In this document: in pieces, positions 1 to 64,000 of the stretch
Layout of the letters: the number at the start of each line of letters is the position of its first letter
Numbering within the stretch: the first letter of the stretch is position 1
Translations under genes and position numbers: made by a program
Source of the DNA: an uncultured Candidatus Saccharibacteria bacterium
GTDB taxonomy: Bacteria > Patescibacteriota > Minisyncoccia > Phycocordibacterales > PALSA-1337
Length of the DNA: 64,000 bases
Reading direction: 5' to 3'
Assembly: GCA_964394505.1 (NCBI GenBank)
Contig: CAYMXR010000001.1
Location: forward strand, 9,878 to 73,877
The notes under the pieces: generated by a model
The model's database searches: none
What the model saw: the letters and a program-made list of their open reading frames with translations, nothing else
What the model was told of the DNA's origin: nothing

Positions 1-1251
1 AACATCACCTGATGATGTAGCGGTATCAACTGAGCCATTGTCGTTAAAATACTGACTCGGATTGCTGTAAATATCCTGACCACCACCAAGAGACCAATCA
101 ACCTGACTCAAATATCCTTGACCTGTTATCTTCGTCTCGTCATTTCCAGATCTCGAGATTGCGACTGAAACGCCAGATATTGGCAATCCTGTTACGACAT
201 CAGTTACGGACACCATCAAACTATTACCATTTTTTGGTACGACTACCAGTTGAATCTCCTGATTATTATCCGGATTCAGAGAAAAAGGACTATTGGGATT
301 GATACCGGCCACATCATAACTATCATCTCTAGGAGTAAGTGTGTATGTATCCCATTCCATAGAATTGAGGTCGAGAATGCCGCTACTATTCGTAGCCAAT
401 GTTTCTGAATATTTTGAAACCCCAGCACCAATGTTTTTTGCTCCAATCAAATCAAAATCGATATTTGCTATTGGCACACAAAGTGGAGAGACGCTAGATA
501 TTCGAAGAGTGCTCAACTTGTCAATTGCAAAACTAGCCTGACTAACCTGTTGATTCAAAATTGTAACATTTGGTTTGGTTGGGTTTGGATTACCAGCACC
601 ACCAAAAGCAAAAGTCTCTTCGGTCGAATAACCATCTTTTGATACAACTATTTTATACATATTTGTACCAGGTGGTACACCTATGACATTTAAAATTCCG
701 TAATTATTGGTAACATCTGTATTTCTAATAGAAGATGTTGCAACACTTTGTAAATCTACAGTTGCACCCTGAACTGGTTCACCATTTGCATTAAAAACTT
801 GAGCAACAAAAGCACCGCCATTCCCTGCCGACTGAAGATTGGCTGGTGCGATCTGGCCCGTTAAACTAACTGGCTGGAAATTGTGACAAGCTGGGCAATC
901 GACATTTACTTCTACCAATCTTTGACTAGCTTGAACCGTACTTGTTGATAGATTAATGTTTCGTATAACCAGATTAACATCGAAACTTATTCCTCCACGA
1001 GAAACCGTCTTGTTTCTTTCCAAAACACCAACAGGTATTCCATCTGTTAGACCGATATTTAGATACGGCATATTTCTAACGATCTCAAGTTGCTCAGACG
1101 CCAATTGTACCGCTAGAGTTCTAGCTTGATTTCCACTTGCAAGCTTGATCAGGTTTGTGAAAGAACTATAAATAGCAACTGCAACAATAAGAAAAATGGC
1201 TGAGCCAACCAAGACTTCCATAAGTGTAAAACCGTTAGTATTTCTTTTCAT
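1..1251 (-). CDS. Type IV pilin-like protein, large, C-terminally truncated by the window edge. The N-terminus MKRNTNGFTLMEVLVGSAIFLIVAVAIY carries the class III prepilin cleavage/methylation motif (G|FTLxE)
   Basis: Translated by hand from the minus strand; the ATG is the reverse complement of 1249-1251. The prepilin motif is followed by a hydrophobic helix. Lies downstream of pilB-pilC on the same strand. Missing from the ORF track because it runs off the window. Confidence 0.6.
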   Translation of the reverse strand, partial: MKRNTNGFTLMEVLVGSAIFLIVAVAIYSSFTNLIKLASGNQARTLAVQLASEQLEIVRNMPYLNIGLTDGIPVGVLERNKTVSRGGISFDVNLVIRNINLSTSTVQASQRLVEVNVDCPACHNFQPVSLTGQIAPANLQSAGNGGAFVAQVFNANGEPVQGATVDLQSVATSSIRNTDVTNNYGILNVIGVPPGTNMYKIVVSKDGYSTEETFAFGGAGNPNPTKPNVTILNQQVSQASFAIDKLSTLRISSVSPLCVPIANIDFDLIGAKNIGAGVSKYSETLATNSSGILDLNSMEWDTYTLTPRDDSYDVAGINPNSPFSLNPDNNQEIQLVVVPKNGNSLMVSVTDVVTGLPISGVSVAISRSGNDETKITGQGYLSQVDWSLGGGQDIYSNPSQYFNDNGSVDTATSSGDV

Positions 1252-1255
1252 TTTG

Positions 1256-1411
1256 TTTATTATAGCAATCCCTAATGATCAATGCTCAATAACCCCTTCT
1301 TCGCTCTCCGCTTCGCTACGAGCTTCCTCCTTCGCTAAAGCTTCGGAAGGACAGGTCTACGGGCAAGCAAGTGAATCGCAGCGTGCTTAATTGGAAATTG
1401 AAAATTAATCA
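1256..1411. repeat. Structured intergenic repeat related to 4549-4700. Shares CAATAACCCCTNCTNCGCTC and an AATGATCAATG block, and holds GGGCAAGCAAGTGAATCGCAG, which is the reverse complement of 4626-4646.
   Basis: Direct and inverted matches, compared by eye. Confidence 0.5.
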
Positions 1412-2629
1412 TTACATCGCATCCACCAAAGAATACATCGGTTGAATCATTGAAATTGCAAAAAATCCTACTGCCCCGCCAATGACCAAGATCAATATCG
1501 GCTCGATAATTGTAGACATATCTTTTGTTTTTTGGTTTACATCTTCCTCAAAATATTTTGCTACGCCCATTAACATTTCTCCAGTTTTACCTGTTTCTTC
1601 ACCAACACTCATCATTTCAACAAAGAAAATAGGATAATATTTCGTATACTCAGCAAATGTTTTTGACATCAATTCACCATTTTTGATAGCAAGAGAGGCT
1701 TTTTCCAAAGCTTTTTGAAAATAAATATTCTGAACAACCCTTGAAGTGATATTGACTGATTCGACTACATCTACTCCAGAACTGAGCAAAGAAGACATTG
1801 TTCTAGCAGTACGGGCAGTGTTAACTTCTTGCACCAAAGTTCCGATGACGGGAATCTTGAGTAAAAAAGCATGGATTGCCATTTTTCCGGAAGTCTTGCG
1901 CGCCCACCAGGATATAACTCCGATGACGGATAGTACAACAGCAAGAACAACCAAACCGTGATCCCTAACAAGATTACTTATAATCAAAACCACCTGGGTA
2001 GTTGCAGGTAATTTGACATGAAGATCGGTAAAAGTCTTGAGCAAAGTCGGAATAACAAACATAAACATGAGTATCGCAATGATGATCATCGCTATCAAGA
2101 TAACCGCTGGGTACATGAGCGCACCTCTGATCCTTTTGTCCAGAGTATATGCACTATCCATCTGTGAGGCTACAATAGCAAGAGAATCTGCCAAAGTTCC
2201 AGATTGCTCTCCAGCATGGACCATAGCAATGAATAGGTTTGAAAATACTTTTGGATGTTTGGACAAAGAATCAGCAAGAGTAACTCCTTTATCAACTTCC
2301 TGAATAACATCAGATATCACAGTTTTGAATACTGGATTCTTTGTCTGTTTCTCCAAAACAACAAGAGCTCTCGAAAGAGCCAAACCGGCCGATAACATCG
2401 CCCCTAGATTTCTAGCAAAATTTATCTTTTCAATAGTCTTGACCCTGCTCAACATAGAGATAGTCAAGTTGAGATGGATGCCTTTTCCATTTGATTTTTC
2501 TTTGTATTCTACAACTTCATCACCTTGACTACGAAGTAATTTGTACAATTCATAATGATCAGAAGCATCTCGCTCCCCTTTGTATATCTCTCCTGATATT
2601 TTTTTTGCTTTGAAAATAAAGTGGGACAT
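1412..2629 (-). CDS. pilC: Type IV pilus assembly platform protein PilC / GspF family
   Basis: 405 aa with two GspF repeats and three TM segments; adjacent to pilB on the same strand. Confidence 0.8.
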   Translation of the reverse strand: MSHFIFKAKKISGEIYKGERDASDHYELYKLLRSQGDEVVEYKEKSNGKGIHLNLTISMLSRVKTIEKINFARNLGAMLSAGLALSRALVVLEKQTKNPVFKTVISDVIQEVDKGVTLADSLSKHPKVFSNLFIAMVHAGEQSGTLADSLAIVASQMDSAYTLDKRIRGALMYPAVILIAMIIIAILMFMFVIPTLLKTFTDLHVKLPATTQVVLIISNLVRDHGLVVLAVVLSVIGVISWWARKTSGKMAIHAFLLKIPVIGTLVQEVNTARTARTMSSLLSSGVDVVESVNITSRVVQNIYFQKALEKASLAIKNGELMSKTFAEYTKYYPIFFVEMMSVGEETGKTGEMLMGVAKYFEEDVNQKTKDMSTIIEPILILVIGGAVGFFAISMIQPMYSLVDAM

Positions 2630-2745
2630 GATAGTGAAAAATTATAAGTGCAAAGTGAAAATTTAGATCTATAAATTTCAAATCAGTTTCAATCTTAAAT
2701 CTAAAATCTAAACTGATACCCGAACAAAACTCCTCAATCTCACAA

Positions 2746-4494
2746 CTAATCTGTAATCACACGCAAAACTTCTTCGATCGTAGTCAAACCTTGAACACAT
2801 TTGAATATACCGTCTTCCAACATGGTCAACATCCCCTCTTTTTTGGCTTGTTCTTCTATTTCACTCGAGGTTGCATTTTTCATGATCAAATTCTTGATTG
2901 ATTGGGTCATAGTCAAAACTTCGTGAATACCGACGCGACTCTTGAAACCATCATCGTCTGGTCCTGGTACAGCTTTCCAAAAAGATATTCTATCCCAATT
3001 ATCAGATGGCTTTATTATCTTCCCAGCCTTAAGCGCAGCTAAAACCCTATCGAGATCAACAATCTTTCCCAATTGAGCAAATTCATCCTTGGTCAATTTG
3101 TATTCTTGTTTGAGATCAGACAACCGACGTACCAATCGTTGGCCGATAACCACATCGAGAGTAGAAACCAAAAGAAATGGCTCAACTTTCATATCCAAAA
3201 GACGAGGAATCGCGCCAGCAGCAGAGTTTGTGTGTAAAGTAGAAAGAACCAAGTGTCCAGTAAGAGCCGCGTTTATAGCTAGTGCCGCTGTTTCATTGTC
3301 TCGAATCTCTCCTACCATGATCACATCTGGGTCTTGTCTAACCAAAGTTCGTATACCTTGAGGAAATGAAAAACCGATCTCTGGTCGAACTTGAGTCTGG
3401 TTTATCCGAGCCATCTGGTATTCGATAGGATCTTCTATTGTCGAAATATTAACATCCGGAGTATTCAAAATATCTAACATTGTATACAAAGTAGTAGTTT
3501 TTCCAGAACCAGTGGGGCCCGTCATGAGAATCATGCCTGTGGTTTTTTTCAGCACTTTATGAATAGCTTCAAGTCCTTCCCCATGAAAATTGAGATACTC
3601 CAAAGTAAAACCAGATATACTTTCGCGCAAAAGACGCATAACTATCTTTTCTCCATAATAAGTAGGCAGTATCGATACACGGAAAGAAACTTTTTCATCA
3701 CTCATGTCCACTTTGAAACGACCATCTTGAGGTAAACGCTTTTCATCGAGTTTCAAATTTGCCAATACCTTGATCCTAGCCGAAACCGATGGACCAGCCT
3801 GTTTTGGAAGCACCATCGCATCATGCAACAAGCCATCGATCCTGTACCTTATCAAAACCTGTTCTTCCATTGGCTCAATGTGAATATCGGATGCGTTTTG
3901 TAAAATTGCATGCTTAATGAGTGTGTCAACTATGCGGACGACTGGTAAATCTTCGGCAATCTTTTTTAGATCGGCCTCTGTGGCGTTTTCTCCACTTTCC
4001 TCAGAGATCATCTTGAGCGATGCTGTCTCTTTTTGGATTAGATCACCGAATTCTGCTTTTAGACTTTTCTGATATTGAACCAAAACTTCCTTGATCGAAT
4101 CCGAATCAGTCAGACGAGGCAAAATCTTTAGATTGACTTTCTTTTTAATAAAATCAATAGCCGAAAGGTCATTTACATCAAGCATTGCAACTTCCAAAGC
4201 AACATCGGTTTTTTTGAAAGCGACGATATTGTGAGCTCTTGCAATAGGTTCTGGAATAAGAGTTAATGTTTCAAAAGGTAGTTTTTTGCCTTTAAGATCA
4301 ACAAAAGGAATACCCAAACCATAGGCTTGCATTCGGCGGAGATTGTCGGCACTGATCTTGCCAGAAGTGACCAAAACATCTCCAAATGGTTTCTTTTTCG
4401 ACTCGCTTTCTTTCTTTGCGTCCAAAAGATCCTCTTTGCTTACCAAGCCAGAGTCGAGAATAAATTTATATAATTGGGTATCTTCAACGAGCAT
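2746..4494 (-). CDS. pilB: Type IV pilus assembly ATPase PilB / GspE family
   Basis: Walker A GPTGSGKTTTLY; Asp box and His box typical of the GspE family. The track start at 4548 is a TTG; the ATG at 4494 (MLVEDTQLYKF) is preferred. Lacks the C-terminal tetracysteine motif. Confidence 0.85.
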   Translation of the reverse strand: MLVEDTQLYKFILDSGLVSKEDLLDAKKESESKKKPFGDVLVTSGKISADNLRRMQAYGLGIPFVDLKGKKLPFETLTLIPEPIARAHNIVAFKKTDVALEVAMLDVNDLSAIDFIKKKVNLKILPRLTDSDSIKEVLVQYQKSLKAEFGDLIQKETASLKMISEESGENATEADLKKIAEDLPVVRIVDTLIKHAILQNASDIHIEPMEEQVLIRYRIDGLLHDAMVLPKQAGPSVSARIKVLANLKLDEKRLPQDGRFKVDMSDEKVSFRVSILPTYYGEKIVMRLLRESISGFTLEYLNFHGEGLEAIHKVLKKTTGMILMTGPTGSGKTTTLYTMLDILNTPDVNISTIEDPIEYQMARINQTQVRPEIGFSFPQGIRTLVRQDPDVIMVGEIRDNETAALAINAALTGHLVLSTLHTNSAAGAIPRLLDMKVEPFLLVSTLDVVIGQRLVRRLSDLKQEYKLTKDEFAQLGKIVDLDRVLAALKAGKIIKPSDNWDRISFWKAVPGPDDDGFKSRVGIHEVLTMTQSIKNLIMKNATSSEIEEQAKKEGMLTMLEDGIFKCVQGLTTIEEVLRVITD

Positions 4495-4548
4495 TAGGTT
4501 AATTATAATGCTATAAAACTTTTTAGTCCAATAGTTGTAAATTACCAA

Positions 4549-4700
4549 TTTTCAATTATCAATAACCCCTACTACGCTCGCTAATCGCGAGCTTCGCAGG
4601 GCAGGCAATGATCAATCAAACACACTGCGATTCACTTGCTTGCCCTTCGTAGCCCCGAGTTTTTATCGAGGGGCGTAGAAGGGAAAATTGATAATTATTT
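4549..4700. repeat. MITE-like palindromic element with imperfect terminal IRs (ATTATCAATAACCCCTACTACG / CGTAGAAGGGAAAATTGATAAT), a central 12/14 hairpin, and a CCCGAGTTTTTATCGAGGGG hairpin
   Basis: Seen directly in the sequence. Confidence 0.5.
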
Positions 4701-4952
4701 AAACCATTTGCACGCATTTGACAGTCATGCTATACTATTGTCGTCAAGTAACTGTTCGCCCACCGGCGAACATGTTTGTTAAAAGGGAGAATGTTTAGTG
4801 CAAAGTGTAAAGTTTTAGTTAATAGTTGATATTTATTATATTAAAATACTATACTGACTCAAAAAACTTAACGCCTTTCCACCACAACTTTGCATTTTAC
4901 ACTTTGCACTTTTCACTTACAATACAATTTAATAAAAACTAAATATAAGAAC

Positions 4953-6113
4953 ATGTTTGATCTAAAAGTAATTAATTCAGTAGTTCAACAATTAGAAGAA
5001 GAACGAGGTATTCCAAAAGAAAAGACACTGGAAGCCATCTCCATGGCCTTTGCTACTGCTTACAAAAAAGAATACGGCAAGAAAGGCCAGATTATTCGCG
5101 CTTCATTTGACCAAAACTCTGGTGCTGTTGAATTTTGGCAGGTAAAGATAGTAGTTGACCATGATCAAGTGATCATGGAAGGCGATGAAGATACTCAAGA
5201 AAATCTCAAAGAGACTGCCGTAGAAGACATCAAGATCCGCTTCAACCCAGAACAACACATTTTCATCGAAGATGCGCGCAAGATAAAGAGAGAAGCGATC
5301 ATCGGTGATGAATTGGTTTTTCCACTTGAGACAAAAGCTGATTTTGGTCGCATCGCCGCTCAGACAGCAAAACAAATCATCATCCAAAAGATTCGCGAGG
5401 CTGAAAAAGTCTCGGTTATGAGCGAATACGGCCAAAAAGAAGGTGAAATTGTCGCTGGAATAGTCGAAAGAGTCGAAAGGGGTGTCATATATATAGATAT
5501 GGGACGAGCGATTGGTGTTATTCCTTACGAAGAACAGATCCCTAGCGAACATTGGAAAACTGGTGACCGTATTCGCGCCTATCTCTTTGCCGTTGAAGAG
5601 ACACCAAAAGGCATTGTCCTCAAGCTTTCTCGCGCTCATCCAAAATTCCTCGCAAAACTATTTGAAACAGAGACCCCAGAGATTGCCTCCGGTGTTGTTG
5701 AGATCAAAAATGTTGCCCGAGAAGCAGGATCGAGATCGAAGATTGCAGTTATTTCTCATGATTCACATATCGATCCGATCGGATCCATGGTTGGTCAAAG
5801 AGGTGTACGCGTAACAACAGTTACCAGCGAGCTTTCTGGTGAAAAGATAGATATTGTCGAATGGAATGAGGATCCTGCTCTATTTATTGAGGAAGCCCTC
5901 TCTCCTGCCGAAGTTGTTTCTCTAGAATTAGATGAAAAAGAACATCGAGCTATAGTTACCGTCACCGAAGATGAGCAATCATTAGCAATCGGTAAGGGTG
6001 GCCAAAATGTCCGCCTTGCCGCCAAACTCACCGGCTGGAAGATTGATATCAAGTCAATTGGAGGAATAGAAGAGTTGGATTTACCTGAGAATGCTGAAGG
6101 TGTAGAGAAATAG
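4953..6113 (+). CDS. nusA: Transcription termination/antitermination factor NusA
   Basis: MFDLKVINSVVQQLEEERGIPKE N-terminus, S1 and KH regions; the track start at 4890 is extended and the ATG at 4953 is used. Confidence 0.9.
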   Translation: MFDLKVINSVVQQLEEERGIPKEKTLEAISMAFATAYKKEYGKKGQIIRASFDQNSGAVEFWQVKIVVDHDQVIMEGDEDTQENLKETAVEDIKIRFNPEQHIFIEDARKIKREAIIGDELVFPLETKADFGRIAAQTAKQIIIQKIREAEKVSVMSEYGQKEGEIVAGIVERVERGVIYIDMGRAIGVIPYEEQIPSEHWKTGDRIRAYLFAVEETPKGIVLKLSRAHPKFLAKLFETETPEIASGVVEIKNVAREAGSRSKIAVISHDSHIDPIGSMVGQRGVRVTTVTSELSGEKIDIVEWNEDPALFIEEALSPAEVVSLELDEKEHRAIVTVTEDEQSLAIGKGGQNVRLAAKLTGWKIDIKSIGGIEELDLPENAEGVEK

Positions 6114-6129
6114 ACTACTAAGGGTTTTT

Positions 6130-6150
6130 ATCTCGAGTTTTTATCGAGAG
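6130..6150. repeat. CTCGAG-family hairpin TCTCGAGTTTTTATCGAGAGA, nested in a larger AGGGTT...AACCCT palindrome
   Basis: Seen directly in the sequence. Confidence 0.5.
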
Positions 6151-6195
6151 AACCCTCAGGGTTGAGCCGTGAAATTAGAATAATTGGAATTAAAC

Positions 6196-6228
6196 AAAAC
6201 CCCTCGACTACTCTCGGGGTTTTGTTTT
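6196..6228. terminator. Rho-independent terminator hairpin (AAAACCCC-loop-GGGGTTTT, T-run on both sides), probably bidirectional for nusA(+) and the minus-strand gene ending at 6208
   Basis: 8-bp GC-rich stem with flanking A/T runs on both strands. Confidence 0.55.
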
Positions 6229-6654
6229 GGAAGACAAGATAATATTTACCTTCTCTTTGAGTTTTTCAAACTCAATAAGATCAACTTTTTTATTGTCTAC
6301 ATTCTGAACATATTCCAATCCAACCTTCAGGTCCTCTCGAAACTGATCAAGGATTGCACCAGTTTGTACTCTAATTATTTCTTTTAATTCATCGAATTTT
6401 TTGTCTACATCGTTAAATCTTTTGTCTATACCACTCAGTCTCTTGTCTATACCACCCAATCTAATATCAATACCATCTAATCTTTGCTCTATAACATTGA
6501 ATCTTTTATCAATAACATCGAATCTTTTACCATTTGTGTCGAACCTTGATCCTGTTTCGTCTCTAAAATCGCGCATCTCTGCCACGAAATCATTGAAATC
6601 TCTTTTGGAGACATAATCTAATAATTGGTGCTTTGGTATTTGGATTGTAGTCAT
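6208..6654 (-). CDS. Hypothetical coiled-coil protein with tandem heptad repeats (IDKRLSG/IDIRLGG/IEQRLDG/IDKRFNV)
   Basis: 148-aa ORF; 21-nt tandem DNA repeats between roughly 6400 and 6560 encode the heptads. Confidence 0.4.
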   Translation of the reverse strand: MTTIQIPKHQLLDYVSKRDFNDFVAEMRDFRDETGSRFDTNGKRFDVIDKRFNVIEQRLDGIDIRLGGIDKRLSGIDKRFNDVDKKFDELKEIIRVQTGAILDQFREDLKVGLEYVQNVDNKKVDLIEFEKLKEKVNIILSSKTKPRE

Positions 6655-6816
6655 TTATTTATTACATTTAGCTATTAACTTATCCATTCTGGCAACAAGT
6701 CGCGTCTCAAAACCTTGCAAAAACTTTATGTGTTCTTGCTTCATTTCTTTTAACTGAATATCAACTTGTTTTCTAAATTCAATTAATTTATCTTCTGTTG
6801 ATTCTGTTTTTGACAT
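6655..6816 (-). CDS. Small hypothetical protein (53 aa, MSKTESTEDKLIEFRKQVDIQLKEMKQEHIKFLQGFETRLVARMDKLIAKCNK)
   Basis: Hand-translated; immediately upstream of and co-directional with the heptad-repeat gene; below the ORF-track size cutoff. Confidence 0.25.
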   Translation of the reverse strand: MSKTESTEDKLIEFRKQVDIQLKEMKQEHIKFLQGFETRLVARMDKLIAKCNK

Positions 6817-7154
6817 TGTTTTAAATATACATTAATTCTCTGCCCTACCTCGTGCATAAGAGGAGAACAAAAAAATTTGTGAGTAAGTGGCAGGTGGAGT
6901 AATTATACCACCCCCAACTTTTTTGCAATCTATTCAAAGAAAAAATTTTGTTGGGTGGTGAGGGAAATAAAATTGGACCAATAATTAAAATGAAATTTAG
7001 TGCTTAGGCAATCATCGGAAGACACAAAAAAGTAGTTGTCAATACTGCAAAAGCCATTATTTCTGCTAGAATCTCGCATATTGTTAGTAGTCGTGGTGAT
7101 CTAGAGGGGTATCGTTAGTTTATTACAAAATATTAATTAACCATTTACAATAAA

Positions 7155-9140
7155 ATGCAATCGTCAGAAATTTTTGCTCTTGTCGCCTCAATTGTAGCCA
7201 TTGTTTACGGCATTTTCTTGATCACATCGATCATGAAGAAGTCCGCAGGCAACGAAAGGATGCAGGAGATCGCCGGAGCTATCCAAGCAGGTGCCAAAGC
7301 TTATCTAAATAGGCAATACCGCACAATTACTATGATAGCTGTTGTTCTGTTCATAGTTTTGTGGATTTTCCTTGGTATTGAGATCGGTATCGGTTTTATT
7401 CTTGGAGCAGTACTCTCTGCTCTAGCTGGATATATCGGCATGAATGTCTCAGTTAGAACAAATGTTCGTACAGCCGAAGCTGCTAGACATGGACTAGGAG
7501 CAGCCCTCTCTCTCGCCTTCAAAGGCGGAGCCGTTACCGGCCTTCTAGTAGTTGGCCTTGCACTTCTTGGTGTTACCGTTTTTTATTCTGTAACTGGAAG
7601 CGTCGAGTCCCTCATTGGCCTTGCTTTTGGTTCAAGCCTTATCTCTGTTTTTGCTCGTCTCGGTGGAGGTATATTCACAAAGGCTGCCGATGTTGGTACT
7701 GACCTAGTAGGCAAAGTCGAAGCTGGTATCCCAGAAGACGATCCAAGAAATCCAGGCGTTATCGCTGACAATGTCGGAGACAATGTTGGTGATTGTGCAG
7801 GTATGGCCGCCGATCTATTTGAGACTTACGCTGTTACAACCATTGCCGCTATGATGCTCGGTGCTGTGCTATTCGAAGGATTCGAAGGTGCTATCTTATA
7901 CCCTCTTGCTTTGGGCGCAATAGCAATATTTGCTTCAATCATAGGTACATGGTTTGTAAAACTAGGTAAATCCCAAAACATCATGGGTGCCATGTACAAA
8001 GGTCTCATTGTTGCTGGGGTACTTGCTGGTATTGCATTCTACCCAGTTACAAATGTGATGATGAAAACCAATGGTACATATAGTGTTCTAGATCTATTTG
8101 CCACAACCCTCATCGGTCTTATTGTCACCGCCCTTCTAGTAGTTATTACCGAGTACTACACATCGACCAAGTACAAACCCGTCCAATCAATCGCCGAAGC
8201 TTCAAATTCTGGACATGGTACAAACATTATCCAGGGTCTTGCTATCTCAATGAAAGCAACCGCATGGCCTCTCATTACTATCGTCGCCGGAATTCTAGCC
8301 GCTTACCATTTCGCTGGACTCTACGGTATCGCTATCGCTGCTATGAGTATGCTTTCTATGGCAGGAATCATCGTAGCAATTGATGCTTATGGACCAATTA
8401 CCGATAACGCTGGCGGTATTGCCGAGATGTCCAATCTTCCAAAAGAAGTTCGCGATGTCACCGATCCTCTAGATGCTGTCGGTAACACAACCAAAGCCGT
8501 AACAAAAGGCTACGCTATTGGTTCTGCCGGACTCGCCGCTTTGGTGCTCTTTGCATCATATACAGAAGAGATCGGTCAGACTGTTATATTTAGCCTGAGT
8601 GATCCAAAAGTTATCGTCGGTCTATTCATCGGAGGGCTTTTACCATATTACTTCGCTGCTTTGTGCATGGAAGCTGTAGGCAAAGCCGCAGGCAAAGTAG
8701 TAGACGAAGTTCGTCGCCAATTCCGCGAAATCAAGGGAATTATGCAAGGTACAGCAAAACCAGACTATGCTCGCTGTGTTGATATCGTGACAAGTGGTGC
8801 AATAAAAGAGATGGTTGCTCCAGCACTCATCCCTGTTCTTGCCCCTATCCTAGTTGGATTTATCCTCGGTCCAATCGCTCTTGGAGGTCTCTTGGTAGGT
8901 TCAATCATCACTGGTCTATTCGTTGCAATCTCTATGACTTCTGGTGGTGGTGCTTGGGATAATGCAAAGAAACATATCGAACAAGGCAATCACGGAGGAA
9001 AAGGCTCTGACGCTCACAAAGCTGCGGTTACAGGAGACACCGTCGGTGATCCATACAAAGATACCGCTGGTCCCGCAATAAACCCAATGATCAAGATCTT
9101 GAACATTGTAGCCCTACTTATTGTTGCGTTCTTGATCTAA
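7155..9140 (+). CDS. hppA: Membrane-bound H+(or Na+)-translocating pyrophosphatase
   Basis: 661 aa, polytopic; motifs [20 protein letters not shown] and [21 protein letters not shown]. Confidence 0.9.
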
Positions 9141-9218
9141 ATCAAAACCTCAATCAATCTGTGGTGTTGCTAGTGAACAAAGTTAGGTCTAGAAATAATC
9201 GTATTATTCAAAAATGTA

Positions 9219-9250
9219 CCTCGATAAATACTCGAGGGCATTTTTGTTTT
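9219..9250 (+). terminator. Terminator hairpin CCTCGA-TAAATA-CTCGAGG followed by TTTTTGTTTT; a member of the CTCGAG hairpin family
   Basis: Stem plus T-run 80 nt after the hppA stop. Confidence 0.45.
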
Positions 9251-9306
9251 GATTTAATGCTATAATAGTTCACATAGTTATAGATTATATTTAATTTAAA
9301 ATAAAC

Positions 9307-10176
9307 ATGTTTAAAATAAAAAACTTATATTTAGTGTTATGCGCTATTATCTTCGTCTTCTTTGTTTCCCTTCAAACCTCAAAAGCTCAGACCACTACCG
9401 ATTCAGCTCGTCCAACCAATGACCCTGCAAATTTGCGAGAAAAAATCAGGGCCGATGTCGACGCAAAGATTCAAAACATAAAGGCAAATCAAGAAACTAG
9501 AAATCAAATTATCGAAAAAGCTCGACTGTCTTCCACAACACCGAGAAATATTCCTCTCCAAAATAAAATTGAACAAAAAGTCGAAAAGCGAATAGAACAA
9601 AAGATTGAAAATAGAAATGATGATCGACTAGTAAAATGTTCAGACTCAACAAATCCAAACGAAAAATGTTTTCGTCCTGAAATTAAACCAAAAGAAAGAG
9701 AAGGTTACGAAGATAATGGTCGATCCATGCAAGTTAAAATTCTCAAAGAAAGAAAAGAAGTGGCTACAAAACAACTAAATATTGCCATTAAAAATTTGGA
9801 GGAACTCCGAAAGCGTATTGGTTCCAGAATGGAAAAGGACCGATTGGTCAATGAAGATATGAGCGCAATATCAGGATTAATTAAAATCGCAGATGCAAAG
9901 ATAGTCCTTGCCAAAGAAGCTGTAGCAAAACTTCGTTCTTATCAACCGATCGCAACAAGTACCAGTGCCACAACCACAGTCAACCTTGTTCGGGTTCGTG
10001 AACTTATGGATAATGCTCAAGTGGCCATAAAAGAAGCTCATCGTGCGCTGACTGACGTAGTAGTTGCTTTGGCAAAATTATCGGGCGTCAATGGAGCAAG
10101 AACAGCATCATCTACTTCCCCTAGAAACACTATCCTTCCGTCTCCTGTGACATCAATTCCACCTAGCACAAATTAA
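9307..10176 (+). CDS. Hypothetical secreted protein (signal peptide, coiled-coil, Ser/Thr-rich C-terminus)
   Basis: N-terminal MFKIKNLYLVLCAIIFVFFVSLQTSKA. Confidence 0.45.
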   Translation: MFKIKNLYLVLCAIIFVFFVSLQTSKAQTTTDSARPTNDPANLREKIRADVDAKIQNIKANQETRNQIIEKARLSSTTPRNIPLQNKIEQKVEKRIEQKIENRNDDRLVKCSDSTNPNEKCFRPEIKPKEREGYEDNGRSMQVKILKERKEVATKQLNIAIKNLEELRKRIGSRMEKDRLVNEDMSAISGLIKIADAKIVLAKEAVAKLRSYQPIATSTSATTTVNLVRVRELMDNAQVAIKEAHRALTDVVVALAKLSGVNGARTASSTSPRNTILPSPVTSIPPSTN

Positions 10177-10196
10177 TAACAATAATAATTAATCCT

Positions 10197-10559
10197 ATGG
10201 ATCAAGCAAACCAATTTACACCGGCCAATAATTTACCAAACAATACCCCACCATCTGCTCAAATACCTAGTGTTTTCCCTGACGAAAAAAAACCAAAAAA
10301 GATCGGCCCAATTATTGCTGTTCTTGTTGCTATCTTGATAATAGTCATAGTCTCACTATACCTAGTTGCTTCCAAAACCAGTCGAGGTGATACTGATTAT
10401 CAATCTGATCTAAACACTAATCCAATCTCAACCGATATTATTTCTACAGATGAAACACCACAAGAAATAAATCCAATATCAAATACCGCCGACGATATCG
10501 ATTCGTTACAAGCGGATCTAGAGCAAGCCATAAGTGGACTGGATTCTCAAAATATATAA
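10197..10559 (+). CDS. Hypothetical single-pass membrane protein
   Basis: TM helix IGPIIAVLVAILIIVIVSLYLVA. Confidence 0.4.
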   Translation: MDQANQFTPANNLPNNTPPSAQIPSVFPDEKKPKKIGPIIAVLVAILIIVIVSLYLVASKTSRGDTDYQSDLNTNPISTDIISTDETPQEINPISNTADDIDSLQADLEQAISGLDSQNI

Positions 10560-10589
10560 CAAGGTCACCGATAAGAGATGGTGGCTTAC

Positions 10590-10625
10590 AAAATCGCCCA
10601 CGATGTGATCATGGGCGATTTTGCT
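10590..10625 (+). terminator. Hairpin with an 11-bp stem (AAAATCGCCCA...TGGGCGATTTT)
   Basis: Perfect inverted repeat after the 10197..10559 gene. Confidence 0.4.
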
Positions 10626-10659
10626 TGCCAACTTCTATCACTTTCGCTAGACTGGCGAA

Positions 10660-11748
10660 ATGACAAATACAAATCAAAAAGAGACTATTAAATCTTATGA
10701 AAAGCTTGTTACAAAAAACTTGGATAAATCTCGTGTCGAGATAAGCGCTTCGATACCTGCAGAAGTTTGGGAAGAAAATCGAGCCAAAGCCCTCAAAAAT
10801 CTAAATGATTCTGTAACCATAGATGGTTTCCGCAAGGGCATGGTTCCAGAAAATATTTTGATAAACAAAGTAGGTCAAAATACCATTAATGAAGAGATGG
10901 CAGAATTGGCACTCTCGAAAGCTTATCTTGATATTTTGATCGATAACAAGATAGATGCTGTCGGTCGACCACAAGTACAAATTACAAAACTTGCTTCCGG
11001 CAATCCCCTCGAATTCAAAGCGACAACAGCTGTAGTTCCTACTGTCAAACTTCCAGATTACAAAAAGATTGCCGAGAAAGAGACAAAAGCGGATGCAAAA
11101 AATGAAATTAAAGTTGAAGAAAAAGATCTTGATGAAGCTATTTTGAAGATTCGTAAATCTCGTGTTTCACACGAAGGTCACGATCACGAAAAGATGACCC
11201 CTGAAGAACATGAAAAGGCAATCCTCGATTCTCTACCAGAATTCAACGATGAGTTTGTACGCGGTCTTGGTGACTTCAAAGATGTAGAGGATTTCAAGAC
11301 AAAGGTTCGTGAAATGATTGGTCAAAACAAGAGAGATGAAGCTCGTGAAAAGTTGCGCATCAAGATTGCCGATGCCCTCCTAGAAGCTACAACCATCGAG
11401 CTTCCCGAGATTATGATAGAAAGTGAACTTGATCGCACTCAAGCACAATTCTCCGGAGATATAGAAAAAATGGGAGTGAAACTTGAAGACTATCTCAAGC
11501 ATGCCAAAAAATCTCTAGAAGAGATCCGCAAAGAATGGACTCCTCATGCTGAGAAAAAAGCAAAATTACAATTGATCCTAAATGCAATAGCTGATACTGA
11601 AAAGATCAAGCCTGATCCAAAAGAGATAGAGGATGAAGTAAAACATATCATCGAGCATTACAAAGATGCTGACCGCGAAAGAGCTTCTACTTATGCGGAG
11701 ACCGTGCTAACCAACGAGAAAGTTTTCAGGATGTTGGAGGGAAAATAA
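10660..11748 (+). CDS. tig: Trigger factor (short form, no obvious PPIase domain)
   Basis: N-terminal ribosome-binding signature DGFRKGMVP; 362 aa. Confidence 0.7.
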   Translation: MTNTNQKETIKSYEKLVTKNLDKSRVEISASIPAEVWEENRAKALKNLNDSVTIDGFRKGMVPENILINKVGQNTINEEMAELALSKAYLDILIDNKIDAVGRPQVQITKLASGNPLEFKATTAVVPTVKLPDYKKIAEKETKADAKNEIKVEEKDLDEAILKIRKSRVSHEGHDHEKMTPEEHEKAILDSLPEFNDEFVRGLGDFKDVEDFKTKVREMIGQNKRDEAREKLRIKIADALLEATTIELPEIMIESELDRTQAQFSGDIEKMGVKLEDYLKHAKKSLEEIRKEWTPHAEKKAKLQLILNAIADTEKIKPDPKEIEDEVKHIIEHYKDADRERASTYAETVLTNEKVFRMLEGK

Positions 11749-11833
11749 CAAATACTGAAGTTGTTTACCTCGAGCCTCATGATCTGAGCTGGTCGAAGGT
11801 TTCGAGAGGCACCTCAGTGAAATCCGCCAGAAA

Positions 11834-12586
11834 TTACATCAACACCTTCGATAGGGCAACGACTGCGGCTGTCTCAGCACGCAAAATCTGTTTACCAAGG
11901 CTGCAAATCGAGACCTTGTTAGCGTGAAACATGTCTAGCTCAGCCGTCGACCACCCTCCTTCTGGCCCTATGAAAACAGCTAGCGACTGTCCGGCGAGGT
12001 CTGACCTCGCCCCACCATCTGTATGAAAAGCAACACCTCTGATAGATTCTGAGCCATCATTTGCGACAGGTTGAGAAAAAACCTGGGCGAGGTCAGACCT
12101 CGCCGAATGTACCACCGGTACATCACCCCTCCCACACTGTTCACTCGCCTCTACTGCAATTTTTTGCAGGCGTTCCATATTCAAATCTTTTTTTTCACTC
12201 CGTTCTGTGATAACTGGAACAATATCGGTAACACCGAGCTCGGTTGCTTTTTCCGTAATCCACTCAAATTTATCTTTTTTTACGACCGCCTGATATAAGA
12301 CAACTTTTCGCGTTGGCATAAATCGGCTAGGTCGGACCTCGCAGACTGCTAAATGCAATTGGCTCCCTCCGCGAGGTTTTTTACCCCGAGCGAAGTCGAG
12401 GGGAACCTCAAGGAGAACACATTCAAAATCATTACCAGACCCATCGAAAACTACAATCTTGTCGCCAGAACCCAAACGGAAAACTCGACTGATCTGATTT
12501 ACAAGTTCAGGCGAATCGATAACCAACTCTTTTTTTGAGCCAATTTTTTCTGTGATGTAAAATCGATGAAGTCTCATTTTGATCAC
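11834..12586 (-). CDS. rsmE: 16S rRNA (uracil1498-N3)-methyltransferase RsmE, carrying three in-frame palindromic-repeat insertions
   Basis: MRLHRFYI...VVFDGSG...IGPEGGWS...RAETAA motifs. The gene is GC-rich relative to its neighbours. Confidence 0.75.
   Translation of the reverse strand: MIKMRLHRFYITEKIGSKKELVIDSPELVNQISRVFRLGSGDKIVVFDGSGNDFECVLLEVPLDFARGKKPRGGSQLHLAVCEVRPSRFMPTRKVVLYQAVVKKDKFEWITEKATELGVTDIVPVITERSEKKDLNMERLQKIAVEASEQCGRGDVPVVHSARSDLAQVFSQPVANDGSESIRGVAFHTDGGARSDLAGQSLAVFIGPEGGWSTAELDMFHANKVSICSLGKQILRAETAAVVALSKVLM
11993..12011. repeat. Palindromic repeat GGCGAGGTC-T-GACCTCGCC (copy A, in-frame in rsmE, encodes ARSDLA)
   Basis: Perfect 9+1+9 palindrome. Confidence 0.8.
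12086..12104. repeat. Palindromic repeat GGCGAGGTC-A-GACCTCGCC (copy B, in-frame in rsmE)
   Basis: Perfect 9+1+9 palindrome. Confidence 0.8.
12328..12346. repeat. Degenerate copy of the palindromic repeat (GCTAGGTCGGACCTCGCAG), copy C, in-frame in rsmE
   Basis: Imperfect palindrome sharing the GGTCGGACCTCGC core. Confidence 0.5.
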
Positions 12587-12631
12587 TGAGGTGCAACCTC
12601 AGTACTGAGGCTTCCCCTCAGTGTTAAGCCA

Positions 12632-13213
12632 CTATTTTTTGGTCATTACTACATGATCGATAATTCCATACTTCTTTGCCTCCTCTGCATCCATGAAGAA
12701 ATCACGGTCAACATCTTTTTCAATACGCGCGACGGTTTGACCAGTATTCTTTGCTAGGAGTTTGTTCAATATACCTCTGGTCTTCAAAATATGTTTAGCG
12801 CTGATCTCAATATCCGAAGCTTGTCCTTCTGCCCCACCCAAAGGTTGGTGAATCATCACCTCAGAATTTGGTAAAGCTGTTCTCTTGCCTTTTGTTCCCG
12901 ATGATAAGACCAAGGCCGCACCAGAAGCAGCAATTCCGACACAGACTGTCGAAATATCATTTTTTATATAATTCATCGTGTCAATAATAGCCAGAGTTGC
13001 CGTTACTGAGCCTCCTGGAGAATTGATATACAATGAAATTTCTTTCTTTGGGTCTTCTGATTGCAAAAACAGTAATTGGGCGATAATGAGGTTGGCAATA
13101 TGATCATCTATCACACCACCTAGAAATATGACATTTTCTTTGAGTAGGCGTGAGTAAATATCGTAGGCGCGCTCACCAAAACTTGATTTCTCTATAACGG
13201 TTGGTATTAACAT
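12632..13213 (-). CDS. clpP: ATP-dependent Clp protease proteolytic subunit
   Basis: 193 aa; catalytic-triad context ([11 protein letters not shown]...MIHQP...D); strong family resemblance. Confidence 0.9.
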
Positions 13214-13495
13214 GGTATTTATTGGTTAAATTATGTGTTATTGACACATCCTACATCACGTGACCTCTTTTTTCAAGTCGTTGCAATATCCATCCGTTTC
13301 AGCTAATTCAAAAACTAGACAACTTACTTATTTAGTTATAAGATACAATTGTTACTAAATTTTAATTTTGATATCGCTTTTTACGAACTTTTCGTGACTT
13401 TCCAACTTATGAAATATATTGAAACAGAGCCACAATCGATCACTCATATGTTACATTCACAACCTTAGTTCGTAATAGGCGGATCCAAACCGCAT

Positions 13496-15025
13496 ATGTC
13501 ACTAAAACTAGTCGCACTATATCTCTCCATCGCCGGAGTAGTCGGTGTAGCTATTGGTTACTATCTGCGACTGATCATCTCTTTAGGCAAAAAGGGTTCC
13601 ATGGAACTCGAAATAAAGGAAATGCTCCTTGCTGCCAAAGAAGAAGCAAAGAAGATCACCGCAGATGCTGAAGCCAAAGCCACAAAGACTCACGATGATG
13701 CGAGATTAGAAATAAAAGAGAAAGAGGATAAAATTCATCAGACCGAAGACCGTCTCGCAAAAAGAGAGGATCTTTTGGATAAACGTCAGTCAGATATAGA
13801 CAAAGAAGTAGAGTTGATCAAACAACGCGTAGCAGAGATAAAAGCTATTCGTGAAAAGACAGACAAACTCGAAGAAGAAAGAAAGGCTTCCCTAGAAAAG
13901 ATTGCTAAACTTTCCGCCGAAGAAGCGAAAGAGCAACTTTTTAAACTTGTAGAAAAACAATCCGAGGAAGACATCTTTATTAGAATGAACAAACTAGAAT
14001 CTCAGGGCGAGGAGATGTTGGCTCAAAAGGCTCGCGACATATTGGCAATATCTATACAAAGACTCGCTTCATCGGTTGCACAAGATGTCATGTCTACATC
14101 CTTAGAGATTCCAAGTGATGATGTAAAAGGCAAGATTATAGGAAAAGAAGGTAGAAATATCAAAGCTTTCGAACGTATTACCGGTGTTGAAGTCATGGTT
14201 GATGACACTCCGGGAGCGATTACCATTTCTTCATTCGATCCCGTCAGGCGTCATGTTGCAAAAATGGCTCTAGCAGAACTCATCAAAGACGGTCGTATCC
14301 AACCAGCCAAGATTGAGCAAGTTGTAGAAAAAGCAAAGCAGGATATAAACAAAACTATTAAAGAAAAAGGCGAACAAGCTGCTTACGATTGTGGAATTAT
14401 TGGCTTAGATCCTAGAATTCTCCTTATCCTAGGCCGTTTACACTTCAGAACAAGTTATGGCCAAAATGTCTTACAGCACTCCATAGAGATGGCGCATATA
14501 GCTGGCATGATCGCCGAGGAACTTGGTGCAAATGTTCAGGTAGCCAAGGCTGGTGCCTTATTACACGATCTAGGCAAGGCCCTTGACCACGAAGTGGCTG
14601 GAACTCACGTCGAGATAGGTAGACGCATCCTACAGAAGTTTGGAGCCGGAGAAGAGATCATAAAAGCTATGCAAGCTCATCACGAGGAGTATCCTTATGA
14701 GACGGTAGAATCACGCATAGTCCAAACCGCAGATGCTATCTCTGGAGCAAGACCAGGAGCAAGACGGGATAATATAGAAAACTACCTAAAAAGACTTGGT
14801 GATCTAGAAGCCCTAGCCAATTCATTCCCTGGTATCGAAAAGTCCTATGCCCTACAAGCAGGCCGTGAAATCCGTATCTTCGTGAAACCAGAGGACATCG
14901 GTGATGTAGAAGCAAAGACTTTGGCTCGAGATATAGCGCTCAAAATCGAGAAAGATCTCAAATACCCAGGTGAAATCAAGGTTACGGTTATACGAGAGCT
15001 TAGAACCATCGAGTTCGCGAGATAA
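13496..15025 (+). CDS. rny: Ribonuclease Y
   Basis: N-terminal TM, coiled-coil, KH domain (GKIIGKEGRNIKAFE) and HD domain (LLHDLGKALDHE). Confidence 0.9.
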   Translation: MSLKLVALYLSIAGVVGVAIGYYLRLIISLGKKGSMELEIKEMLLAAKEEAKKITADAEAKATKTHDDARLEIKEKEDKIHQTEDRLAKREDLLDKRQSDIDKEVELIKQRVAEIKAIREKTDKLEEERKASLEKIAKLSAEEAKEQLFKLVEKQSEEDIFIRMNKLESQGEEMLAQKARDILAISIQRLASSVAQDVMSTSLEIPSDDVKGKIIGKEGRNIKAFERITGVEVMVDDTPGAITISSFDPVRRHVAKMALAELIKDGRIQPAKIEQVVEKAKQDINKTIKEKGEQAAYDCGIIGLDPRILLILGRLHFRTSYGQNVLQHSIEMAHIAGMIAEELGANVQVAKAGALLHDLGKALDHEVAGTHVEIGRRILQKFGAGEEIIKAMQAHHEEYPYETVESRIVQTADAISGARPGARRDNIENYLKRLGDLEALANSFPGIEKSYALQAGREIRIFVKPEDIGDVEAKTLARDIALKIEKDLKYPGEIKVTVIRELRTIEFAR

Positions 15026-15036
15026 CTTCTAAATAG

Positions 15037-15110
15037 TGCAAAGTGAAAAGTGAAAAATGCAAAGTTCTGTCGCGTCTGCGATTTCACTTTGCATTTTGCA
15101 CTACTAAATT
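15037..15110. repeat. GTGCAAAGTGAAAAGTGAAAAATGCAAAG ... TTTCACTTTGCATTTTGCAC imperfect palindrome (member of the GTGCAAAGTGAAAA motif family), between rny and hup
   Basis: Seen directly; related copies at 2649-2667, 4798-4816 and 4880-4912. Confidence 0.5.
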
Positions 15111-15276
15111 TGCATTAATATATGTCACATGTCAATCCACAACCATGGTTGCTTATAATACGGCTTACTATATAATTATAGCCATGGATCGAGACTCGTC
15201 TGCTCTCCCCTCGGAGATAGCGGTGCGGGGCGAGACCAGTTCGAGATTAATAATTATTAGAATAATAAAAACAACT

Positions 15277-15549
15277 ATGAACAAAGCAAGTATTGTTGAT
15301 GCAGTTCACGCAGTTCTAGCAGGAACAAAGGTTCAAGCAGAACAAGCAGTAGAGACAGTCATTAATAGCATTATTGACTCTCTAAAGAAAGGTGAAGAAG
15401 TTTCTATCGCAGGTCTCGGTATTTTCTCAGTCAAGCAAAGAGCCGCTCGTGAAGCACGCAATCCTCGCACAGGTGAGGCCATCAAGGTCCCAGCTATGAA
15501 AGTTCCAAAGTTCCGCGCAGCAAAGGCTTTGAAGGATGCGGTAAAATAG
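15277..15549 (+). CDS. hup: DNA-binding protein HU
   Basis: MNKASIVDAVHA...GLGIFSVKQRAAREARNPRTGEAIKVPAMKVPKFRAAKALKDAV; the track ORF from 15043 is an artefactual 5' extension. Confidence 0.85.
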   Translation: MNKASIVDAVHAVLAGTKVQAEQAVETVINSIIDSLKKGEEVSIAGLGIFSVKQRAAREARNPRTGEAIKVPAMKVPKFRAAKALKDAVK

Positions 15550-15581
15550 CACGCTTAGGTATTTCAATTTACAAAGTAACA

Positions 15582-15614
15582 AAAAACCCTGAGCATGTCG
15601 AAGGGTTTTTTGTT
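15582..15614 (+). terminator. Rho-independent terminator (AAAAACCCT-GAGCATGTCGA-AGGGTTTTTT); copy 1 of a duplicated ~65-bp module
   Basis: Stem-loop plus T-run directly after hup. Confidence 0.7.
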
Positions 15615-15629
15615 ATTTGAGCACAAACC

Positions 15630-16172
15630 TCAAAACCTCATTTCGTACCAGTCTAAGCCATAGATATCCTGAATTAATATCCTTTCACCCTTTGCCCATG
15701 TCTTATTACTCTCCAAACCAAGAAGACTGATGGCCTTTTTAACACTCTTTTCGCTTGGACCTTCAACCTCGAGAAATGCAGGCATTCCTGGATATTGGTC
15801 TATATCAAATGTCCAATCTTTTAATGAAAAGGTTGTACGAATTTTTTCTTGATGCGCATATTTCTCAAGCCCGATTTCTTGAAATAAATCCGATAATTGC
15901 TCCGGTGTATCAATATTAAAATTTATTTCTTTATGTTTTCTTACACCATTAGAAATATTTGACTTTGCTTTCCAAGTCACCTCGTGCTTCCCTTCAGAAT
16001 TCGACCTTATTCGTAAAAACCAAAGATCCTCACCCTCCTTCGTACCAATTGGTCTATACCAATCGACTGTTAAGGTAGTTTTCTGTATCTTTTTTGCCTT
16101 CAATAAAATTAGTGACTTAATAACTTTTTTCTCATCAATATCCAAGACTTTTGTTTCAATTTCGAATGCCAT
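15630..16172 (-). CDS. CYTH-domain protein (triphosphate tunnel metalloenzyme / class IV adenylate cyclase-like)
   Basis: EIE.K...LRIR...E.K pattern; size 180 aa. Confidence 0.5.
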   Translation of the reverse strand: MAFEIETKVLDIDEKKVIKSLILLKAKKIQKTTLTVDWYRPIGTKEGEDLWFLRIRSNSEGKHEVTWKAKSNISNGVRKHKEINFNIDTPEQLSDLFQEIGLEKYAHQEKIRTTFSLKDWTFDIDQYPGMPAFLEVEGPSEKSVKKAISLLGLESNKTWAKGERILIQDIYGLDWYEMRF

Positions 16173-16176
16173 AAGA

Positions 16177-16623
16177 TTATTTAATCTCGTTACGAATTAG
16201 CTCTGAAACAACTCTCAGTTCTTCTTCAGGATTTTGTTCTCGGCTACCAGGGCGGTATAAAAATTTCCTTGGCTCATATTTGGTGATACCATCATCGCCG
16301 GCTTTTCTTGGTAACATGTGCAAATGAAAATGCGGAATCGATTGCCCTGCTATCTCACCTTCGTTCCATGCATAATTAAATCCCTCGGCTTGAAATACCA
16401 CGGTCAGTGACTTCTTCAATTTATTACAAATATCAAAAATGGCAGATTTTTCTTTGTCAGTAAGATCTTCAAAAAATGCGACGCAACGAAGGGGCGCTAT
16501 CAAGACATGTCCAGGTACTATGGGGATATTTGTTGGAAACGCCCACGCTAGATCATTTTTTATAATCATTCTTTCTTTAATAGCCGGGATACTGCAATAC
16601 GCACACCGTGCTTTATTTTTCAT
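16177..16623 (-). CDS. HIT-family (histidine triad) nucleotide hydrolase
   Basis: HFHLHMLPR histidine triad. Confidence 0.8.
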   Translation of the reverse strand: MKNKARCAYCSIPAIKERMIIKNDLAWAFPTNIPIVPGHVLIAPLRCVAFFEDLTDKEKSAIFDICNKLKKSLTVVFQAEGFNYAWNEGEIAGQSIPHFHLHMLPRKAGDDGITKYEPRKFLYRPGSREQNPEEELRVVSELIRNEIK

Positions 16624-16687
16624 GGGATAACTATATCAATAGAAGGAAATATATCAAAATAATACTACTTTGGTAGCTTATATATAA

Positions 16688-16716
16688 AAAACCACCCGCA
16701 CCGATCGCGAGTGGTT
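16688..16716 (-). terminator. Minus-strand terminator (AACCAC-loop-GTGGTT followed by TTTTTTATATAT)
   Basis: Hairpin plus T-run just past the stop of the 16737..17033 gene. Confidence 0.45.
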
Positions 16717-16736
16717 GTGAGGTAACCCGGAGCTGC

Positions 16737-17033
16737 CTACTTCTTGAAGCAGACAATGCCAAGACTATTGATACCGATTACCCCTTTGGCCACATTGATT
16801 ATGCTGATGTATTGATCTTCCCTTTCGTTATGGGATATCAGTCCCAGGAGAAACGCAGCCAACGAACACATAAACCCGACACCTAAACCAAACAACGCTG
16901 ACCGCCAAAGATCAAAACCCAACGACAGTGTACCCACCAGCCCGCACACCAATGCAGACCACGGGGTAAATGACATAAAAGCCATACTGAACCAGAGCGC
17001 AGCCTTGAAATGCAGCAGTGTCAATTTCTTCAT
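16737..17033 (-). CDS. Small hypothetical membrane protein
   Basis: Three hydrophobic segments in 98 aa. Confidence 0.35.
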   Translation of the reverse strand: MKKLTLLHFKAALWFSMAFMSFTPWSALVCGLVGTLSLGFDLWRSALFGLGVGFMCSLAAFLLGLISHNEREDQYISIINVAKGVIGINSLGIVCFKK

Positions 17034-17098
17034 ACAGTCTCCTACGTTTGATTGTTAACGAACATTGCTCTATGAATCCACGACATCATGTCATGGAC

Positions 17099-17923
17099 TC
17101 AATTGAACAACTCCTTTACCTTTCTAGGAGTAAAGAATCTATCTTTATAATACGAATCTTCTTTGAACCCTGGCTTTATTCTAAATTTCTCATACTCCCT
17201 GTACCCCCGCGTTGAGTCAGTCTTATTTACAACATATTTTGCCAATTCGTATGGATCCAACCAATATCTCTGCTCGGCATCTGTATCTGTAAAGACAAAG
17301 GGTCTTGTAATAACTTCATGCGGACACAAAACAGAAGAAATACTAAAAACAAGCATCGACATATTACTATTATCAGAAACTGTCTTGATCATATATTCTT
17401 TAACTTTCTCTATCGTTTTCCACCACGATTGATGAACAAGTGGACGATGTTTATCTGCAATCCCAGCGAAAATAATGCATTTACTTTTACCTTCCCAACA
17501 TTTATTCAGTGTAGATGTGGCTGAAACAAATGATTCAAAAGTTAGTCTGTTAACCTCATCATTAATTCCGTCGCCATTATTATCATTTTCAATTTTGATA
17601 GAACCATTATTATCAACCTCAAAGGGATACAAACCTAGAGCGTGAACATATACCAACTCGCTGACACAAGAATAATCAATCTCTTTGAATAGTCTTCCGT
17701 AGTCTAAGCCTTCTCCGATAGAACAAATCAAAGTCGCCAAAGGCATCTTGCCACCTTTCAAAAACACTTCTACAGGCTGAGCTTTCCTACTTATACCGTA
17801 GATCACAGTATCTTTTCTTTGGCCATAGGCAGCAAACAAAGCACTACCAATAGCACCAGTGACGCCAGAAATTATTACTAATTTTTTCTTGTTATTTTTC
17901 ACACCCAAATTATCCCACATCAA
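17099..17923 (-). CDS. Hypothetical protein with an N-terminal Rossmann-type NAD(P)-binding motif (IISGVTGAIGSAL)
   Basis: GxxGxxG motif near the N-terminus; the remainder is unrecognised. Confidence 0.4.
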   Translation of the reverse strand: MMWDNLGVKNNKKKLVIISGVTGAIGSALFAAYGQRKDTVIYGISRKAQPVEVFLKGGKMPLATLICSIGEGLDYGRLFKEIDYSCVSELVYVHALGLYPFEVDNNGSIKIENDNNGDGINDEVNRLTFESFVSATSTLNKCWEGKSKCIIFAGIADKHRPLVHQSWWKTIEKVKEYMIKTVSDNSNMSMLVFSISSVLCPHEVITRPFVFTDTDAEQRYWLDPYELAKYVVNKTDSTRGYREYEKFRIKPGFKEDSYYKDRFFTPRKVKELFN

Positions 17924-17986
17924 TTTGACAATGTCATATAAAAGTTGCTATATTGGGTATTAGTAAACTTTTTGTTTACTTTAGCG

Positions 17987-17992
17987 TATAAT
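17987..17992 (+). promoter_or_regulatory. -10 hexamer TATAAT 7 nt upstream of the ATG at 18000 (leaderless transcript predicted); TTGACA at 17931-17936 further upstream
   Basis: Sequence match to the sigma70 consensus. Confidence 0.4.
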
Positions 17993-17999
17993 ATAAGCC

Positions 18000-18851
18000 A
18001 TGAATATACTTAAACCGAAACATATTGAGGAACAAATAATTAACCTTCTCGTAGGTGGTGAGAAATCCACAACCTCTCTTCTCGAACTAATGAGTACAAA
18101 GGTAAAGATAACCAAACAAGGCTTTTATGCTTCACTCCGAAAGCTTCGAGCCAATGAAACTGTCGTGGTTTACAAAGGCAAAGTCTCTCTAAATACAACT
18201 TGGATAGGCAAGATGCGCGATCTCGTGGAAATGATGAGCCGTACATATACCGCTGAGCCATATTCATCTGACTTTCTAAACCTTAACGACAAAGAAAGTA
18301 TTTCCTATTCATTCACTTCTATAAAAAGTTTGGATTCTTTTTGGGGTCATGTTCAAAATATCTTAATTCACAACACCAATAAAAATGAACCTATATACTG
18401 CTACGATCCACATTATTGGCTCTATCTAGTCCGCAGAGACACGGAAAAGGCCTTACTCAAAGAGATTGTAAGTATAAAAAGACAATTTCTGATGAGTAAT
18501 GGAGCGAAAAACAAACTTGACCGACTAATTAAAACAGATTTCAACAGCAATTATTTACAATATAATTACAAAAGACTGTTCGAAAAAGAAAATTACTATA
18601 TTACCGTTATCGGTGATTATATAACCGAAGTGTATATCGATGAAAAAGTTGCCAAGGATATTGATGCTATCTATAAAAATGAAGGTCTAGATACCAAAAC
18701 AGCAATTGAACTTCTAGCCGAATTCCTGCATTCAAGGACACGCAACAGGATCAAGATATCCAAAAATGCAAAACGGGCAATTAAACTAAAGAAAATGATG
18801 GGAAAAGACTTTTTTGTGATGGGGAGAAAAATAGAATCAGAGAGTCACTAA
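18000..18851 (+). CDS. Hypothetical protein with an N-terminal winged-helix-like segment
   Basis: 283 aa; the N-terminal ~60 aa resemble MarR/PadR-like wHTH proteins; C-terminus unknown. Confidence 0.4.
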   Translation: MNILKPKHIEEQIINLLVGGEKSTTSLLELMSTKVKITKQGFYASLRKLRANETVVVYKGKVSLNTTWIGKMRDLVEMMSRTYTAEPYSSDFLNLNDKESISYSFTSIKSLDSFWGHVQNILIHNTNKNEPIYCYDPHYWLYLVRRDTEKALLKEIVSIKRQFLMSNGAKNKLDRLIKTDFNSNYLQYNYKRLFEKENYYITVIGDYITEVYIDEKVAKDIDAIYKNEGLDTKTAIELLAEFLHSRTRNRIKISKNAKRAIKLKKMMGKDFFVMGRKIESESH

Positions 18852-18885
18852 TATCACGCCTAGGTATTTCAATTTTCAAAGTAAC

Positions 18886-18920
18886 AAAAGACCCTGAGCA
18901 TGTCGAAGGGTTTTTTGTTA
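18886..18920 (+). terminator. Rho-independent terminator; copy 2 of the duplicated ~65-bp module (near-identical to 15547-15614)
   Basis: Same stem-loop sequence and flanks as the hup terminator. Confidence 0.65.
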
Positions 18921-18941
18921 AAGCAATTAATCTGCCTGCGG

Positions 18942-19370
18942 TCACTTGCCCTTTTGTTGCGTCCGTCTTAAGCCATCAATATTGTCCATTGAAGCTTGTA
19001 TCCTTCTCGCAAGAATCTTATCATCGTAGAAATACTCACAAACGATCCTCATTTGTGCTGTATTCATTTTCAAATTTCTTTTTCTAAGAAATTCATCTCC
19101 GTGTGCGTCTATAATGTGAAGATAAAATTCTCTAGCTCCCTCCAAATCTTTTTCTTTATCAAAGCTTGGTTGAACCTCATGATCAATAAGTTCACGCGTT
19201 GCAACCAAACATTCTTCAAAAAATTCTCTAGCTTTTGTTGCATCTTCTGGTGAGCCGTGGTCTGCATTCCACAATTGATCGATACATGTTTGTAGCAAGG
19301 CAACTCTTTCGGCTTCTAATCTTTTTAACGAATCTTCATTACTTTCTGGCTCTGGCATGGCTTCACTCAT
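18942..19370 (-). CDS. Hypothetical acidic protein
   Basis: 142-aa ORF with no recognisable motifs. Confidence 0.4.
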   Translation of the reverse strand: MSEAMPEPESNEDSLKRLEAERVALLQTCIDQLWNADHGSPEDATKAREFFEECLVATRELIDHEVQPSFDKEKDLEGAREFYLHIIDAHGDEFLRKRNLKMNTAQMRIVCEYFYDDKILARRIQASMDNIDGLRRTQQKGK

Positions 19371-19451
19371 ATAATTAATTGATTAAGTATTAATGTATCA
19401 ATTTTAAAGTTAATTACTATTAATTACAACATGTAAATTATGGATCATTTT

Positions 19452-19525
19452 TGGTGCGGGATGGGAGAATCGGACTCCCGACCACAGTTTGGAAAACTGT
19501 TATTATACCATTTAACTAATCCCGC
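19452..19525 (-). tRNA. tRNA-Gly (anticodon UCC); CCA is encoded
   Basis: Hand-folded cloverleaf: GCGGGAT acceptor stem, anticodon loop TTTCCAA. The T-loop reads TCCGATT (C at position 55), which is atypical. Confidence 0.6.
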
Positions 19526-19559
19526 TATTTCTAGTTAACAGCAAAATCAATACTAGCAA

Positions 19560-19994
19560 TTATTTGTTATTTTCGCCAGAATTATCGACAACTGCTTCTT
19601 TTATCTCCACGATATTCTTTTCTATCTCTTTTATTGTATTTTGAATTTCTTTAAGCTCAATTCCCTCTTCTTTGATCTCCTTTTCAGTCTTTTCTGCCAA
19701 TTTCTTTTCGCCACTCATACCACTGATGAGCACCGTATCGCCAATGAAATAAGAGACAAAGAGTCCTGAAGCTAGAAGTATCACGGTCACAATAACCAAG
19801 TTGTTTGGCTCATAAAATAACCAGCCCAACCAACCTCCTTGAGCTTGAAGCATGTCTGCTGTATGCCAGATCCCTCTCCAAAAAAGCACAATCGCTATGC
19901 CGCCAATAAATGTATACAAAATAGGGTGATGACTAAGACGCCCCCTCACTTTATCTTCAAATTTATCAAAATAATTAATTATTTTCTTAAACAT
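19560..19994 (-). CDS. Hypothetical membrane protein with a coiled-coil C-terminus
   Basis: Two TM helices. Confidence 0.45.
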   Translation of the reverse strand: MFKKIINYFDKFEDKVRGRLSHHPILYTFIGGIAIVLFWRGIWHTADMLQAQGGWLGWLFYEPNNLVIVTVILLASGLFVSYFIGDTVLISGMSGEKKLAEKTEKEIKEEGIELKEIQNTIKEIEKNIVEIKEAVVDNSGENNK

Positions 19995-20087
19995 AATTCA
20001 AATTGTAACATACTCATGCGTAAATTTCCCAAAGAAAAAGAGGTGCCTTATTTTTAAGATTTAAGATTTGAGATTTTATATTTAATG

Positions 20088-20160
20088 TCGGAGCGCCGGG
20101 ATTCGAACCCGGAGTCGCCTCTTCCCAAAAGAGGAATGTTAGCCGTTACACCACGCTCCG
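20088..20160 (-). tRNA. tRNA-Pro (anticodon UGG); CCA not encoded
   Basis: Cloverleaf folded by hand: anticodon loop TTTGGGA with G37, T-loop TTCGAAT, perfect D-stem. Confidence 0.8.
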
Positions 20161-20182
20161 ATAACAGAACTATCCTAGCACA

Positions 20183-20563
20183 TTACAAAATAATATTCTC
20201 TATCATCCTCACTTTTGCTTTTTTTGTCTCAAAATTGAGGTACACGCATATTACATGAAAAGCGAACTCAATTTCAAGTCCTTTATCATTTTCATCAAAA
20301 TAAGTTTGAACCATCTTGCGTATTTGCCTGATTTTCCAATTATCCACATTCTCTTCTGGTTTATGTCCATTGATAACAGTCGGACAATTGGAGACACTTT
20401 TGACTTCAATAAAGTGAATGAGACTGTCTTTGTTGGCGATAATGTCTATTTCACCCCATCTTTTCCTATAGTTTCTAGTTTCAATACAAAAACCATTTTT
20501 AACTAGATATTCACAGGCTATTCTTTCTCCAATTTCCCCTATTTTGCGTGTATTTTTGGTCAT
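20183..20563 (-). CDS. yraN: YraN-family (UPF0102) endonuclease
   Basis: GEIGERIACEYLVKNGFCIETRNYR...GEIDIIA...IHFIEVK motif pattern. Confidence 0.75.
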   Translation of the reverse strand: MTKNTRKIGEIGERIACEYLVKNGFCIETRNYRKRWGEIDIIANKDSLIHFIEVKSVSNCPTVINGHKPEENVDNWKIRQIRKMVQTYFDENDKGLEIEFAFHVICVYLNFETKKAKVRMIENIIL

Positions 20564-20596
20564 TTTTAACGCATTTAAGCCATTAAAGTCGTCTTT

Positions 20597-20626
20597 TATT
20601 CACATAATCCCCAAGCTTATCCACAG
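20597..20626. promoter_or_regulatory. Two DnaA-box 9-mers (TTATTCACA at 8/9, TTATCCACA at 9/9), 12 bp apart, 34-63 bp upstream of yraN
   Basis: Direct match to the TTATCCACA consensus. Confidence 0.35.
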
Positions 20627-20746
20627 TTGTCCATTACGAAATACTATTTTGAGCCATATATTACAGACAACAACTTTTCTTGTAGATAATAGAAAAATTC
20701 AAAATTGCAGAGCCACAATAGGCTTTCTTTGAGACTAACTTCCCTG

Positions 20747-20817
20747 TGCGGGTAGGGAGAATCGAACTCCCACCTCGTCCTTGGCAAGGACGCGTCCTAC
20801 CACTAAACGATACCCGC
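20747..20817 (-). tRNA. tRNA-Gly (anticodon GCC); CCA not encoded
   Basis: Anticodon loop TTGCCAA, T-loop TTCGATT, 7-bp acceptor stem GCGGGTA/TACCCGC. Confidence 0.8.
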
Positions 20818-21063
20818 CTACGCAAATTTAGACCTCCGGTCTAAATTCGCTACGGCGGGCAAGCCCGCTTTGTCCGTAGTAATCTAGAACGAATTAATTG
20901 CCTAAATAAGCAACAAAAGAAGTATACCGTAATAATATTTTTTTACAAATCTAAATGTGCTGGCACTACTACACTCCTCGCAAGCTCAGCGCTACGAAGT
21001 GCTGGCACTACGAAGCCCTACATCGCGCACCAGCACACTGGTGCGCGATTGCGGGCGAAGTAG

Positions 21064-21135
21064 TGCCCTCGGAGGGACTCGAACCCCCAACAGCGGTTCC
21101 GAAGACCGATGTGATATCCATTTCACCACGAGGGC
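21064..21135 (-). tRNA. tRNA-Arg (anticodon UCG); CCA not encoded
   Basis: Acceptor GCCCTCG/CGAGGGC, perfect D-stem, anticodon loop CTTCGGA, T-loop TTCGAGT; one mismatch at the base of the anticodon stem. Confidence 0.6.
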
Positions 21136-21806
21136 GCATTACCATAATACTGTATTAATAGCTTTTGCCAAGCTCTCATAAGCCTAAAAACATAAACATC
21201 TGCAACACTTAATCCCATACAGCCCTTATAATCAGGGTTTTTCTTGACAGTATGCTTGGTCGGTTTGTATATAGTTTTCATGAAAAGACCTGGCTCTAAG
21301 CCCAATTTACCTGCCCAAAATAATTCAATATTTTCATATCCAGGAACTTTGTGAATAAAAAGTCTGCATTTTATTCTTGCTTTTTCTATTTTCAAAAATT
21401 TTTGAACCCAATTGTGCATAAAGATGACCATGTCCGGATCAGAGTTAACAAATTGGAAAACACTGTGCTTCTTGGCCCCTTCGGCCCAATACAATGCGAT
21501 ACCAATCAAAAAACGCTGATCTTTCATATTATCCGCAAAAATCCTCTTTGCATCTTCAAAAGCTACAATCTCCCTAGCAAGTCTTTTTTGCCTGTTTGTA
21601 GCCGACGATTTTATTATTCCAGCTCCCCTAGTTCCAACCATTTTCGAAGCTATCCTTTCTTTTTCTTCAGTGGTAAGTACCAAATCTTTGAACCAATATG
21701 AAAGCAAACCCTTTGAAACTGGTACGATTTTGGCTATTTCAGAGTAAGTCATACCCTGTTTTCGTAGCTCTATTGCTTGATTTTTATCCATTAACCTAGC
21801 TGTCAT
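21123..21806 (-). CDS. HTH-domain protein of unknown function; possibly a homing-endonuclease-like or mobile-element remnant (LIGIALYWAEG resembles a degenerate LAGLIDADG motif)
   Basis: N-terminal helix-turn-helix (AIELRKQGMTYSEIAKIVPVSKGLLSYWF); the 3' end overlaps tRNA-Arg by 13 nt. Confidence 0.3.
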   Translation of the reverse strand: MTARLMDKNQAIELRKQGMTYSEIAKIVPVSKGLLSYWFKDLVLTTEEKERIASKMVGTRGAGIIKSSATNRQKRLAREIVAFEDAKRIFADNMKDQRFLIGIALYWAEGAKKHSVFQFVNSDPDMVIFMHNWVQKFLKIEKARIKCRLFIHKVPGYENIELFWAGKLGLEPGLFMKTIYKPTKHTVKKNPDYKGCMGLSVADVYVFRLMRAWQKLLIQYYGNAPSW

Positions 21807-21917
21807 GTTATATAACCATATTACTATGTTTAATTTGTGAAATCAAGCTACAATGTTACACGTGAAAGTACCAAAATGAGCCAAAATACGAACCTCTATG
21901 ATAAAAGCTCGAACTAT

Positions 21918-21925
21918 TGTAGAAT
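21918..21925 (+). promoter_or_regulatory. Extended -10 (TGTAGAAT) 6 nt upstream of the cca ATG; leaderless
   Basis: TGn-TAGAAT match. Confidence 0.35.
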
Positions 21926-21931
21926 CATGGA

Positions 21932-23416
21932 ATGAAGGAAACAAATCAAGCATTGCCAAATGAAGTCATAAAAGCTGTCGAAACGCTGGAAAAGGCTGGT
22001 TTTGAAGCATATCTAGTTGGTGGCTGTGTCCGTGACATTCTCCTTGGCAGAAAACCAAAAGATTGGGACATAACGACAAATGCCACACCAGACAAAATTC
22101 AATCAATATTTCCAAAAACCGTATACGAAAATACATTTGGTACCGTTGCCATAATAGACGAAAACACTACTGATCCAACTTTAAAAAGTATTGAGGTGAC
22201 ACCATACAGAACCGAATCAGCATACTCAGATAGAAGACATCCTGATGAAGTAAAATTCAGCGACAAGCTAGAAGACGATTTAAAGCGACGAGACTTTACA
22301 GTCAATGCAATTGCTATAAATCTGTCTAATGGGGCAATAAAGGACATTATAGACCTCTACGATGGCATTAAAGACATTAAGTCTAAAACAATAAGGACAG
22401 TCGGAAAGCCTGAGGATAGATTCAATGAGGACGCTCTTCGAATGATGCGCGCTATTAGACTAGCTGTCGAGCTTGGTTTCACGTGTAATCCTGAGACGAT
22501 CTTGGCTATACAGAGCCATAATTTTTTAATGAAGGATGTATCAATCGAAAGAATTAGAGATGAGTTTACTAAGATAATTGTGTCTAGCAACCCAAAATTG
22601 GGGATTGAAATGCTTCGGAATGTAGGTTTACTTAAGCATATCGTTCCGGAATTAGAATCTGGTATGGGTGTAAAACAGCCACAAGCACATATGTACGATG
22701 TTTGGGAACATCTTTTGCGTACCCTTCAACATTCAGCTGATAAGGGTTATGACCTGGAAATGCGACTTTCGGCGCTATTTCATGATATAGGTAAGCCAAA
22801 AACAAAGGACTTTTCACGTGAGACAAATCAACCCACCTTTTATGGCCATGAAGTGGTTGGTTCACGTGAAACACGCAAAATTCTTGAAAGAATGAAGTTT
22901 TCACGTGCAACAATAGAGAAAGTTACGAAATTAGTGCGTTGGCACATGTTTTTTGCTGATCCTGAGCAAATTAGCCTTGCAGGAGTAAGGAGAATGGTTG
23001 CAAATGTTGGGGCAGATAATATCTGGAATCTCATGAACCTCCGAATGTGTGATCGCATAGGGACAGGTAGACCAGTAGAAGATCCTTATAGGCTAAGAAA
23101 ATATAAAGCTATGATAGAGGAAGCTGTGCGGGCTCCTATATCTGTGAAAATGCTTAAAATTGACGGTGCTAAGATAATGGAGTTAACCAAGATTGCTCCC
23201 GGACCAAAAGTCGGAATGATCCTAAACGCCCTCATGGATGAAGTATTAGAAAATCCGGAATTAAATACAGAAGATTACTTGGAGAAAAAATCTCTAAAAC
23301 TTATTTCATTATCCGAAAATGAATTAATTGAACTTGCTCAAAAAGGGAAGATAAAAAAAGATGAAGCTGAGGATGAAAAAATAAAAGAAATTAGAAAGAA
23401 ACATAATGTGAGATAG
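21932..23416 (+). CDS. cca: CCA-adding tRNA nucleotidyltransferase with an HD domain
   Basis: GGCVRDILLGRKPKDWDITT polymerase-beta-type motif; HD motif (HDIGK). Confidence 0.85.
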   Translation: MKETNQALPNEVIKAVETLEKAGFEAYLVGGCVRDILLGRKPKDWDITTNATPDKIQSIFPKTVYENTFGTVAIIDENTTDPTLKSIEVTPYRTESAYSDRRHPDEVKFSDKLEDDLKRRDFTVNAIAINLSNGAIKDIIDLYDGIKDIKSKTIRTVGKPEDRFNEDALRMMRAIRLAVELGFTCNPETILAIQSHNFLMKDVSIERIRDEFTKIIVSSNPKLGIEMLRNVGLLKHIVPELESGMGVKQPQAHMYDVWEHLLRTLQHSADKGYDLEMRLSALFHDIGKPKTKDFSRETNQPTFYGHEVVGSRETRKILERMKFSRATIEKVTKLVRWHMFFADPEQISLAGVRRMVANVGADNIWNLMNLRMCDRIGTGRPVEDPYRLRKYKAMIEEAVRAPISVKMLKIDGAKIMELTKIAPGPKVGMILNALMDEVLENPELNTEDYLEKKSLKLISLSENELIELAQKGKIKKDEAEDEKIKEIRKKHNVR

Positions 23417-23419
23417 GAA

Positions 23420-24000
23420 GTTAGCTATATTTGTAGCCATATACTACTATCGGACATAACATCATCTAGTTATCCACATAATGTCCTTTACACATTTTTG
23501 TATAAGACATAAAATAGTATAAGACCAGTTTGTCATCCGAGGAGATCGCAGAAATTTGTAAGAGAAAAAATATTTGTATTAAAAAATTAAATTCAAATAA
23601 TTTTTTAATTTCATTTACAGATTTCTGCGATCGAGGCAGACTATGTTCTTTATAAAAGTAAGGTAGGCTTCTACTCCTAGTTCGAGTGTGAAGTCGTCTC
23701 GAAACAATTTAGTTTTTGTGTTGACCCTCGTTTGCTTAGGCAAATGACGATGCGCTTGTTCTCACTTTTATTTTAGGCGCCCCCGTGGCGACCATTTAGT
23801 ACGACAACAGTGCGCACCGTCACCTAATGAGGAGACGTCCGGTCAATTTCGGATCCAACTTTTCGGATCCGCGGGTCCAAAAAACCCATTGTTCTTTAGT
23901 TTGTTAGCGTGAAGTCCGCGTTTCGAGAGGACTTAAAAAGCCGCGTGCACCTGTTCTCTCTGAACTGCGTATCACGCGGTTTTCTTTTTGGTTAATTTGA
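23420..24000 (+). other. Structured non-coding region and candidate ncRNA of unknown class. It holds a perfect DnaA box (23470-23478), a 17/18-nt inverted repeat (23541-23560 with 23616-23636), several GC-rich hairpins and a terminator-like stem (CCGCGTG...CACGCGG followed by TTTTCTTTTT near 23938-23998).
   Basis: 580 bp with no credible ORF, locally GC-rich hairpins and a 3' terminator. Confidence 0.3.
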
Positions 24001-24075
24001 GACTCACAAAAATAGGCAATGCGTGTGCATTTATCATATACAATCATGTATACAGTGTAAGTAGTGCCTCCACTT

Positions 24076-24870
24076 CTACCCCATCTCCAAATAAATAGGG
24101 CAGTGGTCACTTCCCATTACACTATCCAAAATTTTAGTACTCTTAACTTTTTTCAAGACACCATCAGTTACAAAGAAATAATCTATTCTCCAACCAACAT
24201 TACGATCGCGGGCAAAGGTTTTCATGTCCCAATAAGTGAATTTACCAGTCTCATCTGGATGCAAATGGCGAAAAACATCGGTATAGCCAGCAGAGACAAC
24301 TTTGTCTAACCAGGCGCGCTCGATAGGGAGAAAGCCGGTATTATCAACATTTTCTTTTGGTCGAGCGAGGTCTATCTCGGTATGAGCGGTATTAATATCT
24401 CCACAAAATATAACTTCATAGCCGTCTTTGCGTAAATTATTTACATATTCCAAAAAATGATCGTAATATTCTAACTTGAACTTCAATCTTTCCGGACCAC
24501 CTCCGCCGTTAGGGAAGTAGACGTTGAGTAGAACAAATTTACCCAATTTATTATCAAAAGCATTTTCATCATAAAATAAAGCCAAAAATCTACCTTCTTG
24601 GTCATATTCATGTTTTCCTAAACCATATTCTACCTTTAAGGGTTTTGCCTTCGAATATACCGCGACACCACTATAACCTTTGCGACCTTTGGAATGATCG
24701 AAATATGAATAGTAGCCAACAGGATTGCGTACACCGTCTTCTAGTTGTTCTGCTTCGGCTTTGACCTCCTGTATACAGTAGATATCCGGCGACTCGCTCA
24801 AAAACCAATCAAAACCACCTTTTTTAATGTTGGCTCGAAAGCCGTTTACGTTCCAGGAAATAATGCGCAT
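24076..24870 (-). CDS. xth: Exodeoxyribonuclease III (AP endonuclease)
   Basis: MRIISWNVNGFRA...; C-terminal SDHCPIYLE. Confidence 0.9.
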   Translation of the reverse strand: MRIISWNVNGFRANIKKGGFDWFLSESPDIYCIQEVKAEAEQLEDGVRNPVGYYSYFDHSKGRKGYSGVAVYSKAKPLKVEYGLGKHEYDQEGRFLALFYDENAFDNKLGKFVLLNVYFPNGGGGPERLKFKLEYYDHFLEYVNNLRKDGYEVIFCGDINTAHTEIDLARPKENVDNTGFLPIERAWLDKVVSAGYTDVFRHLHPDETGKFTYWDMKTFARDRNVGWRIDYFFVTDGVLKKVKSTKILDSVMGSDHCPIYLEMG

Positions 24871-24959
24871 TAGATTAGTATAACAGATTCCCCGAAGAGA
24901 TTTATCTCGACTTGTCCTGAGTTATTCAAAGGAATTTTTATCAAAACAAGCCTCAATAA

Positions 24960-25880
24960 TTAGCCACGCTTCTTCCCATGAAACATTTTATGGACCTTTC
25001 GGAGTTCCGCATCAGTCACATGAGTATATATTTGCGTTGTATTTATATTGGAGTGACCAAGCAGCATCTGGACCGAACGAAGATCAGCGCCGTTGGAGAG
25101 TAGGTCGGTGGCGAACAGATGCCTCAAAACGTGAGGCGTAACCTTTTTAGAAATACCGGCTTTGATGGCACAGTATTTGATAATCCTCTCAACCGAGCGC
25201 GGATCGAGAGCTAGATCGCCATTCTTGGCGCTTTCCCGACTTAACCTGATAAATAAGGCGTCATCTACATCTACTCTCTTGTCCAGATATTCTTTTATAG
25301 CTTTCTTTGCTTCAGAAGAGAGAAATACGACACGGATTTTTTCTCCCTTACCTCGAATAGAGAATTCATCTGCATCAAGATCTAGATCACGCGATAGGGA
25401 ACAGAGTTCTGAGACACGCAATCCTGTTGAAAAAAGTAACTCTAGTATGGCTTTATCTCTTAATGATTTCAGGTCTTTGCCATCCGAGGAAGCAAGCAGT
25501 CTTTTTAATTCTTCTCCAGAAATAAGATCCAAATGCCTCTCTCCAACTTTGGCTAGCTCTATATGCTCTGGTGAAAGAGACTTGACCCCTCTCTTTACTA
25601 GGAATTTCAAAAATGCCCTAAGAGCAATCAGGTAATAATTCTGAGTTTTCTTTTTCAGAGTCTTGCTGTCAGGATTTTTACCGCTTGGCTGACGGTTCAA
25701 CCATAGATGAAACTCTCGCACCATTCTATCTGTTATATCTTCGGCTCTTTTTAGCTTGGAATAATCTATAAATCGAGTCAAATAGTGATCATAGTTCCGC
25801 ACCGTAAGCAGAGAACGGCCTTTTTCGATCTCTATATATTCAAGAAACTGTTGTTTTAGATCATGAAGATTTTGCGACAT
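24960..25880 (-). CDS. xerC: Tyrosine site-specific recombinase, XerC/XerD family
   Basis: HVLRHLFATDLLSNGADLRSVQMLLGHSNINTTQIYTHV catalytic region (R..H..R..Y). Confidence 0.85.
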   Translation of the reverse strand: MSQNLHDLKQQFLEYIEIEKGRSLLTVRNYDHYLTRFIDYSKLKRAEDITDRMVREFHLWLNRQPSGKNPDSKTLKKKTQNYYLIALRAFLKFLVKRGVKSLSPEHIELAKVGERHLDLISGEELKRLLASSDGKDLKSLRDKAILELLFSTGLRVSELCSLSRDLDLDADEFSIRGKGEKIRVVFLSSEAKKAIKEYLDKRVDVDDALFIRLSRESAKNGDLALDPRSVERIIKYCAIKAGISKKVTPHVLRHLFATDLLSNGADLRSVQMLLGHSNINTTQIYTHVTDAELRKVHKMFHGKKRG

Positions 25881-25927
25881 ACCTCTATTGTAAGCCTAAA
25901 GCCGTCCTTGCGCCAATTTTCCATTCA

Positions 25928-25936
25928 TGCTATGAT
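25928..25936 (+). promoter_or_regulatory. Extended -10 (TGCTATGAT) 7 nt upstream of the rpsO ATG; leaderless
   Basis: TGnTATGAT match. Confidence 0.4.
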
Positions 25937-25943
25937 GATGCCC

Positions 25944-26210
25944 ATGTTAACACCACGACAAAAGGTCAAAATAATCAAAGAAACCGGCATCCACGAAAAG
26001 GACAGTGGTTCTTCTGAGGTTCAAGTTGCCCTTCTTACAAAAAGAATTGATGAATTGACTGATCATCTCCGCAAACACCGCAAAGACAATCACTCCAGAC
26101 GCGGTCTTCTAGGCATGGTAGCAAATCGCCAGACACATTTGGTCTATCTCAAGAAAAATCACCCTCGACGCTATTCTACTATCATCAAGAAGTTGGATCT
26201 AAAGAAATAG
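25944..26210 (+). CDS. rpsO: 30S ribosomal protein S15
   Basis: MLTPRQKVKIIKETGIHEKDSGSSEVQVALLTKRI...HRKDNHSRRGLLGMV; the track ORF from 25863 is extended. Confidence 0.9.
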   Translation: MLTPRQKVKIIKETGIHEKDSGSSEVQVALLTKRIDELTDHLRKHRKDNHSRRGLLGMVANRQTHLVYLKKNHPRRYSTIIKKLDLKK

Positions 26211-26231
26211 TTACCCAGTAGTTCTCCGCGA

Positions 26232-26343
26232 AAGAATATCTCTCTCACAAAAATCCTGCGTATCCCGAGGAACTCCTCACTCCTTTGGTCGTTCGTCGCT
26301 CGGGAGAAATACTCGGATTTTCATGAGAGAGATATTCTTTCAC
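26232..26343 (+). promoter_or_regulatory. Long nested stem-loop (27-nt arms with 2 mismatches, plus an inner 7-bp hairpin) downstream of rpsO; a candidate terminator or RNase III processing site
   Basis: GAAAGAATATCTCTCTCACAAAAATCC paired with GGATTTTCATGAGAGAGATATTCTTTC. Confidence 0.5.
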
Positions 26344-26411
26344 TTCGAACTATTTAGGGTATAATAATAGAAGAGGAAGCATTTTAATAAAATTAGTAAC
26401 GTAACATTTTC

Positions 26412-26933
26412 ATGTCAATAATTAAACACAAGGAGCAAAGGGTAGGCGTCTTTATCGATGCCCAAAACCTTTATCATAGCGGTAAAAATCTATATCATTC
26501 AAAAGTAAACTTCGGCCAAATAGTCAAAGACTCACTGGACGGTCGCAAACTAGTGCGTGCCGTAGCATATGTAATCTCGACAGAATCGGGCGAAGAAAAT
26601 GCTTTCTTTGATGCTTTAACAAAGATGGGCATTGAGACCAAAGTCAAAGATCTTCAAGTCTTCAGTTCTGGTGCAAAAAAGGCGGACTGGGATGTCGGAC
26701 TAGCTATAGATGCGGTCAAATTATCACCAAAACTAGACTCGGTTATCTTGATAACGGGGGACGGTGACTTCGTGCCATTGGTAGAATATCTTCAGATGAA
26801 TCAAGGTTGCCAAGTTGAGGTAGTATCTTTCGGCAAATCCACATCTGCAAAGCTGATAGAATCCGCCGACAACTTCATGGATCTAGATGAAAGTCCAAAT
26901 AAATACCTACTCAGAGCAGGAGGGAAGAAGTAA
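26412..26933 (+). CDS. NYN-domain (LabA-like / DUF88) predicted RNase
   Basis: VFIDAQNLYHS...GDGDFVPL pattern. Confidence 0.7.
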   Translation: MSIIKHKEQRVGVFIDAQNLYHSGKNLYHSKVNFGQIVKDSLDGRKLVRAVAYVISTESGEENAFFDALTKMGIETKVKDLQVFSSGAKKADWDVGLAIDAVKLSPKLDSVILITGDGDFVPLVEYLQMNQGCQVEVVSFGKSTSAKLIESADNFMDLDESPNKYLLRAGGKK

Positions 26934-26936
26934 TCT

Positions 26937-26982
26937 CCTTGAGGTTTCTCTCGATAAACACTCGAGATAAATAAACTCAAGG
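26937..26982. repeat. Nested hairpin containing a member of the CTCGAG hairpin family (TCTCGATAAACACTCGAGA), with an outer CCTTGAGG/CCTCAAGG stem
   Basis: Inverted repeats directly after the NYN gene stop. Confidence 0.45.
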
Positions 26983-27045
26983 AACAAAAAAGCGCCTTTC
27001 ACCCGGAGGTTACTTGGCGCGGTCCACTAAATGGAGCCGGTAGGC

Positions 27046-27669
27046 TCAGCTTCTGGAACAGTAATGAACCGAGGAATCGGCCTGTGGGTCATGAGTCCCA
27101 AATGTGAATGGCGTCGTCAATTCATCATAACCCTTGATCGACGGAAACAATCTCTGCATCTGTTCGTGCCGTCTCCGCCATTTGGCAAAGAGGTCACGAG
27201 CCTTTATGGGATCCTTCTCCTGAATAGCGCAGATTGCCTCTAATTCAGAAACCAAGGCTTTCTCGATCGCCTTCTCAACGTCGTCGAGCGCGCTCCAGTC
27301 TTCAAACTGTCTTCCGGTGACGCTTTCGACATACTGGATCGCTTCGATGAAGTCGACCGCGTTCTGCCAGTACTCAGAGCGACCGGCGAACGGCCAGGAA
27401 AACAGCCAAGTAATGACGGCACAGACCACCACAAACAGACCAACTATGACCCATGCCATTACAGACCATGATGTATTCACAAAAACTCCAAAGGCGGCAA
27501 AGGAGTAGCCGAATACGACGAAGGAAATCACCGCCACCAAAGCCACAAGCCACCGAGCTCCGCTCTTCGCTCTTTCATGAAGAAATACGGCTTCAACCAA
27601 ATCGTCGATCTCTGTCGGGTTCCAATCCGCATTAGAACCATAGGCAATTATTCTTCTTGCAAGTTTCAT
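27046..27669 (-). CDS. Hypothetical membrane protein encoded in a GC-rich (~50%) islet
   Basis: 207-aa ORF with 3-4 TM helices; the many overlapping ORFs on both strands reflect the high GC, so strand choice is uncertain. Confidence 0.35.
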   Translation of the reverse strand: MKLARRIIAYGSNADWNPTEIDDLVEAVFLHERAKSGARWLVALVAVISFVVFGYSFAAFGVFVNTSWSVMAWVIVGLFVVVCAVITWLFSWPFAGRSEYWQNAVDFIEAIQYVESVTGRQFEDWSALDDVEKAIEKALVSELEAICAIQEKDPIKARDLFAKWRRRHEQMQRLFPSIKGYDELTTPFTFGTHDPQADSSVHYCSRS

Positions 27670-27874
27670 AAAACCACCTCCTCAATACCCCAATTCACAA
27701 TGCCAGGCTTTCAGGCGGACACATCGGTTTCAACCGACACGTCGTTACAAGCAAAGAGATGGGTAGGGGAAATTTACGCACATCTAGTGTGAAATTACAT
27801 CTAATAATGGTGTCTGTCAAGTTCAATTAAAATCACGGGCGTGTTAAATTGGTATTGCTTGGCGATGTCGCTTG

Positions 27875-27895
27875 TCTCGAGTTTATCGAGAGAGA
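27875..27895. repeat. CTCGAG-family hairpin TCTCGAGTTTATCGAGAGA, immediately followed by a GACCTCGCC half-site
   Basis: Seen directly in the sequence. Confidence 0.5.
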
Positions 27896-28013
27896 CCTCG
27901 CCCGAAGCACCTTATCAATTAATACTCACCCCCAGATACACAGGTTTTTGTGGCAAATTTTTGCAAAGCGTTTCAAAAACAAAATTTGCAATCTGTAATC
28001 TCGGGATGAGTTT

Positions 28014-28044
28014 CGCTTCCGGCGAGGTCGGACCTCGCCGGAAA
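28014..28044. repeat. Extended perfect palindrome TTCCGGCGAGGTC-G-GACCTCGCCGGAA (copy D), 10 nt upstream of the pnp ATG
   Basis: 13+1+13 palindrome. Confidence 0.8.
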
Positions 28045-28054
28045 CAACAAAAAA

Positions 28055-30205
28055 ATGAATAAAAAAGAATATACGCTCGAGATCGGTTCGAAAACTCTTA
28101 CAGCAGAGTTCAACGATATCACCGATCAGACAAACGGGGCAGTGATGCTTCGCTACGGTAACACCGTCGTCCTAGCCACAGCCGTCATGGGCAAGGAACC
28201 AAAAGATGGTGACTTTTTTCCACTTACAGTCGATTACGAGGAAAGGTTTTATGCCACTGGCAAGATTCTCGGTTCTAGATTTATGCGTAGAGAAGGTAGA
28301 CCTTCGACCGAAGCTATTCTCTCCGGAAGAATAGTCGACCGTACTATCCGCCCTCTCTTCAATCAAAAAATGCGTCACGAAGTACAGGTAGTGCTTACAA
28401 CATTGTCCATAGGCGATGAGGACGCAGATTCTGTTTCGGTTATTGCCGCTTCTCTTGCTCTAGGAACTTCTGATATTCCATGGAATGGACCAGCATCGGC
28501 CATCAGAATTGGAAAAAAGGAAACTTATGTTATCAATCCGGAAACCAAGGACCGTGAAGGTGCAGATGTAGCGTTGGACATGATCGCTTGCGGAAAAGAT
28601 GGCATGATCAATATGATCGAAGTCGGAAGTAAAGAGGTTAGCGAAGAAACAGTAAACGAGGCTCTTGCTATCGCTTCAACAGAAATCGAAAAAATCCAGA
28701 CTTGGCAAAAAAAGATCATTGCAGATATCGGAAAAGAAAAGAAGATTGTCGAATTGCCAGTTGCAACCGAGGGAACAAAAGAATTATTTGAGGCGGAGAT
28801 TGCTCCCAAATTGAAAAAGTATGTCTTCAGTGGTCCAGGGAAAAAGAAATTGGAAGAAATCACCGATGAGTGGATGAAAATATTTATAGAAAAATTCCCA
28901 GAAGGAAATACTGGCATGGCTATGGAAATATTTGAGGAAGCTGTAAACGACTTGCTTCACAATGAAGCGATCGAGAATGACAAACGCCCTGATGGCAGAA
29001 CAATGGACGAAGTCCGGCCACTATTTGCACGAGCTGGTGGCATATCACCAATTCTTCATGGTTCGGGAATATTTTACCGAGGTGGAACGCATGTTTTATC
29101 TATCCTTACACTCGGATCTCCCGGAGATGCTCTTCTCATCGACGGCCTCACCATGCAAGAAAACAAAAGATTTATGCACCACTACAACTTCCCACCATTT
29201 TCGACAGGAGAGGTTGGTCGCATGGGTGGAACAAATAGAAGAATGATTGGACACGGTGCTTTGGCAGAAAAAGCTTTATTGGCAGTCATACCAGACAAAG
29301 ATAAATTCCCATATACAATCCGTCTAGTGTCCGAAGCTTTGGCCTCAAACGGATCAACTTCAATGGGTTCGGTTTGCGGATCTACTCTCGCCCTCATGGA
29401 TGGTGGTGTTCCAATAAAAGCTCCTGTTGCTGGCATTGCATCTGGTCTTATGATGTCACCAAACTTTGCTCGAGACGGTAAATACAAAGTTCTTACTGAC
29501 ATCCAAGGCCCAGAAGATCATCATGGTGATATGGACTTCAAAGTCGCTGGTACTAGAAACGGGATCACGGCGGTCCAAATGGATGTTAAAGTTGGCGGTA
29601 TTCCTCTCAAAATCCTAGCTGAAGCTTTCGTCAAAGCCAAAAATGCCCGATCCAAAATTCTCGATGTTATAGAAAAAGAAATTCCTGCTTCTCGTGAAAA
29701 AATTTCTCCAAATGCTCCAGAAATTATTGTTATGAAAATAAAACCAGATCAGATTGGTTTAGTCATAGGCACTGGAGGCAAAACTATAAATGAAATTCGT
29801 GAGGTTACCAAAGTGGAAGATATAACCATAGAAGACGACGGGACTGTATTTATTACCGGTAAAAATGAAACTGCACAGAAAGCAAAAGATATCATCTATG
29901 GAATGACAAGGGAATATTTACCAGGAGAGAAATTTGACGGGGAAGTAGTCCGACTTATGGACTTCGGCGCTTTCGTAAAAATTGGACCAAATGCCGAAGG
30001 ATTGGTACATGTCTCAGAGATTGCCCCATTCCGCGTGGAAAGAGTTGAAACTTATATCAAGGAAGGGGACATCGTTCCTGTTGCGGTCAAAGAAAAAGAT
30101 GAAAAGGGAAGATTGAATCTATCGATCAAGAACGCAAACCCGACATTCTTTACTAAAAAAGAAGAGATGCCAAAACCAAAGTCAGAGTTTAAGAAAAGGT
30201 TTTAG
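28055..30205 (+). CDS. pnp: Polyribonucleotide nucleotidyltransferase (PNPase)
   Basis: 716 aa; two RNase PH domains, KH and S1 domains. Confidence 0.95.
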   Translation: MNKKEYTLEIGSKTLTAEFNDITDQTNGAVMLRYGNTVVLATAVMGKEPKDGDFFPLTVDYEERFYATGKILGSRFMRREGRPSTEAILSGRIVDRTIRPLFNQKMRHEVQVVLTTLSIGDEDADSVSVIAASLALGTSDIPWNGPASAIRIGKKETYVINPETKDREGADVALDMIACGKDGMINMIEVGSKEVSEETVNEALAIASTEIEKIQTWQKKIIADIGKEKKIVELPVATEGTKELFEAEIAPKLKKYVFSGPGKKKLEEITDEWMKIFIEKFPEGNTGMAMEIFEEAVNDLLHNEAIENDKRPDGRTMDEVRPLFARAGGISPILHGSGIFYRGGTHVLSILTLGSPGDALLIDGLTMQENKRFMHHYNFPPFSTGEVGRMGGTNRRMIGHGALAEKALLAVIPDKDKFPYTIRLVSEALASNGSTSMGSVCGSTLALMDGGVPIKAPVAGIASGLMMSPNFARDGKYKVLTDIQGPEDHHGDMDFKVAGTRNGITAVQMDVKVGGIPLKILAEAFVKAKNARSKILDVIEKEIPASREKISPNAPEIIVMKIKPDQIGLVIGTGGKTINEIREVTKVEDITIEDDGTVFITGKNETAQKAKDIIYGMTREYLPGEKFDGEVVRLMDFGAFVKIGPNAEGLVHVSEIAPFRVERVETYIKEGDIVPVAVKEKDEKGRLNLSIKNANPTFFTKKEEMPKPKSEFKKRF

Positions 30206-30206
30206 G

Positions 30207-30300
30207 AGAGAGGTAGGAGCTAAGAGGTAAGAGTTAAGAATTTAACACGCTGGGCTTTCCTCTTACCTACTAACTCCTACCTCTTAACTCTAACTCTCTG
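30207..30300 (+). terminator. Large imperfect hairpin with ~40-nt arms built from GTAAGAG/CTAAGAG-like 7-mers; probable pnp terminator
   Basis: GAGAGAGGTAGGAGCTAAGAGGTAAGAGTTAAG pairs with CTTAACTCTAACTCTC... downstream. Confidence 0.5.
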
Positions 30301-30301
30301 T

Positions 30302-30307
30302 TATAAT
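30302..30307 (+). promoter_or_regulatory. -10 TATAAT 6 nt upstream of the ATG at 30314 (leaderless)
   Basis: Consensus hexamer. Confidence 0.35.
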
Positions 30308-30313
30308 ATACGC

Positions 30314-31651
30314 ATGAGTGATGACCCTATCTTAAACAAACCAGCACTAGACATGACAAGTACCGATACGGACAATGATGCCGCCGAAGAAAATGCCGGC
30401 CCAAAAATATTCGACATTACTCCTGATCTCAATATTGCACCAGCGAAAGACGAGGTAACAGAAGATACCACCAAGATAAATGCCGCTCAAATTCTTGAGA
30501 GCATATCAAAAAAACCAGAAGTTGCCCCTGTGCCAGAAGAACCAAAACCAACCGTGTTGCCTGCTTTTGGCCCCGCAAACCCACCTGCAAAAACCGTCGG
30601 TTTCAGTAGACCATTGGTCACTGGAGAAGTAGAAAAAAAAGCTAGAACATTGCAACAAGCTATCAGTGAAAATATAGATCCATTATCTCAAAAACGAAAG
30701 ATGCCTGAGATCCATCCAGACCTAAAATCTATCCGAACCTATGAAAAAGATTTCGCCGAGGCTATATCAAAAAAGCACATATCTACAGCATCATTCGTAA
30801 TAGCAGAAGACAAAAAGAAAGTAGCGGATCTAGCAACAGACTCTTCTATAGATGAGAGAACTGGACAGCCAAATACAAAAATTTCCAAAAATTCATCCAG
30901 CAAAAAATGGTTTTTGGGTATTACTAGCCTGATTTTAATTTGCGGAGCTTTGTTTTCTGGTTATTATCTTTACTCAAATAGTTCACTAGCCCCAGTCAAA
31001 CAGCCAACAGACACGACCAACAATTCACCCCTTATACCAAACTCAATAATCAAGCCAGATAGTAAGTCGATAATCAATATCGACAATAAAAGACAGAGCG
31101 AGATAATATCGACAACCAAAGATGAGATAAGCAAAGACCAGACCAAAGACTCTATTAAAGAAATTGTTTTTATCCAACAAAAAGGGAACGATCAGGTTAA
31201 GGTTACAGCAAATGACATACTAAAGACCATGAATATAAGTGCTCCGGATATCTTCCAAAGATCTCTCGGTTCAGATTGGATGTTAGGTGTCTATACTGGA
31301 GAGCTTGGACAAAAAAATGCATTCGTAATCACAACCAACGACTTTTTCCAAAACGCTTTTGCAGGAATAATTCAATGGGAAAAAACACTTCCTGAAGACC
31401 TTAAACAATTCCTATACTCACCAATAGTAGGACAGGACGGATCATCGACCTCAACAACAAGTTATACTTTGCGTGGCAAATTTGAGGACCGCCTTATATT
31501 AAACAAAGATGTTCGGGAATACGTAACAGATAATGGACATATCATGTTCTTGTATTCATTTATAGGTAATGACAAATTGGTAATTACAAACAACGAAGAA
31601 GCGCTGCAGGAGATCATTACAAGACTTGAAAATAATACTCCTGTAAGGTAA
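30314..31651 (+). CDS. Hypothetical membrane-anchored protein (acidic, disordered N-terminus, one TM, C-terminal globular domain)
   Basis: TM WFLGITSLILICGALFSGYYLY. Confidence 0.45.
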   Translation: MSDDPILNKPALDMTSTDTDNDAAEENAGPKIFDITPDLNIAPAKDEVTEDTTKINAAQILESISKKPEVAPVPEEPKPTVLPAFGPANPPAKTVGFSRPLVTGEVEKKARTLQQAISENIDPLSQKRKMPEIHPDLKSIRTYEKDFAEAISKKHISTASFVIAEDKKKVADLATDSSIDERTGQPNTKISKNSSSKKWFLGITSLILICGALFSGYYLYSNSSLAPVKQPTDTTNNSPLIPNSIIKPDSKSIINIDNKRQSEIISTTKDEISKDQTKDSIKEIVFIQQKGNDQVKVTANDILKTMNISAPDIFQRSLGSDWMLGVYTGELGQKNAFVITTNDFFQNAFAGIIQWEKTLPEDLKQFLYSPIVGQDGSSTSTTSYTLRGKFEDRLILNKDVREYVTDNGHIMFLYSFIGNDKLVITNNEEALQEIITRLENNTPVR

Positions 31652-31660
31652 AATACCGTC

Positions 31661-32023
31661 ATGAATAAAAAAGATTTAGAATATTTCAAAGCTAAATTAT
31701 TGGCAGAGAAATCTCAGTTGGAAGAAGAACTTTCCGAAGTTGCCTACAAAGATCCATCGCTAGCACAAGGGTGGGAGGCTACATCCGGAGGAATGGTTGT
31801 TGATTCTGCAGATGACAATGAAGTTGCCGATAAATTTGAAGAAATGGAGGGTAACAAAGATGTCACTGACAAACTTGCTGTTCAATTGGAAATGGTAAAC
31901 TCTGCTCTAGAAAACATCGATTCAAACACTTACGGTATTTGCCGTACTTGCAATAAGCCTATTGAAAGGGGTCGCCTCGAAGCAAATCCTTCTGCAAAAG
32001 GTTGCGTTGTGCATTCAAGCTAA
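31661..32023 (+). CDS. DksA/TraR-family zinc-finger protein
   Basis: Coiled-coil N-terminus plus C-terminal CRTC...GC motif. Confidence 0.55.
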   Translation: MNKKDLEYFKAKLLAEKSQLEEELSEVAYKDPSLAQGWEATSGGMVVDSADDNEVADKFEEMEGNKDVTDKLAVQLEMVNSALENIDSNTYGICRTCNKPIERGRLEANPSAKGCVVHSS

Positions 32024-32090
32024 GATTTTCTTCATCGTTTCTTTATCAGAAATTCATCAGGATTTTATCTCTCTTTGATATTATCCATCC

Positions 32091-33614
32091 ATGGGTTTAG
32101 CAAAATCATTTAGCGCCCAACTTGTCGGACTAAAATCCGAGGTGGTGAATATCGAGGTAGATATAACAAATGGTCTACATTCTTTTTCTGTGGTTGGATT
32201 GGGCGATAGAGCAGTAGAAGAATCAAAAGACCGCATTGCAGCTGCGATCAAAAACAGCGGTTTCGTCTCGCCGAAACAGAAAAATCAAAAGATCGTCATA
32301 TCATTGGCACCAGCAGACATTCGCAAAGAAGGGCCATCTTTCGATCTTGGCATGGCCCTATCTTACCTTTTGGCAAGTGAAGAGATAGATTTTGAACCAG
32401 AAGGAAAACTGTTTTTGGGCGAATTGTCACTTGAGGGTAGGCTTTGCAAAATACATGGCATATTACCAATCTTATGTCAGGCCAGATCTCAGGGTTTTAC
32501 CGAGGCATATATTTCCATGGATAATTCAGAAGAGTCCTCACTTGCGGAAGACATAACAGTCTATCCAGCCAGATCACTAAATGAAGTCATCGAACATCTT
32601 ACAGGAAAAAAAATTATTAGCCCAAATCCGAAAAAATATATTTCGAATGACACAAAAGATGAAAAAGATCTTGATATGTGTAACATAAAAGGCAACGAAG
32701 TGGCAAAAAGGGGTCTAGAGATAGCCGCTGCAGGTGCACACAACATCATAATGTGTGGACCGCCAGGTACAGGCAAGACCATGTTAGCCAAATCATTTTC
32801 TTCTATACTTCCAGACCTTTCGTATGAACAAGCAATAGAAGTCACCAGTATCCATTCTGTCGCCCAAAATCTAAACAAAGGTTTTATTCACAAACCACCT
32901 TTCCGCTCTCCACATCATACAGCCTCTTATCCATCTATCGTTGGGGGTGGAGGATTCCCAAAACCAGGGGAGATCACCCTTGCTCATCGAGGAGTTTTAT
33001 TTCTAGATGAATTCCCAGAGTTCCACAAAAGTGTTATCGAAGCTCTTCGTCAACCACTTGAAGATCGAATCATTACAATATCAAGAGCTAGGGGAGTAAT
33101 AACCTTTCCTGCCCAATGTATTTTGATAGCATCTATGAATCCTTGTCCTTGTGGAAAGGGTAGTGGCAACGGCTGTACCTGTACAATGAAATCATTAGGA
33201 GCCTATCAGCACAAAATATCTGGGCCAATATTCGACCGACTAGATGTTTGGTTGAATATCAACAAAATAGACTACGCAAAATTATCAAACAAAGAATCAA
33301 ATGCAGAAAAATCTATAACGATAAGAGAACGAGTGATCAAAGCAAGGGAAATTCAAAAAAGACGATTTGCTTCAAATAACATAAATAAGATTTTTAATTC
33401 CGAAATGAGTGCTTCCGATCTCGAAAACATTATCAATATAGAAGAGAGCGCGCGGTCCACTCTGACAAAATCAGCAGAAAAAATGGAGTTATCTGGAAGA
33501 TCTTTTCACCGAATTATAAAAATGTCCCAGACCATCGCAGATCTAGCAGGATCAGAATCCATAACAAATGAGCATATACTAGAGGCTTTGCAGTATAGAC
33601 AAAAAATACTCTAG
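32091..33614 (+). CDS. comM: YifB/ComM family Mg-chelatase-like AAA+ ATPase
   Basis: Lon-like N-terminal domain, Walker A MCGPPGTGKTM, and a C-terminal ChlI-type domain. Confidence 0.85.
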   Translation: MGLAKSFSAQLVGLKSEVVNIEVDITNGLHSFSVVGLGDRAVEESKDRIAAAIKNSGFVSPKQKNQKIVISLAPADIRKEGPSFDLGMALSYLLASEEIDFEPEGKLFLGELSLEGRLCKIHGILPILCQARSQGFTEAYISMDNSEESSLAEDITVYPARSLNEVIEHLTGKKIISPNPKKYISNDTKDEKDLDMCNIKGNEVAKRGLEIAAAGAHNIIMCGPPGTGKTMLAKSFSSILPDLSYEQAIEVTSIHSVAQNLNKGFIHKPPFRSPHHTASYPSIVGGGGFPKPGEITLAHRGVLFLDEFPEFHKSVIEALRQPLEDRIITISRARGVITFPAQCILIASMNPCPCGKGSGNGCTCTMKSLGAYQHKISGPIFDRLDVWLNINKIDYAKLSNKESNAEKSITIRERVIKAREIQKRRFASNNINKIFNSEMSASDLENIINIEESARSTLTKSAEKMELSGRSFHRIIKMSQTIADLAGSESITNEHILEALQYRQKIL

Positions 33615-33624
33615 TTGCTTGGGA

Positions 33625-34704
33625 CTAATGACATGCTCCACTAGCAAAAGGATTTCGTGCTCCACGAATTTCGTAATGAAGATGTGGTCCAGTGGTCATA
33701 CCAGAGATACCGATATATCCAATCTTATCACCCTTTGAGACTTTGTCCCCAACATCTACTATACTTTTCTGCATATGGGCGTATAGAGTCTGAGTTCCAT
33801 TATTATGAGAAATAACAATAAAATTACCGTAACCACCATTCCATGTTCCGTTTGATTTGCTGATCATAACCACTCCATCAGCCGAAGCTAAAATCGGAGT
33901 ACCGACTGGCGCGGCCAAATCAATGGCGTTGCGACCATGCAGAGACTGAGACAATCTTGCGCCATAAACTGGACAATTGTAGTAACCGGCATATGAAGGA
34001 AGTTTGCTAATATTTACTAGCAAAGGATCATCCGGCACAATCATTCCATTCAATGCCCGAACCACGACCGATGAAGTGGTAATGTCTCCATCAGGAATAA
34101 TTATACTTTGGCCAACGACTAGCTTGTTAGACGAATCGAGATCATTGTAATTGTAAATTTCGTTTACATCGGCCCTAAATTTCTTTGCGATGCTTACAAC
34201 CGTATCATCCTTTCGAATTGTGTATTTAACTCCAGTAACAGGCAAAATTGTTAAAGTTTGGCCGACTTTAATAGTTGATTTGCTATTGAGGTCGTTTGCC
34301 CAAAGAACGGTGTTTCTCGACACATTAAACATCTTGGCTATACTTGCAATCGTATCACCTTCTTGAACTGTATATATACTAATCAAGTTGGAAGGTTTTG
34401 TTGACTCTGACGAGTTGGTACTGGCAATATCAGCAATCAATGTCTCGCCACCAGAAACCGGTACAGCATCAAAGGCTTTGTCCGGATTAGGGTCGATATT
34501 AACGGCCGCCATAGGTAACACCGCTCTTGAAGAATAAGTGAGAGTCTCGACACTGACTTTTGCAGATGCTTTTTCTCCTGGGAAGATAGAAGAAAAAAGA
34601 CCGGCATGAACGGTCGACACTGACATCATAGCAACAACCAAAGAGCAGGAAATGACTGCAAGAAAATTGCTTAACTTATTTATCTTTTTTAGAATTAATT
34701 GCAT
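33625..34704 (-). CDS. LysM-domain M23 family peptidoglycan endopeptidase
   Basis: Two LysM repeats (YTVQEGDTIASIAKMF, YTIRKDDTVVSIAKKF) and the M23 HxxxD/HLH motifs (GPHLHYEIR). Confidence 0.8.
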   Translation of the reverse strand: MQLILKKINKLSNFLAVISCSLVVAMMSVSTVHAGLFSSIFPGEKASAKVSVETLTYSSRAVLPMAAVNIDPNPDKAFDAVPVSGGETLIADIASTNSSESTKPSNLISIYTVQEGDTIASIAKMFNVSRNTVLWANDLNSKSTIKVGQTLTILPVTGVKYTIRKDDTVVSIAKKFRADVNEIYNYNDLDSSNKLVVGQSIIIPDGDITTSSVVVRALNGMIVPDDPLLVNISKLPSYAGYYNCPVYGARLSQSLHGRNAIDLAAPVGTPILASADGVVMISKSNGTWNGGYGNFIVISHNNGTQTLYAHMQKSIVDVGDKVSKGDKIGYIGISGMTTGPHLHYEIRGARNPFASGACH

Positions 34705-34981
34705 AACAATATTTATATCTTGGCAATAGCAAACATCGATCTCTTGTCCTGTTTTTAAGATATTCTTACAGATAAAAATGGCTCTAATTGGCCATATTTA
34801 TTATTCAATCCATGATGGATCTATTTAGGTTATCAATAAGGACTTTATTGTCAATGATTGCTATACACAGATATTTTATTTGCATACCTGTCAAAAATTA
34901 TTGGGTGATTAGTATTCTGGTATTGTCCGGATTCAAAGGTTAGTCTTTTGTTAGAGTCTGCGCGATCAACTGTGTTAAACT

Positions 34982-36922
34982 ATGCCAATGCCATCACTAA
35001 ATGAAGCTCAGGAGCGAGCAGTAAGCACAACCGAGGGTCCGGTTTTGATCGTGGCTGGGGCCGGAACAGGCAAGACCAGGGTCATTACCCACAGAATCCT
35101 AAATCTGATCAAGGCGGGTACAGCACCTCATTCTATTTTAGCCATTACTTTTACCAACAAAGCGGCAAGCGAGATGCGCGAAAGAGTCTTACATCTGATT
35201 TCAGAAGACCAAGACCTCAATCTACCAGTAACTATGAATGAACGGCCTTTCGTTAGTACTTTTCACTCTCTTGGTGTCCATATCATCAGAGAAAACGCCT
35301 CTTTGTTAGGACTTACAAGACATTTCACTATATTCGATCGAGGAGACTCAAAAAGGGCAATCAAGGAGTCTTTGGAGCAATCATCTTTGGATCCAAAACA
35401 ATACGATCCTGGAACAATCTTAAACATGATTTCTCGTGCAAAAGGGGAAGGTCTCGGGTATTTGGAATATCGAGATCATGCAAAAGGATATATGGAAGAG
35501 ATTGTCTCTCAAGTCTGGGAAAAATACGATGCAATATTGAGCAAAGAAAAAGCTTTGGACTTTGATGATCTGCTTCTAAAGACAGCCTCTCTATTAGAAA
35601 AAAATCAAGATGTTCGGAAACATTACGGTTCAATCTGGAAATATATCCACGTTGACGAATATCAAGATACCAACCGAGTTCAATACAAGATCGCAAAATA
35701 TCTCGCTGAATATCATCACAATATTTGTGTCGTTGGTGATGCGGATCAAAATATATATAGCTGGAGAGGTGCAACGATAGAAAATATTCTAAACTTTGAA
35801 AAAGATTATCCAGAAGCAACTATTATTACTCTAGAAAAAAACTATCGCTCAACAAAAAACATCTTATCAGCCGCCAATAATGTTATAGAAAAAAACAGGC
35901 AGAGGAAGAAAAAGACTTTGTTTACCGATAACGATAGTGGAGAAAAGATCTCTCTATCAGTTTCTTACACCGAGCAAGACGAGGCAAGAAATATAGCGGA
36001 TATGACGCGAGACCTTGTCGAAAAAGGCATATCGGCTAGAAATATAGCCGTTCTTTATCGAACAAACTTCCAATCACGAGTGCTAGAAGAATACTTCATA
36101 AAAAAGAACTTGCCATACCAACTTGTTGGTGTCCGATTTTTCGAAAGAAAAGAAATAAAAGATGTTCTATCTTACATCAAAGCTTCACTAAACAGAGATA
36201 GTTGGAATGATATCGGAAGAATTATCAATGTCCCAGTTCGTGGAATAGGGAAGGCTACTGTAGCAAAGATAATGTCAAAGAGAGAAGATCTATTACCAGA
36301 AGGAATGCGGGTCAAAATCAATAACTTTTGGAAATTACTCGATGATATTAATAAAGAAATAAAAGAGAAAAAACCATCGGAGGTGGTAAAATTTGTGATA
36401 GAAGAAACTGGATTGGAAAAATCTTTGCGTGATGGTACGGCGGAGGATGAAGAAAGATTATTGAACATCCGAGAACTAGTAACAGTGGCAACGGGCTATG
36501 ATCATTTGCCCGGCGAAGAAGGTATCGAATCATTTCTGACAAATTCGGCTCTAGCATCAGATCAAGATGATCTCGAAAGAGATACTGATGCTGTGAAACT
36601 GATGACGGTTCATGCTTCTAAGGGTCTAGAATTTGAATATGTTTTTATTGCCGGAATGGAACAAGATCTGTTTCCGTTTAAACATTTACAAGAGGAAAAT
36701 ATCAACGAATCAGAAGAAGAGGAGGAACGACGGCTCTTTTATGTGGCCCTAACAAGGGCCAAAAAGAAGGTTTTTCTTAGTTATACGATCATAAGAAGCA
36801 TATATGGAGCCCAAAAAGTGAATACTCCCTCGGAATTTATCGATGATATAGAGAAAAGTCTAATTGAAGAGGCGGTGCCAGATAAACCAAGTGGGGCAAA
36901 AGCGCTATTCATAGATTTTTGA
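34982..36922 (+). CDS. pcrA: ATP-dependent DNA helicase, UvrD/PcrA/Rep family
   Basis: Motif I AGAGTGKTRVITHRI, motif II DEYQDTN, and the remaining SF1 helicase motifs. Confidence 0.9.
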   Translation: MPMPSLNEAQERAVSTTEGPVLIVAGAGTGKTRVITHRILNLIKAGTAPHSILAITFTNKAASEMRERVLHLISEDQDLNLPVTMNERPFVSTFHSLGVHIIRENASLLGLTRHFTIFDRGDSKRAIKESLEQSSLDPKQYDPGTILNMISRAKGEGLGYLEYRDHAKGYMEEIVSQVWEKYDAILSKEKALDFDDLLLKTASLLEKNQDVRKHYGSIWKYIHVDEYQDTNRVQYKIAKYLAEYHHNICVVGDADQNIYSWRGATIENILNFEKDYPEATIITLEKNYRSTKNILSAANNVIEKNRQRKKKTLFTDNDSGEKISLSVSYTEQDEARNIADMTRDLVEKGISARNIAVLYRTNFQSRVLEEYFIKKNLPYQLVGVRFFERKEIKDVLSYIKASLNRDSWNDIGRIINVPVRGIGKATVAKIMSKREDLLPEGMRVKINNFWKLLDDINKEIKEKKPSEVVKFVIEETGLEKSLRDGTAEDEERLLNIRELVTVATGYDHLPGEEGIESFLTNSALASDQDDLERDTDAVKLMTVHASKGLEFEYVFIAGMEQDLFPFKHLQEENINESEEEEERRLFYVALTRAKKKVFLSYTIIRSIYGAQKVNTPSEFIDDIEKSLIEEAVPDKPSGAKALFIDF

Positions 36923-36947
36923 TTGTTTCGTTGTGCCAATCGTTCCG

Positions 36948-37088
36948 TGTGCCATGTTTTCTCAACCACGATCGGCTCTGCTCGAATAACAGAAACCTCG
37001 CAGAGCCGTCTCTTCTCGCGCCACCTTTTATTGTGTTCAACTCACTCTTCAGTGGCGCTCCGAAGGGGTTTCGAAAACATGGCACACT
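36948..37088. other. 141-nt three-stem structured element: a perfect 15-bp outer stem GTGTGCCATGTTTTC/GAAAACATGGCACAC enclosing 9-bp and 7-bp inner hairpins. Candidate small ncRNA or MITE-like element.
   Basis: Perfect long-range inverted repeat plus internal hairpins in the uvrD-ksgA spacer. Confidence 0.35.
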
Positions 37089-37175
37089 CCACTCTGGCAC
37101 AACGAAAACGATCAAAATCATTTATTGTGACGATAAAAACTAAAACTGGATAGTTATTCACATCGATCATTTTTA

Positions 37176-37979
37176 ATGTATGATAAAGAAACGATGTATT
37201 TACAAGCCAAAAAATCGCTGGGGCAACATTTTCTCAATTCCAGACATGTTTTGGATATTATCATTGAGTGTGCCGAAATTGAAAAAGGGGAACAAATTCT
37301 TGAGATAGGTCCGGGAACAGGAATATTAACGGAAGCATTACTTCTGGCGGGTGCAAATGTAATAGCGATCGAAAAAGATGATCGAGCAATAGATCTACTA
37401 AATGAAAAATTTAGAGGACAAATTTCTTCGAAGCAACTACAAATTATTCGTGGAGATGTTTTGGAAAACACTCCAGACGACCTACCAAAAGACACTTTCA
37501 AAGTTGTTGCCAATATTCCTTACTATATTACCGGAGCAATATTAGAAAAATTTTTAGAAGGCGAGACGAGGCCAACCTCTATGGTTTTATTAGTTCAAAA
37601 AGAGGTAGCCGAAAGGATAGTAGCGCGTGACAGAAAAGAAAGCGTACTTTCTATCTCGGTAAAAGCTTTTGGCGAACCGCGCCTGATCGCAAAAGTCCCA
37701 AGGGGGGCTTTCACACCACCACCAACCGTTGACTCGGCCATTTTGGCTATAGAAAATATTTCTGATGGATTATTTGTAAAGAATGGCCTAGACATAAAGC
37801 GTTTTTTTGAAATAGTCAAAGCCGGTTTTGCTCACAAAAGAAAGTTTGCGATAAGAAATTTGGAAACGGTAGTAGAAAAAGAAAAACTAGAAAAAATTTG
37901 GGAGGCTAGGGGCTATGACCCCAAAATTAGACCTGAAGACATGGCCGTAGGGGACTGGATTGGAATCATACAAGATTAA
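37176..37979 (+). CDS. rsmA: 16S rRNA (adenine1518/1519-N6)-dimethyltransferase
   Basis: LGQHFL...EIGPGTGILT...NIPYYIT. Confidence 0.9.
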   Translation: MYDKETMYLQAKKSLGQHFLNSRHVLDIIIECAEIEKGEQILEIGPGTGILTEALLLAGANVIAIEKDDRAIDLLNEKFRGQISSKQLQIIRGDVLENTPDDLPKDTFKVVANIPYYITGAILEKFLEGETRPTSMVLLVQKEVAERIVARDRKESVLSISVKAFGEPRLIAKVPRGAFTPPPTVDSAILAIENISDGLFVKNGLDIKRFFEIVKAGFAHKRKFAIRNLETVVEKEKLEKIWEARGYDPKIRPEDMAVGDWIGIIQD

Positions 37980-38085
37980 GCTTTTCACTTGAATACCAAA
38001 AGATCACAGACAGATCTAGAGGGACCGCCCACTGTCCACAGAATATAATAATAAAACTGAGTAATTTGCTATAATTGTGATTAGC

Positions 38086-38973
38086 ATGGCAAAAACCTAC
38101 CCGCAGAAACAAACTTTAGTGATTTTTATTGTTTGCGTTATTTTTGTGGCTGGAACTGCGACTTACATTTACGGTTGGCCCTCAACAAAAAACTCCATAA
38201 AATATAGAAATTCCAGTATTCAGCCACAGATAGTAACAAATAATACCAGTACCGGCCCGGAGTCAGACTGGCAAAATCAATTTATTGATGGCAAAGCTAG
38301 CACAACCTTTAGATACGATCCGGTAACACAGAAGAATCCGAAAGCTGGGGTACCAATAAACCCAACTGAAGAATTGGGTCGGGATTTTTTTACAAAATAT
38401 GTCGAATTAAGACAATCAGGACTTAATACGGATGCCAAGACTGTTGATAATGTGGCTACTCAATTAATTAAGGAAAGTGCCTCCAAAATATCGAAACCAA
38501 AAGCATACACTTCCAAAGATATAACTATTGTTCCTGTGGGAACTGGAGTAAACGCAACAAAAATTTACGCTGAAAATCTAGTGGGAATTCTAAAATCATG
38601 GATGCCTGTCAAAAACGAAGCTGAGATTGCCATGGAGGCTTTCGAGGCGGGAGATATGACTTTGTTAAAAGGCATAGACACTGTAATTGCCGGATACAAA
38701 AACGCTGTAACAAGGTTATTGGAGACACCAGTTGTACAGCCCCTAGCCGAAAGTCATCTTGATCTTATAAACGCTATATCTATGCAGACATTCAATGCTC
38801 AAGGGTTAAGAAATTCTGATACAGATCCACTTACCGGTCTAGCAGCCATAAGCCTGGAAGTAAAGAGTTTGGAAGCGATTGCTACCGCTATAGGAAAGAT
38901 GCAAAGTTACTTTGCTTCATCAGGTATTGTATTTAATCTTCCAGTTTCTGGATCAATTCTTCAAAGCCAATAA
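38086..38973 (+). CDS. Hypothetical signal-anchored protein; first gene of the T4SS-like cluster
   Basis: N-terminal TM LVIFIVCVIFVAGTATYIY. The track start at 38077 is a GTG; the ATG at 38086 lies 10 nt after a TATAAT. Confidence 0.4.
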   Translation: MAKTYPQKQTLVIFIVCVIFVAGTATYIYGWPSTKNSIKYRNSSIQPQIVTNNTSTGPESDWQNQFIDGKASTTFRYDPVTQKNPKAGVPINPTEELGRDFFTKYVELRQSGLNTDAKTVDNVATQLIKESASKISKPKAYTSKDITIVPVGTGVNATKIYAENLVGILKSWMPVKNEAEIAMEAFEAGDMTLLKGIDTVIAGYKNAVTRLLETPVVQPLAESHLDLINAISMQTFNAQGLRNSDTDPLTGLAAISLEVKSLEAIATAIGKMQSYFASSGIVFNLPVSGSILQSQ

Positions 38974-38974
38974 C

Positions 38975-40576
38975 ATGTTCAATAATACAATTAGAAAACT
39001 TCAAAAACCCGTTTCCGTCATAATGATATTATCTGTACTACTAATCTCTGTACCAAAACAAACTTTTGCAATCCTCGGTGCTGGCGATACGGTAGTAGTT
39101 GTTGGAGATGTAAGTCCTACAGGAATAACAAACTTTGTCAATCATACTCTGATCAAACTCAAGGAGTTTGTGCTCGACAAAATGGCCACCATGTTAATGA
39201 AGCAAATATTGCATCAAATGACCATGGAAGTTGTTAACTGGATCAATGGAGGCTTTCAGGGAAGCCCTGCATTTCTCACAAACCCAGGAGCATTTTTTCT
39301 AGAGGCAGCCGATCAAGTAACTGGCGCTTTTTTGGCCACAAACGGCCCACTTTCTTCACTTTGTTCACCGTTTGCCATTGACATCCGATTAGCATTGGCA
39401 CTAAGTAAGACATCTATGCTTAATCAGCGATATACATGTACCCTTGGAAAAATTATCCAGGCACAAAAAAACGGTCCGGATATAATCGTGAACGGACAAG
39501 TTGTTCGCTCTTCTCAGGGTTCTATGAATGGATTCCTGCGAGGAGACTTCAATCAAGGTGGATGGCCTGCATTCATTGCTCTCACGACTGAACCCAAAAA
39601 CAATCCCTACGGGGCTTTCCTGTCTGCTGAAGCAGACTTAAACGCAAGAATAAATGCAAAACAAGCAACAATTAGGGCCGATATCCAGCTCGGCCAGGGT
39701 TTCATGTCATGGCAAAAATGTTCAGACATACCTGGAGGAACAGTTGATGCTGAAGACGATTACCAAGTTAATACAGTAGAAAGTATGGTAGGTGTTGACC
39801 CTTCAATCAACCGAAAGGTTAACAAAGACGGAACGATAACATATCAATCTTGCGAAACCCAGACACCTGGATCTGTCATTGCGGGTACCCTACAAACACA
39901 CCTCAATGTTCCAGTGGTAGAACTAGAGCTGGCAGACGACATAAATGCGATCATAAATGCTCTGTTTACAAAAATGACATCGACAATAATTTCTGGTGGA
40001 TTAGGAGCATTGAGTGGTAATTCTGGTGCGGGACCATCGTACACGCAACAAGTAATAGATGAAATAGGTACGGCACAAGTAGATCAGGGGACTTTGGACA
40101 ATTTACAGAATGATATCGGACCAGCAATTCAGAAAATCGATTCATATGTATCGATTTATAAAAAAGCCATAGAAGTGCTATCAGAAACAAAAAACAAATT
40201 TATGGTCGCCAGAAAATGCTTTAGCGATAAGTCGGCAAGCGAGTACGCAGGAAACAAGTTATCAGAAATTGATCTAATAATAAATTCTGATATCAATACA
40301 TCAATCGCCTCAATTGAGGCAAGTATCGCATCCGCAATGGCAGATAGAAAAAAGCTTGAGGATATGTCTCTTACCCTTGCCGGCACAGGTTCTCCAAAGA
40401 AAGTTCAGGCTCAGGCCGAAAGATACTCCCAATTCGTTCAAAGTGGTGGCTTGGATATTCAGTCAAAAATCCAAGTTGCCGAAACCATGCTTGAAAATGC
40501 CCAGAAAAAAGCCAAAGATCTTGATATGAAGGCCACCTTGTTACAACTTGAGTGTTACAGAATGGTTACACCGTAG
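38975..40576 (+). CDS. Hypothetical secreted protein (signal peptide)
   Basis: MFNNTIRKLQKPVSVIMILSVLLISVPKQTFA; the track start at 38912 is extended. Confidence 0.45.
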   Translation: MFNNTIRKLQKPVSVIMILSVLLISVPKQTFAILGAGDTVVVVGDVSPTGITNFVNHTLIKLKEFVLDKMATMLMKQILHQMTMEVVNWINGGFQGSPAFLTNPGAFFLEAADQVTGAFLATNGPLSSLCSPFAIDIRLALALSKTSMLNQRYTCTLGKIIQAQKNGPDIIVNGQVVRSSQGSMNGFLRGDFNQGGWPAFIALTTEPKNNPYGAFLSAEADLNARINAKQATIRADIQLGQGFMSWQKCSDIPGGTVDAEDDYQVNTVESMVGVDPSINRKVNKDGTITYQSCETQTPGSVIAGTLQTHLNVPVVELELADDINAIINALFTKMTSTIISGGLGALSGNSGAGPSYTQQVIDEIGTAQVDQGTLDNLQNDIGPAIQKIDSYVSIYKKAIEVLSETKNKFMVARKCFSDKSASEYAGNKLSEIDLIINSDINTSIASIEASIASAMADRKKLEDMSLTLAGTGSPKKVQAQAERYSQFVQSGGLDIQSKIQVAETMLENAQKKAKDLDMKATLLQLECYRMVTP

Positions 40577-40591
40577 AGATTCCATTAACCT

Positions 40592-42490
40592 ATGAAAATG
40601 AGATTACTAAAAAAATACATACCGCTCATAATCTGTTTGTTTGTCCTGCAGACGGATTTCGCTTTTGCACAAGGTGATATAGCAAAGATTTTTGCATTTA
40701 CTGGAATTGTTGAATTAGCTGACTCCGTAGTAGCCATATTTGCCAATATGGCAATGACGGTAGCGAGCTGGTTACTCATAGCTGCGGGGTATATTTTGGA
40801 CATCTCCATTCAATTGACTCTAAATATCAAAGGTTTTGTAAAAGCTACACCAGCAATCTTCACGGTTTGGAAAAGTCTAAGAGATATTACTGGTCTATTT
40901 TTCATCTTCTATTTGTTATACGCAGCAATACAGATGATGACTGGCTGGGGAAAGGAGAGTTATGGATCAACAATCAAAAATATTGTTATTGCTGGAGTCT
41001 TGATTAACTTTAGTTTCTTTATTGTCAGTTTTGGTATCGATGTCTCCAACATTACCTCCCAAGCTCTTTACGGTGCGATGGTACCAAACAAAGTTATTGT
41101 AAAAATCGACGAGAATGCCAGTATCCAAACTCTGGTGAGTAATGCAGGCAAGTCAGACATTTCAAATATCTTCATGAACACTTTGCGTATCCAATCGATA
41201 TACGACACAAAAGGAAACAAACTTGGCACAGAGATAGGGAATCCGATCAAAACAACTCTTATCGGCATCACTGGTGTAATAATGATGATTACCACTGCGG
41301 CAAGCTTTATCCTCGCAGCCTTGGCATTTATTGCCCGTCTAGTTATTTTGCTATTCCTCTTAGCATTTTCTTCTATTTGGTTTGCCAGCATGGTGATACC
41401 GCAATTAAAAGAAGCCGGCAGCAAATTCCAAGGCGCTCTTATGTCACAACTGCTTTTTATGCCAGCCTATCTGCTCCTCATGTATGTTGCTTTGTCGATA
41501 ATCAATGGTAGTACCATATTCCGTGCTGGGGTGATAGACGGCGCTGCAGCGGGTATCACCGGATCAAATTGGATAATGCCGTATATTATACTTCTGGTAA
41601 ATTTTGCCATCATAATATTTATTTTAAACCTACCCCTCGTGGTTGCGCTTAGTATGGGTGGTTATGCTACCAGCTGGTTCAAGGGCTCGATAGACAAATG
41701 GGACGCATTGAAGGTGTGGAGGAATGTTGGGGGATGGGCGAAAGATAATGCCTGGAGAGGTACCGGTGGCCGAGTCGCAAGCACATTAGCCAAAAGTGAA
41801 GGCCTTAAGAACATTGCTGCTAAAAGCAAATTTGGCGAGCTTGTCTTAAAAGGAGTGCGAGGTGCCGGTGGAAGTTACGATAAGAAACTTGCTGAACAGG
41901 TTGAAGCGAGAACTAAGTTTGCAGAATCACTTGGTGCAAATGAAGGAGAGATAATTGGAATTAAAAAGAAATACAGATCACTCATAGAAAATGCTCTTAC
42001 ACAAGAAAAGCGGGCAAGATCAATGGGTGACACGGTAGCCGCGGATAGATACAAGGCATACGCTGAAAATCTTAAAAAGCAACTTGGCGTAGACTTAGTA
42101 AATAAACAAAAAGAAAGACAAGTAAGTTATGCCGAAAGGATTTCTGATCCTGGTATTCTTAGTACATATCCTAATTTGTGGACAAAAGTTGCCAGAAAAG
42201 ACAAGGTGGCGGCAGCTAAAATCAATATCGATGTATGGCAAAAACAACTAGATAAGAAAAAAGAGGCTGTAACTAAGATAAAACAAGATCTGGAACGCAT
42301 TAAAACAGATATAAGAAGGGAAAAGGCAGCCCGCGGTGGCGTCGTCAGTAAAATAAATGAGGACGAACAAAACAAACTTGAACAAAAGTTAAAAGAAGCA
42401 ACTACTAACCCAAGTCACGGAGGTGATGTTGATGCGATGGGTACAGACGATCTTCAGGACTTGATTGATCAGGAAAAATTAACTAAATAA
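40592..42490 (+). CDS. VirB6/TrbL-like polytopic membrane protein (signal peptide, ~8 TM helices, C-terminal charged coiled-coil)
   Basis: Topology and size resemble T4SS VirB6/TrbL proteins; no sequence motif is decisive. Confidence 0.45.
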   Translation: MKMRLLKKYIPLIICLFVLQTDFAFAQGDIAKIFAFTGIVELADSVVAIFANMAMTVASWLLIAAGYILDISIQLTLNIKGFVKATPAIFTVWKSLRDITGLFFIFYLLYAAIQMMTGWGKESYGSTIKNIVIAGVLINFSFFIVSFGIDVSNITSQALYGAMVPNKVIVKIDENASIQTLVSNAGKSDISNIFMNTLRIQSIYDTKGNKLGTEIGNPIKTTLIGITGVIMMITTAASFILAALAFIARLVILLFLLAFSSIWFASMVIPQLKEAGSKFQGALMSQLLFMPAYLLLMYVALSIINGSTIFRAGVIDGAAAGITGSNWIMPYIILLVNFAIIIFILNLPLVVALSMGGYATSWFKGSIDKWDALKVWRNVGGWAKDNAWRGTGGRVASTLAKSEGLKNIAAKSKFGELVLKGVRGAGGSYDKKLAEQVEARTKFAESLGANEGEIIGIKKKYRSLIENALTQEKRARSMGDTVAADRYKAYAENLKKQLGVDLVNKQKERQVSYAERISDPGILSTYPNLWTKVARKDKVAAAKINIDVWQKQLDKKKEAVTKIKQDLERIKTDIRREKAARGGVVSKINEDEQNKLEQKLKEATTNPSHGGDVDAMGTDDLQDLIDQEKLTK

Positions 42491-42491
42491 T

Positions 42492-43709
42492 ATGGATTTT
42501 GACTATAAAACAATAGAAGAATCTTTCTCCAAACTACCAACTGAACTTCAGGGTATTTTGACATCTCCACACATTGTAGAGAAAATTAAATCGGTTGCCA
42601 CAAAAAACGGCTTACTTATAGACCAGATGTCTTCATTATTTGATATTACTAGTTATATAATATTGGGTTTGATTCCTGCATCCAAATTTTCAGAAATGCT
42701 GATAAAAGAAACTCAAGTCGACAAAGCAAAATCACTGAAAATTGCCGAGGAAATAAATAAGGAGGTCTTTTCAACAATAAAATCAATGATGCGAGAGAAG
42801 CAGGAAGTGGCTGATTTATCAAATACGCCAATACAACCTGCAATCCCGCAAAATATTAATTTAGATGGGAATGTTTCAACTATAACCAAACCATCCCACA
42901 TCACCGATCTGGAGAAAGCTGGTGGATTCACAATAGAGCATGATATGGGAAACGGGGAAGTGGGACTTGGTAGCGAAGATTTACGGGCAATGCCAATGAG
43001 GGACAAATGGTCTCCGTTTGGGCAAACTATCGTTCCAACACCGACTAAACAAACAGTCGAAGCATCTCCTGTGATTACAAAGACCATTGAGGTACAACAA
43101 CCTATTCCAAAATCAGACAATATTCCAACTGAACCATCAACACCAACCCCAGTCATAATAAAGACGATTGAAGCAAAAGAAACCTTTATCAAAGAGCCAA
43201 TAATATCCAAACTAACAGCTCCTGTCGTTGAAGCGCCTATTCAAAAGACTACAGAAGTGATTGAACAAAAAGTTGAGACAAAAATTGAACCGGAAGTTGA
43301 AGTAAAAGAAGAGGTAGTGTCAACAGTTCCAGACAATCTACCAATAGAGCCAGTCACCTTACCAAAAGCAACAGAAGAATCGCCTATACCAAAAGAGCAG
43401 ATCGTTTTACCAAAAACTGTAGGAGAGCCATCTGTGCCAATAGAACCGGAGAATAACTCGCTAGCAGAAACAATAATCAATCTACGCAGGATTAAAGATG
43501 CTACGCCAAAACCACAAATCGAACAGATGCCAACAATTGAACAGCCAACGAAATCAGAGTCAAACACTAAAAAAGAACAAACACCCCCTCCACAACCCGC
43601 TCCAGAATTAATAGTTCCAGAGAAAATAAAATTAAATCCTGGTATACCAAAACCAATCGAACAGCAAAGACCTAGATCGTCTGATCCATACAGAGAACCG
43701 ATAAACTAA
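42492..43709 (+). CDS. Hypothetical protein with a Pro/Glu/Val-rich repetitive C-terminal half
   Basis: 405-aa ORF translationally coupled to the preceding gene. Confidence 0.4.
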   Translation: MDFDYKTIEESFSKLPTELQGILTSPHIVEKIKSVATKNGLLIDQMSSLFDITSYIILGLIPASKFSEMLIKETQVDKAKSLKIAEEINKEVFSTIKSMMREKQEVADLSNTPIQPAIPQNINLDGNVSTITKPSHITDLEKAGGFTIEHDMGNGEVGLGSEDLRAMPMRDKWSPFGQTIVPTPTKQTVEASPVITKTIEVQQPIPKSDNIPTEPSTPTPVIIKTIEAKETFIKEPIISKLTAPVVEAPIQKTTEVIEQKVETKIEPEVEVKEEVVSTVPDNLPIEPVTLPKATEESPIPKEQIVLPKTVGEPSVPIEPENNSLAETIINLRRIKDATPKPQIEQMPTIEQPTKSESNTKKEQTPPPQPAPELIVPEKIKLNPGIPKPIEQQRPRSSDPYREPIN

Positions 43710-43752
43710 ATTCCTTCGCGAGAAAATGATATTTGCAGTATAATATACACAA

Positions 43753-44181
43753 ATGCGATTCCAAGTTCCTCAATTTATAGAAATGGAAGATAAAATCTTC
43801 GGACCACTTACACTCAAACAGTTTATCTATTTGGCTGGCGGAGGAGGTTTGTCATTCGTCGTTTATGTATTCTTAGACAGCCTCATATTATCAATCATCC
43901 CAATTGCTTTAATTGTCGGCATATCTACTTCTTTGGCTTTTTACAAGATAAACAACAAACCCCTTATTTCTATTCTCGAATCAGCTTTTTATTATTACTT
44001 CGGCAACAAATTGTATATCTGGAAAAAGGAAGCTAATGCAAAAAAGGTCAGCGATCCCCAAGCAAATTCAAATAGCTATGCTTCGATCATGGTTCCAAAA
44101 ATTTCCGATAGCAAACTCAAAGACTTAACTTGGAGTTTAGACATAAAAGAAAGTATATATTCCAACAAAAAGCAACAATAA
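43753..44181 (+). CDS. Small two-TM membrane protein, VirB3-like by position and topology
   Basis: Hairpin TM pair; immediately upstream of the VirB4 genes. Confidence 0.35.
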   Translation: MRFQVPQFIEMEDKIFGPLTLKQFIYLAGGGGLSFVVYVFLDSLILSIIPIALIVGISTSLAFYKINNKPLISILESAFYYYFGNKLYIWKKEANAKKVSDPQANSNSYASIMVPKISDSKLKDLTWSLDIKESIYSNKKQQ

Positions 44182-44182
44182 A

Positions 44183-44824
44183 ATGGCCAATTCATCAAAA
44201 GCAACTCAAGAGTTCGTGCCCATCAAGGAGATCCGTGATGGTATTGTGATACTCAAAAATGGGGGAATGAGAAGCCTTGTACTTGTTTCATCTTTGAATT
44301 TCGCACTCAAATCTGAGGATGAGCAAAGCTCAATACTTATGCAGTTTCAAAATTTTCTAAATTCACTTGATTTCTCAGTACAAATCTTTATTCAATCAAA
44401 AAAACTGGACATAAGGCCGTATGTAGCTTTACTAGAAGATCGATATAAAGACCAAGTAAGTGAGCTTATGAAAATCCAGGTCAGAGAATACATAGAATTC
44501 GTCAAGACCTTTGTCGAAAATACAAGCATTATGTCAAAAAGTTTTTTTGTAGTCGTACCTTACGATCCAGCGGCGATAAACATTTCCAAGAATCCTATTT
44601 CTAAATTTTTTCCAGGGAAAAACAATAACCAGACTCAATCAGAAAACGCTGACGAGCAATTCAACGAATACCGAAGCCAGCTAGAGCAAAGAGTAGCGGT
44701 AGTCGAACAGGGTTTAGTCAGGTGTGGTATCAGAACCGCAGAACTCGGTACCGAGGAAGTGGTAGAATTGTATTACAAACTTTTCAATCCCGGAGAAACA
44801 GAGAAACCGATCCAAATAACATAA
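44183..44824 (+). CDS. VirB4/TrbE/CagE-family N-terminal domain as a separate ORF
   Basis: ATQEFVPIKEIRDGIVILKNGGMRSLVLVSSLNF resembles the VirB4 N-terminus. The stop is 4 nt before the next ATG, in a different frame. Confidence 0.55.
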   Translation: MANSSKATQEFVPIKEIRDGIVILKNGGMRSLVLVSSLNFALKSEDEQSSILMQFQNFLNSLDFSVQIFIQSKKLDIRPYVALLEDRYKDQVSELMKIQVREYIEFVKTFVENTSIMSKSFFVVVPYDPAAINISKNPISKFFPGKNNNQTQSENADEQFNEYRSQLEQRVAVVEQGLVRCGIRTAELGTEEVVELYYKLFNPGETEKPIQIT

Positions 44825-44828
44825 AATT

Positions 44829-46643
44829 ATGTCTTTCATTTCAAAATTACTAGGAAAAAAAGAAGAATCGCCAATAGTCTCTGTTCTCCCGGAGGAGATA
44901 TACCAGGCTGGGGTCTTGGAACTCCGAGATGTTATAGCCCCATCAGCTCTCAAGGTAAGCCCCAAGGATCTAAACCTTGGAGAAAAGGTTGGTCGAACAC
45001 TCTTTGTGATTTCATACCCCCGTTTTGTGAACGAAGGGTGGTTTGCCCCGATCATCAACCTAGACAAAGTCTTCAATGTTTCAATATTCATTCACCCCGT
45101 CGATACCGCCAAAATTCTTCGTCATTTCCAAAAGAAAGTTGCCGAAGTTCAAAGCCAAATTTCAAGAAGGGAAGAGAAGGGTTTGGTCCGAGAACCTTCT
45201 TTGGATACTGCATATCAAGATCTAGAATCTCTTCGCGATCAATTGATGCAGGCACAAGAACATCTATTTGATGTCGGTGTTTACATCACAATATTTGCCG
45301 ATTCCGACAATGAGCTCGACAAACTCGAATCAGAGATAAAATCAATTCTTGAGTCGAAGCTAGTCTATGTAAAACCTGCTTTGTTCCAACAAGAACAAGG
45401 TTTCAAAAGCGTTTTGCCGATCGGCGACGATCTCTTGGCAGTTCATTCCAAACTCAACTCTTCACCACTTTCTTCTTTGTTTCCTTTTGTTTCTTTTGAT
45501 CTTACTTCCGACAAGGGAATACTTTACGGCATAAACCGCCACAACTCTTCATTGGTTCTTTTTGATCGTTATTCATTAGAAAATTACAATTCTGTAACAT
45601 TTGCTGTTGCTGGTTCTGGTAAATCTTACTGCACAAAACTTGAGATTCTTCGAACTTTGATGTTCGACACTGATGTCATAGTTATCGATCCAGAAAAAGA
45701 ATACGAATATATGGCCTCGGCTACTGGTGGAAAATATTTCAACATTTCACTCAATTCAGAACATCACATCAACCCATTTGATCTACCAATACCTAGAGAA
45801 GACGAATCCGCCAGTGATGTTTTGCGTTCAAATATCATCAACCTTGTGGGTTTGTTTCGTATCATGCTTGGAGGTTTGTCACAAGAAGAAGATGCTATCA
45901 TTGACCGAGCAATCACCGAGACTTATGCCTTGAAAGACATTACTCCCGAATCAGATTTTCACAATGTAGAACCTCCTCTATTGTCAGATTTCGAGCTTGT
46001 CTTGGCTGGAATGGAAGGAGCAGATTCCTTGGTGCAAAGATTATCCAAATATACAAAAGGCACTTGGGCAGGTTTCATAAACCGACCATCAAATGTTGAT
46101 ATCAACAAAAAATTTGTCGTCTTCTCTTTACGAGACATGGAGGATGAACTCAAACCTGTGGCAATGTACATCGTCACTCACTATATCTGGAACGCTATTA
46201 GAAAAAACCTAAAGAAGAGACTTCTGGTCATAGACGAAGCTTGGTGGATGATGAAATCCGAAGATACCGCTTCATTCCTTTTTGGTCTAGCCAAAAGAGG
46301 CAGAAAATATTTCCTTGGTTTGGCCACTATCACCCAAGATGTTGATGATTTCCTGAAATCTCCTTACGGTTTACCAATTCTTACAAACTCTTCTATCCAA
46401 ATATTGCTCAAACAATCTCCGACTGTGATAGATCACATTCAGCAGACATTCCACCTTACCGATGAAGAAAAATACCTGTTATTGGAGTCGGATGTGGGGG
46501 AGGGTATATTCTTCGTTGGCCTCAAACATGTCGCTATAAAAATAGTCGCTTCATATACAGAAGACCAGATAATCACCACTAATCCTGCTCAAGTCATACA
46601 AATAGCTCAAGCAAAAAAAGAACTAGAAAATCTTGGTAAGTAA
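44829..46643 (+). CDS. virB4: VirB4-like type IV secretion ATPase (C-terminal NTPase portion)
   Basis: Walker A AVAGSGKSY, Walker B LLVIDEAWWM, conserved YPRFVNEGWFAPI region, and the TITQDVDDF motif. Confidence 0.8.
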   Translation: MSFISKLLGKKEESPIVSVLPEEIYQAGVLELRDVIAPSALKVSPKDLNLGEKVGRTLFVISYPRFVNEGWFAPIINLDKVFNVSIFIHPVDTAKILRHFQKKVAEVQSQISRREEKGLVREPSLDTAYQDLESLRDQLMQAQEHLFDVGVYITIFADSDNELDKLESEIKSILESKLVYVKPALFQQEQGFKSVLPIGDDLLAVHSKLNSSPLSSLFPFVSFDLTSDKGILYGINRHNSSLVLFDRYSLENYNSVTFAVAGSGKSYCTKLEILRTLMFDTDVIVIDPEKEYEYMASATGGKYFNISLNSEHHINPFDLPIPREDESASDVLRSNIINLVGLFRIMLGGLSQEEDAIIDRAITETYALKDITPESDFHNVEPPLLSDFELVLAGMEGADSLVQRLSKYTKGTWAGFINRPSNVDINKKFVVFSLRDMEDELKPVAMYIVTHYIWNAIRKNLKKRLLVIDEAWWMMKSEDTASFLFGLAKRGRKYFLGLATITQDVDDFLKSPYGLPILTNSSIQILLKQSPTVIDHIQQTFHLTDEEKYLLLESDVGEGIFFVGLKHVAIKIVASYTEDQIITTNPAQVIQIAQAKKELENLGK

Positions 46644-46663
46644 AATTCTGATATAATCTGAGT

Positions 46664-47149
46664 ATGTCTACGAAGGGAAACAGATCAAAGGGAATTGGTT
46701 GGATAATCATGTATATTTTTACAGGAGCGGTTGACTTATTCCAGATCTTCGTTTCCGCTACTGGTATCGGAATCGTCGCAAGTGAATTTGTTGAATTTGC
46801 AATGCCCTTTATTTTGATATTTGTTTTTCAGTTTATAATCAAAGCCTCCGTCATTACCAAACCAGACCGACTAGGATCTATTGCCGGTGCTTTGGGTCTA
46901 GGCGCCCTCACCGGCGGGATCGCGCCATTTTGGATTGTTGATGTTTGGTATATTCAGAGAAGTGTAAAAAAAGAAGATGCCGAATACAATAGGCAAGAAC
47001 AAAAGCAGCAACTATTGACCAACAACACTAGACAGACACTTTACCGAGACGGAGTAAGGCAACCACAAAGACTAGGACAAGGTGAGGGCAACGATTCTGG
47101 ACCACAATACAAAGAGGGTATACGGACACCAAACGGGGGACTGAAATAG
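46664..47149 (+). CDS. Hypothetical small polytopic membrane protein
   Basis: 3-4 TM helices. Confidence 0.4.
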   Translation: MSTKGNRSKGIGWIIMYIFTGAVDLFQIFVSATGIGIVASEFVEFAMPFILIFVFQFIIKASVITKPDRLGSIAGALGLGALTGGIAPFWIVDVWYIQRSVKKEDAEYNRQEQKQQLLTNNTRQTLYRDGVRQPQRLGQGEGNDSGPQYKEGIRTPNGGLK

Positions 47150-47209
47150 GGATGTGTCACATCCCCCCCTTCAATTGATTAAAGTGCGATTTGCCAGTAA
47201 AATATAGCA

Positions 47210-48211
47210 ATGAATCGTTTGCTATTTTTTATAACATTGATCTTTATAAGCACATTTTCGATTGTCTCGACTAGCGCCCAAGGGCTTCCCATAAACGGTG
47301 GAGGGATAATTTTGACAATGTCTACCGAGAGTCCTGTCCCCGGTCAAAAAATAACCATTACGGCCAGAAGTTACACTATAGACATCAATTCATCAGAAGT
47401 AACATGGTCAATTGATGACAAAATCATTCAAAAAGGATTTGGCTTAACAAAAATGGAAACGATCGCTCCTCCCCTTGGTAAAAAGGTTACAGTGACTGTT
47501 TCGGCCTCTACCAATACAGGAATAAAAATTTCTGACTCTATAACCATAAGCCCCGGTTCAGTCGATATGATAATAGAAGGGGATGGTTATGTTACGCCAC
47601 TTTTCCAAGGCAAATTACCATTATCATACCAAAACACTTTTCGTATAATCGCTGTGCCACACCTAGCAGATTCCAAAGGAGTCGAATACAAAGCGAAAGA
47701 TTTGGTTTATCAATGGAAAAGGAATAGCCGAGTTATAGAAGAAGATAGCGGTTATGGAAAACAAACCTTATCTTTGACAGGAGATATTGTGCCAAGAGAA
47801 GCGACGATAAGTGTCACGGTTTCAACAAGAGATGGTAAAGAGAGAACTACTGGTTATATCTCTGTCCCTTATATTTCTCCTTCTGTATTATTTTATGAAG
47901 ATGACTATTTGTATGGACCTCTTTTCAATAAAACTATAAAAGATACAATTATTATTGGCAAAGAAAAAGAACTTAATGTCTTGATGGCACCTTTTGGTTT
48001 CAATAAACCAACAAAAGGTCTTGGTGATTTGAATCTGCTTTGGACGATCAATGGTTATGAACATCCAGAACTATCTTCAAACGAATCAATTACCCTCCGA
48101 GCTCCAGCGGGTATGTCTGGGTCATCACGAATTGGTCTAGAAATCACTAATGATAAAGATATTCTTCAAAATGCTGATAATGGCTTTTCCATAAAATTTA
48201 ATTCAAAATGA
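47210..48211 (+). CDS. Hypothetical secreted protein (signal peptide)
   Basis: MNRLLFFITLIFISTFSIVSTSAQG. Confidence 0.4.
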   Translation: MNRLLFFITLIFISTFSIVSTSAQGLPINGGGIILTMSTESPVPGQKITITARSYTIDINSSEVTWSIDDKIIQKGFGLTKMETIAPPLGKKVTVTVSASTNTGIKISDSITISPGSVDMIIEGDGYVTPLFQGKLPLSYQNTFRIIAVPHLADSKGVEYKAKDLVYQWKRNSRVIEEDSGYGKQTLSLTGDIVPREATISVTVSTRDGKERTTGYISVPYISPSVLFYEDDYLYGPLFNKTIKDTIIIGKEKELNVLMAPFGFNKPTKGLGDLNLLWTINGYEHPELSSNESITLRAPAGMSGSSRIGLEITNDKDILQNADNGFSIKFNSK

Positions 48212-49419
48212 AAAATCTAAATAAAATCTTACTGGTGGTTGCAATGATTTCGATCTTGGGGTCTTCATATTCATGTTTGGCACAATCTGATGCAAAATAT
48301 ACTGTACTTGCTCCTTTACCTTGTATAGAAAGCGCAGAAACTACATATATTGACAGCCAGGGCCAATCCAGAACCAATCCAGGTATCACTTGCGAAGGTA
48401 ATGGTTCGGTTGCAACTGAAGTAGATTTCAAAACTTATGTGCAATACACCATGAATCTTCTCATTGCTCTATCTGCTGTCGTAGCTGTGGTAATGTTGGT
48501 TTGGGGAGGTATAGAGTACATGTTCACAAGCTCTTTTTCTTCAAAAAAGAGCGGTTTGGAGCGAGCGCAAAACGCTTTGGTTGGTCTATTACTTGTACTC
48601 ACCTCCTACATCATTCTCCGCACCGTAGACCCTAGGTTGGTAGAGATACCAAATACTCTAGTGCCACAATTGACGGTAAGGGAGGAGTTACGGGAAGATG
48701 TGTTTGACTCATTCACGACTCAATTAGAAAATGAAATTACTGAGTATGACAAAAATCGAACTAAGCTCGGTGAAGAGCTGACTGATATTAGACGAAAAAG
48801 AGCGGAGCTAGCAGAAAAAGAAAAAGATCTTCAAAGAAGGATCGCCTCTTCTACAGATCCTGTAGAGATTAATAAGTTAAAGGTGGAACTGGAAAAGACA
48901 ATGGAAGAAAATATTCAAAAGAAAGCGGTTGATATTGTAAAAAAGGCAACAATCGCAATTAATGGCAACTTGGATGAAATAGCAAAGATTGTGCTTGAGG
49001 GGAGGGATTACCAACACCAAGACAAGTTTGATGTGATAAGCCGAAATATGGGACTACTCAACAAGCACCTTGCAAATATGCAGATAGAGTATGCAGTCGC
49101 GACCGAAGAGTTAGGCAAGATTAGAGTGTTTGACAGCACATCTTTAAGGGACCAGAGGAATCATTACACAACGATCGGTAGACTAGACATGTTGAATTTA
49201 TCAATCGGTAGTATCACTGGCTCAAATAATTATTACGATGTAATTCTAACCAATGGAACCAAAGATAAGAAAAGGGGTCCTGTACTGAAAGAGGAAATCC
49301 AGACTGAAATCAACAGTCTGCAAAGATTTATCGACGCAACAACCGATACTGAACTTAAACAAAAAATGGTGACCAAAAAAGCCCAGGTAGAAGCAGCACT
49401 AAAAAATAAACTTCCATAA
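48208..49419 (+). CDS. Hypothetical secreted protein with a Cys-containing N-domain, a two-TM hairpin and a long coiled-coil; 4-nt ATGA overlap with the upstream gene
   Basis: Signal peptide plus the MNLLIALSAVVAVVMLVWGGIEY / ALVGLLLVLTSYIIL hydrophobic pair. Confidence 0.4.
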   Translation: MKNLNKILLVVAMISILGSSYSCLAQSDAKYTVLAPLPCIESAETTYIDSQGQSRTNPGITCEGNGSVATEVDFKTYVQYTMNLLIALSAVVAVVMLVWGGIEYMFTSSFSSKKSGLERAQNALVGLLLVLTSYIILRTVDPRLVEIPNTLVPQLTVREELREDVFDSFTTQLENEITEYDKNRTKLGEELTDIRRKRAELAEKEKDLQRRIASSTDPVEINKLKVELEKTMEENIQKKAVDIVKKATIAINGNLDEIAKIVLEGRDYQHQDKFDVISRNMGLLNKHLANMQIEYAVATEELGKIRVFDSTSLRDQRNHYTTIGRLDMLNLSIGSITGSNNYYDVILTNGTKDKKRGPVLKEEIQTEINSLQRFIDATTDTELKQKMVTKKAQVEAALKNKLP

Positions 49420-49427
49420 AAAAATAA

Positions 49428-50759
49428 ATGCGAAACTCGACCAAAATAATCTGGATAATATTAATCATACTGATCATTTCGGTTGCTTTGTATTGGTACT
49501 TCTTCTTTTATGGCCCAGGCAATCAGATAGAACCTATTGTAAATGATCCAAACACACCTTCTGGTTTCGTACCTCTAAATAGCAATAATCCAACAAACAA
49601 TCCGGTAAGCACGACCGAACCCGATATCGATTCCGCAACGACGACGGATAATGGCCTAGACTTGCAAACGATCGAGGGTACATTGCCAAAATTGCGTTTA
49701 CTTAGCAACACACCGATCGGTGGTTATGGAGCAAGTACAACCGCAAGTACAACCGTTGTCCGTTGGATCGATAGAGGGAGGGGTAATATCCTAGAAGCCA
49801 AGGGTGATTCCGGTGAAATTGTCATATTGTCAAACACTCTTTTGCCACGAATGTATGAGGGGGTTTGGAATAAGAACATAACCGCTTTCATCGGATCATT
49901 AATCAATAATAATGCCGACACCCCATCAACTGTCTATGCAAAACTTTATTCCCAAGCAAGCACAACAAGCAAAGTCGCAACCTCAACCTCAATTGCAACA
50001 ACAACTGATGAAAAAAATACCAATGTTACTCCTTATTATATAAAAGGTAAAAACTTACCAGAAAACATCATAGATTATGCCGTATCACCAGGAGGTGACA
50101 AAGTATTCCTTCTAATAAAAGAATCCGGTCAAGGTGTCGGGTATGTGGCAAATTTCGATGGAACAAAACTAATTCAAATATTCAATCAACCGCTCACAGA
50201 AGTCAATGTTGATTGGCCAGAAGAAAACACCCTAACCATAGCAACCAAAGGGTCAGCAAACCATCAAGGTTTTCTATATTTTGTTAACGCAAAAACTGGA
50301 ATATGGCAAAAGGTTCTTGGTCCAATATATGGACTTAGCGCCAAGGTAAGCAGGGACGCAAAATATATTCTTGTCTCAACCATCAATGCCGACAAGGAAC
50401 CAGTAATAAAAATATACAAAGTAGGAACAAGCGCACCAATCGACACCATGATCAGGACTTTGGCAGATAAATGCGTCTGGGGCAACAACTACAAAGAACT
50501 GGTTTACTGCGCAGTACCATCAAATACAGAAAACGCCACTTATCCCGATGATTGGTACAAAGGTTCCGTTGACTTTAGTGACAAGATTTTACAATACAAC
50601 ACAAAAGACGAAACTATTTCGGTCGTCTCTCCTATACTAGATCAAACCGATAGACTTATAGACGCTTTCAATCTTGGAGTCGACGACCGTGATGATTTTC
50701 TATTCTTTATGAACAAGCACGATCTATCGTTTTGGTCATTGGACCTTAGTGCAGAGTAA
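49428..50759 (+). CDS. Hypothetical membrane-anchored beta-rich extracytoplasmic protein
   Basis: N-terminal TM IIWIILIILIISVALYWYFFFY. Confidence 0.4.
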   Translation: MRNSTKIIWIILIILIISVALYWYFFFYGPGNQIEPIVNDPNTPSGFVPLNSNNPTNNPVSTTEPDIDSATTTDNGLDLQTIEGTLPKLRLLSNTPIGGYGASTTASTTVVRWIDRGRGNILEAKGDSGEIVILSNTLLPRMYEGVWNKNITAFIGSLINNNADTPSTVYAKLYSQASTTSKVATSTSIATTTDEKNTNVTPYYIKGKNLPENIIDYAVSPGGDKVFLLIKESGQGVGYVANFDGTKLIQIFNQPLTEVNVDWPEENTLTIATKGSANHQGFLYFVNAKTGIWQKVLGPIYGLSAKVSRDAKYILVSTINADKEPVIKIYKVGTSAPIDTMIRTLADKCVWGNNYKELVYCAVPSNTENATYPDDWYKGSVDFSDKILQYNTKDETISVVSPILDQTDRLIDAFNLGVDDRDDFLFFMNKHDLSFWSLDLSAE

Positions 50760-50767
50760 TTGAGGAA

Positions 50768-51526
50768 TTATCTTATGTGTTTTTTCTTGATGTACAACTC
50801 TTGTGCCAAAGTAAACAGGGAACTAACTGACCAGTAGATCGCAATGATTGAGGCGGCTTGGGGGAAACTAGCTGGAATAATCCAGTATATTGAAGCGAAA
50901 GCAACAACTGGAAGTATGTACTTCATCTGAGTATTCATTGAGCTTGCCATCTGTGAAGCAGGGTCAAGCTTGCCTCCGCTCTTAACTGTAGCATCTGCCA
51001 TATCCTGTTGCTGACGAGCAGCAACTGAATACTTGAGTTGGAAATATTGGATCACTCCAGTAATAAGAGCCAAAATAAAACTCTTTTGAGTCAGATCTAG
51101 ACCCAAAAGGGTAGCGCTGGCGTGCGGAGCCTGAATAAAAGAATACAATAATTCTGGTTGAACGTTTGGGATAATCTTGTAAAAGACCGAGATCAGAGCA
51201 AAAAGGATCGGTAACTGAATAATCAAAAGTAATATACTAGAAAGAGGATTAACTCCTTTTTGTTTATAAAGTTCCATTATCTTCAAAGCCTGTTCTTGTT
51301 TGTTGTTTGAGTACTGCAACCTGATCTTATTTGCTTCTGGTTCAATCGCTTTCATCCTAACTTGAGTAAGTAAAGCTTTTTTTGATAGAGGAAATAGAAT
51401 AAATTTGATAATACAAGTAAAAATAACTACTGCAAGACCAACATCTATACCAGGAATAATGTTCATAATTCCAATAAGGCCGTTGTATAAGGGAAGAAAA
51501 ATTAGCTCTTTATATAAATTGTACAT
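50768..51526 (-). CDS. yidC: Membrane protein insertase YidC (short form)
   Basis: 252 aa with YidC/Oxa1 core helices; sits in the rpmH-rnpA-yidC synteny. Confidence 0.85.
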   Translation of the reverse strand: MYNLYKELIFLPLYNGLIGIMNIIPGIDVGLAVVIFTCIIKFILFPLSKKALLTQVRMKAIEPEANKIRLQYSNNKQEQALKIMELYKQKGVNPLSSILLLIIQLPILFALISVFYKIIPNVQPELLYSFIQAPHASATLLGLDLTQKSFILALITGVIQYFQLKYSVAARQQQDMADATVKSGGKLDPASQMASSMNTQMKYILPVVAFASIYWIIPASFPQAASIIAIYWSVSSLFTLAQELYIKKKHIR

Positions 51527-51535
51527 CTGTGTATT

Positions 51536-51865
51536 TTACTTTATAAGCCCGGCTTTTACAAAGATTTCTTTTACCTCTTCTAATAATGAATCTTTTTCTG
51601 TTTTTGTTTTCAAACACAAGACCATTTGATAACCAGAGAGGGGGAGGCTTCCACAAATCAAAGCAATTGCATTGTACATCTTTCTTCTATAACCGACTCT
51701 CTGCGAAGCCTTGCTTGCAATTTTTTGTGGAACTATGGCCGAAAACCTAGTCTGGCCTTCGTTTTTTATAATTCTCAACCAAAAAGACGGTGTATGAACA
51801 ACTTTGCCAGTTTTCATAACCAAATCTAACTGTTCACTAGAGAGTCTTTTTGAACGGGGGAGCAT
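51536..51865 (-). CDS. rnpA: Ribonuclease P protein component
   Basis: MLPRSKRLSS...; RNR-motif-like basic region; the track ORF from 51931 is extended. Confidence 0.8.
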   Translation of the reverse strand: MLPRSKRLSSEQLDLVMKTGKVVHTPSFWLRIIKNEGQTRFSAIVPQKIASKASQRVGYRRKMYNAIALICGSLPLSGYQMVLCLKTKTEKDSLLEEVKEIFVKAGLIK

Positions 51866-51872
51866 GCTTCCA

Positions 51873-52007
51873 TTATACAGCCACGCGCTTCCTGCCGATA
51901 CTGCGTCTTCGGGCCAAAACCTTGCGACCACCAGGACTTTTCATTCGAACACGAAAACCGTGTGACTTTGCTCTTTTTCTTTTGTTTGGATTGTATGTAA
52001 ATGACAT
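51873..52007 (-). CDS. rpmH: 50S ribosomal protein L34
   Basis: Hand-translated: [44 protein letters not shown]; below the ORF-track size cutoff. Confidence 0.85.
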
Positions 52008-52088
52008 GATTTGGCTACTATACATTATCTTTTACCAAGGCGCAACTTTTTTGCTGTGTTTTTTGCTTTATAAAAAGTTATGAACAAC

Positions 52089-52116
52089 TTATCAACATAT
52101 TTTAAAGCTCTCCACA
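52089..52116. promoter_or_regulatory. DnaA-box-like 9-mers (TTATCAACA at 8/9; CTCTCCACA at 7/9) in the rpmH-dnaA spacer
   Basis: Matches to TTATCCACA. Confidence 0.35.
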
Positions 52117-52152
52117 AGTTTGCAGATTTATAAACAGGTATATACTAGTGTC

Positions 52153-53493
52153 ATGAACGATCACGCAAAAATGTGGCAAACTGCTTTAATCGAAATTCAA
52201 ACCGATGTTTCGCAAGCAAACTTTTCTACATGGTTCAAAGAAACCAATATCGTCAAAGAAGAAGAGGGGGTTGTTTATCTCGGCGTGCCAAACTCTTTTA
52301 CGCAAGAGTGGCTGTACAAAAAATTTCATAATTCAATACTAAGAATTTTGCGCCAACTAAACGAACGAGTCCGCGCCCTTGAATATGTAATAATAAAAGA
52401 AGACAAAAAGGGCGAACATTCCAAAAAAAGCCCCCTCGCTCCAACTTTATCCATACCACTTCAAGATTTTTATATCAACAAAGAAGATAATCTGAACCCA
52501 AGATACACTTTTGATAATTTCGTTGTTGGCCCATACAACGAGCTGGCTCACGCCGCCTCACATACTGTGATCAAAAGCCCAGGCAGGGTATACAACCCAC
52601 TGTTTGTTTATGGCTCGACAGGTAGAGGCAAAACTCACCTCATACAGGCGATAGGAAATGAGATCAAAAAAACCCACCCTGACAAAAAAGTCTTTTACCT
52701 AACCTCCGAGCGTTTCGGTTCAGAGTTCTTTGTCGCCATCCAAGAAGGAAAGGTGCAATCATTCAAAGACCGTTACAGAAAATATGATGTGATGATCATG
52801 GATGATGTACAGTTTTTCTCCAACAAAGATAAGTTTCAAGAGGAATTATTCCATTTTTTTAACACTTTCCATGACACAGGTAGGCAGCTCATATTTTCTT
52901 CAGATCGCCATCCAAACATCATTCCTGGACTTGAAGACCGTTTGCGTGGTCGCTTTAGTGTCGGAATGATCGTCGACATTCCGGAACCAGACAACGAATC
53001 CAGGGCCGCTATCGTCAAAACCAAGTGCGCTCTACATTCTATAACCCTTTCCGACGAATCTATTGGTCTCATAACCGCAGCAATAGAGGACAATATCAGG
53101 GAAATAGAGGGTATCATCAATGTTATTGCTTGCCAAACCCAACTCCGTAACCGCGAACTAACGATCAATGAGATAAAAAACATCCTAAAAAACAGCAGTA
53201 AACCAAAAAAGAATGTTTTGGTTAAAGATATAATAAAAACCATAGCAGAGTTCTACAATACCGACGAAGAAAGTATCCTCAACAAAACTAGACGCAAGGA
53301 GGTGGTAAGACCAAGACAGGTGATCATGTACATACTTAGAGAGGATTTTGGAGTATCTTTTCCTTCTATAGGAGAAAAGCTTGGGGGAAGAGATCATACA
53401 ACCGTTATTCACTCTTATGAAAAAATAAAGGGTGAAGTAAAAAATGACACGGTCTTATCGCAAGAGATAGCACAAATTCGATCCATGCTATAA
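52153..53493 (+). CDS. dnaA: Chromosomal replication initiator DnaA
   Basis: Walker A GSTGRGKTHL and a C-terminal DNA-binding domain. The ATG at 52153 lies 6 nt after TATACT (leaderless); the track start at 52120 is a TTG. Confidence 0.9.
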   Translation: MNDHAKMWQTALIEIQTDVSQANFSTWFKETNIVKEEEGVVYLGVPNSFTQEWLYKKFHNSILRILRQLNERVRALEYVIIKEDKKGEHSKKSPLAPTLSIPLQDFYINKEDNLNPRYTFDNFVVGPYNELAHAASHTVIKSPGRVYNPLFVYGSTGRGKTHLIQAIGNEIKKTHPDKKVFYLTSERFGSEFFVAIQEGKVQSFKDRYRKYDVMIMDDVQFFSNKDKFQEELFHFFNTFHDTGRQLIFSSDRHPNIIPGLEDRLRGRFSVGMIVDIPEPDNESRAAIVKTKCALHSITLSDESIGLITAAIEDNIREIEGIINVIACQTQLRNRELTINEIKNILKNSSKPKKNVLVKDIIKTIAEFYNTDEESILNKTRRKEVVRPRQVIMYILREDFGVSFPSIGEKLGGRDHTTVIHSYEKIKGEVKNDTVLSQEIAQIRSML

Positions 53494-53516
53494 CCTTGAT
53501 AAGTTGTTATTAAGAC

Positions 53517-53662
53517 GGGGGATAATTTGGGGATTAGTGGTTAACAATTCGGACGGTGGTGGTTTGTTAAATTTTCAAAAACAATTTATTAACATAGTAA
53601 TAAACTAAGGAGAAAAAAATATGGCTAGCAATAAGGATAAATAAGCTATCAACATATCCACT
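53517..53662. promoter_or_regulatory. Candidate oriC: AT-rich dnaA-dnaN spacer with four 7/9 DnaA-box matches (GGGGGATAA 53517-53525, TAAGGATAA 53632-53640, CTATCAACA 53646-53654, TATCCACT 53655-53662)
   Basis: Box matches plus the conserved rpmH-rnpA-yidC/dnaA-dnaN gene order. Confidence 0.45.
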
Positions 53663-53679
53663 CTCCTAATAGTAATAAA

Positions 53680-54786
53680 ATGAAAATTGAATTAAATATA
53701 CAGAAACTTAAAAACGCGGTGACTGCTGTGGAAAAGATTGCAGGAAAACACATAACCCTTCCTGTGTTATCGTGTATTTTAATAGAAGTAAAAAACAATA
53801 TAGCTGTTTTTAAATCAACAAACCTTGATGTTGGTATAGAAGTATCTGTTCCTGTAAAATCAAGCGAAGATGGAATAATTGCCGCTCCTGCCCACACCCT
53901 TTCCGCTTTCGTCTCTCAAATAGTTGAAAACGATCAAATAGTGAAACTTGACGACTCTTCAGGAAATCTAAAAATTACAACAACAAAAACAACAGGGACG
54001 ATAAAAATTCAAGCATTTGATGATTTTCCTTCAATACCAAGGGTCACTGATGGTAAAAAAATTGTATTGTCTTCAGAAATCTTTCTTAAGGGTTTGAAGT
54101 CGGTTTGGTACAGTTCTTCTGTTTCGAGTGTTAAACCGGAGCTTTCTAGTGTTTTTATATACAAAGATGAAGGAAATTTGGTCTTTGTTGCTACCGACTC
54201 TTTTCGTTTGGCGGAAAGAAAAGTAAAACTACCAAATACAGCCGACATTAGTGATATTTTGATTCCATTCAAAAACATTCCAGACCTAAGTCGGGTTTTG
54301 GAGAACATGAACGAAGATATTGAGGTTACTATAAACAAAAACCTAATCTCCTTTGAAGGAAAGGGAATATATGCCGTTTCCAGGCTTATCGATGGTATTT
54401 TCCCAGATTACAGACAGATCATTCCAAAAAATTACAGCACGGAGGTTATTCTACTAAAACAGGATCTAACCAACGCTTTAAAAGTCTCAAACATTTTTTC
54501 AGATAAATTTAACCAAGTTCGTTTTGTAATAGACCCCAAAGCCAAAATATTCAACATACAGACAAAAAATAGCGACATAGGGGAGAATGTTACTTCCTTG
54601 GACGCTTCATTGACTGGAGAGGTTTTGGAGATTAATTTCAATTACAAATACATTGTAGATTGTTTCCAATCAATAGACGCGGACAGTGTTTCCTTATCTT
54701 TGGGTGGTATAAGTAAACCGATGGTGATAAGGCCAATATCCGGAGACCAATCGTTTATGTATCTAGTTATGCCAATGAATCGATAA
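53680..54786 (+). CDS. dnaN: DNA polymerase III beta sliding clamp
   Basis: 368 aa with a three-domain clamp-like profile, directly after dnaA. Confidence 0.9.
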   Translation: MKIELNIQKLKNAVTAVEKIAGKHITLPVLSCILIEVKNNIAVFKSTNLDVGIEVSVPVKSSEDGIIAAPAHTLSAFVSQIVENDQIVKLDDSSGNLKITTTKTTGTIKIQAFDDFPSIPRVTDGKKIVLSSEIFLKGLKSVWYSSSVSSVKPELSSVFIYKDEGNLVFVATDSFRLAERKVKLPNTADISDILIPFKNIPDLSRVLENMNEDIEVTINKNLISFEGKGIYAVSRLIDGIFPDYRQIIPKNYSTEVILLKQDLTNALKVSNIFSDKFNQVRFVIDPKAKIFNIQTKNSDIGENVTSLDASLTGEVLEINFNYKYIVDCFQSIDADSVSLSLGGISKPMVIRPISGDQSFMYLVMPMNR

Positions 54787-54788
54787 AA

Positions 54789-55040
54789 ATGTTTGGAATT
54801 ACCGATTTTTTCAAGAATATTCAAAACGCTTTTACAAAAGAGATACTTTTACGCACAAAGATTAAAGAAATAGTAGAAAAACAAACAGGAATAAGTATTC
54901 CTATAGAGAATATTGTTTACAAAAACGAAGTTGTGAGTCTAAAAAAGACAAATTCCTCGATTTTGTCTGTAATTTACATAAAAAAAGCAAAGATTTTAGA
55001 AGAACTCAAAAGTGTTGGGATTGTTAAGGATATTAGATAG
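54789..55040 (+). CDS. Small protein, possibly DUF721/DciA-like (by position after dnaN)
   Basis: 83-aa ORF coupled to dnaN; assignment rests on position only. Confidence 0.3.
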   Translation: MFGITDFFKNIQNAFTKEILLRTKIKEIVEKQTGISIPIENIVYKNEVVSLKKTNSSILSVIYIKKAKILEELKSVGIVKDIR

Positions 55041-55061
55041 TAGCGTATTTGCTGATCAAAC

Positions 55062-57587
55062 CTACCTAATTTGAAAACTAAGAGAGTCTTGGCCTTTGTT
55101 GTAGACCGAGTCGTAGACTGTTACAGAAAGCGTGTTAACGGGAGATAGGTTGCCGACATCTGCTGGAACAAAAGAGATATTCAAAGGGTCCGATTCTTTC
55201 GTAAGAACGTATTTGTCATTTAGATAAACCTCAACCTTTTTTGGTTGGTTTGGACCAGAGATTCGAATTTTGATTGATAATTGCTGATTTGGATCGATCG
55301 AAACGTTTTGTTCTGGAGAAACAATCTTAACTTGAGGAAATTTGTCTGGAACATGGACATTATCGGTTTCTTTTGGAATTTCAAAATTTGTTGTTTCTCT
55401 GAAGCCTGGATTGGCTACCTTCCATTCGTCAAACCATTTTCTAACCGCGTATTCCCAATAAGGGTACTGGGTGTCTTTGGTTGGATCTGTTGGTATTGGA
55501 CCGTTGGGGTTGTTTTTATCTACCCAGTGCAAAATATTATGGACATCATTAAATACAACCTCCTTCAAAGTTTCTTTTGGAGTGTATTCGGTAGCAACTT
55601 TTCCAGAAATAGTATCTATGTTGTATGAAATTCCTCCCTGCCAAATACCACGAATCACTGGTTTTGTATCAGTGCGAGGAGTTGGTGGGGGAAGGAAGTC
55701 TTCCGGCGGATAGTTTTTTGCCACTTGGGACATAAAGGCTCCCCAGAGAGGAGATATTATAAGTCCTGCAATATTTTGGCTCATTGGAGTGTTGTCGTTA
55801 TTGCCCGCCCAGGCTCCAACAACAATGTTTGGTGTATAACCAATTGCCCAAACATCTCGATAGTCGTTAGTTGTACCCGTCTTAATGGTAACTTTTCTTC
55901 CAACACTGTCAGCAATTGGTTTTAGGCTGTTTATTCGAACAGAGTTGTCGGCCAAAATGCTGTTTATTTGTCTGGCAATTTGTGAATCTAGTGATCTTGA
56001 GGGGTAGAGAGATGCGCTTTCAAGAACATTACCTTTACTGTCAGTAATTTCTAGGATTGACCGGGTTGGATTGCGTATACCGTCATTGGCAAATGTTGCG
56101 TAAGCTCCGGTCATTTCTAGCAAACTAACTTCTCCTCCACCCAGGACCATAGTTAAACCATATTTATTTGGATCGTTCAGGCTTGTTATTCCAAGGTCGC
56201 GCGCAGTTTGAATAGATTGTGGTATACCGGCCAAGTACAAGGCTTTTACTGCGGGGATGTTGCGTGATTGACCCAATGCTTTTCGGATAGTCATTGGTCC
56301 TGGATATATAGAGTCAAATTCCCTTGGAGAATAGCAAACTTTTTCTGGGTCATCGTTTGGATTTATTGGTTTTCCTTCTGGTGTGCAGTATGACGAAAAC
56401 TCAGTTCTCACATCAAAAAGAACAGTTTCTGGAGTGTAGCCTTTTTTAAACAGCGTCGAATACACAAAAGGTTTGAATGTTGAACCTGGTTGTCTTTTTG
56501 CTAATGCAGTATTGTAATTGCCATCAATTGTTTTACTAAAATAATCTTTTGATCCCACCATCGTTAAGATGTCTCCGGTTTTTGGGTCTATTGCGACCAT
56601 AGACGCGTTGCTGGCTTTGTAATTTTCTTCTATTGATGGGGCAAATTTTTTAATTACCTCCTCAGCTTTTTGTTGCATATCAAAATCAAGAGTTGTCTTG
56701 ACACGAAGACCACCGACACTTGCAGAATCTTCTCCGTATTTTTGGATTAGATAGTCTCTAATGTACATTACAAAATGTGGAGCCCGGATATTTTCTGAAT
56801 TTTTTGTTAAAAACTCAACTTTTTCTTTTTGTGCTAAATCGTAATCTTCTTTTGTTATCATTCCAAGAGACAACATCCGATCTAGAACTAGTTTTTGTCT
56901 AGCGTCTAAGGCTTTTTTGTTTTTTCCATAAGGTGAATAGTAGGTCGGAGCTTTTGGAATAGCGGCTAAATATGCAGATTGGGCCAGGGTTATTTCGGAA
57001 GCTGGCTTACCAAAGAAGGTTTGGCTAGCCTGTTCAACGCCGTATATTGTTCCGCCGTAAGGACTTTCGTTCAGATATATCTCAAGAATTTGATCTTTAC
57101 TCATGAGCCTTGTTATCTTTATTGCCAAAATCCACTCTTTTATTTTTCTTGTTACCGTCTTGTCTTGAGTTAAAAGAGAGTTTTTTATCACCTGTTGAGT
57201 GATCGTAGATGCCCCCTGACTGTAATTTCCTGAAAGAAAGTTTGCAATAACTGCTCTAAATATTGAACTAGGCTCGATCCCGATATTATTGTAAAAATTT
57301 GAATCTTCTATCGCAATGGTACCTTTTTGTAAATAAGGGGACATGGAAGATAGGGGAACTGATGTAGATTTTACATTGGTACCTGTATCATAAAGCAAAA
57401 CCGTTCCCGTTCGGTCGTATATTTTTGTTGATTCTGTAACTTTGCGACTTTGAAAAGAACTAAGGTCCGGTATTTTTAGTGTCGCTATCCATAAAGCAAA
57501 AACCCCGATCATTATGAGAATGACCGAGCTTATAAGCAGGATTAGCGATTTTAAATGTCGAAAGACACGCTTTTTTCCTCTAGACAT
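55062..57587 (-). CDS. ponA: Class A penicillin-binding protein (bifunctional glycosyltransferase/transpeptidase) with a C-terminal extension
   Basis: GT motifs (EDSNFY, GASTITQQ), TP motifs (STFKP, SRN, KTGTTN), and an N-terminal TM. Confidence 0.9.
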   Translation of the reverse strand: MSRGKKRVFRHLKSLILLISSVILIMIGVFALWIATLKIPDLSSFQSRKVTESTKIYDRTGTVLLYDTGTNVKSTSVPLSSMSPYLQKGTIAIEDSNFYNNIGIEPSSIFRAVIANFLSGNYSQGASTITQQVIKNSLLTQDKTVTRKIKEWILAIKITRLMSKDQILEIYLNESPYGGTIYGVEQASQTFFGKPASEITLAQSAYLAAIPKAPTYYSPYGKNKKALDARQKLVLDRMLSLGMITKEDYDLAQKEKVEFLTKNSENIRAPHFVMYIRDYLIQKYGEDSASVGGLRVKTTLDFDMQQKAEEVIKKFAPSIEENYKASNASMVAIDPKTGDILTMVGSKDYFSKTIDGNYNTALAKRQPGSTFKPFVYSTLFKKGYTPETVLFDVRTEFSSYCTPEGKPINPNDDPEKVCYSPREFDSIYPGPMTIRKALGQSRNIPAVKALYLAGIPQSIQTARDLGITSLNDPNKYGLTMVLGGGEVSLLEMTGAYATFANDGIRNPTRSILEITDSKGNVLESASLYPSRSLDSQIARQINSILADNSVRINSLKPIADSVGRKVTIKTGTTNDYRDVWAIGYTPNIVVGAWAGNNDNTPMSQNIAGLIISPLWGAFMSQVAKNYPPEDFLPPPTPRTDTKPVIRGIWQGGISYNIDTISGKVATEYTPKETLKEVVFNDVHNILHWVDKNNPNGPIPTDPTKDTQYPYWEYAVRKWFDEWKVANPGFRETTNFEIPKETDNVHVPDKFPQVKIVSPEQNVSIDPNQQLSIKIRISGPNQPKKVEVYLNDKYVLTKESDPLNISFVPADVGNLSPVNTLSVTVYDSVYNKGQDSLSFQIR

Positions 57588-57622
57588 ATTAGTTCAATTG
57601 TAGCAGAAATCTCTGCGAACTG

Positions 57623-57892
57623 TTACTGCTCCCATTTATCCTGGAAAGGATTTAATTCATCATCATCTAGAGATAGGCCCTCCTCGTCTTCTTCTGGGTC
57701 TTCTGTAGCGACCAAAGGATCTTCCTCGATCTTTTCTTCAATAACAGAAGCAGGTTCTAGTGCCGCTTCCAAATCGACGGGTTTTTTTGATTTTGTTTCT
57801 TCTGTCTCGGGTATATCCAGTTCATTTTCTGCATCCCTTTCAACTTTTTTGTTTTTTGCCTGTTTTTGGTGAACGATTTTTTTCTGAGCCAT
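57623..57892 (-). CDS. Small, highly acidic hypothetical protein
   Basis: 89 aa; C-terminus DPEEDEEGLSLDDDELNPFQDKWEQ. Confidence 0.35.
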   Translation of the reverse strand: MAQKKIVHQKQAKNKKVERDAENELDIPETEETKSKKPVDLEAALEPASVIEEKIEEDPLVATEDPEEDEEGLSLDDDELNPFQDKWEQ

Positions 57893-57928
57893 CTCTTTAA
57901 AATTAATTTTAATTATCGTGCATATGTT

Positions 57929-58489
57929 TTAACAAATCCTTGTATTTTTGCAAGAAAGATGGGTTGGGGATAAGCGACGCGCTGAATGGGTGAGGGCAAC
58001 GGCGATCGCGTCGTATTCGTCATCGAGAGAAATTTTCTTTGGAATTTTGACCAGAAGGTGTATCATTTTTATTATTCTAGTTTTGTCACTGGTTCCGTCA
58101 CCAGTGATAGCCGACTTTATCTGAAGTGGGGTGTATTCGAAAATGGGGATGTTATTTTTTACTGCTTCATAAATTATAATTCCACGCACTTCGGCCACTC
58201 GCATGGCCGTTTTCTGGTTTTTTGCGACAAATAGAGATTCCATGGCCAGTTCGTTTGGGTTGTATTTTTTTATTATCGAAGATATTTCCTGCCCGATAAT
58301 CTTGAATCGATCATAAATGTTTTCACTGCGGTCGGTCTCTATGCAATTTGAAAATAAAACAGTTTCTTTGTCCTTGCCTTTTTCGATCACAGCTAGACCC
58401 AAGCGACCATAACCAGGGTCGATACCGAGGATAATGGCTGGACGGACAGTTGAAGCTGTAGCCGTTTCTGGGTAGGCTTGAGACTTCAT
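57929..58489 (-). CDS. ruvC: Holliday junction resolvase RuvC
   Basis: ILGIDPGYGRLGLAV...; the track ORF extends to 58531 and overlaps yebC, so the MKSQ start is preferred. Confidence 0.85.
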   Translation of the reverse strand: MKSQAYPETATASTVRPAIILGIDPGYGRLGLAVIEKGKDKETVLFSNCIETDRSENIYDRFKIIGQEISSIIKKYNPNELAMESLFVAKNQKTAMRVAEVRGIIIYEAVKNNIPIFEYTPLQIKSAITGDGTSDKTRIIKMIHLLVKIPKKISLDDEYDAIAVALTHSARRLSPTHLSCKNTRIC

Positions 58490-58499
58490 TGTCTTGGAA

Positions 58500-59030
58500 T
58501 TACTCTGCGTTGGTGAAGACTTCTTGAACATCGTCGTTATTTTCTAGATCCTCTACAAGCTTAGTTAGGACTTCGATATCGGCGTCTTCGATCGGCATTG
58601 TGCTAGTGGGTTTCCAGCCCTCGTGTGTCTTTTCGAATGCCCAAGAAGCACTACCGGGGGAGGCGAGCTCGAAGCCGTTCAGAGATAGGATGTGTTTGAT
58701 CTCCTGCGCAGCTTTATTTCTGTTATCAGTAAGAACTGAGATAAGAATTGCTACACCACCGGGGCCATAAGTCTCGTAAATAATATTTTCCATAGCAGCA
58801 CTGTTGTCGGTCATGGCTTTTTTGACTGCACGGTCGATGGTGTCATTTGGCATGTTTTCCTTGCGAGCTTTTTCGATGGCGGTAGCGAGGCCGGGGGATG
58901 AGAGATTGCCTTTGGCGGCTTTTGCTTCGACTGCTATGAGTCGAACAAGTTTGCCAAATTGCTTGCTCTTTTGAGCATCATTCTTGGCTTTGATATGTTT
59001 GATCTTCGAATATTTATTATGTCCTGACAT
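58500..59030 (-). CDS. yebC: YebC/PmpR-family protein (short, 176 aa)
   Basis: MSGHNKYSKIKHIKAKNDAQKSKQFGKL N-terminus. Confidence 0.75.
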   Translation of the reverse strand: MSGHNKYSKIKHIKAKNDAQKSKQFGKLVRLIAVEAKAAKGNLSSPGLATAIEKARKENMPNDTIDRAVKKAMTDNSAAMENIIYETYGPGGVAILISVLTDNRNKAAQEIKHILSLNGFELASPGSASWAFEKTHEGWKPTSTMPIEDADIEVLTKLVEDLENNDDVQEVFTNAE

Positions 59031-59043
59031 AATTTTGATTTAA

Positions 59044-60054
59044 TTATAATAATTTACCACTATCTTTTATCCCAACATGTTTGTATGCCTTATCTGTCGC
59101 AATTCTACCCCTAGGCGTCCTCTCTAGTAATCCCAACTGAATCAGATACGGCTCATAGACCTCTTCTATGGTTGCTTGCTCTTCAGACAGCGCAGCTGCG
59201 ATTGTATTTAACCCCACAGGTCCGCCGCCGAATTTATTTATAATAACTTTCAAAATATCTCGATCTGCTCCAGTAAGTCCGATATTGTCTACACCAAGCA
59301 TGACCAAAGCTTTCTCAACGATCTCTTTTGATAGGGAAGTCTTATTAATTTGGGCGAAGTCACGACATCTTTTTAGGTGATAGTTGGCTGTTCTTGGGGT
59401 GAAGCGTGAACGGACAGCTATTTCTGTAACCGCTTCTGGATGGATTTCTATATCGAGGATCTTGGCCGAGCGGTTTATTATCTTACTTATTTCGTCATTT
59501 GAATAAAATTCGAGTTTGAAAACTCCACCAGAAAAACGAGATCGGAGTGGCGCCGAGATCATAGCAATTCTGGTAGTCGCAGCAATAAGAGTAAACGGTG
59601 GAAGATCGAGTTGAATAGTTCTCGCAGACGGACCTTTGCCGATGATGATATCGAGCTTTCCTGTTTCCATGGCAGGGTAGAGGACTTCTTCAATGGCTTT
59701 GTTCAATCTGTGAATTTCGTCTATAAAAAGAATATCACCAGCAGAAAGATTTGTAAGTACCGATGCCAAGTCTCCAACTTTAAGAATTGCTGGCCCGGAA
59801 GTCACTTTCATTTGTGCCTCGGTCTCTTTTGCGATGAGGTGAGCAAGGGTGGTCTTGCCGAGCCCCGGTGGACCATAAAAAAGTATGTGTTCAGGTGGGT
59901 GTTTGCGCTCTTTTGCGGCAGTAAGGAGGATGTGCAGGTTATCTTTTATGTTTTTTTGACCAATGTATTCGTCCCAACGAGATGGTCGCAGGGTCTGGTC
60001 CAAAAACCCTGGGTCTTTTTCGGTGGTCGATGAATTGTTTGAAGTCCTTGACAT
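59044..60054 (-). CDS. ruvB: Holliday junction branch-migration helicase RuvB
   Basis: Walker A GPPGLGKTTLA, the sensor motifs, and a winged-helix C-terminus. Confidence 0.95.
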   Translation of the reverse strand: MSRTSNNSSTTEKDPGFLDQTLRPSRWDEYIGQKNIKDNLHILLTAAKERKHPPEHILFYGPPGLGKTTLAHLIAKETEAQMKVTSGPAILKVGDLASVLTNLSAGDILFIDEIHRLNKAIEEVLYPAMETGKLDIIIGKGPSARTIQLDLPPFTLIAATTRIAMISAPLRSRFSGGVFKLEFYSNDEISKIINRSAKILDIEIHPEAVTEIAVRSRFTPRTANYHLKRCRDFAQINKTSLSKEIVEKALVMLGVDNIGLTGADRDILKVIINKFGGGPVGLNTIAAALSEEQATIEEVYEPYLIQLGLLERTPRGRIATDKAYKHVGIKDSGKLL

Positions 60055-60330
60055 TTTTATTGCTCTATGCTAGTATTCTGTCGTAGTAGATTTGTAGTCT
60101 TTAAATACTGTATTTGTCTAAATATTTCGTTTATTTTTTCTTCTACTCTTTCGAGCCCGTAAACCTCTAAGCAATGGCCTTCCGAGGTTTGGGCATAGTG
60201 CTAAGGACATCTTGGTTGTAACGCTTCGGCGTTGCGTACTGGTATTATCCTCGGGACTCTGCCTCGCATAACGCATCACGCGATATGATATTGCTTAGAG
60301 ATTTATGTTCTTGAAGAGAACTTCCAAATT

Positions 60331-60438
60331 TGACGCATTTTTTCGTCATTTCGCTCATGTGCCCCTGCAATGTATAGGCAATACATTTTAGTCGCGCATT
60401 TCGCTCATTCCTCAAACTGCATTCAAATTTGGAAGTTC
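60331..60438. repeat. Element bounded by a perfect 18-bp inverted repeat (GAGAACTTCCAAATTTGA / TCAAATTTGGAAGTTCTC); the interior carries a GCATTTCGCTCAT direct repeat
   Basis: Seen directly in the sequence. Confidence 0.6.
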
Positions 60439-60525
60439 TCACAGCACTCCTTCTTTCTGCATCCTACCCCTGTCCACAGGAAAAAAGCAATTGACAGTGG
60501 GGATAATTTTGAGTTTGAGTGAATT

Positions 60526-60650
60526 GGACGTACACACTCGGCGCATTTCTTCGTTGCTTCGTTCGTTTGAAATCAAGCAGTATTACTATACAGCTTGATT
60601 TCAAGCCTCACTTGCGCCTCGAACTGCATCCAAGTGTGTACGTCCTAATT
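60526..60650. repeat. Second, related element bounded by a 15-bp IR (GGACGTACACACTCG / CAAGTGTGTACGTCC), with an inner GAAATCAAGC/GCTTGATTTC hairpin. Shares the CGCATTTYTTCGT and CCTCRAACTGCAT motifs with the first element.
   Basis: Seen directly in the sequence. Confidence 0.6.
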
Positions 60651-60664
60651 ATTAAAATCAAAAA

Positions 60665-62356
60665 CTAATCTTGTAAAGCGATAACCCTCTCAAGTTCTTC
60701 CAAAGAAGTAATACCTTGAAGAGCTTTTAATACTCCATCTTGACGCATGTTCAAAATACCTTGACCCTTGGCGGCGGCCCAGATCTCGCGGTCGTTCGGA
60801 TTCATCTCTACCGCATCTTCGATTTTTTTATCAGTTAATATTGCCTCGTATACTCCAATTCTACCTTTGTAGCCGGTGTTGTTACATTTGTCGCAACCTA
60901 CAGGTATCCAAATTTTTGACCTTTCGCTAGGTACTAAACTTTTATCTTCTATTTCATTTATTATAATTTCTACCTCTTTTTGCATCTCTCCTTCGAGTGG
61001 AATTTCCTTTCTACAATACAGACAAAGTTTACGTGCCAATCTTTGGGCCATCGCCACGCGGATAGCCGAGGTTATGACTTTTGAATTGACTCCAAGGTCT
61101 ATAAGACGGGGAAATGTACCAGCAGCGTTATTTGTGTGCAATGTCGAGAAGACCATGTGACCCGTGAGAGCAGAATTTACGGCAATACTTGCGGTTTCAT
61201 TGTCGCGGATTTCGCCGATCATTATTACATCCGGATCTTGGCGGACCGTAGCTCGCAAACCTTCGGCAAAGTTGTAACCTTTTTCATTGACTTGAGTCTG
61301 TACTATCCCTTCTAGGTGGTATTCGATAGGGTCTTCAAGGGTGATAATTTTTAGATCAGGTGAATGAATCTTTTTTAGGAACGAATAGAGCGTTGTTGTT
61401 TTTCCAGAACCTGTAGGTCCAGTGGTTAGGATCATGCCATCTGGGCGAGTCATTTCTTTGAGTAAAATGTTGAGCAGTTTTGGATGTATACCTAAACTTT
61501 CTAGTGGAACATCTATCGATTTTGGATTGAGAAGACGCATCACAACAGATTCATTGTAAGCTCCGGGGAGGATCGATACGCGCACTTCGATATCTCCAAT
61601 TGCGAGTTTTATACTAAACCTTCCATCTTGGTTGTCTTTTTTGATATTCAATTTCATTCCCGAGATGAGTTTGATACGCGAAAGGAGTAGGGCATATGTG
61701 TCATTGTCAAAGCGGATAATGTCATGAAGAACACCGTCTAGGCGATAGCGAAGCAAGGCATAACCCTGCTCTGGTTCGAAATGAATGTCGGAGGCATCTA
61801 ATGCAAGAGCTCCAGCCACGGATGTTTCCAAAATTCTAGAAACCCTGTAACTCATTCGGGTCGCAAGTAATGTTTGGAGAATCTTAACCACATCAGGCAA
61901 GGTCTTGGTTTGGTTTATTATCTTAGTGATTTCTTCATTAGAAATTTCTAGTGAACCAGCTTTGCTTTCGTAAGCAAAAGAGAGGTCTTTGTAACCAAGC
62001 CAAGCTTTCTCTAGGCTTTGAGTGGAAGCTATGTTTAATTCTGGGGTATAACCTTTGGCTCTAAGTCCTTCTAGAACGGCGACAACTTTTTCGTCTTCTG
62101 GGTTTCTAGATGCAACTTTGATTTTTTTATCAACAATGGCGTACCCGGCCACTTGGGCATTTCTAGCGGTTGTTTCGTCTATCAATCGCAGAGCGTCGGT
62201 GTTTATGTTTATCGAGATAAGATTGACATAATCGAGGCCGTATTTACCGGAAAGAACCTGAACGAGATCCTCCTCTTCTTTGTGTAAAAGATCATTCAGT
62301 TTTCTCTTTTGTTTGTCTTCGTCGAATGTGATGGTCATGTAAACATTATAGCGCAT
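60665..62356 (-). CDS. Second GspE/PilB-family secretion ATPase (retains the C-terminal tetracysteine motif)
   Basis: Walker A GPTGSGKTTTLY; CLYCRKE...CDKCNNTGYKGR. Confidence 0.85.
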   Translation of the reverse strand: MRYNVYMTITFDEDKQKRKLNDLLHKEEEDLVQVLSGKYGLDYVNLISININTDALRLIDETTARNAQVAGYAIVDKKIKVASRNPEDEKVVAVLEGLRAKGYTPELNIASTQSLEKAWLGYKDLSFAYESKAGSLEISNEEITKIINQTKTLPDVVKILQTLLATRMSYRVSRILETSVAGALALDASDIHFEPEQGYALLRYRLDGVLHDIIRFDNDTYALLLSRIKLISGMKLNIKKDNQDGRFSIKLAIGDIEVRVSILPGAYNESVVMRLLNPKSIDVPLESLGIHPKLLNILLKEMTRPDGMILTTGPTGSGKTTTLYSFLKKIHSPDLKIITLEDPIEYHLEGIVQTQVNEKGYNFAEGLRATVRQDPDVIMIGEIRDNETASIAVNSALTGHMVFSTLHTNNAAGTFPRLIDLGVNSKVITSAIRVAMAQRLARKLCLYCRKEIPLEGEMQKEVEIIINEIEDKSLVPSERSKIWIPVGCDKCNNTGYKGRIGVYEAILTDKKIEDAVEMNPNDREIWAAAKGQGILNMRQDGVLKALQGITSLEELERVIALQD

Positions 62357-62400
62357 AAGAGGGAAGTTCTGCGAATGCTATATTTTCCGCGAGGTGTTGT

Positions 62401-62427
62401 GGAGGGCGAGGTCGGACCTCGCCCTCC
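62401..62427. repeat. Extended perfect palindrome GGAGGGCGAGGTC-G-GACCTCGCCCTCC (copy E) in the divergent spacer
   Basis: 13+1+13 palindrome. Confidence 0.8.
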
Positions 62428-62532
62428 AATCGATCTTGACAAGTGAGGTCTATCCGTGCTAGTATCATAAGCGAATCTCAAGGCTGTGTGGTCTTGGGGA
62501 AAAACAACAATTCAGAAATCGGAGAACTTAGA

Positions 62533-62826
62533 ATGAAGACTCAATATTTTTTGTCGGCACTGGTCGCTTTACTGGTGTGCACCTCGGGGTGCGGGACTTT
62601 CAACAACGAGACAGTGAAGTTCACGGATACCAAGTTCGATCCTGGGACCACAAATGTGGTGTCCAGGACTGAGTTCGAACAGGTTAACCGATCTCGGTCG
62701 TTTAACCAGCCTGGTTCGTCCGTCGGCCACGACGGCACGTTTCTTCGGTTTCGGGCTTCGGTTGGGGGTGGAGCTCCGTATCAACCTATCTGGATCCAGC
62801 AGGGTCCCTACAGGTACTCCCAATGA
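62533..62826 (+). CDS. Small secreted or lipoprotein-like hypothetical protein in a GC-rich (~55%) islet
   Basis: MKTQYFLSALVALLVCTSGCG signal; GC content far above the flanks. Confidence 0.35.
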   Translation: MKTQYFLSALVALLVCTSGCGTFNNETVKFTDTKFDPGTTNVVSRTEFEQVNRSRSFNQPGSSVGHDGTFLRFRASVGGGAPYQPIWIQQGPYRYSQ

Positions 62827-62894
62827 ATGGTTTATCAGTTCGGAACGCCGATCAGTAATCGGTACCGAAATGACTAACCTCCCAGCTTCACTTC

Positions 62895-62935
62895 GGCCGC
62901 TTTCTCCATTGGGGAAGGCGGCCTCAACTTTTTAT
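62895..62935 (+). terminator. Hairpin GGCCGC-loop-GCGGCC followed by a T-run
   Basis: Stem-loop after the 62533 gene. Confidence 0.35.
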
Positions 62936-63117
62936 GAGACTATTTCTAGTTGATTTGAGATGGTAATAATAAGGCGAGGGCAGTAAGATTTTGAGCCATT
63001 AGAATGTAGCAGACCATTGACTTTTCTTTATATATAGTATATAATGCTACCATAAGATTAATTTCAATACACGGCTTAATGGAGGCCTAAATCAGATCGG
63101 GTAATCACGAAAATTAT

Positions 63118-63540
63118 ATGAAAAACACAAATAATTCAAAGATCATCCTTGTAGCATTGGCAGTAATGCTCGCTTTTGGCGTTGTTTCTATTATGCCAGA
63201 AAGTGCAAATGCTGGTTACGGCTACTCTGAATCTGGTTATTATGGTAGTGGTGCCAACTATTACGGTTCTTATTATGACGGCAGTGGACACGGTTATTAT
63301 TCTGGTGGCATGTATGTTCAAGGTTTAGCCGGACAACAGTCACCATGGTACCCATCTATAGTTGTGCCGATCGAGAGTCAAAGTTTCTTCATAGAACAAA
63401 CTTGGAGAAATTACGGCTTTAGTAGTCGTGACCTTAAACCTTTTTCTAACTCCTACTCTAGTCAATATTACAACTCCTACTCAAATTCCTACCATCCAGT
63501 ACAAAATTCTGGTGGCTTAAGAGGTGGTTACGGATATTAA
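63118..63540 (+). CDS. Secreted Gly/Tyr/Ser-rich low-complexity protein
   Basis: Signal peptide, then GYGYSESGYYGSGANYYGSYYDGSGHGYY and a C-terminal SYSSQYYNSYSNSY run. Confidence 0.4.
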   Translation: MKNTNNSKIILVALAVMLAFGVVSIMPESANAGYGYSESGYYGSGANYYGSYYDGSGHGYYSGGMYVQGLAGQQSPWYPSIVVPIESQSFFIEQTWRNYGFSSRDLKPFSNSYSSQYYNSYSNSYHPVQNSGGLRGGYGY

Positions 63541-63680
63541 GACTACCGGGATGTCTTCCTCGACTTCCCTCGACTTCGCTCCCTCGACTGGTTCGACAGG
63601 CTCACCACAAGAAAGCTCGGGACAAGATCGGGATAAATCGCTCGGAATAGACCTCATCCTTTTTGTGATATATTATTTAC

Positions 63681-64000
63681 ATGCAAAAACGCATCTCGCA
63701 TAGCCTAGAAGAAACAGATCAAATTGCCCGAGAGTGGCTTTTGGAAATGGAGACGAAATACGCGCAAAGAGACAGAGCTCTCGTCGTCGGCTTGTCCGGA
63801 CATCTAGGGGCAGGCAAGACCGCTTTTGTAAAAGCGGTGGCGAAGGCTTTGGAAATAGAGGAATCGGTTACAAGTCCGACTTTTGTCATAATGAAGATGT
63901 ACGACTGCCGATCCATTCAATGGAAAAAACTAATACACATTGATCTATATCGCCTAGAAAAGAAAGAAGAGATGGTTGCGTTAAAATTGGAAGAAGTGAT
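63681..64000 (+). CDS. tsaE: tRNA threonylcarbamoyladenosine biosynthesis ATPase TsaE (partial, runs off the window)
   Basis: GLSGHLGAGKTAFVKAVAKAL P-loop and the SPTF motif. Confidence 0.75.
   Translation, partial: MQKRISHSLEETDQIAREWLLEMETKYAQRDRALVVGLSGHLGAGKTAFVKAVAKALEIEESVTSPTFVIMKMYDCRSIQWKKLIHIDLYRLEKKEEMVALKLEEV

Follow-up and report, generated by a model that had tools for sequence, protein, structure and literature searches.

A predicted structured RNA gene between convergent cca and xth genes of Paceibacteria, with a DnaA box in its promoter and a boxA-like motif in its transcript

The cca-xth gap and its promoter module

The window analyzed here is the whole stretch of 64,000 nucleotides, in which cca and xth, both identified with the support of Pfam, are convergent and leave a gene-free gap at 23417-24075 between their stop codons (23416 and 24076, respectively). 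A gene-free region following cca had been pointed out in a first-pass annotation made from the sequence alone, and every sequence feature mentioned there was found at or near the place given. The largest ORF of the gap has 68 aa, and the small ORFs that were tested gave no match in Pfam; one of 41 aa sits within the variable hairpin tip described below. Relative to shuffled sequences, the folding-energy z-score was -9.1 for 23417-24075 and -4.8 for 23640-23995. Elsewhere the window carries an xerC-like gene (24960-25880), a gene encoding NusA and, as already recognized, rnpA (51536-51931); in the parts of it that were annotated, no rho, nusB or rpsJ was observed. Relatives of cca were found in Paceibacterota, Taylorbacteria, Zambryskibacteria and Wolfebacteria MAGs, and the window itself belongs to a genome of Paceibacteria (Parcubacteria, CPR).

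The perfect DnaA-box sequence TTATCCACA reported at 23470-23478 (+ strand) is indeed present. Since the window holds three perfect copies against 0.7 expected, and a single copy alone is weak evidence, the significance of this box comes from its conservation in related loci. With one mismatch at most, TTATCCACA adjoined the motif TGTCCTTTA in 60 of 80 genome loci anchored on cca, and the spacer between the two was 3-4 nt in 158 of 173 loci. The layout of the module is TTATCCACA, 3-4 nt, TGTCCTTTACA and then extra TGTCCTTTA/TAAAGGACA copies; in many loci the DnaA box is bordered by GTCCWTT and AAWGGAC copies of both orientations, which also extend over the -10 hexamer. The window copy of the operator-like motif TGTCCTTTACA (23482-23492, + strand) contains the -35 hexamer TTTACA (23487-23492), and an imperfect inverted operator copy, TAAGACA, precedes the -10 hexamer TAAAAT (23510-23515) within 23503-23515 of the same strand.

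The two hexamers, separated by a 17-nt spacer, form a predicted sigma-70-type promoter with 10 of 12 matches. A single scan of the region gave 3 promoter-like sites, no better than the 3.2 found in shuffled sequences, and the promoter was therefore assigned because its hexamers are conserved in the homologues: across 164 loci the best -10 hexamers were TATAAT, TAAAAT, TATACT and similar sequences, at a spacing of 16-18 nt. The -10 hexamer stays in place even in loci lacking the palindrome, the second arm of which is often absent. A dif/Xer site, considered for the nearby xerC-like gene, was rejected on these grounds. A general promoter motif of the genome was also rejected, since the full module occurs once per contig and nearly always at the cca-xth locus.

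The module, of about 50 nt, is conserved beyond the flanking proteins, which are 55-60% identical. A metagenome scan for it returned 120 loci with one match each. It lay between convergent cca and xth in 121 loci, 36 times after cca and 85 times after xth, starting about 18 nt past the cca stop or about 39 nt past the xth stop; the RNA unit appears, from this comparison, to have been flipped within the gap in different lineages. The DnaA box, judged by its conservation, is not an isolated site but the invariant upstream element of what appears to be the promoter of the RNA itself. As in DnaA-regulated promoters such as those of dnaA and nrdAB in E. coli and sda in B. subtilis, a consensus DnaA box immediately precedes the core promoter; unlike in these, the box is single and bordered by another palindromic motif, TGTCCTTTA, and the product would be a non-coding RNA. 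Binding of DnaA is putative, and regulation of the RNA gene by DnaA is proposed only tentatively, at somewhat less than even odds.

Fold and termination of the predicted transcript

The predicted transcript (23522-23989, + strand, about 467 nt) was delimited by the -10 hexamer and a conserved CAGA at its start and by the T-run of a terminator at its end. It begins with the hairpin P1 (23528-23641), composed of P1a (23528-23534 with 23635-23641; 91% paired, compensatory changes in 4 of 7 pairs) and P1b (23544-23554 with 23622-23632; 84% paired, 8 of 11 pairs compensatory). The AT-rich tip of P1 (23555-23621) is variable, being shortened or absent in relatives. An inverted repeat around an AT-rich loop had been described here, and its arms were confirmed as 24-nt segments (23544-23567 and 23609-23632) with 88% complementarity, enclosing an inner perfect 12-nt pair (23578-23589 with 23598-23609); that this repeat makes up the variable tip of the 5' hairpin had been missed.

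The next hairpin, P2 (23666-23695), pairs GGCUUC (23666-23671) with GAAGUC (23690-23695), and is 86% paired; GGUAGGCUUC and ACUCC are conserved within it. The 3' strand of this hairpin shares nucleotides with the 5' strand of P3, a long-range helix of 15 nt between 23691-23705 and 23920-23934 (93% complementary), so that P2 and the outer part of P3 are mutually exclusive. P3 was supported by RNAduplex in 13 of 15 family members (z-scores of -2.5 to -6.0) and by compensatory changes. The sequence AAGTCC...GGACTT, which the first-pass annotation had read as a hairpin, is present at 23913-23935; the comparison places GGACTT in P3.

P3 encloses a central structured domain (P4, P5 and P6; 23719-23848), on which the covariance model R1 scored 87.3 bits. 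In alignment A3, 87.7% of the cells of this domain can pair, compared to 36-48% in slid controls, and changes on both sides of the helix were found in 29 of its 32 pairs; none of 500 shuffles reached the observed values. The GC-rich hairpin GGCGCCCCCGTGGCGACC (GGCGCC...GGCGACC, 23776-23793), also noticed before, corresponds to helix 5 of the covariance model, with all 8 of its pairs compensatory. Two small hairpins follow: P7 (23850-23856 with 23865-23871; 79% paired, 5 of 7 pairs compensatory) and the weakly supported P8 (23873-23876 with 23884-23887), which has gaps in many relatives. The fold predicted for the window lineage would consist of the 5' hairpin, P2 and then the P3 stalk enclosing the covarying three-helix domain and two small hairpins. 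An alignment fitted to the + strand holds 43 G-U pairs against 27 A-C mismatches, and because this excess is only small it is chiefly the promoter and the terminator that decide the strand assignment.

The terminator-like stem and T-run of the first-pass annotation were borne out as a predicted intrinsic terminator (23937-23989) with a stem at 23937-23947 and 23973-23983, an inner stem GUUC/GAAC and a T-run at 23980-23989. In homologues it is 86% paired, and compensatory changes were found in 8 of 14 pairs; the GC-rich hairpin and U-run are kept there, as is the promoter. An A-run precedes the stem, and the terminator therefore probably also ends transcription of the convergent xth.

Because promoter and terminator are conserved, covariation is strong and synteny holds in 121 loci, the region 23470-23989 (+ strand) is very probably a structured non-coding RNA gene with its own transcription, restricted to Paceibacteria (Parcubacteria, CPR). 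This comparative evidence supports the first-pass suggestion of an unannotated RNA. The body of the RNA is replaced or has diverged beyond recognition between lineages, while the promoter, the terminator and a 5'-proximal (A/U)GUUCUUUNAAAA motif persist; the nhmmer profile and covariance model R1 reached only about 20 loci plus two weak matches, L022 and L151. The shortest RNAs of the family, of about 106-164 nt, still carry the 5' motif. With raiA, OLE, ROOL and GOLLD the candidate gene shares a stand-alone position with its own promoter and terminator, a covarying multi-helix fold and a restricted taxonomic range, whereas it matches none of them in sequence or structure, its body is much less conserved and its place between cca and xth is fixed.

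The boxA-like motif and its possible function

The most conserved element at the RNA level, overlooked in the first-pass annotation, is a boxA-like motif. Its first copy in the window, GUUCUUUAUAA (23645-23655, + strand), matches the gamma-proteobacterial boxA consensus GYTCTTTAANA (PMC5725501), which may not be that of the host, at 10 of 11 positions, and the second, GUUCUUUAGUU (23891-23901, + strand), matches it at 9 of 11 and is conserved in the subfamily of the window. In 120 of 156 loci, compared to 2.2% of shuffles, GYTCTTT lay within 150 nt of the predicted transcript start, and 62 of these 120 motifs matched the consensus at 10 or more of 11 positions, seven of which the search pattern had set beforehand. 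Across loci, positions +9 to +11 are rich in A; position 8, which is A in E. coli boxA, is not A-enriched. The median position of the motif is 46 nt past the predicted transcript start, and it is confined to the sense strand (110 sense and 8 antisense copies). Where present, the motif occurs in one to four copies, frequently in tandem with a spacing of 10-12 nt (about 11), and roughly one family member in four has a second GUUCUU copy far downstream, at about 80% of the RNA length. The predicted accessibility of the motif showed only a slight excess (0.46 unpaired versus 0.39 on average). A leader peptide, considered since AUGUUCUUU resembled a Met-Phe-Phe start behind a Shine-Dalgarno-like AAGGA, was rejected, as 58 loci have AGUUCUUU and the frames differ.

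In sequence the motif conforms to GYUCUUUAANA and to the Firmicutes/Mollicutes type GUUCUUUGAAAA, both consensuses from groups other than the host, and in position it lies on the sense strand in the 5' part of an untranslated transcript. The related GTTCTTTGAAAACTGAAT is known as a primer site in the Mycoplasma 16S-23S spacer (PMC4312986). No rRNA gene was found in the 200 loci or in the window, so these offered no rrn boxA of the lineage itself. We consider it close to an even chance, though slightly below, that the (A/U)GUUCUUUNAAAA motif works as boxA, the site of NusB/S10. As in the boxA leaders of rRNA operons (NusB-S10/NusA/NusG/SuhB), a GYUCUUU core with an A-rich tail lies near an untranslated 5' end (PMC5725501). 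In the window lineage it is located downstream of a hairpin; a further boxA-like copy lies downstream, comparable to that of the 16S-23S spacer, and the long-range P3 encloses structured RNA as rRNA processing stalks do. Unlike in rRNA operons, no rRNA follows, the enclosed RNA is lineage-specific and of 100-250 nt, the second copy stands right before the terminator, tandem copies are about 11 nt apart and Nus binding is only predicted. Use of boxA outside rRNA, on non-coding or leader RNA, has precedents in CRISPR arrays and suhB, where it controls Rho termination (PMC7665894; PMC5725501); boxA shields non-coding CRISPR arrays from Rho (PMC7665894). The cargo of these is known (crRNAs and suhB mRNA), in contrast to the present case, in which some RNAs are too short to need protection.

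The best explanation of the locus as a whole, to which we assign a probability of roughly 0.6, would be a Nus-factor-dependent or Nus-factor-titrating RNA under the control of a DnaA box. The boxA motif of the nascent RNA would bind NusB-S10 and assemble a Nus complex on RNA polymerase. Much as happens in rRNA operons and CRISPR arrays, this complex would protect and chaperone synthesis of the untranslated RNA; alternatively, the stable RNA may hold (titrate) Nus factors. Expression would be set by DnaA together with a second factor binding TGTCCTTTA. Counted against this explanation were the lack of A enrichment at position 8, the only slight excess in accessibility, the small surplus of G-U pairs and the fact that rho, nusB and rpsJ were not among the genes recognized in the annotated parts of the window. 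In addition, a boxA just before a terminator, or in RNAs of about 110 nt, is unnecessary for antitermination, and the DNA motif TGTCCTTTA is one base different from the RNA motif, for which the explanation gives no reason.

A bolder form of this proposal, which we regard as speculative and rather improbable, is that the RNA serves specifically as a decoy, or else a platform, for the NusB-S10 (boxA-binding) antitermination machinery. Its promoter would be gated by DnaA and the TGTCCTTTA-binding factor, so that replication status would determine the amount of Nus complex available for rRNA synthesis and ribosome assembly in minimal-genome bacteria with one rRNA operon, and the fast-evolving body would only stabilize the RNA. 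The protein-titrating RNAs CsrB/RsmZ and 6S RNA are likewise stable, strongly transcribed and structured, with a repeated protein-binding motif or shape that is kept while the rest drifts; the present motif is pyrimidine-rich rather than GGA, and the RNA has neither a 6S-like rod with a central bubble nor a match in Rfam.

Alternative explanations and significance

The strongest rival, which we nevertheless consider unlikely, is a trans-acting regulatory RNA. Its pyrimidine-rich motif (GUUCUUU, or CUCCUUU or CCUCCAC in other lineages) would either pair with purine-rich stretches of mRNAs, ribosome-binding sites for instance, or titrate a single-strand RNA-binding protein other than NusB/S10 (e.g. 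a cold-shock, KH or S1 protein), the structured body being no more than a stable scaffold. A short, 5'-proximal conserved element in a variable body and its multiple, tandem copies are in agreement with this, as are anti-Shine-Dalgarno-like loops in other subfamilies (e.g. UCCUCCACC in terminator loops) and a promoter directly after the stop of the upstream gene, like that of 3'-UTR-type sRNAs. However, the complement of the motif, AAAGAACA, was no more frequent in the window than expected (5 sites versus 5.8, two of the 5 being the motif itself), the accessibility of the motif is barely above average, and the A-rich tail past the core suits boxA better than a generic seed. An extended 3' UTR with a terminator shared by cca and xth and a chance promoter-like sequence, without a function of its own, would agree with the bidirectional terminator and with the start of the module so close to the cca or xth stop that no space is left for an intervening terminator. 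This is very improbable given that the promoter module is better conserved than the flanking proteins, that the -10 hexamer is kept where the palindrome is lost and that the central domain carries compensatory changes. A DNA-level element, either a replication origin or a DnaA-titrating site with secondary RNA features, is slightly less probable still. The perfect, conserved DnaA box, a stretch of 21% GC downstream of it, the minimum of the cumulative GC skew of the window at about 24-36 kb and the lack of a perfect DnaA box adjoining dnaA at 52 kb speak for such an element. On the other hand, an oriC with several DnaA boxes and a conserved AT-rich unwinding element was not found in the gap: the box is the only one within 1 kb on either side, the nearest with one mismatch being 870 nt away inside xth, and the AT-rich stretch is the hairpin tip that relatives shorten or lack. 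The unit moreover flips as promoter, RNA and terminator together, covariation shows selection at the RNA level, and the classic rnpA-yidC/dnaA-dnaN cluster is 29 kb away.

A strongly diverged housekeeping RNA missed by Rfam (RNase P RNA, tmRNA, SRP RNA or 6S RNA) is equally improbable. In its favor, rnpA in the window implies that rnpB must exist somewhere in the genome, a size of about 467 nt with a strong promoter would suit a stable RNA, and the known divergence of RNase P RNAs in CPR bacteria has required thresholds lowered down to 5 bits (PMC8172020). The Rfam 15 covariance models, those for RNase P RNA, tmRNA, 6S RNA and SRP RNA included, gave no family match for the window at the gathering threshold, or at E<=10 for 23300-24200 and 18 homologous loci. 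The only matches were hairpin-type chance ones on the AT-rich stem. The missing match means only that the family is undescribed, and the RNA would be a new one. RNase P RNA (RF00010/RF00011) was rejected on this result, and also because the UCCGAGG and AGGCUUC blocks, compared by eye with the P4 helix (AAGUCCGGG with CCCGGCUU), are in the wrong order and cannot pair, because the body is not conserved across Paceibacteria or even between related genera, whereas a catalytic core would be, and because some members are only about 106-164 nt long. For tmRNA, neither ARAGORN, run on the window and the first 80 loci, nor Rfam detected a tRNA-like domain (acceptor and T arm). The tag-like stretch GCAAATGACGATGCGCTT (23740-23757), dismissed as superficial in the first-pass annotation, lies inside the covarying helices P4/P5, and no reading frame is conserved where it aligns with GGGAAGAATGGCCGTGCAT and comparable sequences; the earlier doubt about an identity as RNase P RNA or tmRNA was well founded. 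6S RNA, a rod-shaped molecule of about 180 nt that opens into a large central bubble, was rejected for want of an Rfam match and for the branched fold supported by covariation, and SRP RNA, with its domain IV motif, likewise gave no match in Rfam.

The Candidate Phyla Radiation accounts for a large part of bacterial diversity, and its members cannot be grown alone; to our knowledge, almost nothing is known of their regulatory or structural RNAs. The candidate RNA between cca and xth is apparently class-wide; its promoter is recognizable, its genomic address fixed and its motif defined. The locus can be traced at once in existing metatranscriptomes and entered into genome annotation and libraries of RNA families. 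Should the boxA reading prove right, Nus factors would also be used by a stand-alone non-coding RNA, and the locus would offer a route to study how replication (DnaA) and ribosome production are coordinated in minimal cells. The promoter module may also serve to identify the transcription factor binding TGTCCTTTA. A weaker second copy of this module was observed in a tRNA cluster.

The cca-xth gap and searches for known RNA families

The gap at 23417-24075 separates two convergent genes, that of the CCA-adding enzyme (cca, 21932-23416, + strand; Pfam PolyA_pol, PolyA_pol_RNAbd and HD) and an exonuclease III-type gene (xth, 24076-24870, - strand; Pfam Exo_endo_phos). The first-pass annotation had described a gene-free structured region holding a candidate unannotated ncRNA, and every feature that it listed was found in the sequence: the perfect DnaA box TTATCCACA (23470-23478), the inverted repeat, with arms of 24 nt (23544-23567 and 23609-23632), the GC-rich hairpin GGCGCC...GGCGACC (23776-23793) and the terminator-like hairpin followed by a T-run (23937-23989). 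The longest ORF in the gap has 68 aa, the ORFs tested had no Pfam match, and folding was far stronger than that of shuffled sequence (z = -9.1). The proposed ncRNA was upheld: the finding is genuine, and the locus is most aptly regarded as a novel ncRNA gene, restricted to one class, that has an unusual conserved promoter, a covarying fold, a boxA-like motif and a terminator. Its function we can only infer.

The covariance-model search proposed in that annotation was run with Rfam 15. At gathering thresholds the whole window gave four tRNAs only, with no match to RNase P RNA, tmRNA, 6S or SRP RNA, and at E<=10 the region 23300-24200 gave only microRNA-type chance matches on the AT-rich stem. 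Rfam revealed no relevant match in 18 homologous loci of other lineages, and ARAGORN detected tmRNA neither in the window nor among the first 80 loci. Neither Rfam 15 nor the literature searched yielded a description of the gene.

The promoter module and its genomic setting

Using the cca protein, 80 genome loci were retrieved, all from Patescibacteria and labelled mostly Paceibacterota, Taylorbacteria, Zambryskibacteria or Wolfebacteria. Conservation within the gap was highest over the ~50 nt from the DnaA box onward, a stretch that adjoins cca in either orientation. This module, with the consensus AGTTATCCACA, 3-4 nt, TGTCCTTTACA, ~10 nt, (TAAAGGACA)TAAAAT, 5-7 nt, CAGA, was present in 60 of the 80 loci, and a metagenome scan with the pattern TTATCCACA-N2-5-TGTCCTTTACA gave at least 120 loci, each with one match. 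Among the matches listed, the module lay between convergent cca and xth genes in 121 of 180 module-bearing loci. It followed cca, as in the window, in 36 loci (median 18 nt from the stop codon, RNA directed as cca) and xth in 85 (median 39 nt, RNA directed as xth), indicating that the unit has been flipped within the conserved gap; its predicted order of promoter, RNA and terminator is preserved. The metagenome contigs of L102, L105, L110, L123 and L130 stop 13-32 nt from the module, which may be because sequence common to co-occurring strains breaks assemblies.

The core promoter of the window consists of -35 TTTACA and -10 TAAAAT spaced by 17 nt. Over 164 loci the best -10 hexamers were TATAAT, TAAAAT, TATACT, TACAAT and similar, at a spacing of 16-18 nt, and both were retained even in loci without the second palindrome arm. 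Variants of the DnaA box in related loci were limited to TTGTCCACA, ATATCCACA and TTATCCCCA, and DnaA may bind at this box. Copies of GTCCWTT or its complement, in both orientations, cluster between positions -30 and +50 of the DnaA box, a distribution that would fit a DNA-binding factor with sites flanking the box and overlapping the core promoter. In the promoter region (23448-23515 in the window, and 150 related loci) the DNA motif TGTCCTTTA likewise occurs in both orientations and is confined to -30 to +50; a single base separates it from UGUUCUUUA, the RNA motif, which is found in sense orientation and downstream of the start only. This likeness may be chance, or one protein may read both.

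A second, weaker module copy, TTATCCACA-GT-TGTCCATTA, lies at 20617-20636, beside near-DnaA boxes TTATTCACA at 20596 and TTATCTACA at 20681 (- strand). The region (20596-20689) is flanked by a UPF0102 gene (20183-20563, -) and tRNA-Gly(GCC) (20746-20817, -), an arrangement also seen in the related loci L006 (2777) and L007 (4749). These genomes therefore use the composite DnaA-box/TGTCC site in two or more positions.

Fold of the RNA in the window lineage

About 20 loci matched a profile of the window subfamily, and their fold was derived with RNAalifold and manual helices on the subfamily alignment. Helix P1 comprises P1a (23528-34 with 23635-41; 91% paired, 4/7 pairs compensatory) and P1b (23544-54 with 23622-32; 84%, 8/11), and its tip, the AT-rich repeat of the first-pass annotation (23555-23621), is variable and shorter or missing in relatives. 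P2 (23666-71 with 23690-95) was 86% paired, P7 (23850-56 with 23865-71) 79% paired with 5/7 pairs compensatory, and the terminator (23937-23989) 86% with 8/14; P8 (23873-76 with 23884-87) had weak support. For the central domain, P4-P6 (23719-23848), alignment A3 was built with covariance model R1: 87.7% of cells pair, against 36-48% with slid partners, both sides change in 29/32 pairs, and none of 500 shuffles reached the observed values.

RNAduplex recovered the long-range helix P3 (23691-23705 with 23920-23934) for 13 of the 15 members (z -2.5 to -6), and its arms vary in sequence, for example GAAGCAACGAA/UUCGUUGCUUC versus GAAGUCCGU/ACGGACUUC. GAAGUC can form P2 with GGCUUC or the outer part of P3 with GACUUC; these helices are mutually exclusive and possibly form a switch. 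The RNA was placed on the + strand on the basis of its promoter and T-run, with G-U also modestly more frequent than A-C (43 to 27).

Another subfamily, with RNAs of ~230-280 nt, comprises L095, L108, L109, L115, L120, L135, L136, L157, L168, L169 and L194. Here the terminator 3' half (e.g. GGGUGGCUUU) can also pair with AAAGCCACCC, ~70 nt upstream; the two vary in step from locus to locus, and a conserved CUGCUCCUUUUU lies directly 5' of the terminator. This suggests a putative alternative long-range helix or switch.

A family-wide boxA-like motif and alternative readings

R1 matched the central domain in the window subfamily only, with two weak hits besides. In an all-against-all BLAST, 48 of 107 RNAs stayed single and the others fell into pairs or into one of four clusters of 9-10; the median estimated length was 287 nt, and some apparently genuine members have ~106-164 nt. 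The whole family shares the promoter and terminator and a single motif. Per RNA there are 1.03 copies of GTTCTT (0.11 in shuffles), and almost none are antisense. The motif lies at 10-30% of the RNA length and, in roughly one RNA in four, recurs at ~80%. Of 156 non-redundant loci, 120 carry GYTCTTT within their first 150 nt (2.2% of shuffles), with the local consensus (A/U)GUUCUUU(C/G/A)AAAA. Copies of UC(U/C)UU show a 4.5-fold enrichment over the first 120 nt and mostly follow one another at intervals of 10-12 nt. A start codon was ruled out, since 58 loci read AGUUCUUU.

We read the motif as boxA-like, from its sequence. The conserved mycoplasma spacer segment GTTCTTTGAAAACTGAAT is the boxA that Mollicutes and Firmicutes carry in the rrn spacer. 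It is a nested-PCR primer site in the mycoplasma 16S-23S spacer (PMC4312986). The window copies (23645-23655 and 23891-23901) agree at 10/11 and 9/11 positions with GYTCTTTAANA, a gamma-proteobacterial consensus (PMC5725501) that may not be that of the host lineage, and the boxA consensus drifts between phyla (PMC7665894). A use of boxA beyond rRNA is to protect long non-coding CRISPR transcripts against Rho (PMC7665894). The layout of hairpin, boxA, stalk 5' strand, structured RNA, second boxA, stalk 3' strand and terminator resembles a miniature rRNA operon, and NusA is encoded in the window. Weak points of the boxA reading are a predicted accessibility only slightly above average, and the very short members and terminator-proximal copies, which have no need for antitermination and point towards titration or recruitment of a binding protein.

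The family-wide motif pattern would also suit a seed-type or protein-sponge sRNA, which is plausible, although complementary sites are not enriched within the window. A diverged RNase P RNA, tmRNA, SRP RNA or 6S RNA is unlikely because the Rfam and ARAGORN searches were negative and the RNA body is not conserved, even though RNase P RNAs of CPR can score very low (PMC8172020) and the window contains rnpA, as reported in the first-pass annotation. A replication origin or DnaA-titration site would agree with the cumulative GC skew over 1-64000, which declines to a minimum near 24-36 kb and rises thereafter, but it too is unlikely: there is just one DnaA box, the AT-rich stretch varies and dnaA-dnaN are clustered at 52-55 kb.

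The rnpA-yidC/dnaA-dnaN cluster (50.7-54.8 kb) has no adjoining perfect DnaA box. An ORF of 227 aa (21123-21806, -) without Pfam match overlaps tRNA-Arg (21063-21135) by 13 nt and encodes an N-terminal helix-turn-helix-like stretch and the motif LYWAEGAK, which by eye may resemble LAGLIDADG endonucleases. Besides NusA, the window encodes RNase Y, PNPase and a DksA-type zinc-finger protein, and a long + strand block has PrgI, TraG-like and T4SS-pilin-like genes among ORFs without Pfam match; jointly these occupy 4890-6113, 13496-15025, 28055-30205, 31661-32023 and 38077-50759.

Follow-up and report, generated by a model that had tools for sequence, protein, structure and literature searches.

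Two short stretches of this AT-rich DNA stand out by their GC content, and the question they raise is whether they are foreign sequence that arrived recently, as the initial annotation proposed in describing them as horizontally acquired micro-insertions, or old genes of the lineage with an unusual composition. Throughout, the window is the whole 64-kb stretch of DNA that was analysed, whose GC content is 39.95%. In sliding windows of 300–800 bp the two islets are its top two GC peaks, at ~53% against ~40% for the window (400-bp windows: GC 0.535 at 27001 and 0.532 at 62551, z 3.4 for both; 600-bp windows: 0.523 at 26991, z 3.6, and 0.510 at 62321, z 3.2). Each islet is a single-gene transcription unit with its own promoter and terminator; we call the gene of islet 1 gene X and that of islet 2 lipo97.

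27046–27669, minus strand: gene X, 207 aa, GC-rich and hypervariable, an ORF preceded by GGAGGTGG
27792–27820, minus strand: sigma-70-like promoter of X, read from the sequence (TTGACA, 17 nt, TAATTT)
27670–27785, minus strand: 5' leader of X, ~115–125 nt, with predicted structure, recognised by sequence conservation across the six X loci
26986–27020, minus strand: intrinsic-terminator-like hairpin and T-tract of X (GCGCC...GGCGC, then UUUUUU)
62436–62465, plus strand: promoter of lipo97 (TTGACA, 18 nt, TAGTAT, with TG; 10 of 12 positions match)
62533–62826, plus strand: lipo97, 97 aa, a predicted secreted protein with a putative lipoprotein-type signal peptide (LVCTSGC), its frame backed by a syntenic homologue in L097/L098
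62895–62932, plus strand: intrinsic terminator of lipo97, a 13-bp stem (62895–62923) with 9 GC pairs, then a T-tract

Codon usage is atypical as well, so that both halves of the compositional claim were confirmed. With the 56 ORFs of the window taken as genes for reference (mean GC3 0.37), X has GC 0.50, GC3 0.56 (z +2.9) and a codon-usage score of z -2.4, and lipo97 has GC 0.54, GC3 0.63 (z +3.9) and a codon-usage score of z -4.6. The GC3 excess, +0.19 to +0.25, is limited to three small genes, the third of which lies elsewhere in the window:

16737–17033, minus strand: p98, 98 aa, a GC3-rich gene (GC3 0.58, z +3.1) for a small membrane protein as judged by hydropathy

Only two protein clusters are known for this third gene, and its alleles diverge mostly at the gene's 5' end. 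Roughly 40% of the GC excess comes from amino-acid composition and ~60% from synonymous codons ending in G or C, with third-position A depleted. The numerous overlapping ORFs reported on both strands of the islets are indeed there, and they are a by-product of the GC richness. We think it rather probable that both islets encode small, lineage-restricted, fast-evolving envelope proteins.

The protein encoded by X has two hydrophobic segments by hydropathy, in agreement with the expectation that islet 1 encodes a small hydrophobic protein. It is modelled as a membrane protein with a cytosolic N-terminus, a two-TM hairpin (N-in/C-in) whose predicted external loop has only ~4–6 residues, and a cytosolic three-helix domain, the AF2 model having a pLDDT of 65. 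X is protein-coding, because its alleles keep the frame, differing solely by in-frame indels of 3, 6 and 9 nt, and have dN/dS values of 0.2–0.5. Homologues form four clusters among 5.8e9 proteins and two more found by profile search among 1.84e9 representatives; these six members, each of them at the same locus between a NYN-domain gene and pnp, constitute the family, and neither search found a homologue of X away from that locus. X, lipo97 and p98 had no match above threshold in Pfam, NCBIfam, PADLOC or PHROGs, a profile search against PDB sequences gave chance matches only, and the fold search with X was non-specific and uninformative. X is thus a previously uncharacterised, very fast-evolving two-TM family of six members, confined to a single locus and preceded by a conserved, probably structured leader.

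The leader is far better conserved than the coding sequence that it precedes. The element CCCCTACCCATCTCTTTGC is identical in five of the six loci, and GCCTGGCATTGTGAAYTGGGG is matched exactly in five of six, with two mismatches in L009. The leader is probably structured, as judged from the aligned sequences: its apical hairpin has four compensatory pairs, with a covariation score reached by 1 of 500 shuffles. The leader sequence is unique within the window. A candidate upstream ORF of 12–17 codons in the leader was rejected, being truncated in the window and in L008 and frame-shifted in L009; it is also disfavoured by conservation that falls on all codon positions. Upstream of the leader, the -35 hexamer of the promoter is invariant across the six loci, and a consensus promoter scan of the DNA did not list the promoter at 27792–27820. 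The hairpin terminators said to follow the islets are present in both cases. That of X has a modest energy (z -1.2 against shuffles) and is identical in all alleles and near-identical in the sister-species locus L125, while that of lipo97 folds at -24.7 kcal/mol (z -4.9).

The flanks of islet 1 show where X sits and how widely it is distributed.

26412–26933, plus strand: conserved NYN-domain gene that flanks islet 1 on the left (Pfam PF01936, E 3e-35)
27905–28054, plus strand: 5' leader of pnp, conserved across species, outside the islet, containing an extended palindrome at 28017–28043

The order S15-NYN-pnp is kept in ~70 species, and the pnp leader motif CAGATA..CAGGTTTGA...AAATCTG is conserved in eight. 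The gap between NYN and pnp is 158–340 bp in seven of the nine nearest species representatives, compared with 1122 bp here, and X was undetectable in the NYN-pnp spacer of 80 other Patescibacteria species representatives. On the other hand, X is missing only from species whose PNPase is at most 86% identical, and every member sampled from a narrow clade with at least 91% PNPase identity has it at precisely the NYN-pnp site, including two sister species (PNPase 91–94% identical) that have it at the identical site with the same leader and terminator. In related species the spacer is a hot spot for accessory genes: it holds unrelated accessory genes in L015 and L052, that of L015 being a toxin-antitoxin-like pair identified from the ORFs alone. 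A tyrosine recombinase near X is found at the same position in L005 and L125. The six X loci are on short metagenomic contigs, and L005 alone gives a long flank. Islet 1 is therefore an insertion relative to other species, as had been supposed, but not a recent one, being common to two sister species. We propose that X entered the S15-NYN-pnp spacer in an ancestor of a narrow Paceibacteria clade, and that it would be transcribed from its own promoter through the conserved leader.

Several short inverted repeats lie around the islets and had been noted as their neighbours.

26936–26983, no strand assigned: compound hairpin B, which separates the NYN stop codon from the X terminator and folds at -19.4 kcal/mol (z -5.4)
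27875–27899, no strand assigned: CTCGAG-type hairpin C, the inverted partner of B, marking the sharp right edge of the variable segment
62401–62427, no strand assigned: extended palindrome separating the islet-2 promoter from the start of the pilB-like gene (-26.7 kcal/mol, z -5.9)

Hairpin B contains a CTCGAG-type element at 26941–26967, and C carries a 19-nt inverted repeat that is 95% complementary to 26941–26959; the palindrome at 28017–28043 folds at -22.7 kcal/mol (z -4.2). The window has three copies of the CTCGAG hairpin and five of the extended palindrome GGCGAGGTC-N-GACCTCGCC. These palindromes are short, species-specific and placed at gene ends, three of them inside an ORF. The elements at 28017–28043, 62401–62427 and 27875–27899 do adjoin the islets, but they lie in conserved flanks, outside the GC-rich variable segments, and the variable segment of X is limited by the promoter and the terminator, both of them internal to the repeats. 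Because the sister-species locus L125 carries X with neither B nor C, the two hairpins do not delimit a mobile cassette, and we rejected a transposon-, integron- or MITE-like cassette, whose 19-nt inverted-repeat arms are both missing there. Since, moreover, no hairpin bounds lipo97, the palindromes do not explain the origin of the islets. Repetitive extragenic palindromes of the REP type and Rickettsia palindromic elements are the nearest known likeness, sharing with these elements a short palindromic form and a position at gene ends, with the difference that here the palindromes only flank the islets and that L125 does without the two flanking X.

Islet 2 probably encodes a small secreted protein, as predicted: lipo97 has one N-terminal hydrophobic segment ending in LVCTSGC, which visual inspection and hydropathy suggest to be a signal peptide with a lipobox, and the putative lipobox [TG][SGT]GC is conserved in seven species. 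Searching a protein database for homologues of lipo97 returned nothing, not even lipo97 itself, and gene calls on related contigs place other ORFs over islet 2. A homologue surfaced only by tblastn on loci fetched through PilB: in L097/L098 a syntenic gene encodes a protein 39% identical to lipo97 over 89 aa (E 2e-8), where PilB is 82% identical. Six other species share the signal peptide, the lipobox and the DRSWS..NQ / F.RF.A.VGGG motifs, and most related species (PilB 70–82% identical) have a small GC-rich lipoprotein gene upstream of pilB, in divergent orientation. The lipoprotein gene is thus a positional orthologue upstream of pilB across many species, and this contradicts the claim that islet 2 is a recent insertion. 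The next gene downstream has a normal GC content:

63118–63540, plus strand: p140, a Gly/Tyr/Ser-rich secreted protein with a VPIESQ..EQTWRNYG motif

In L098 this motif is fused to the lipoprotein. Islet 2 shows no sign of recombination, because it is identical in all five strains sampled, a set chosen by identical PilB or p140 protein and so biased towards close relatives. The gene of islet 2 may be read as the variant, in this genome, of a lipoprotein gene that diverges fast and is found beside the gene for the type IV pilus ATPase in many species. The result corrects the gene calls over islet 2 and defines a pilB-adjacent family of putative lipoproteins.

GC-rich islands in AT-rich genomes are often structured RNAs, and the two islets might likewise be structured non-coding RNAs whose ORFs are accidental, a reading with which the discordant gene calls over islet 2 would agree. 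We give it next to no weight. Searching both islets against Rfam returned nothing at the gathering threshold and, at E <= 1, only chance matches on palindromes; the frame of X is kept through its 3-, 6- and 9-nt indels with dN/dS below 1; and the signal peptide, lipobox and motifs of the lipoprotein are kept where protein identity has fallen to 39%.

The distribution of both genes bears directly on recent transfer, that is, on the idea that both islets are micro-insertions from a GC-richer donor, seen before amelioration. Both genes are unusual in GC content and codon usage, the corresponding spacer of 80 other species lacks X, and that spacer accepts unrelated genes in L015 and L052, all of which would be expected on such an account. 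At the same time, sister species whose PNPase is 91–94% identical carry X at this very site, leader and terminator included; its synonymous sites are saturated between alleles while its GC3 still stands at 0.46–0.56; the searched protein collections contain no homologue outside the locus; the flanking hairpins, missing in L125, did not carry X in; and in many species the lipoprotein gene keeps both its synteny and its high GC content. No donor-lineage homologue of X or lipo97 was found in protein searches or, for X, in viral contigs, where neither the X protein profile nor the leader motif had a match. We therefore regard recent transfer as very unlikely. What survives of the micro-insertion proposal is the atypical composition and the insertion of X relative to the 80 species; age, synteny and the lack of donor homologues speak against the rest. 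The orthologous loci in relatives have, for both islets, largely the same content, apart from the absence of X from those 80 species. It is the better-supported view, in our judgement, that both islets are old, positionally fixed residents of their loci.

Long residence does not mean that X is static. Its protein is 54–69% identical between conspecific strains whose flanking proteins are 99–100% identical, and 28–32% identical between sister species in which PNPase is 91–94% and NYN 96% identical. A SNP map of the window against L005 is almost free of SNPs at 30.2–37.6 kb and has a divergent patch at ~23.6–27.9 kb, with a sharp right edge (~27840–27900) that is common to three alleles; identity between alleles in the X region resumes from ~27839 towards pnp. 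The patch also holds NYN (100% amino-acid identity in L005, yet dS 0.26 with dN 0), S15 (dS 0.77), a Xer-like gene and an exonuclease-family gene, and the 3' part of pnp has a patch of its own with dS 0.18. Since the map puts these neighbours in the same patch, we rejected the view that X is the only variable gene in a clonal frame. Within X itself, divergence changes from block to block: the N-terminal half has dS 0.86–2.4 between alleles, the central block has dS 0–0.06 among the window, L005 and L008 and 0.23–0.36 against L009, and the C-terminal part has dS 0.08 between the window and L008. The promoter and leader hairpin of L005 are of the L125 (sister-species) type, and the window and L008 share another. 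X alleles are thus mosaics produced by recombination, located where a divergent patch borders a frame that is clonal elsewhere, and X is the most divergent gene of this recombination-mosaic region within the species.

These patterns suggest that X alleles are swapped by homologous recombination, with crossovers that would fall in conserved sequence, namely the X promoter, towards pnp, and the terminator, towards NYN, and with a further crossover zone inside X at the central WPF..RS..W..AV.F..AI.Y.E.V block. One could go further and imagine the X module as a dedicated diversification locus, in which crossovers are anchored at the leader, the central block and the terminator, and strains and sister species trade the two-TM cassette of a membrane effector lying between these fixed points, with the GC richness of the module and of other small envelope genes as the footprint of chronically high GC-biased recombination, and with the leader as a possible new cis-regulatory RNA; we hold this fuller scheme to be a doubtful conjecture. 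A different source of variation would be diversification in situ, by a diversity-generating retroelement or by gene conversion from silent cassettes. Diversity-generating retroelements are common in bacteria of the candidate phyla radiation, X is hypervariable within a near-identical frame, and third-position A is depleted, as such a process might leave it. This is nevertheless extremely unlikely: no part of X recurs in the 64-kb window as a template or a silent copy, the variation includes indels, the promoter, the leader and synonymous sites, quite unlike adenine-specific mutagenesis of a short C-terminal variable repeat, and the neighbouring genes in the patch diverge too, which fits imported tracts.

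What, then, keeps the islets GC-rich? The GC3 of X is 0.46–0.56 in every allele and orthologue, against 0.31–0.39 in neighbouring genes, and that of the lipoprotein gene is 0.62 +/- 0.06, not tracking the GC3 of pilB (0.32–0.65, and up to 0.80 in another comparison). Because the excess persists through saturated synonymous divergence and in hosts of differing GC, it is maintained, and is not a remnant of foreign origin. A gene-specific force would then be keeping it up actively, and the most likely candidate would be a GC bias linked to recombination, with selection on codon or mRNA composition as the alternative. NYN and S15, in the mosaic patch, recombine as well yet are not GC-rich. A link between recombination and GC content in bacteria has been reported (PMC4450053; PMC11879095), and the mechanism behind it is disputed (PMC11879095).

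Composition could also be set at the level of a shared gene pool, if envelope genes were exchanged across species in a clade of 32–58% GC and reflected the clade average of ~50–60% GC3. Relatives with 53% GC exist (L015, L013), the X region is a clear recombination mosaic in which L005 has a promoter and leader hairpin of L125 type, and lipoprotein GC3 is compressed to ~0.6 across a pilB GC3 range of 0.32–0.80. Against this, all six X genes are in AT-rich hosts (PNPase GC3 0.31–0.38), X was not found in any GC-rich relative, and lipoproteins merely 39% identical where PilB is 82% identical do not suggest recent exchange. We consider exchange through such a pool unlikely, though it is the least improbable of the alternatives considered here, and we continue to prefer old resident genes with a maintained, gene-specific GC excess.

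As for what X does, it might form pores as a SLATT-like two-TM effector in a system for abortive infection or conflict, its divergence being the product of an arms race, which would be compatible with our main explanation. NCBIfam SLATT_1 (NF033634) weakly and collinearly matches four of the six X members (best E 0.029), spanning most of the model in P0001 and P0007, from the two TM helices to the next helix, and PADLOC RTasSLATT gave E 0.059 against X. The modelled architecture fits too, since X and the SLATT effector domain would have in common a length of ~200 aa and an N-terminal two-TM hairpin followed by a cytosolic helical part. The SLATT_1 scores, however, are 12–14 bits (best 14.1 for NF033634) against a curated cut-off of 41, no Pfam SLATT family was listed for X at E up to 10, and other two-TM families also match weakly (PspM, three of six members; holins), suggesting hydrophobic bias, while the fold search was no more specific. 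X also differs in its surroundings, having no sensor or nucleotide-signalling partner (SMODS/CD-NTase, reverse transcriptase, SLOG) beside it; its neighbours are S15, a housekeeping NYN gene and pnp. On balance membership of SLATT seems to us improbable, and a role of X in membrane-level conflict or interaction is a guess.

The wider point is that high GC in one patch of an AT-rich genome does not by itself testify to recent transfer. Here the anomaly belongs stably to particular genes, and that of the lipoprotein is constant in hosts of very different GC. If recombination-linked GC bias is the true cause, the islet loci would allow a process that is under debate to be tested cleanly in nature, and in an uncultivated lineage whose genomes are tiny.

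Among known systems, the X locus invites comparison with replacement flexible genomic islands, which are exchanged by homologous recombination and show peaks of synonymous SNPs at their boundaries (Lopez-Perez, Martin-Cuadrado & Rodriguez-Valera 2014, PMC4033161). In both cases one locus is occupied in all strains by a divergent version of envelope-related genes between conserved flanks; in both a divergent patch lies in a near-clonal frame, with mostly synonymous substitutions in the flank (here NYN, dS 0.26 and dN 0); and one boundary, at X (~27840–27900), is similarly sharp. Replacement islands, however, are multi-gene clusters for exposed polysaccharides or appendages, whereas the X locus is a single 0.8-kb gene whose protein is predicted to expose only ~4–6 residues outside the membrane, and they alternate between different gene sets, while the versions of X are homologous alleles. 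Replacement islands are also usually GC-poor, and the X locus is GC-rich. X may also be compared with the recombination-associated GC enrichment described in bacteria (Lassalle et al. 2015, PMC4450053; Torrance, Diop & Bobay 2024, PMC11879095), with which it shares intragenic recombination and a GC3 above that of the genome, independent of optimal-codon use; the difference is that the enrichment here is limited to three small genes, with the recombining NYN and S15 less enriched.

The two highest GC peaks of the window (39.95% GC overall), seen in sliding windows of 300–800 bp, lie at about 27.0–27.6 kb and 62.3–62.95 kb and reach 0.535 (islet 1) and 0.532 (islet 2) at 400 bp (z about 3.4). 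Each holds a small gene, X (27046–27669, minus strand, 207 aa; GC 0.50, GC3 0.56, z +2.9) in islet 1 and lipo97 (62533–62826, plus strand, 97 aa; GC 0.54, GC3 0.63, z +3.9) in islet 2, and among the 56 window ORFs taken as genes and used as reference (mean GC3 0.37) these two match the window's synonymous codon usage worst. Their amino-acid make-up, encoded with the codon usage of the genome, would predict a GC of 0.44 for either, so that about 40% of the excess is compositional and about 60% reflects synonymous codon choice; third-position A is scarce (0.10–0.18 vs 0.33) and third-position G raised (0.29–0.37 vs 0.16). The GC-rich islets that the initial annotation described are thus borne out, as are their many ORFs overlapping on both strands, which arise because the sequence is GC-rich; the palindromes (28017–28043 and 62401–62427), the CTCGAG hairpin (27875–27899) and both terminators are all real. 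A third small GC3-rich gene (16737–17033, minus strand, GC3 0.58) encodes a 98-aa membrane protein and ends in a terminator of its own; the known proteins form just two clusters, 100% and 87% identical, and its allele at locus L127 diverges mainly at the 5' side (78–84% nt identity), with flanks mostly at 90–100%.

Gene X is laid out as follows:

27820–27792, minus strand: promoter, TTGACA, 17 nt, TAATTT
between promoter and X, minus strand: leader of about 115–125 nt
5' of X, minus strand: ribosome-binding site GGAGGTGG
27669–27046, minus strand: coding sequence, 207 aa
27020–26986, minus strand: hairpin and T-tract

In the predicted protein, about 35 cytosolic residues at the N-terminus precede two hydrophobic helices with a 4–6-residue loop between them; a cytosolic three-helix domain follows, which opens with the most conserved block of the family, WPFAGRSEYWQNAVDFIEAIQYVESVTGRQFEDWS. 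A PNPase-based scan of GTDB species representatives placed the window in the Patescibacteria (Paceibacteria/Parcubacteria group), with a PNPase 86% identical to that of the nearest representative. The S15-NYN-pnp synteny is deep, the NYN-domain gene lying upstream of pnp in about 70 of 80 species-representative loci, and X is not detectable in any of the 80. The NYN-to-pnp gap is 158–340 bp in seven of the nine nearest species versus 1122 bp in the window; among these nine, the gap of L015 holds a toxin-antitoxin-like pair (a label read from the ORFs, with no library search behind it) and that of L052 holds unrelated ORFs. The spacer is thus a hot spot for accessory genes, and at this evolutionary depth X counts as an insertion.

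The family is small: 5.8e9 proteins contain only four X clusters (100, 69, 61 and 54% identity), and a profile search of 1.84e9 representatives added only two members, at 28–32%. All six occupy the NYN-pnp position. The four closer loci belong to one species (PNPase 99.2–99.8% identical; NYN 100% in L005 and L006) and the two distant ones to sister species (PNPase 94% and 91%; NYN 96% in L125). GC3 of X is 0.46–0.56 in every locus, against 0.31–0.39 for its neighbours. Indels between alleles are all in-frame and dN/dS is 0.2–0.5, which marks X as protein-coding. Judging from these six loci, X is old and positionally fixed within a narrow clade.

A 19-nt inverted repeat, 95% complementary, surrounds X (arms 26941–26959 and 27881–27899). 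It belongs to the family of the 26–27-nt hairpin element GAGGKYTCTCTCGATAAAMNCTCGAGA, which has three copies (6131–6157, 26941–26967 and 27875–27899), all intergenic and beside a gene end; two of these, inverted relative to each other, lie on either side of X. Variability between alleles stops short of the repeats, within their arms. The idea that these hairpins carried islet 1 is contradicted by the sister-species locus L125, where both arms are missing although X is there; the hairpins are bystanders, and no mobile ends brought X in.

Alignment of the locus shows no differences from pnp as far as hairpin C (27875–27899), palindrome included, with divergence starting at about 27839, inside the X promoter. 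Divergence of X peaks in the N-terminal 100 codons (dS 0.86–2.4), is patchy in the C-terminal part (dS 0.08 for window vs L008, 0.34 for window vs L005) and disappears at the terminator. In the central block, the alleles of the window, L005 and L008 differ no more than the backbone does (dS 0–0.06; the L009 allele is more distant, dS 0.23–0.36). A SNP map drawn against the 108-kb conspecific contig L005 is almost empty, with dS 0–0.007, both at 30.2–37.6 kb and in the 5' part of pnp, and shows a patch at about 23.6–27.9 kb that is divergent throughout (dS 0.26 with dN 0 for NYN, 0.77 for S15, 0.30 for an exonuclease-family gene) and breaks off abruptly on the right, at the X promoter and hairpin C, as well as a further small divergent patch within the 3' part of pnp. 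Because the whole 23.6–27.9 kb patch is divergent, we dropped the view of X as an isolated variable gene in a clonal frame; X (dN 0.23) is instead the fastest-evolving gene of a recombination mosaic. That three independent alleles share this right edge suggests that crossovers favour the zone. L005 also carries an intein (Intein_splicing and LAGLIDADG domains; 11782–13962 of that contig) within its XerC/D-like tyrosine recombinase gene, missing from that of the window (24960–25880), and, between the exonuclease-family and poly(A) polymerase genes, an additional island of about 4.8 kb that holds two TrmB-family genes and AbiEii.

Across the six loci, promoter and leader are much more conserved than the X coding sequence: the leader motif CCCCTACCCATCTCTTTGC is identical in five of six, and GCCTGGCATTGTGAAYTGGGG is exact in five, L009 having two mismatches. 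In the RNAalifold prediction, a CCCC/GGGG helix closes the structure around an inner helix that is invariant and an apical hairpin with four pairs altered on both sides. The covariation score (0.20 vs 0.13 shuffled) was attained by one of 500 shuffles and pairing was lost when partners were slid, which, for six sequences only, is suggestive of a structured RNA. The leader hairpin of L005 is of the type found in sister-species L125, while window and L008 share another, which points to a polymorphism shared across species, or to introgression. A short upstream ORF (27741–27779, minus strand; MCVNFPYPSLCL and a stop in the window, 15–17 codons in L005, L125 and L126) lies partly over the conserved leader motif. 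It lacks an obvious ribosome-binding site, and some alleles carry it shortened or with a shifted frame; the conservation of the leader probably has another cause.

The pnp 5' leader (27905–28054) is itself conserved upstream of pnp in other species (L010–L017), with the pattern ..CGCC-YCCAGATA-RRCAGGTTTGA .. hairpin .. CAAAGCTGAAATCTG-RAGGCGA and a strong hairpin directly before the ATG whose sequence differs between species; palindrome 28017–28043 lies here, immediately upstream of the start codon, and L125 and L126 have different hairpins in its place. Rfam gave no match for this leader, a candidate autoregulatory leader for PNPase, nor a family match for either islet. The palindrome family GGCGAGGTC-N-GACCTCGCC numbers five members in the window, where chance would give 0.02:

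11995–12009: palindrome copy
12088–12102: palindrome copy
12327–12341: palindrome copy
28023–28037: palindrome copy
62407–62421: palindrome copy

The first three fall within a single 250-aa ORF (11834–12586, minus strand), the third-highest GC peak, an arrangement reminiscent of palindromic elements that enter coding sequences in frame. Contig L008 terminates in a variant copy. The palindromes are a separate phenomenon, namely small, species-specific palindromic elements.

Library searches gave nothing above threshold, viral contigs yielded nothing, and an AF2 model (pLDDT 65) returned just non-specific helical matches in fold search. The only recurrent functional lead was SLATT: NCBIfam SLATT_1 matched four of six members (best E 0.029; 12–14 bits vs a cut-off of 41) and PADLOC RTasSLATT gave E 0.059. 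Membership fails, as these scores lie below the cut-off, the Pfam matches listed include no SLATT family, and there is no partner gene. Since variability centres on the N-terminus and the two membrane helices, with almost no residues predicted outside the cell, our best guess, held with low confidence, is a role in membrane-level interaction or conflict (as a pore-forming effector, as an immunity protein or in oligomerisation specificity); X seems less likely to be a phage receptor.

The features of islet 2 are:

62436–62465, plus strand: lipo97 promoter, TTGACA, 18 nt, TAGTAT
62533–62826, plus strand: lipo97, hydrophobic N-terminus ending LVCTSGC
62895–62923, plus strand: terminator, 13-bp stem

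A protein-database search with the 97-aa ORF found no match, itself included; gene calls on related contigs give either a 99-aa ORF on the strand of p140 (equated with window 62654–62953 by length and position) or a 112-aa antisense ORF. Within 62443–62953 the frame 62533–62826 is the one with comparative support, so the existing calls are probably wrong. Islet 2 was unchanged in five conspecific contigs (picked by identical PilB or p140 protein, hence biased to close relatives), one of them from the sample with the 61% X allele. In a PilB-based scan of metagenomes, most related species had, upstream of pilB and in divergent orientation to it, a small gene with a lipoprotein-type signal peptide; the homologue in L097/L098 (PilB 82% identical) is 39% identical to lipo97 over 89 aa (E 2e-8), and the motifs DRSWS..NQ and F.RF.A.VGGG are common to lipo97 and six species. 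In L098 a single 152-aa lipoprotein (3309–3767) joins a lipo97-like N-terminal part to a VPIESQ..ETWRRYG motif that in the window belongs to the separate next gene, p140 (63118–63540, secreted, normal GC); L108 has two genes, as in the window, so a gene split or fusion has occurred between species. Synteny and the homologue beside pilB make islet 2 a positional orthologue, and the lipoprotein, with its gene constantly beside that of the pilus ATPase, may act at the cell surface or in the pilus. The proposal of horizontally acquired micro-insertions therefore holds for X as a lineage-specific insertion relative to the 80 other loci and for the atypical composition of both islets, but not for islet 2 as an insertion, and neither islet is recent.

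Synonymous sites are saturated between X alleles, and X was already part of AT-rich genomes when three species had yet to separate, so its GC excess is no remnant of foreign origin. GC3 of the lipoprotein genes, at 0.62 +/- 0.06, is independent of that of pilB (0.32–0.65; slope -0.1). The most AT-rich hosts show an excess of +0.17 to +0.32, two intermediate ones a smaller one of +0.09 to +0.10, and GC-rich ones roughly none or a slight deficit. Three forces could maintain such values: recombination-linked GC bias, exchange of envelope genes across species differing in GC, or selection that acts, in small proteins targeted to the membrane, on the composition of codons or mRNA. The relation between recombination and GC is documented in bacteria, its mechanism being debated (PMC4450053, PMC11879095). 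For X we favour recombination-linked bias because recombination is demonstrated there, although NYN and S15 also recombine and are far less GC-enriched.

Two features merit follow-up: the persistent, gene-specific GC set-point, and a leader much more conserved than the hypervariable gene downstream of it. Otherwise the islets fall into categories already known, both being fast-evolving, lineage-restricted envelope genes and X a one-gene replacement-type flexible locus, whose mosaic pattern agrees with that described for replacement flexible genomic islands (PMC4033161).

Follow-up and report, generated by a model that had tools for sequence, protein, structure and literature searches.

What is a perfect, GC-rich palindrome doing immediately upstream of pnp, and why does the same sequence recur at distant points of the same DNA? 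The stretch analysed here, 64 kb (64,000 nt) in full and referred to below as the window, had been described in a reading made from the sequence alone as holding a GC-rich palindrome family at five loci, for which three explanations were offered: a mobile palindromic repeat, a protein-binding operator, or, at pnp, a co-opted RNase III-type autoregulatory hairpin. The RsmE and PNPase homologues of the window are patescibacterial (Paceibacteria or Taylorbacteria-like), and we conclude below that the palindrome, called family 1 here, is probably a REP-like miniature mobile repeat of Patescibacteria, belonging to a system of the REP/RAYT type (RAYT, REP-associated tyrosine transposase).

Family-1 palindromes in the window

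The core of family 1 is GGCGAGGTC-N-GACCTCGCC, a motif of 19 nt with four exact copies in the window and a fifth that has two mismatches. The exact 19-mer, GGCGAGGTCNGACCTCGCC, lies at 11993–12011, 12086–12104, 28021–28039, and 62405–62423, and the two-mismatch copy lies at 12325–12343. Only 0.02 matches with up to three mismatches are expected by chance and none of 100 shuffles reached five copies, which bears out the five loci reported earlier. With one further copy that is split, the tally in 64 kb is four exact, one degenerate, and one split, a density of about 1 per 10 kb. The intact and degenerate copies, with the two genes most discussed below, are:

11834–12577, minus strand, rsmE, 16S rRNA m3U1498 methyltransferase (PF04452, PF20260)
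11993–12011, family-1 copy, 9+1+9, centre T; rsmE site B, in frame, ARSDLA on the minus strand
12086–12104, family-1 copy, 9+1+9, centre A; rsmE site A, in frame, ARSDLA
12325–12343, degenerate family-1 copy GGCTAGGTCGGACCTCGCA, 2 mismatches; rsmE site D; fold −3.7 kcal/mol
28017–28043, family-1 copy TTCC-GGCGAGGTC-G-GACCTCGCC-GGAA, 13+1+13; pnp leader; fold −15.2 kcal/mol, z −5.1
28055–30205, plus strand, pnp, polynucleotide phosphorylase
62400–62428, family-1 copy TGGAG-GGCGAGGTC-G-GACCTCGCC-CTCCA, 14+1+14; fold −16.8 kcal/mol, z −7.1

Several details of the sequence-only reading change on closer measurement. The 13+1+13 architecture of the pnp copy stands, but its extent, given as 28014–28044, is a few bases too wide, and the gap to the ATG at 28055 is 11 nt instead of 10. 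The copy placed at 62401–62427 as 13+1+13 has one more pair. Two apparent half-sites turn out to be parts of larger structures: 27896 falls in the right arm (27894–27902) of a copy split by 24 nt, and 12385 falls within another split palindrome at 12370–12412. Outside the listed copies, the only exact 9-mer half-site in the 64-kb window is 27894–27902, itself the arm of the split copy. The GC-rich islets said to lie beside the copies are only weakly apparent, the relevant 1-kb bins having 48% and 47% G+C; the family-1 core itself has a G+C content of 74–79% compared with about 40% for the window.

Folded as single-stranded DNA, family-1 copies of 19–29 nt give −9 to −17 kcal/mol (z −3.8 to −7.1), with the degenerate copy at 12325 weaker. 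They are short hairpin-forming palindromes, as REPs are (about 20–40 bp). They are singlets, however, not the doublets of a REPIN, in which two inverted REPs make a larger hairpin; doublets were seen only in sister families (18-0-18 in L002, and in L079 and L082). Nor are they strictly extragenic in the manner of REPs, as four of the eight family-1-type sites of the window are inside rsmE, in frame.

The two intergenic copies both lie between genes. The pnp copy is in the divergent region between an ORF at 27046–27669 (minus strand) and pnp, and the copy at 62400–62428 is between a pilB-like gene at 60665–62356 (minus strand) and a small lipoprotein-like ORF (ATG 62533), where it is unchanged in four contigs with an identical PilB-like protein. 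An intrinsic terminator scan around both found no terminator, and a terminator role was rejected on that ground. A scan of the whole window at Rfam gathering thresholds returned four tRNAs only and no match at the palindromes. The aligned 100-nt flanks of the five copies lose similarity at the palindrome edge, so the repeat is not part of a longer MITE, a candidate that was also rejected. A CRISPR reading was considered and set aside.

Nested hairpins and sister families

Four palindromes of the window are interrupted near their middle:

6121–6156, AGGGTT, 24 nt (TTTATCTCGAGTTTTTATCGAGAG), AACCCT; 8 nt past the nusA stop
12370–12412, CCGCGAGGTT, 25 nt, AACCTCAAGGAG; inside rsmE, site C
26937–26982, CCTTGAGGTT, 26 nt (TCTCTCGATAAACACTCGAGATAAAT), AAaCTCAAGG; directly after the stop of an NYN-domain gene (end 26933)
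27861–27902, split family-1 copy, GGCGAtGTC, 24 nt (GCTTGTCTCGAGTTTATCGAGAGA), GACCTCGCC; arms at 27861–27869 and 27894–27902

The insert at 27861–27902, which sits at the centre of the family-1 palindrome, is a second-tier element. This unit is asymmetric, about 24 nt long, and runs TTTATCTCGAG..TATCGAGAGA, with the consensus TTTATCTCGAG-n-TTTATCGAGAGA; there are three copies in the window against 0.05 expected, and further copies in L002, L004, and L141, which are related contigs. At 26937–26982, the outer part matches the palindrome of the L143 pnp leader and the insert matches that of L002 rsmE site C. The third window copy, at 6121–6156, is likewise centred in an outer palindrome. In Patescibacteria, each of the six second-tier copies is centred exactly in another palindrome (xAGG..CCTx):

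Window 6121–6156, outer arms AGGGTT and AACCCT
Window 26937–26982, outer arms CCTTGAGGTT and AAaCTCAAGG
Window 27861–27902, outer arms GGCGAtGTC and GACCTCGCC
L002 rsmE site C, outer arms CACGAGGC and GCCTCGTG
L004 rsmE site C, outer arms GAGGTT and AACCTC
L141 from about 8741, outer arms AGCGAGG and CCTCGCT

Site C of the window's own rsmE is a diverged seventh case. Its arms, CGCGAGGTT at 12370–12378 and AACCTCAAG at 12404–12412, are spaced by 25 nt, and its outer part is an element present intact at sites A and B of the L004 rsmE. The site C inserts of L002 and L004 are 24 nt as well, both with TCTCGA..TCGAGA. Because the net insert in site C is 24 nt, the reading frame is kept.

A second feature concerns the stems. 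Half of the core copies (9 of 18) carry stem extensions of at least 4 bp (4–9 bp) of unrelated sequence, against a chance expectation of about 0.07. The simplest reading of the nesting together with these arbitrary extensions is that new copies would integrate into the apex of existing hairpins.

A sister family of short hairpins differs between strains. The clpP–rsmE spacer of the window holds two in tandem:

12584–12623, two sister-family hairpins, CACTGAGG-tgcaa-CCTCAGT and ACTGAGG-cttcc-CCTCAGTG

Strain L135, which is 99% identical, has in this spacer a single ACTGAGG-N5-CCTCAGT hairpin in place of two, a difference of 19 nt. The ACTGAGG family occupies this spacer in L002 also, and L007 has the related hairpin CCGAGGT-tgc-ACCTCGG; elsewhere, the family is found just past rsmE in L001 and at other places in L005 and L141. 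For family 1, no pair of empty and filled sites was found in L135 at rsmE or in the L136–L140 contigs with identical PNPase or PilB-like protein. As the copies in L135–L140 are identical to those of the window, this strain comparison is uninformative on family-1 empty sites. Metagenomic samples in which the organism occurs include SRR12762285, SRR12762287, SRR12712865, DRR198493, and JGI 3300043411.

Palindromes in the coding sequence of rsmE

The sites at 11993, 12086, 12325, and 12370–12412 are all inside rsmE and all in frame, which the earlier reading had missed. They read as ARSDLA, ARSDLA, CEVRPSR, and a longer loop, and the CEVRPSR copy overlaps the conserved protein motif E-V-x-P-S-R. 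The copies at 11993 and 12086 are kept apart by conserved coding sequence.

A codon alignment with six related contigs (59–78% protein identity) shows that the same three or four sites are palindromic in nearly all six and that the sequence varies by genome. Within one genome the rsmE-site palindromes are alike; between genomes a given site differs:

L001 rsmE, GCTAGGTC-A-GACCTAGC
L002 and L006 rsmE, CGCGAGGC-CTC-GCCTCGCG
L004 rsmE, CCGCGAGGTT-A-AACCTCAAGGAG, identical at two sites
L007 rsmE, 13-0-13

At the position orthologous to site B, all five of these contigs (L001, L002, L004, L006, and L007) have palindromes other than that of the window. Orthologous copies differ symmetrically, at paired positions, from GCGAGG/CCTCGC to GCTAGG/CCTAGC in L001 and by two paired changes in L002. 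Distant RsmE homologues have loops of similar length at sites A and B without a palindrome; simple insertion at these two sites is therefore no more than a possibility.

The pnp leader and the case for a host element

In three of three lineages, a perfect palindrome lies 8–11 nt before the pnp ATG, past a conserved TGTAAT-like box:

Window, TTCC-GGCGAGGTC-G-GACCTCGCC-GGAA
L143 (PNPase 94% identical to that of the window), CTCCTTGAGGTT-A-AACCTCAAGGA
L141 (PNPase 91% identical to that of the window), TCTGCTAGG-CGAGA-CCTAGCAGA

The stems are only 9–13 bp and belong to a different sequence family in each lineage. In L143, the gene caller took the palindrome into a TTG-extended ORF. The L143-type family owns RAYT loci of its own (L102), and the window has split copies of it at 26937–26982 and in rsmE. 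The pnp-leader site therefore persists while its occupant palindrome is replaced. A host function for the leader hairpin, as a 5′ stabiliser or regulatory stem, is possible, and so is the co-opted RNase III-type hairpin proposed earlier, as a palindrome in all three lineages is compatible with function. The rsmE coding sites, however, show the like persistence and replacement, so the persistence at pnp is not specific evidence for regulation.

These observations bear on the strongest alternative to a mobile repeat, which we nonetheless consider unlikely, namely that the hairpins are immobile regulatory or structural elements of the host, kept by selection for pairing, and that the copies are alike through convergence or gene conversion. 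A leader stem that stabilises or autoregulates the pnp mRNA, or a site for RNase III or RNase Y, would be examples. The placement before pnp in three lineages with PNPases 91–100% identical is in its favour, as are the symmetrical, and thus compensatory, differences between orthologous copies. It is harder to reconcile with the same persistence at sites inside the rsmE reading frame, which cannot act as a leader, with identical 19-mers at four unrelated sites and beside a transposase gene in distant genomes (see below), and with the existence of nested copies. In addition, all pairs are Watson–Crick and none is of the G-U type, which fits a palindrome at the DNA level, and, at 13 bp, the stem is short for RNase III. 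If family 1 is instead a mobile repeat, the pnp and pilB2 (pilB-like) copies would be ordinary family members in divergent promoter regions and any regulatory effect would be secondary.

A RAYT-like transposase gene beside the palindrome

We scanned 185,579 species genomes, one per species, for the exact 19-mer and obtained 47 matches. Most are lone occurrences in genomes with a G+C content over 57%, which is what chance would give. At low GC, the matches are mostly Patescibacteria, with four copies in JAIEMM01, two in JBPOJJ01, and one each in Taylor-, Vogel-, and Saccharibacteria. The copies are thus not confined to the window, since at least nine other low-GC assemblies, most labelled Patescibacteria, have the exact 19-mer. 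Copy number looks low, as the exact count over the whole JAIEMM01 assembly is only four.

In three other Patescibacteria assemblies (L046, L049, and L144), the identical 19-mer directly adjoins a Y1 transposase gene of about 210 codons. In L046 and L144, it is found at both sides of an ORF of 208–210 aa (208 aa in L046); the upstream 19-mer ends 13–16 nt before the ATG, the other overlaps the 3′ end of the ORF, and the centre bases of the two are complementary, which places them in inverted orientation. In L049, the 19-mer is 10 nt before the ATG of a 221-aa ORF, a further copy lies in frame within the ORF, and a doubly compensated variant, GGCAAGGTC-C-GACCTTGCC, is found 3 nt past the stop. 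Palindrome copies were also found inside RAYT ORFs. The L046 protein is 44% identical to that of L049 and 84% identical to that of L144.

The arrangement is not limited to family 1. Among the 75 metagenomic RAYT loci with both flanks present, 23 have the same short GC-rich perfect palindrome on either side, specific to the lineage, compared with none of 200 shifted control intervals; under a looser filter, 32 of 82 RAYT loci are flanked by a matched palindrome. The upstream palindrome ends 8–100 nt before the matched region, and the downstream copy is usually within about 20 nt of the stop. The palindromes differ by locus (TTCCGAGGAC-t-GTCCTCGGAA, ACCGAGGGT-t-ACCCTCGGT, TGCAAGGT-ttc-ACCTTGCA, and CACGGGTT-g-AACCCGTG are examples), and many, although not all, are built on the theme [CA][GA]AGG...CCT[CT][GT]. 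Among flanking pairs with an asymmetric loop, 13 loci have inverted copies and 9 have direct copies. A repeat that flanks its RAYT gene is the defining arrangement of REP/RAYT systems (PMC5581495, PMC3116915), and the gene here is flanked by a genome-dispersed repeat, with solo copies elsewhere in the same assemblies. Together with the nested copies and the 19-nt presence/absence in a related hairpin family between 99%-identical strains, this linkage supports the mobile palindromic repeat among the explanations first offered.

The protein is RAYT-like in its motifs and predicted fold. Both L046 (25.4 bits) and L049 (39.8 bits) pass the cut-off of 23 for Pfam PF01797, Y1_Tnp (‘Transposase IS200 like’); the only NCBIfam match is NF047646, ‘REP-associated tyrosine transposase’, at 31–47 bits, under its cut-off of 80. 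Searched as a profile against PDB sequences, the RAYT alignment gave no match. In alignments of 16 and 41 sequences, H82 and H84 (HUH), Y142, and N146 are invariant and P147 is conserved, and the motifs YH-x2-NRG and MPNH-x-H (the HUH motif) are, with these residues, invariant or nearly so. The Y-x3-N spacing of Y142 and N146 equals that of Y115 and N119 in E. coli TnpA-REP (PMC3479197). An AlphaFold model (pLDDT 83, pTM 0.80) has as its best fold match 4ER8, TnpA-REP with a REP hairpin (E 4e-5, TM 0.61 normalised to target), with the IS608 and ISDra2 transposases close behind (E 2e-4 to 1e-3). Homologues are numerous, with 647 matches in the protein collection, labelled Zambryski-, Yanofsky-, and Vogelbacteria and Paceibacterota and mostly carrying a precomputed PF01797 match, and a further 589 relatives in a metagenome scan. 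By tblastn, no RAYT gene was found in the window or in the 8–22-kb syntenic loci of close relatives, so the presence of RAYT in this genome is assumed.

Could the gene and its two hairpins be an ordinary autonomous insertion sequence of the IS200/IS605 type, with the solo palindromes as decayed ends or MITE-like derivatives? The Pfam family is named for IS200, the IS608 and ISDra2 transposases are structurally close, and IS200/IS605 ends are likewise subterminal hairpins (PMC3479197, PMC6006769). The top structural match and the sole NCBIfam match, however, are to TnpA-REP, and whereas the left and right ends of IS200/IS605 elements differ, both flanking hairpins here have the same sequence. 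The RAYT-like gene adjoins a GAPDH gene in four loci (L046, L049, L115, and L144), two of which have gatB on its opposite side; this synteny is kept although the GAPDH proteins of the RAYT-bearing loci are only about 60% identical, and it points to a vertically inherited, non-mobile RAYT gene. RAYTs have been described as vertically inherited (PMC5581495). A second gene copy was seen in none of the RAYT loci, and solo 19-mers with no gene remnant nearby are found at L012, L039, L029, L036, and others. Such lone copies are more numerous than the gene, the window itself having four exact copies and no RAYT gene. On balance, an autonomous insertion sequence is improbable, somewhat more so than a host element.

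Operator and uptake-signal readings

The protein-binding operator proposed earlier, or more broadly a site where a dimeric DNA-binding protein acts in partition or nucleoid organisation, fares much worse. A perfect dyad would suit such a protein, and two copies are in divergent promoter regions. A sigma-70 scan found no strict-consensus promoter at the pnp copy and one promoter-like site beside the 62405 copy, TTGACA-18-TAGTAT; the palindrome (62400–62428) ends 7 nt upstream of its −35-like TTGACA. Yet half of the copies are in coding sequence, close relatives differ in the palindrome that a given site carries while the identical sequence recurs in distant genomes, and the arbitrary stem extensions and dyad-splitting inserts suit a hairpin, not an operator of fixed spacing. 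We regard this reading as very improbable. The least credible is a DNA-uptake signal or restriction-modification target made frequent by uptake or repair bias, since, although type IV pilus genes (pilB and pilC) are present and uptake sequences occur as inverted pairs in Neisseria, the density of about 1 per 10 kb is far under that of uptake sequences, isolated half-sites are absent apart from the split copies, and the family is accounted for directly by its linkage to a transposase gene.

Comparison with known systems

Most described REP/RAYT systems are from Proteobacteria; some come from cyanobacteria and other phyla. In the full-text literature that we searched, itself incomplete, there was no relevant paper on REP/RAYT in CPR or Patescibacteria. 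The palindromes considered here resemble the REP/REPIN and RAYT systems of E. coli and Pseudomonas (PMC3479197, PMC3116915, PMC5581495) in that they are short, GC-rich, dispersed, and able to form hairpins. As in those systems, the same palindrome, specific to the lineage, brackets a Y1/HUH gene at a conserved chromosomal position, often in inverted orientation, and the proteins share the fold, with 4ER8 as best structural match, and the HUH and Y-x3-N motifs.

The differences are also clear. No GTAG/CGTC or other common tetranucleotide was found at the hairpin foot, either among 18 exact copies or among the RAYT-flanking copies of 32 loci, whereas the E. coli REP tag is essential for binding and cleavage (PMC3479197, PMC3733652). 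The stems are perfect, not bulged as in classical REPs, and many copies are intragenic and in frame. Unlike REPINs, the units are 17–29 nt and mostly single, with an apparently low copy number. The protein differs from E. coli TnpA-REP in its length of about 210–230 aa, its long C-terminal helical extension, and its identity of only about 13% over the structural alignment, and it differs from curated RayT proteins in scoring below the NCBIfam cut-off.

Intragenic REPs and the RPE of Rickettsia are in-frame palindromic insertions whose host genes stay functional (Di Nocera et al. 2013, PMC3733652), and as with these, there are several insertions per gene here, adding short peptide loops. The encoded peptides are, however, 6–9 residues, in contrast to the 20–50 or so residues of RPE and intragenic REP dimers, and unlike RPE, the same sites are filled in all relatives examined, by different palindromes.

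In the IS200/IS605 family, the Y1 transposase acts on subterminal hairpins in ssDNA (PMC3479197), and the RAYT-like protein may act in a like manner; the present gene differs in that it was not observed as a multicopy unit. Other mobile DNA is known to target REP hairpins (PMC3733652), but what is found in the loop here is a 24-nt hairpin and not an insertion sequence. Compared with the long RNase III stem of the E. coli-type pnp autoregulatory leader, the pnp stems described above are 9–13 bp and change their sequence family.

Very small size, hairpin structure, and nesting of one element in another are also features of the small dispersed repeats (SDRs) of Nostoc and other cyanobacteria, which Elhai et al. 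are said to have described in 2008 and which are reportedly 21–27 nt long, with hairpins that show compensatory changes and with nested insertions. To our knowledge, no transposase has been assigned to SDRs, whereas the palindromes described here are directly linked to a RAYT-like gene; they also differ in sequence and phylum.

A possible mechanism

We predict that the cognate enzyme of family 1 is a RAYT-like HUH/Y1 tyrosine transposase whose gene would lie outside the window, as a single copy beside gap (GAPDH) and perhaps gatB, with the 19-mer on its flanks. The 19-nt perfect palindrome would fold to a hairpin on single-stranded DNA, and by analogy with E. coli TnpA-REP and the TnpA proteins of IS200/IS605, the enzyme may bind this ssDNA hairpin and cut it via a 5′-phosphotyrosine intermediate, with strand transfer to follow. 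The preferred landing site of new copies could be the single-stranded apex of pre-existing hairpins. Such targeting would leave copies centred in other palindromes, conserved cores with unrelated stem extensions, and single genomic sites that are re-occupied by different palindrome families in close relatives. Within genes, a copy would presumably persist only if its length leaves the frame intact and the protein can accommodate an extra loop, as may be the case for the four sites in rsmE and for some in the RAYT gene itself.

A more specific version of this proposal, which we put forward tentatively and hold to be less likely than not to survive in full, is that a distinct RAYT-like clade of Patescibacteria drives perfect palindromes of 19–24 nt that insert specifically at hairpin apices, with sites that are permanently occupied and occupants that are replaced. 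Gene leaders and codons for protein loops in rsmE would then be occupied by ‘Russian-doll’ hairpins. If true, these palindromes would perhaps rank as the smallest known mobile DNA, some sites (the pnp leader, for example) may have become useful to the host, and there would be a direct handle on target choice by REP-type elements.

Overall, the logic of REP/RAYT, a hairpin repeat paired with a domesticated-looking Y1 transposase, appears to extend to the candidate phyla radiation, whose genomes are reduced and gene-dense. The form that it takes in Patescibacteria is stripped-down: a perfect palindrome of only 19–29 nt with no guide tetranucleotide. Intergenic space is scarce in such genomes, and copies therefore come to lie in frame in essential genes and within one another. 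Because all six second-tier elements are centred in another hairpin, targeting would be readable from sequence alone, which makes integration into hairpin loops on ssDNA a testable model. There are consequences for annotation as well. ARSDLA, RGRTSP, and GEVGPR are examples of peptides in Patescibacteria proteins that would be footprints of these elements, and gene callers may absorb a copy into a falsely extended ORF, as with pnp in L143.

Genes adjoining the intergenic palindromes

The intergenic copies of the palindrome adjoin two genes in so-called GC-rich islets:

27046-27669, minus strand, 207-aa predicted membrane protein without a Pfam match
62533-62826, plus strand, 97-aa lipoprotein-like ORF

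Both genes seem to be fast-evolving; the product of the first shares only 32% identity with that of its positional counterpart in the relative L141, compared with 91% for the neighboring pnp. A connection between these two genes and the repeats was not found.

Other inverted repeats and a strain-variable segment

Three further inverted repeats lie in the window:

4753-4772, hairpin TGTTCGCC-loop-GGCGAACA, in the spacer that separates a pilB-like gene on the minus strand (2746-4548) from the divergent nusA (4890)
20813-20859, inverted repeat with 22-nt arms, starting within the final bases of tRNA-Gly(gcc) (gene 20746-20817)
21004-21067, long imperfect inverted repeat with 30-nt arms, 80% complementary, ending about at the start of tRNA-Arg(tcg) (gene 21063-21135)

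The first of these appears to serve the nusA operon as a conserved operator or leader hairpin. The same hairpin is present in loci from other assemblies (L004 18237, L005 8706, L006 8098, L007 9420, and L075 3695), with conserved arms and a loop that varies from 3 to 7 nt, and its flanks, ttaacaaaga and attacttaacgacaa, are kept in four of these relatives. A TTGACA..TACTAT-like promoter lies directly upstream of the hairpin, which has no match in Rfam. The two repeats that adjoin tRNA genes, both long and imperfect, are unrelated in sequence to the GGCGAGG family.

Comparison with the sister strain L135 shows a strain-variable islet with 50-70-nt repeats at its boundaries. Between two 99%-identical blocks, the window (15594-16985) carries a 1.4-kb segment with three small ORFs on the minus strand, whereas L135 (2518-4967) carries 2.45 kb with genes for a TrmB-like regulator and for a periplasmic binding protein. 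As for the boundary repeats, L135 584-654 matches window 15545-15615, and L135 4968-5016 matches window 18850-18898.

The 19-mer core in a distant genome and the palindromes read as protein

The Acidimicrobiales MAG CBDCGK01, an actinobacterial genome with 67% GC, contains two copies of the 19-mer core in contig_4 (L034 7062 and L053 1693). There, the core sits inside 12-13-bp longer arms, GGTAGCAGAA..TTCTGCTACC, which contain GTAG/CTAC. These copies are possibly a classical GTAG-tagged REP, with the core held in common by chance or by descent.

Gene calling translates these palindromes, as at L143 204-230 and in the alignment (A3) of the REP-associated tyrosine transposases (RAYTs); pnp of L143, a relative with a different palindrome in its pnp leader, is called from a TTG further upstream, which adds LRLNLKEQK. 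Peptides like ARSDLA, RGRTSP, QGRTL, GEVGPR, and ARPRLA, which recur in Patescibacteria proteins, the RAYT itself included, are footprints of the repeats.

Follow-up and report, generated by a model that had tools for sequence, protein, structure and literature searches.

A lineage-specific nested hairpin element in the uvrD-ksgA spacer of an uncultured Candidatus Saccharibacteria bacterium

Repeats such as ERIC/IRU, Correia and BOX/RUP are imperfect-to-perfect palindromes of 100-200 bp that occupy spacers just past stop codons. Repeats of the ERIC, Correia and BOX type are co-transcribed with a neighbouring gene, form long RNA hairpins that can alter mRNA stability or processing, and vary in presence from strain to strain. 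Stable, irregular double-stranded structures are also found between co-directional genes as the RNase III hairpins and REP-type 3' stabilisers of the phage T7 early region and of E. coli operons, where they set transcript ends and protect the upstream message. Finally, template switching at quasi-palindromes is a documented source of perfect stems, and it also repairs them (PMC8794818).

The element described here lies between uvrD and ksgA in an uncultured Candidatus Saccharibacteria bacterium. The window, i.e., the whole stretch of DNA that was analysed, is 64,000 nucleotides long, and the element is referred to below as element A, to set it apart from two others (B and C) that occupy the corresponding spacer in relatives. 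At a probability of roughly 0.4, element A is best read as a dispensable, lineage-specific, non-coding structured spacer element, which would serve as a hairpin at the uvrD 3' end or transcript boundary and whose arms would be kept by copying together with selection.

Architecture and genomic setting of the element

The features of the spacer and of its two neighbours are as follows, with the parts of the element given without strand:

34982-36922, plus strand: uvrD/pcrA-type helicase gene (Pfam UvrD-helicase, 6e-86; UvrD_C, 1.5e-72)
36926-36938: P0 5' arm, TTTCGTTGTGCCA, of the outer perfect 13-bp helix
36947-36961: P1 5' arm, GTGTGCCATGTTTTC, of the perfect 15-bp closing stem
36964-36967/37067-37070: P2 helix, AACC/GGTT, with a UC/UC internal loop between P2 and P1
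36973-37008: hairpin 1, a 9-bp stem CGGCTCTGC/GCAGAGCCG (36973-36981/37000-37008) with an 18-nt loop
37011-37066: hairpin 2, a basal 5-bp helix (37011-37015/37062-37066) plus a 7-bp stem
37018-37024/37052-37058: hairpin 2 stem, GCGCCAC/GTGGCGC, 7 bp, with a variable 27-nt loop
37054-37072: conserved block, GGCGCTCCGAAGGGGTTTC, comprising the hairpin 2 3' arm, junction and P2 3' strand
37073-37087: P1 3' arm, GAAAACATGGCACAC, of the perfect 15-bp closing stem
37095-37107: P0 3' arm, TGGCACAACGAAA, of the outer perfect 13-bp helix
37108-37170, plus strand: AT-rich tail of about 60 nt, gained or lost together with the hairpin and holding, at 37157-37162, the -35-like TTCACA of the promoter-like site of ksgA
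37176-37979, plus strand: ksgA/rsmA (Pfam RrnaAD, 2e-50)

A preliminary description had named the flanking genes uvrD and ksgA, and Pfam agrees, finding a UvrD/PcrA-type helicase and RsmA/KsgA. Between them it had placed a three-way-junction-like element with a perfect 15-bp closing stem around two hairpins of 9 bp and 7 bp. The element is indeed present there, its P1 arms are exact complements, and both inner hairpins are found in the sequence; only the position given, 36948-37088, needs to be shifted by 1 nt to match the arms. Overlooked at that time was the second, outer helix P0, with which the whole nested element extends over about 36926-37107, or about 182-185 nt. It begins 4 nt past the uvrD stop codon and lies upstream of a promoter-like site of ksgA. 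Pairing in hairpin 1 reaches 11 pairs (36970-37010).

The three-way-junction-like character of the element is borne out by a fold far past chance and by compensatory changes in relatives that preserve it (see below). Folded as RNA, positions 36920-37125 reach -90.8 kcal/mol on the plus strand (z -12.8) and -98.1 kcal/mol on the minus strand (z -10.0), with none of 200 shuffles as stable in either case, and a fold of the element with DNA parameters gives z = -9.4. Its GC content is 49-52% (about 50%), compared with 31-41% (about 38%) in the flanks. The window contains 5 perfect inverted repeats whose arms measure 15 bp or more and whose loops fall between 20 and 200 nt, where 400 Markov simulations predict 0.005; with the arm length lowered to 12 bp or more and the loop range unchanged, the count is 10, where 0.97 would be expected and none of 200 simulations exceeded 5. 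These fold z-scores and simulated repeat frequencies together establish that the element is real and not a product of chance. An assembly artefact is ruled out by the occurrence of the same element in independent NCBI, JGI and Logan assemblies.

The two helices of element A are among the 10 inverted repeats, most of which lie in spacers and each of which has a unique sequence; thus, element A is one instance of a genome-wide habit rather than a one-off. Other long-range perfect inverted repeats occur at 26230-26341, 60316-60440, 60526-60645 (with an inner hairpin at 60567-60604), 4797-4910 and 23544-23632; these other spacer repeats have arms of 12-18 bp and loops of 65-94 nt and form long rods with z of about -5 to -6. 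The 64 kb of the window also contain five members of a family of short, GC-rich, REP-like hairpins, GGCGAGGTC-N-GACCTCGCC (11990-12011, 12083-12104, 12322-12343, 28018-28039 and 62402-62423), two of which form a 21-bp inverted pair at 11992-12105. Motifs rich in TGCAAAGTG are found in both orientations in three spacers (2646-2679, 4796-4813, 4883-4917 and 15034-15117) and may be binding sites or promoter elements.

Within element A, the hairpin 1 loop GAAACCUC (36992-36999) reads as complementary to the conserved junction strand GGGGUUUC (37065-37072), giving 8 pairs on the plus strand, one of them a G-U that becomes an A-C mismatch on the minus strand. The complementarity is retained in weaker form in the related locus L002 and could represent a pseudoknot or an alternative pairing.

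Downstream of the element, a promoter scan places a -10-like TATGAT at 37179-37184, 9 nt before the ATG at 37194. The listed ksgA ORF starts at the ATG at 37176, and the genes of relatives start at the ATG equivalent to 37194, which is the probable true start. Since the -10-like box sits 9 nt before the ATG where relatives' genes start, ksgA probably relies on start signals of its own and has an almost leaderless message. The region of this box, TGTATGAT, is kept in the closer loci, empty sites included. Over 36700-37400, the scan revealed neither a promoter nor a terminator specific to the element on either strand; it found no intrinsic terminator, and no T-run (U-tract) follows the structure on either strand. 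Canonical A-tract/stem/T-tract terminators do occur in other parts of the window, among them those at 15577-15615 and 6192-6227. Farther upstream of uvrD lie genes for PNPase, a DksA-type zinc finger protein, a ComM-like protein and a LysM-M23 peptidase.

A 71-nt direct repeat, 94% identical between 15545-15615 and 18850-18920, has at its end a terminator, AAAAACCCT...AGGGTTTTT, that is canonical and bidirectional, from which it follows that the genome uses ordinary intrinsic terminators elsewhere. Four tRNA genes are clustered on the minus strand at 19455-21135, and a 30-nt imperfect inverted repeat (21004-21067) adjoins the last of them.

Short overlapping ORFs cross the spacer, as had been noted earlier, and code for 62-76 aa. 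They are not conserved, and 1-nt indels in L002 break their frames. An ORF of 126 aa called over the element in the related locus L013 finds only itself among 5.8 billion proteins. The lack of a conserved ORF argues against a protein-coding gene.

Turnover and conservation of the spacer among relatives

By its KsgA homologues, which carry names such as Pacebacteria and Taylorbacteria, the organism falls among uncultivated Patescibacteria (CPR). Exact look-ups of KsgA homologues yielded twelve distinct syntenic uvrD-ksgA loci. The spacer takes the following states:

L013 (KsgA 93% identical to that of the window), L041 (76%), L002/L001 (78%) and L012 (69%; the contig begins inside the element): element A present
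L010 and L047 (sharing one boundary) and L046 (with a different boundary): empty spacer, 8-17 nt from the uvrD stop to the ksgA -10-like box
L003/L004 and L011: 5' half of A replaced by element B, 3' half of A still present
L043/L045: element B followed by other sequence
L042, 1244-1417: element C
L005, 2427-3000: a spacer of 574 nt in which the uvrD 3' end is duplicated and a small ORF occurs

The uvrD-ksgA spacer is, therefore, a hotspot of turnover. The three empty loci represent two independent boundaries, and since L010/L047 and L046 manage without any element, whatever function it has is dispensable. Read against a neighbour-joining tree of KsgA, the simplest history would have element A ancestral to the clade, with two or more subsequent losses and with B written over it in some lineages.

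Element B (L003:2756-2877, L011:1-103 and L043:982-1115) occupies the same post-uvrD position. It is a nested palindrome whose sequence is unrelated to that of A. Its closing stem is perfect over 22-23 bp and encloses two hairpins, likewise perfect; the first of these is a 24-bp DNA palindrome that has no gap and has TGCA at its centre. In its closing stem and hairpin 1, 11 pairs differ between copies and pairing is still perfect. Element C consists of 45-bp perfect arms set 84 nt apart, with a 12-bp hairpin within, and its sequence is unrelated to both A and B. Like A, both B and C place a long perfect closing stem and inner hairpins directly past the uvrD stop. Elements A and B also have a layout in common, namely a long P1, a 2x2 UC/UC internal loop, a P2 of 4-5 bp and two hairpins, and their junction sequences are unrelated.

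Other oddities were seen in these loci. In L005, a direct duplicate of the last ~45 nt of uvrD lies beside a short inverted copy that forms a hairpin, and the minus strand of the spacer has an ORF for a hydrophobic product of 118 aa. L043 has extra spacer material at 1189-1389 with a 66-aa minus-strand ORF. In L047 (1048-2984), uvrD is split into two ORFs of 303 and 228 aa, which reflects either a frameshift or pseudogene, or an assembly error.

The preliminary description had named compensatory base changes in homologous loci as a check on the element, and these were found. The four full copies of A yield 59 consensus pairs. Pairing holds in 99.1% of cells, and both partners have changed in 5 of the 59 pairs, a result that none of 500 column shuffles reached, in a sample of about 3 independent lineages with a full or half copy. 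The L041 copy cannot be counted as a separate one, since it lies in a ~320-nt recombination tract common to L041 and the lineage of the window. Slid-alignment controls gave only 37-52% paired. The compensatory changes include C-G to T-A in P0 (L041), C-G to T-A in P1 (L002), and A-T to T-A in hairpin 2 (L002 and L012); the hairpin 1 stem is invariant in all four full copies.

Sequence identity is distributed unevenly along the element. Between the window and L002, it amounts to 91% in the stems and 87% at junction and internal-loop positions, compared with 83% in the hairpin 1 loop, 46% in the hairpin 2 loop, 65% in the tail and 63% at ksgA four-fold sites. The hairpin 2 loop is 46-50% identical between lineages, and the tail is 54% identical between the window and L012, two loci whose 3' core matches at 86% against 42% at four-fold sites. 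The 19-mer GGCGCTCCGAAGGGGTTTC is identical in the window, L013, L041, L002, L012 and L003, with one change in L011, and it survives in L003 and L011 without its pairing partners, the 5' half of the element being gone there. It occurs once in the window, even with 3 mismatches allowed. Identity of 87-91% beside a drifted loop, tail and synonymous sites indicates that stems and junction are under purifying selection and that at least one loop is not. Likewise, the core of element B, TTCGAGGCCGC...TTAATCCTCGGA...CCTGTGGAGCCTCTCA, is identical between L003 and L043, where four-fold sites are saturated (38%).

Could such a pattern belong to an independent gene for a small structured RNA, acting in trans or by binding protein, with the three-way junction as its core? 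A GC-rich structured island in an AT-rich genome, covariation, a conserved junction with variable loops, and the possible plus-strand pseudoknot GAAACCUC/GGGGUUUC kept in L002 would all suit this explanation. It is nonetheless unlikely, given that the element has no promoter or terminator of its own in the scan of either strand, is absent or half-deleted in close relatives, contains almost no G-U pairs and carries no strand signal; moreover, very long perfect helices are atypical of trans-acting bacterial RNAs. Rfam offered no match to the element at E <= 10. At the gathering threshold, the whole window returned 4 tRNAs only; the permissive search (E <= 10) of 36850-37200 gave chance-level matches that fall outside or across the element; and the elements of relatives returned nothing. 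The Rfam scan proposed in the preliminary description has thus assigned element A to no family.

Ribozymes typically pair a conserved junction with variable stems and loops. The element could accordingly be taken for a new self-cleaving, catalytic or processing RNA motif, the more so as the three-way junction is conserved, with helices and loops free to vary, in both A and B, and as the two share the layout of P1, UC/UC loop, 4-5-bp P2 and two hairpins. This is highly improbable, however. No hammerhead, twister, pistol, hatchet or HDV-like model matches, reading of both strands revealed no hammerhead core (CUGANGA/GAAA), A and B bear no resemblance in junction sequence, and helices free of G-U suggest a constraint at the level of DNA. 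As for named candidates, a hammerhead or other ribozyme core is ruled out by the absence of the motifs. A broader version, in which A and B would form an undescribed Patescibacterial class of three-way-junction RNAs with a protein-recognised or catalytic junction and functionally required perfect stems, is quite unlikely. If that were true, the stems, hypervariable yet always perfectly paired, would serve, for example, a double-strand-specific nuclease rather than being a mutational by-product.

Mobility, maintenance and a possible role at the uvrD 3' end

Presence/absence polymorphism with clean empty sites, long terminal-like inverted repeats, different elements at the same site, and an L041 copy that is 97-98% identical to that of the window between flanks of only 76-90% could all point to a non-autonomous mobile element, a MITE or ERIC/Correia-like repeat, inserted after uvrD. 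The preliminary description had named two possibilities, a MITE and a processed structured RNA. The latter is still a candidate; the evidence now makes mobility of the MITE kind quite unlikely. Other copies were looked for, as had been suggested there, in the window and in 13 related loci, and none was found: repeat and mismatch searches of the 64-kb window (~6% of the ~1-Mb genome), BLAST against ~50 kb of related loci, and, for diverged copies, a covariance model built from the four copies (run on the window and 13 loci) all failed to reveal a second one. The 19-mer had only chance matches, in unrelated high-GC contigs, among GTDB species genomes and JGI metagenome contigs, collections that are evidently without the lineage. 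The cores of A and B had no match in viral contigs, and distant BLAST against phages and plasmids was equally negative.

The structure of the site argues in the same direction. Comparison of the filled site with the empty sites of L010/L047 and L046 gives a present/absent unit of about 36923-37163. The inverted repeat is not terminal in this unit, since a 55-nt non-repeat tail lies outside it. No target-site duplication is seen between the filled site and the two kinds of empty site, which differ in boundary, and both T-runs that flank the insert are already in the empty L046 site. Among the 10 genes at 28055-42490, Pfam identifies none for a transposase, reverse transcriptase or integrase, there is no transposase within ~9 kb, and the KsgA tree fits ancestral presence with later losses.

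The near-identical L041 copy is likewise no sign of horizontal spread of the element, which is ruled out by an ordinary recombination tract that runs into ksgA: over 36945-37266 (element plus ksgA 5' end), the identity of L041 to both the window and L013 is 97-100%, as expected of homologous recombination. L013 is ~99% identical to the window except in a 100-nt patch, 37267-37366, where identity is 67%. The pattern is one of mosaic recombination.

Several further candidates were set aside on specific grounds. An integron attC site is ruled out by the lack of R''/R' cores; a retron, DGR, TIGR or omega/bridge RNA by the lack of a partner gene within ~9 kb; and a replication origin or terminus by the lack of a skew switch.

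The stems themselves bear on how the element is maintained. In elements A, B and C and two other hairpins of the window, there are 0-5 G-U pairs per 51-79 pairs on either strand, and the structured feature described here has 2-5 per roughly 63-68 pairs on each strand. L002 has two uncompensated changes that leave G-U on opposite strands, on the plus strand in P0 and on the minus strand in P1, so that neither strand is favoured by G-U pairs or by uncompensated changes. L002 also shows a mirrored 1-nt deletion on both P1 arms. Between the two copies of B, double changes number 11 and single-sided ones 1, and there are mirrored indels as well. Mirrored symmetry that is Watson-Crick only is the expected product of arm-to-arm copying in replication, and such DNA-level copying would yield the same covariation signal as conserved RNA pairing.

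Taken to its limit, this line of thought makes the element selfish or neutral palindromic DNA that arose by template switching or inverted duplication at a hotspot, is corrected arm to arm, is lost through deletions that the hairpin stimulates, and has no function in the cell. Stems almost purely Watson-Crick on both strands, indels mirrored on both arms, three unrelated palindromes and two kinds of empty site in one spacer on a shallow tree, the duplicated uvrD 3' end within the L005 spacer, and a window enriched in unique long perfect inverted repeats would all be natural outcomes, and the mechanism is documented (PMC8794818). This reading is nevertheless rather unlikely, as the unpaired junction is kept (87%, with the 19-mer invariant) against a loop and tail that drift to 46-65%, and as the B core stays identical between L003 and L043 despite saturated four-fold sites. 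Arm-to-arm copying cannot conserve unpaired junction bases, which lie beyond its reach, and some selection on sequence is therefore also needed.

The preferred reading, a structure at the uvrD 3' end, combines both influences. For transcription and its strand, for boundary function, and for template switching as the maintaining mechanism, we infer the following. The element would be transcribed with uvrD as the 3' end of its message and, once transcribed, would fold very stably and act as a transcript-boundary or stabilising structure, either by blocking a 3' exonuclease or read-through or by offering a double-strand-specific processing site. Immediately beyond the element, the promoter-like site of ksgA would drive that gene's expression. 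The arms would be held perfectly Watson-Crick by template switching and selection for folding, and the hairpin would stimulate its own deletion, which is proposed to explain its patchy presence in close relatives.

Support for this transcript-boundary role comes from the position after the uvrD stop, from the ksgA -10-like box that is conserved even where the element is missing, and from B and C, which would be functional analogues at the same site. Against it stand the three empty relatives and the lack of a U-tract on either strand; in addition, a model in which any stable hairpin would do fails to predict the strict conservation of the junction sequence.

Comparison with known systems

Among described RNAs, 6S RNA and other rod-like small RNAs resemble element A in their length of ~180-190 nt, long closing helix and high stability. 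Element A differs in having a three-way junction where they have a central bubble, in lacking an Rfam 6S match, in being missing from close relatives, and in having no promoter or terminator that the scan could find; the wrong architecture and patchy presence rule out 6S RNA. True MITEs possess terminal repeats and target duplications, whereas element A has no duplication and its repeat is not terminal. The quasi-palindromes generated by template switching (PMC8794818) are alike in their perfect stems, multi-base mirrored compensatory changes, new inverted repeats and hairpin-associated deletion; they represent a mutational mechanism, however, and not a functional class, and they leave the conserved unpaired junction unexplained.

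As a mere mark of a transcript boundary, or as a self-maintaining palindrome, element A would be a local curiosity. It is, at the same time, a clean natural example of perfect nested hairpins that are born, kept, swapped and deleted at a single spacer in the reduced genomes of CPR bacteria, and it cautions that apparent covariation can arise from arm-to-arm copying of DNA. If their conserved junctions prove to be catalytic or sites of recognition, A and B would count as novel RNA motifs, and this in a phylum where non-coding RNA has hardly been explored.

Two systems remain closest. Element A matches the RNase III and REP-type sites in position and in its rod of ~30 bp, but those sites are simple hairpins of 40-60 nt, and element A is a three-way junction of ~180 nt with a conserved junction. 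The ERIC, Correia and BOX repeats exist as many dispersed copies per genome, in contrast to the one copy seen here; like them, element A behaves as a spacer palindrome that follows a stop codon and varies in presence. In its behaviour, the element most resembles the ERIC/Correia/BOX-type palindromes and the intercistronic hairpins of the RNase III/REP type.
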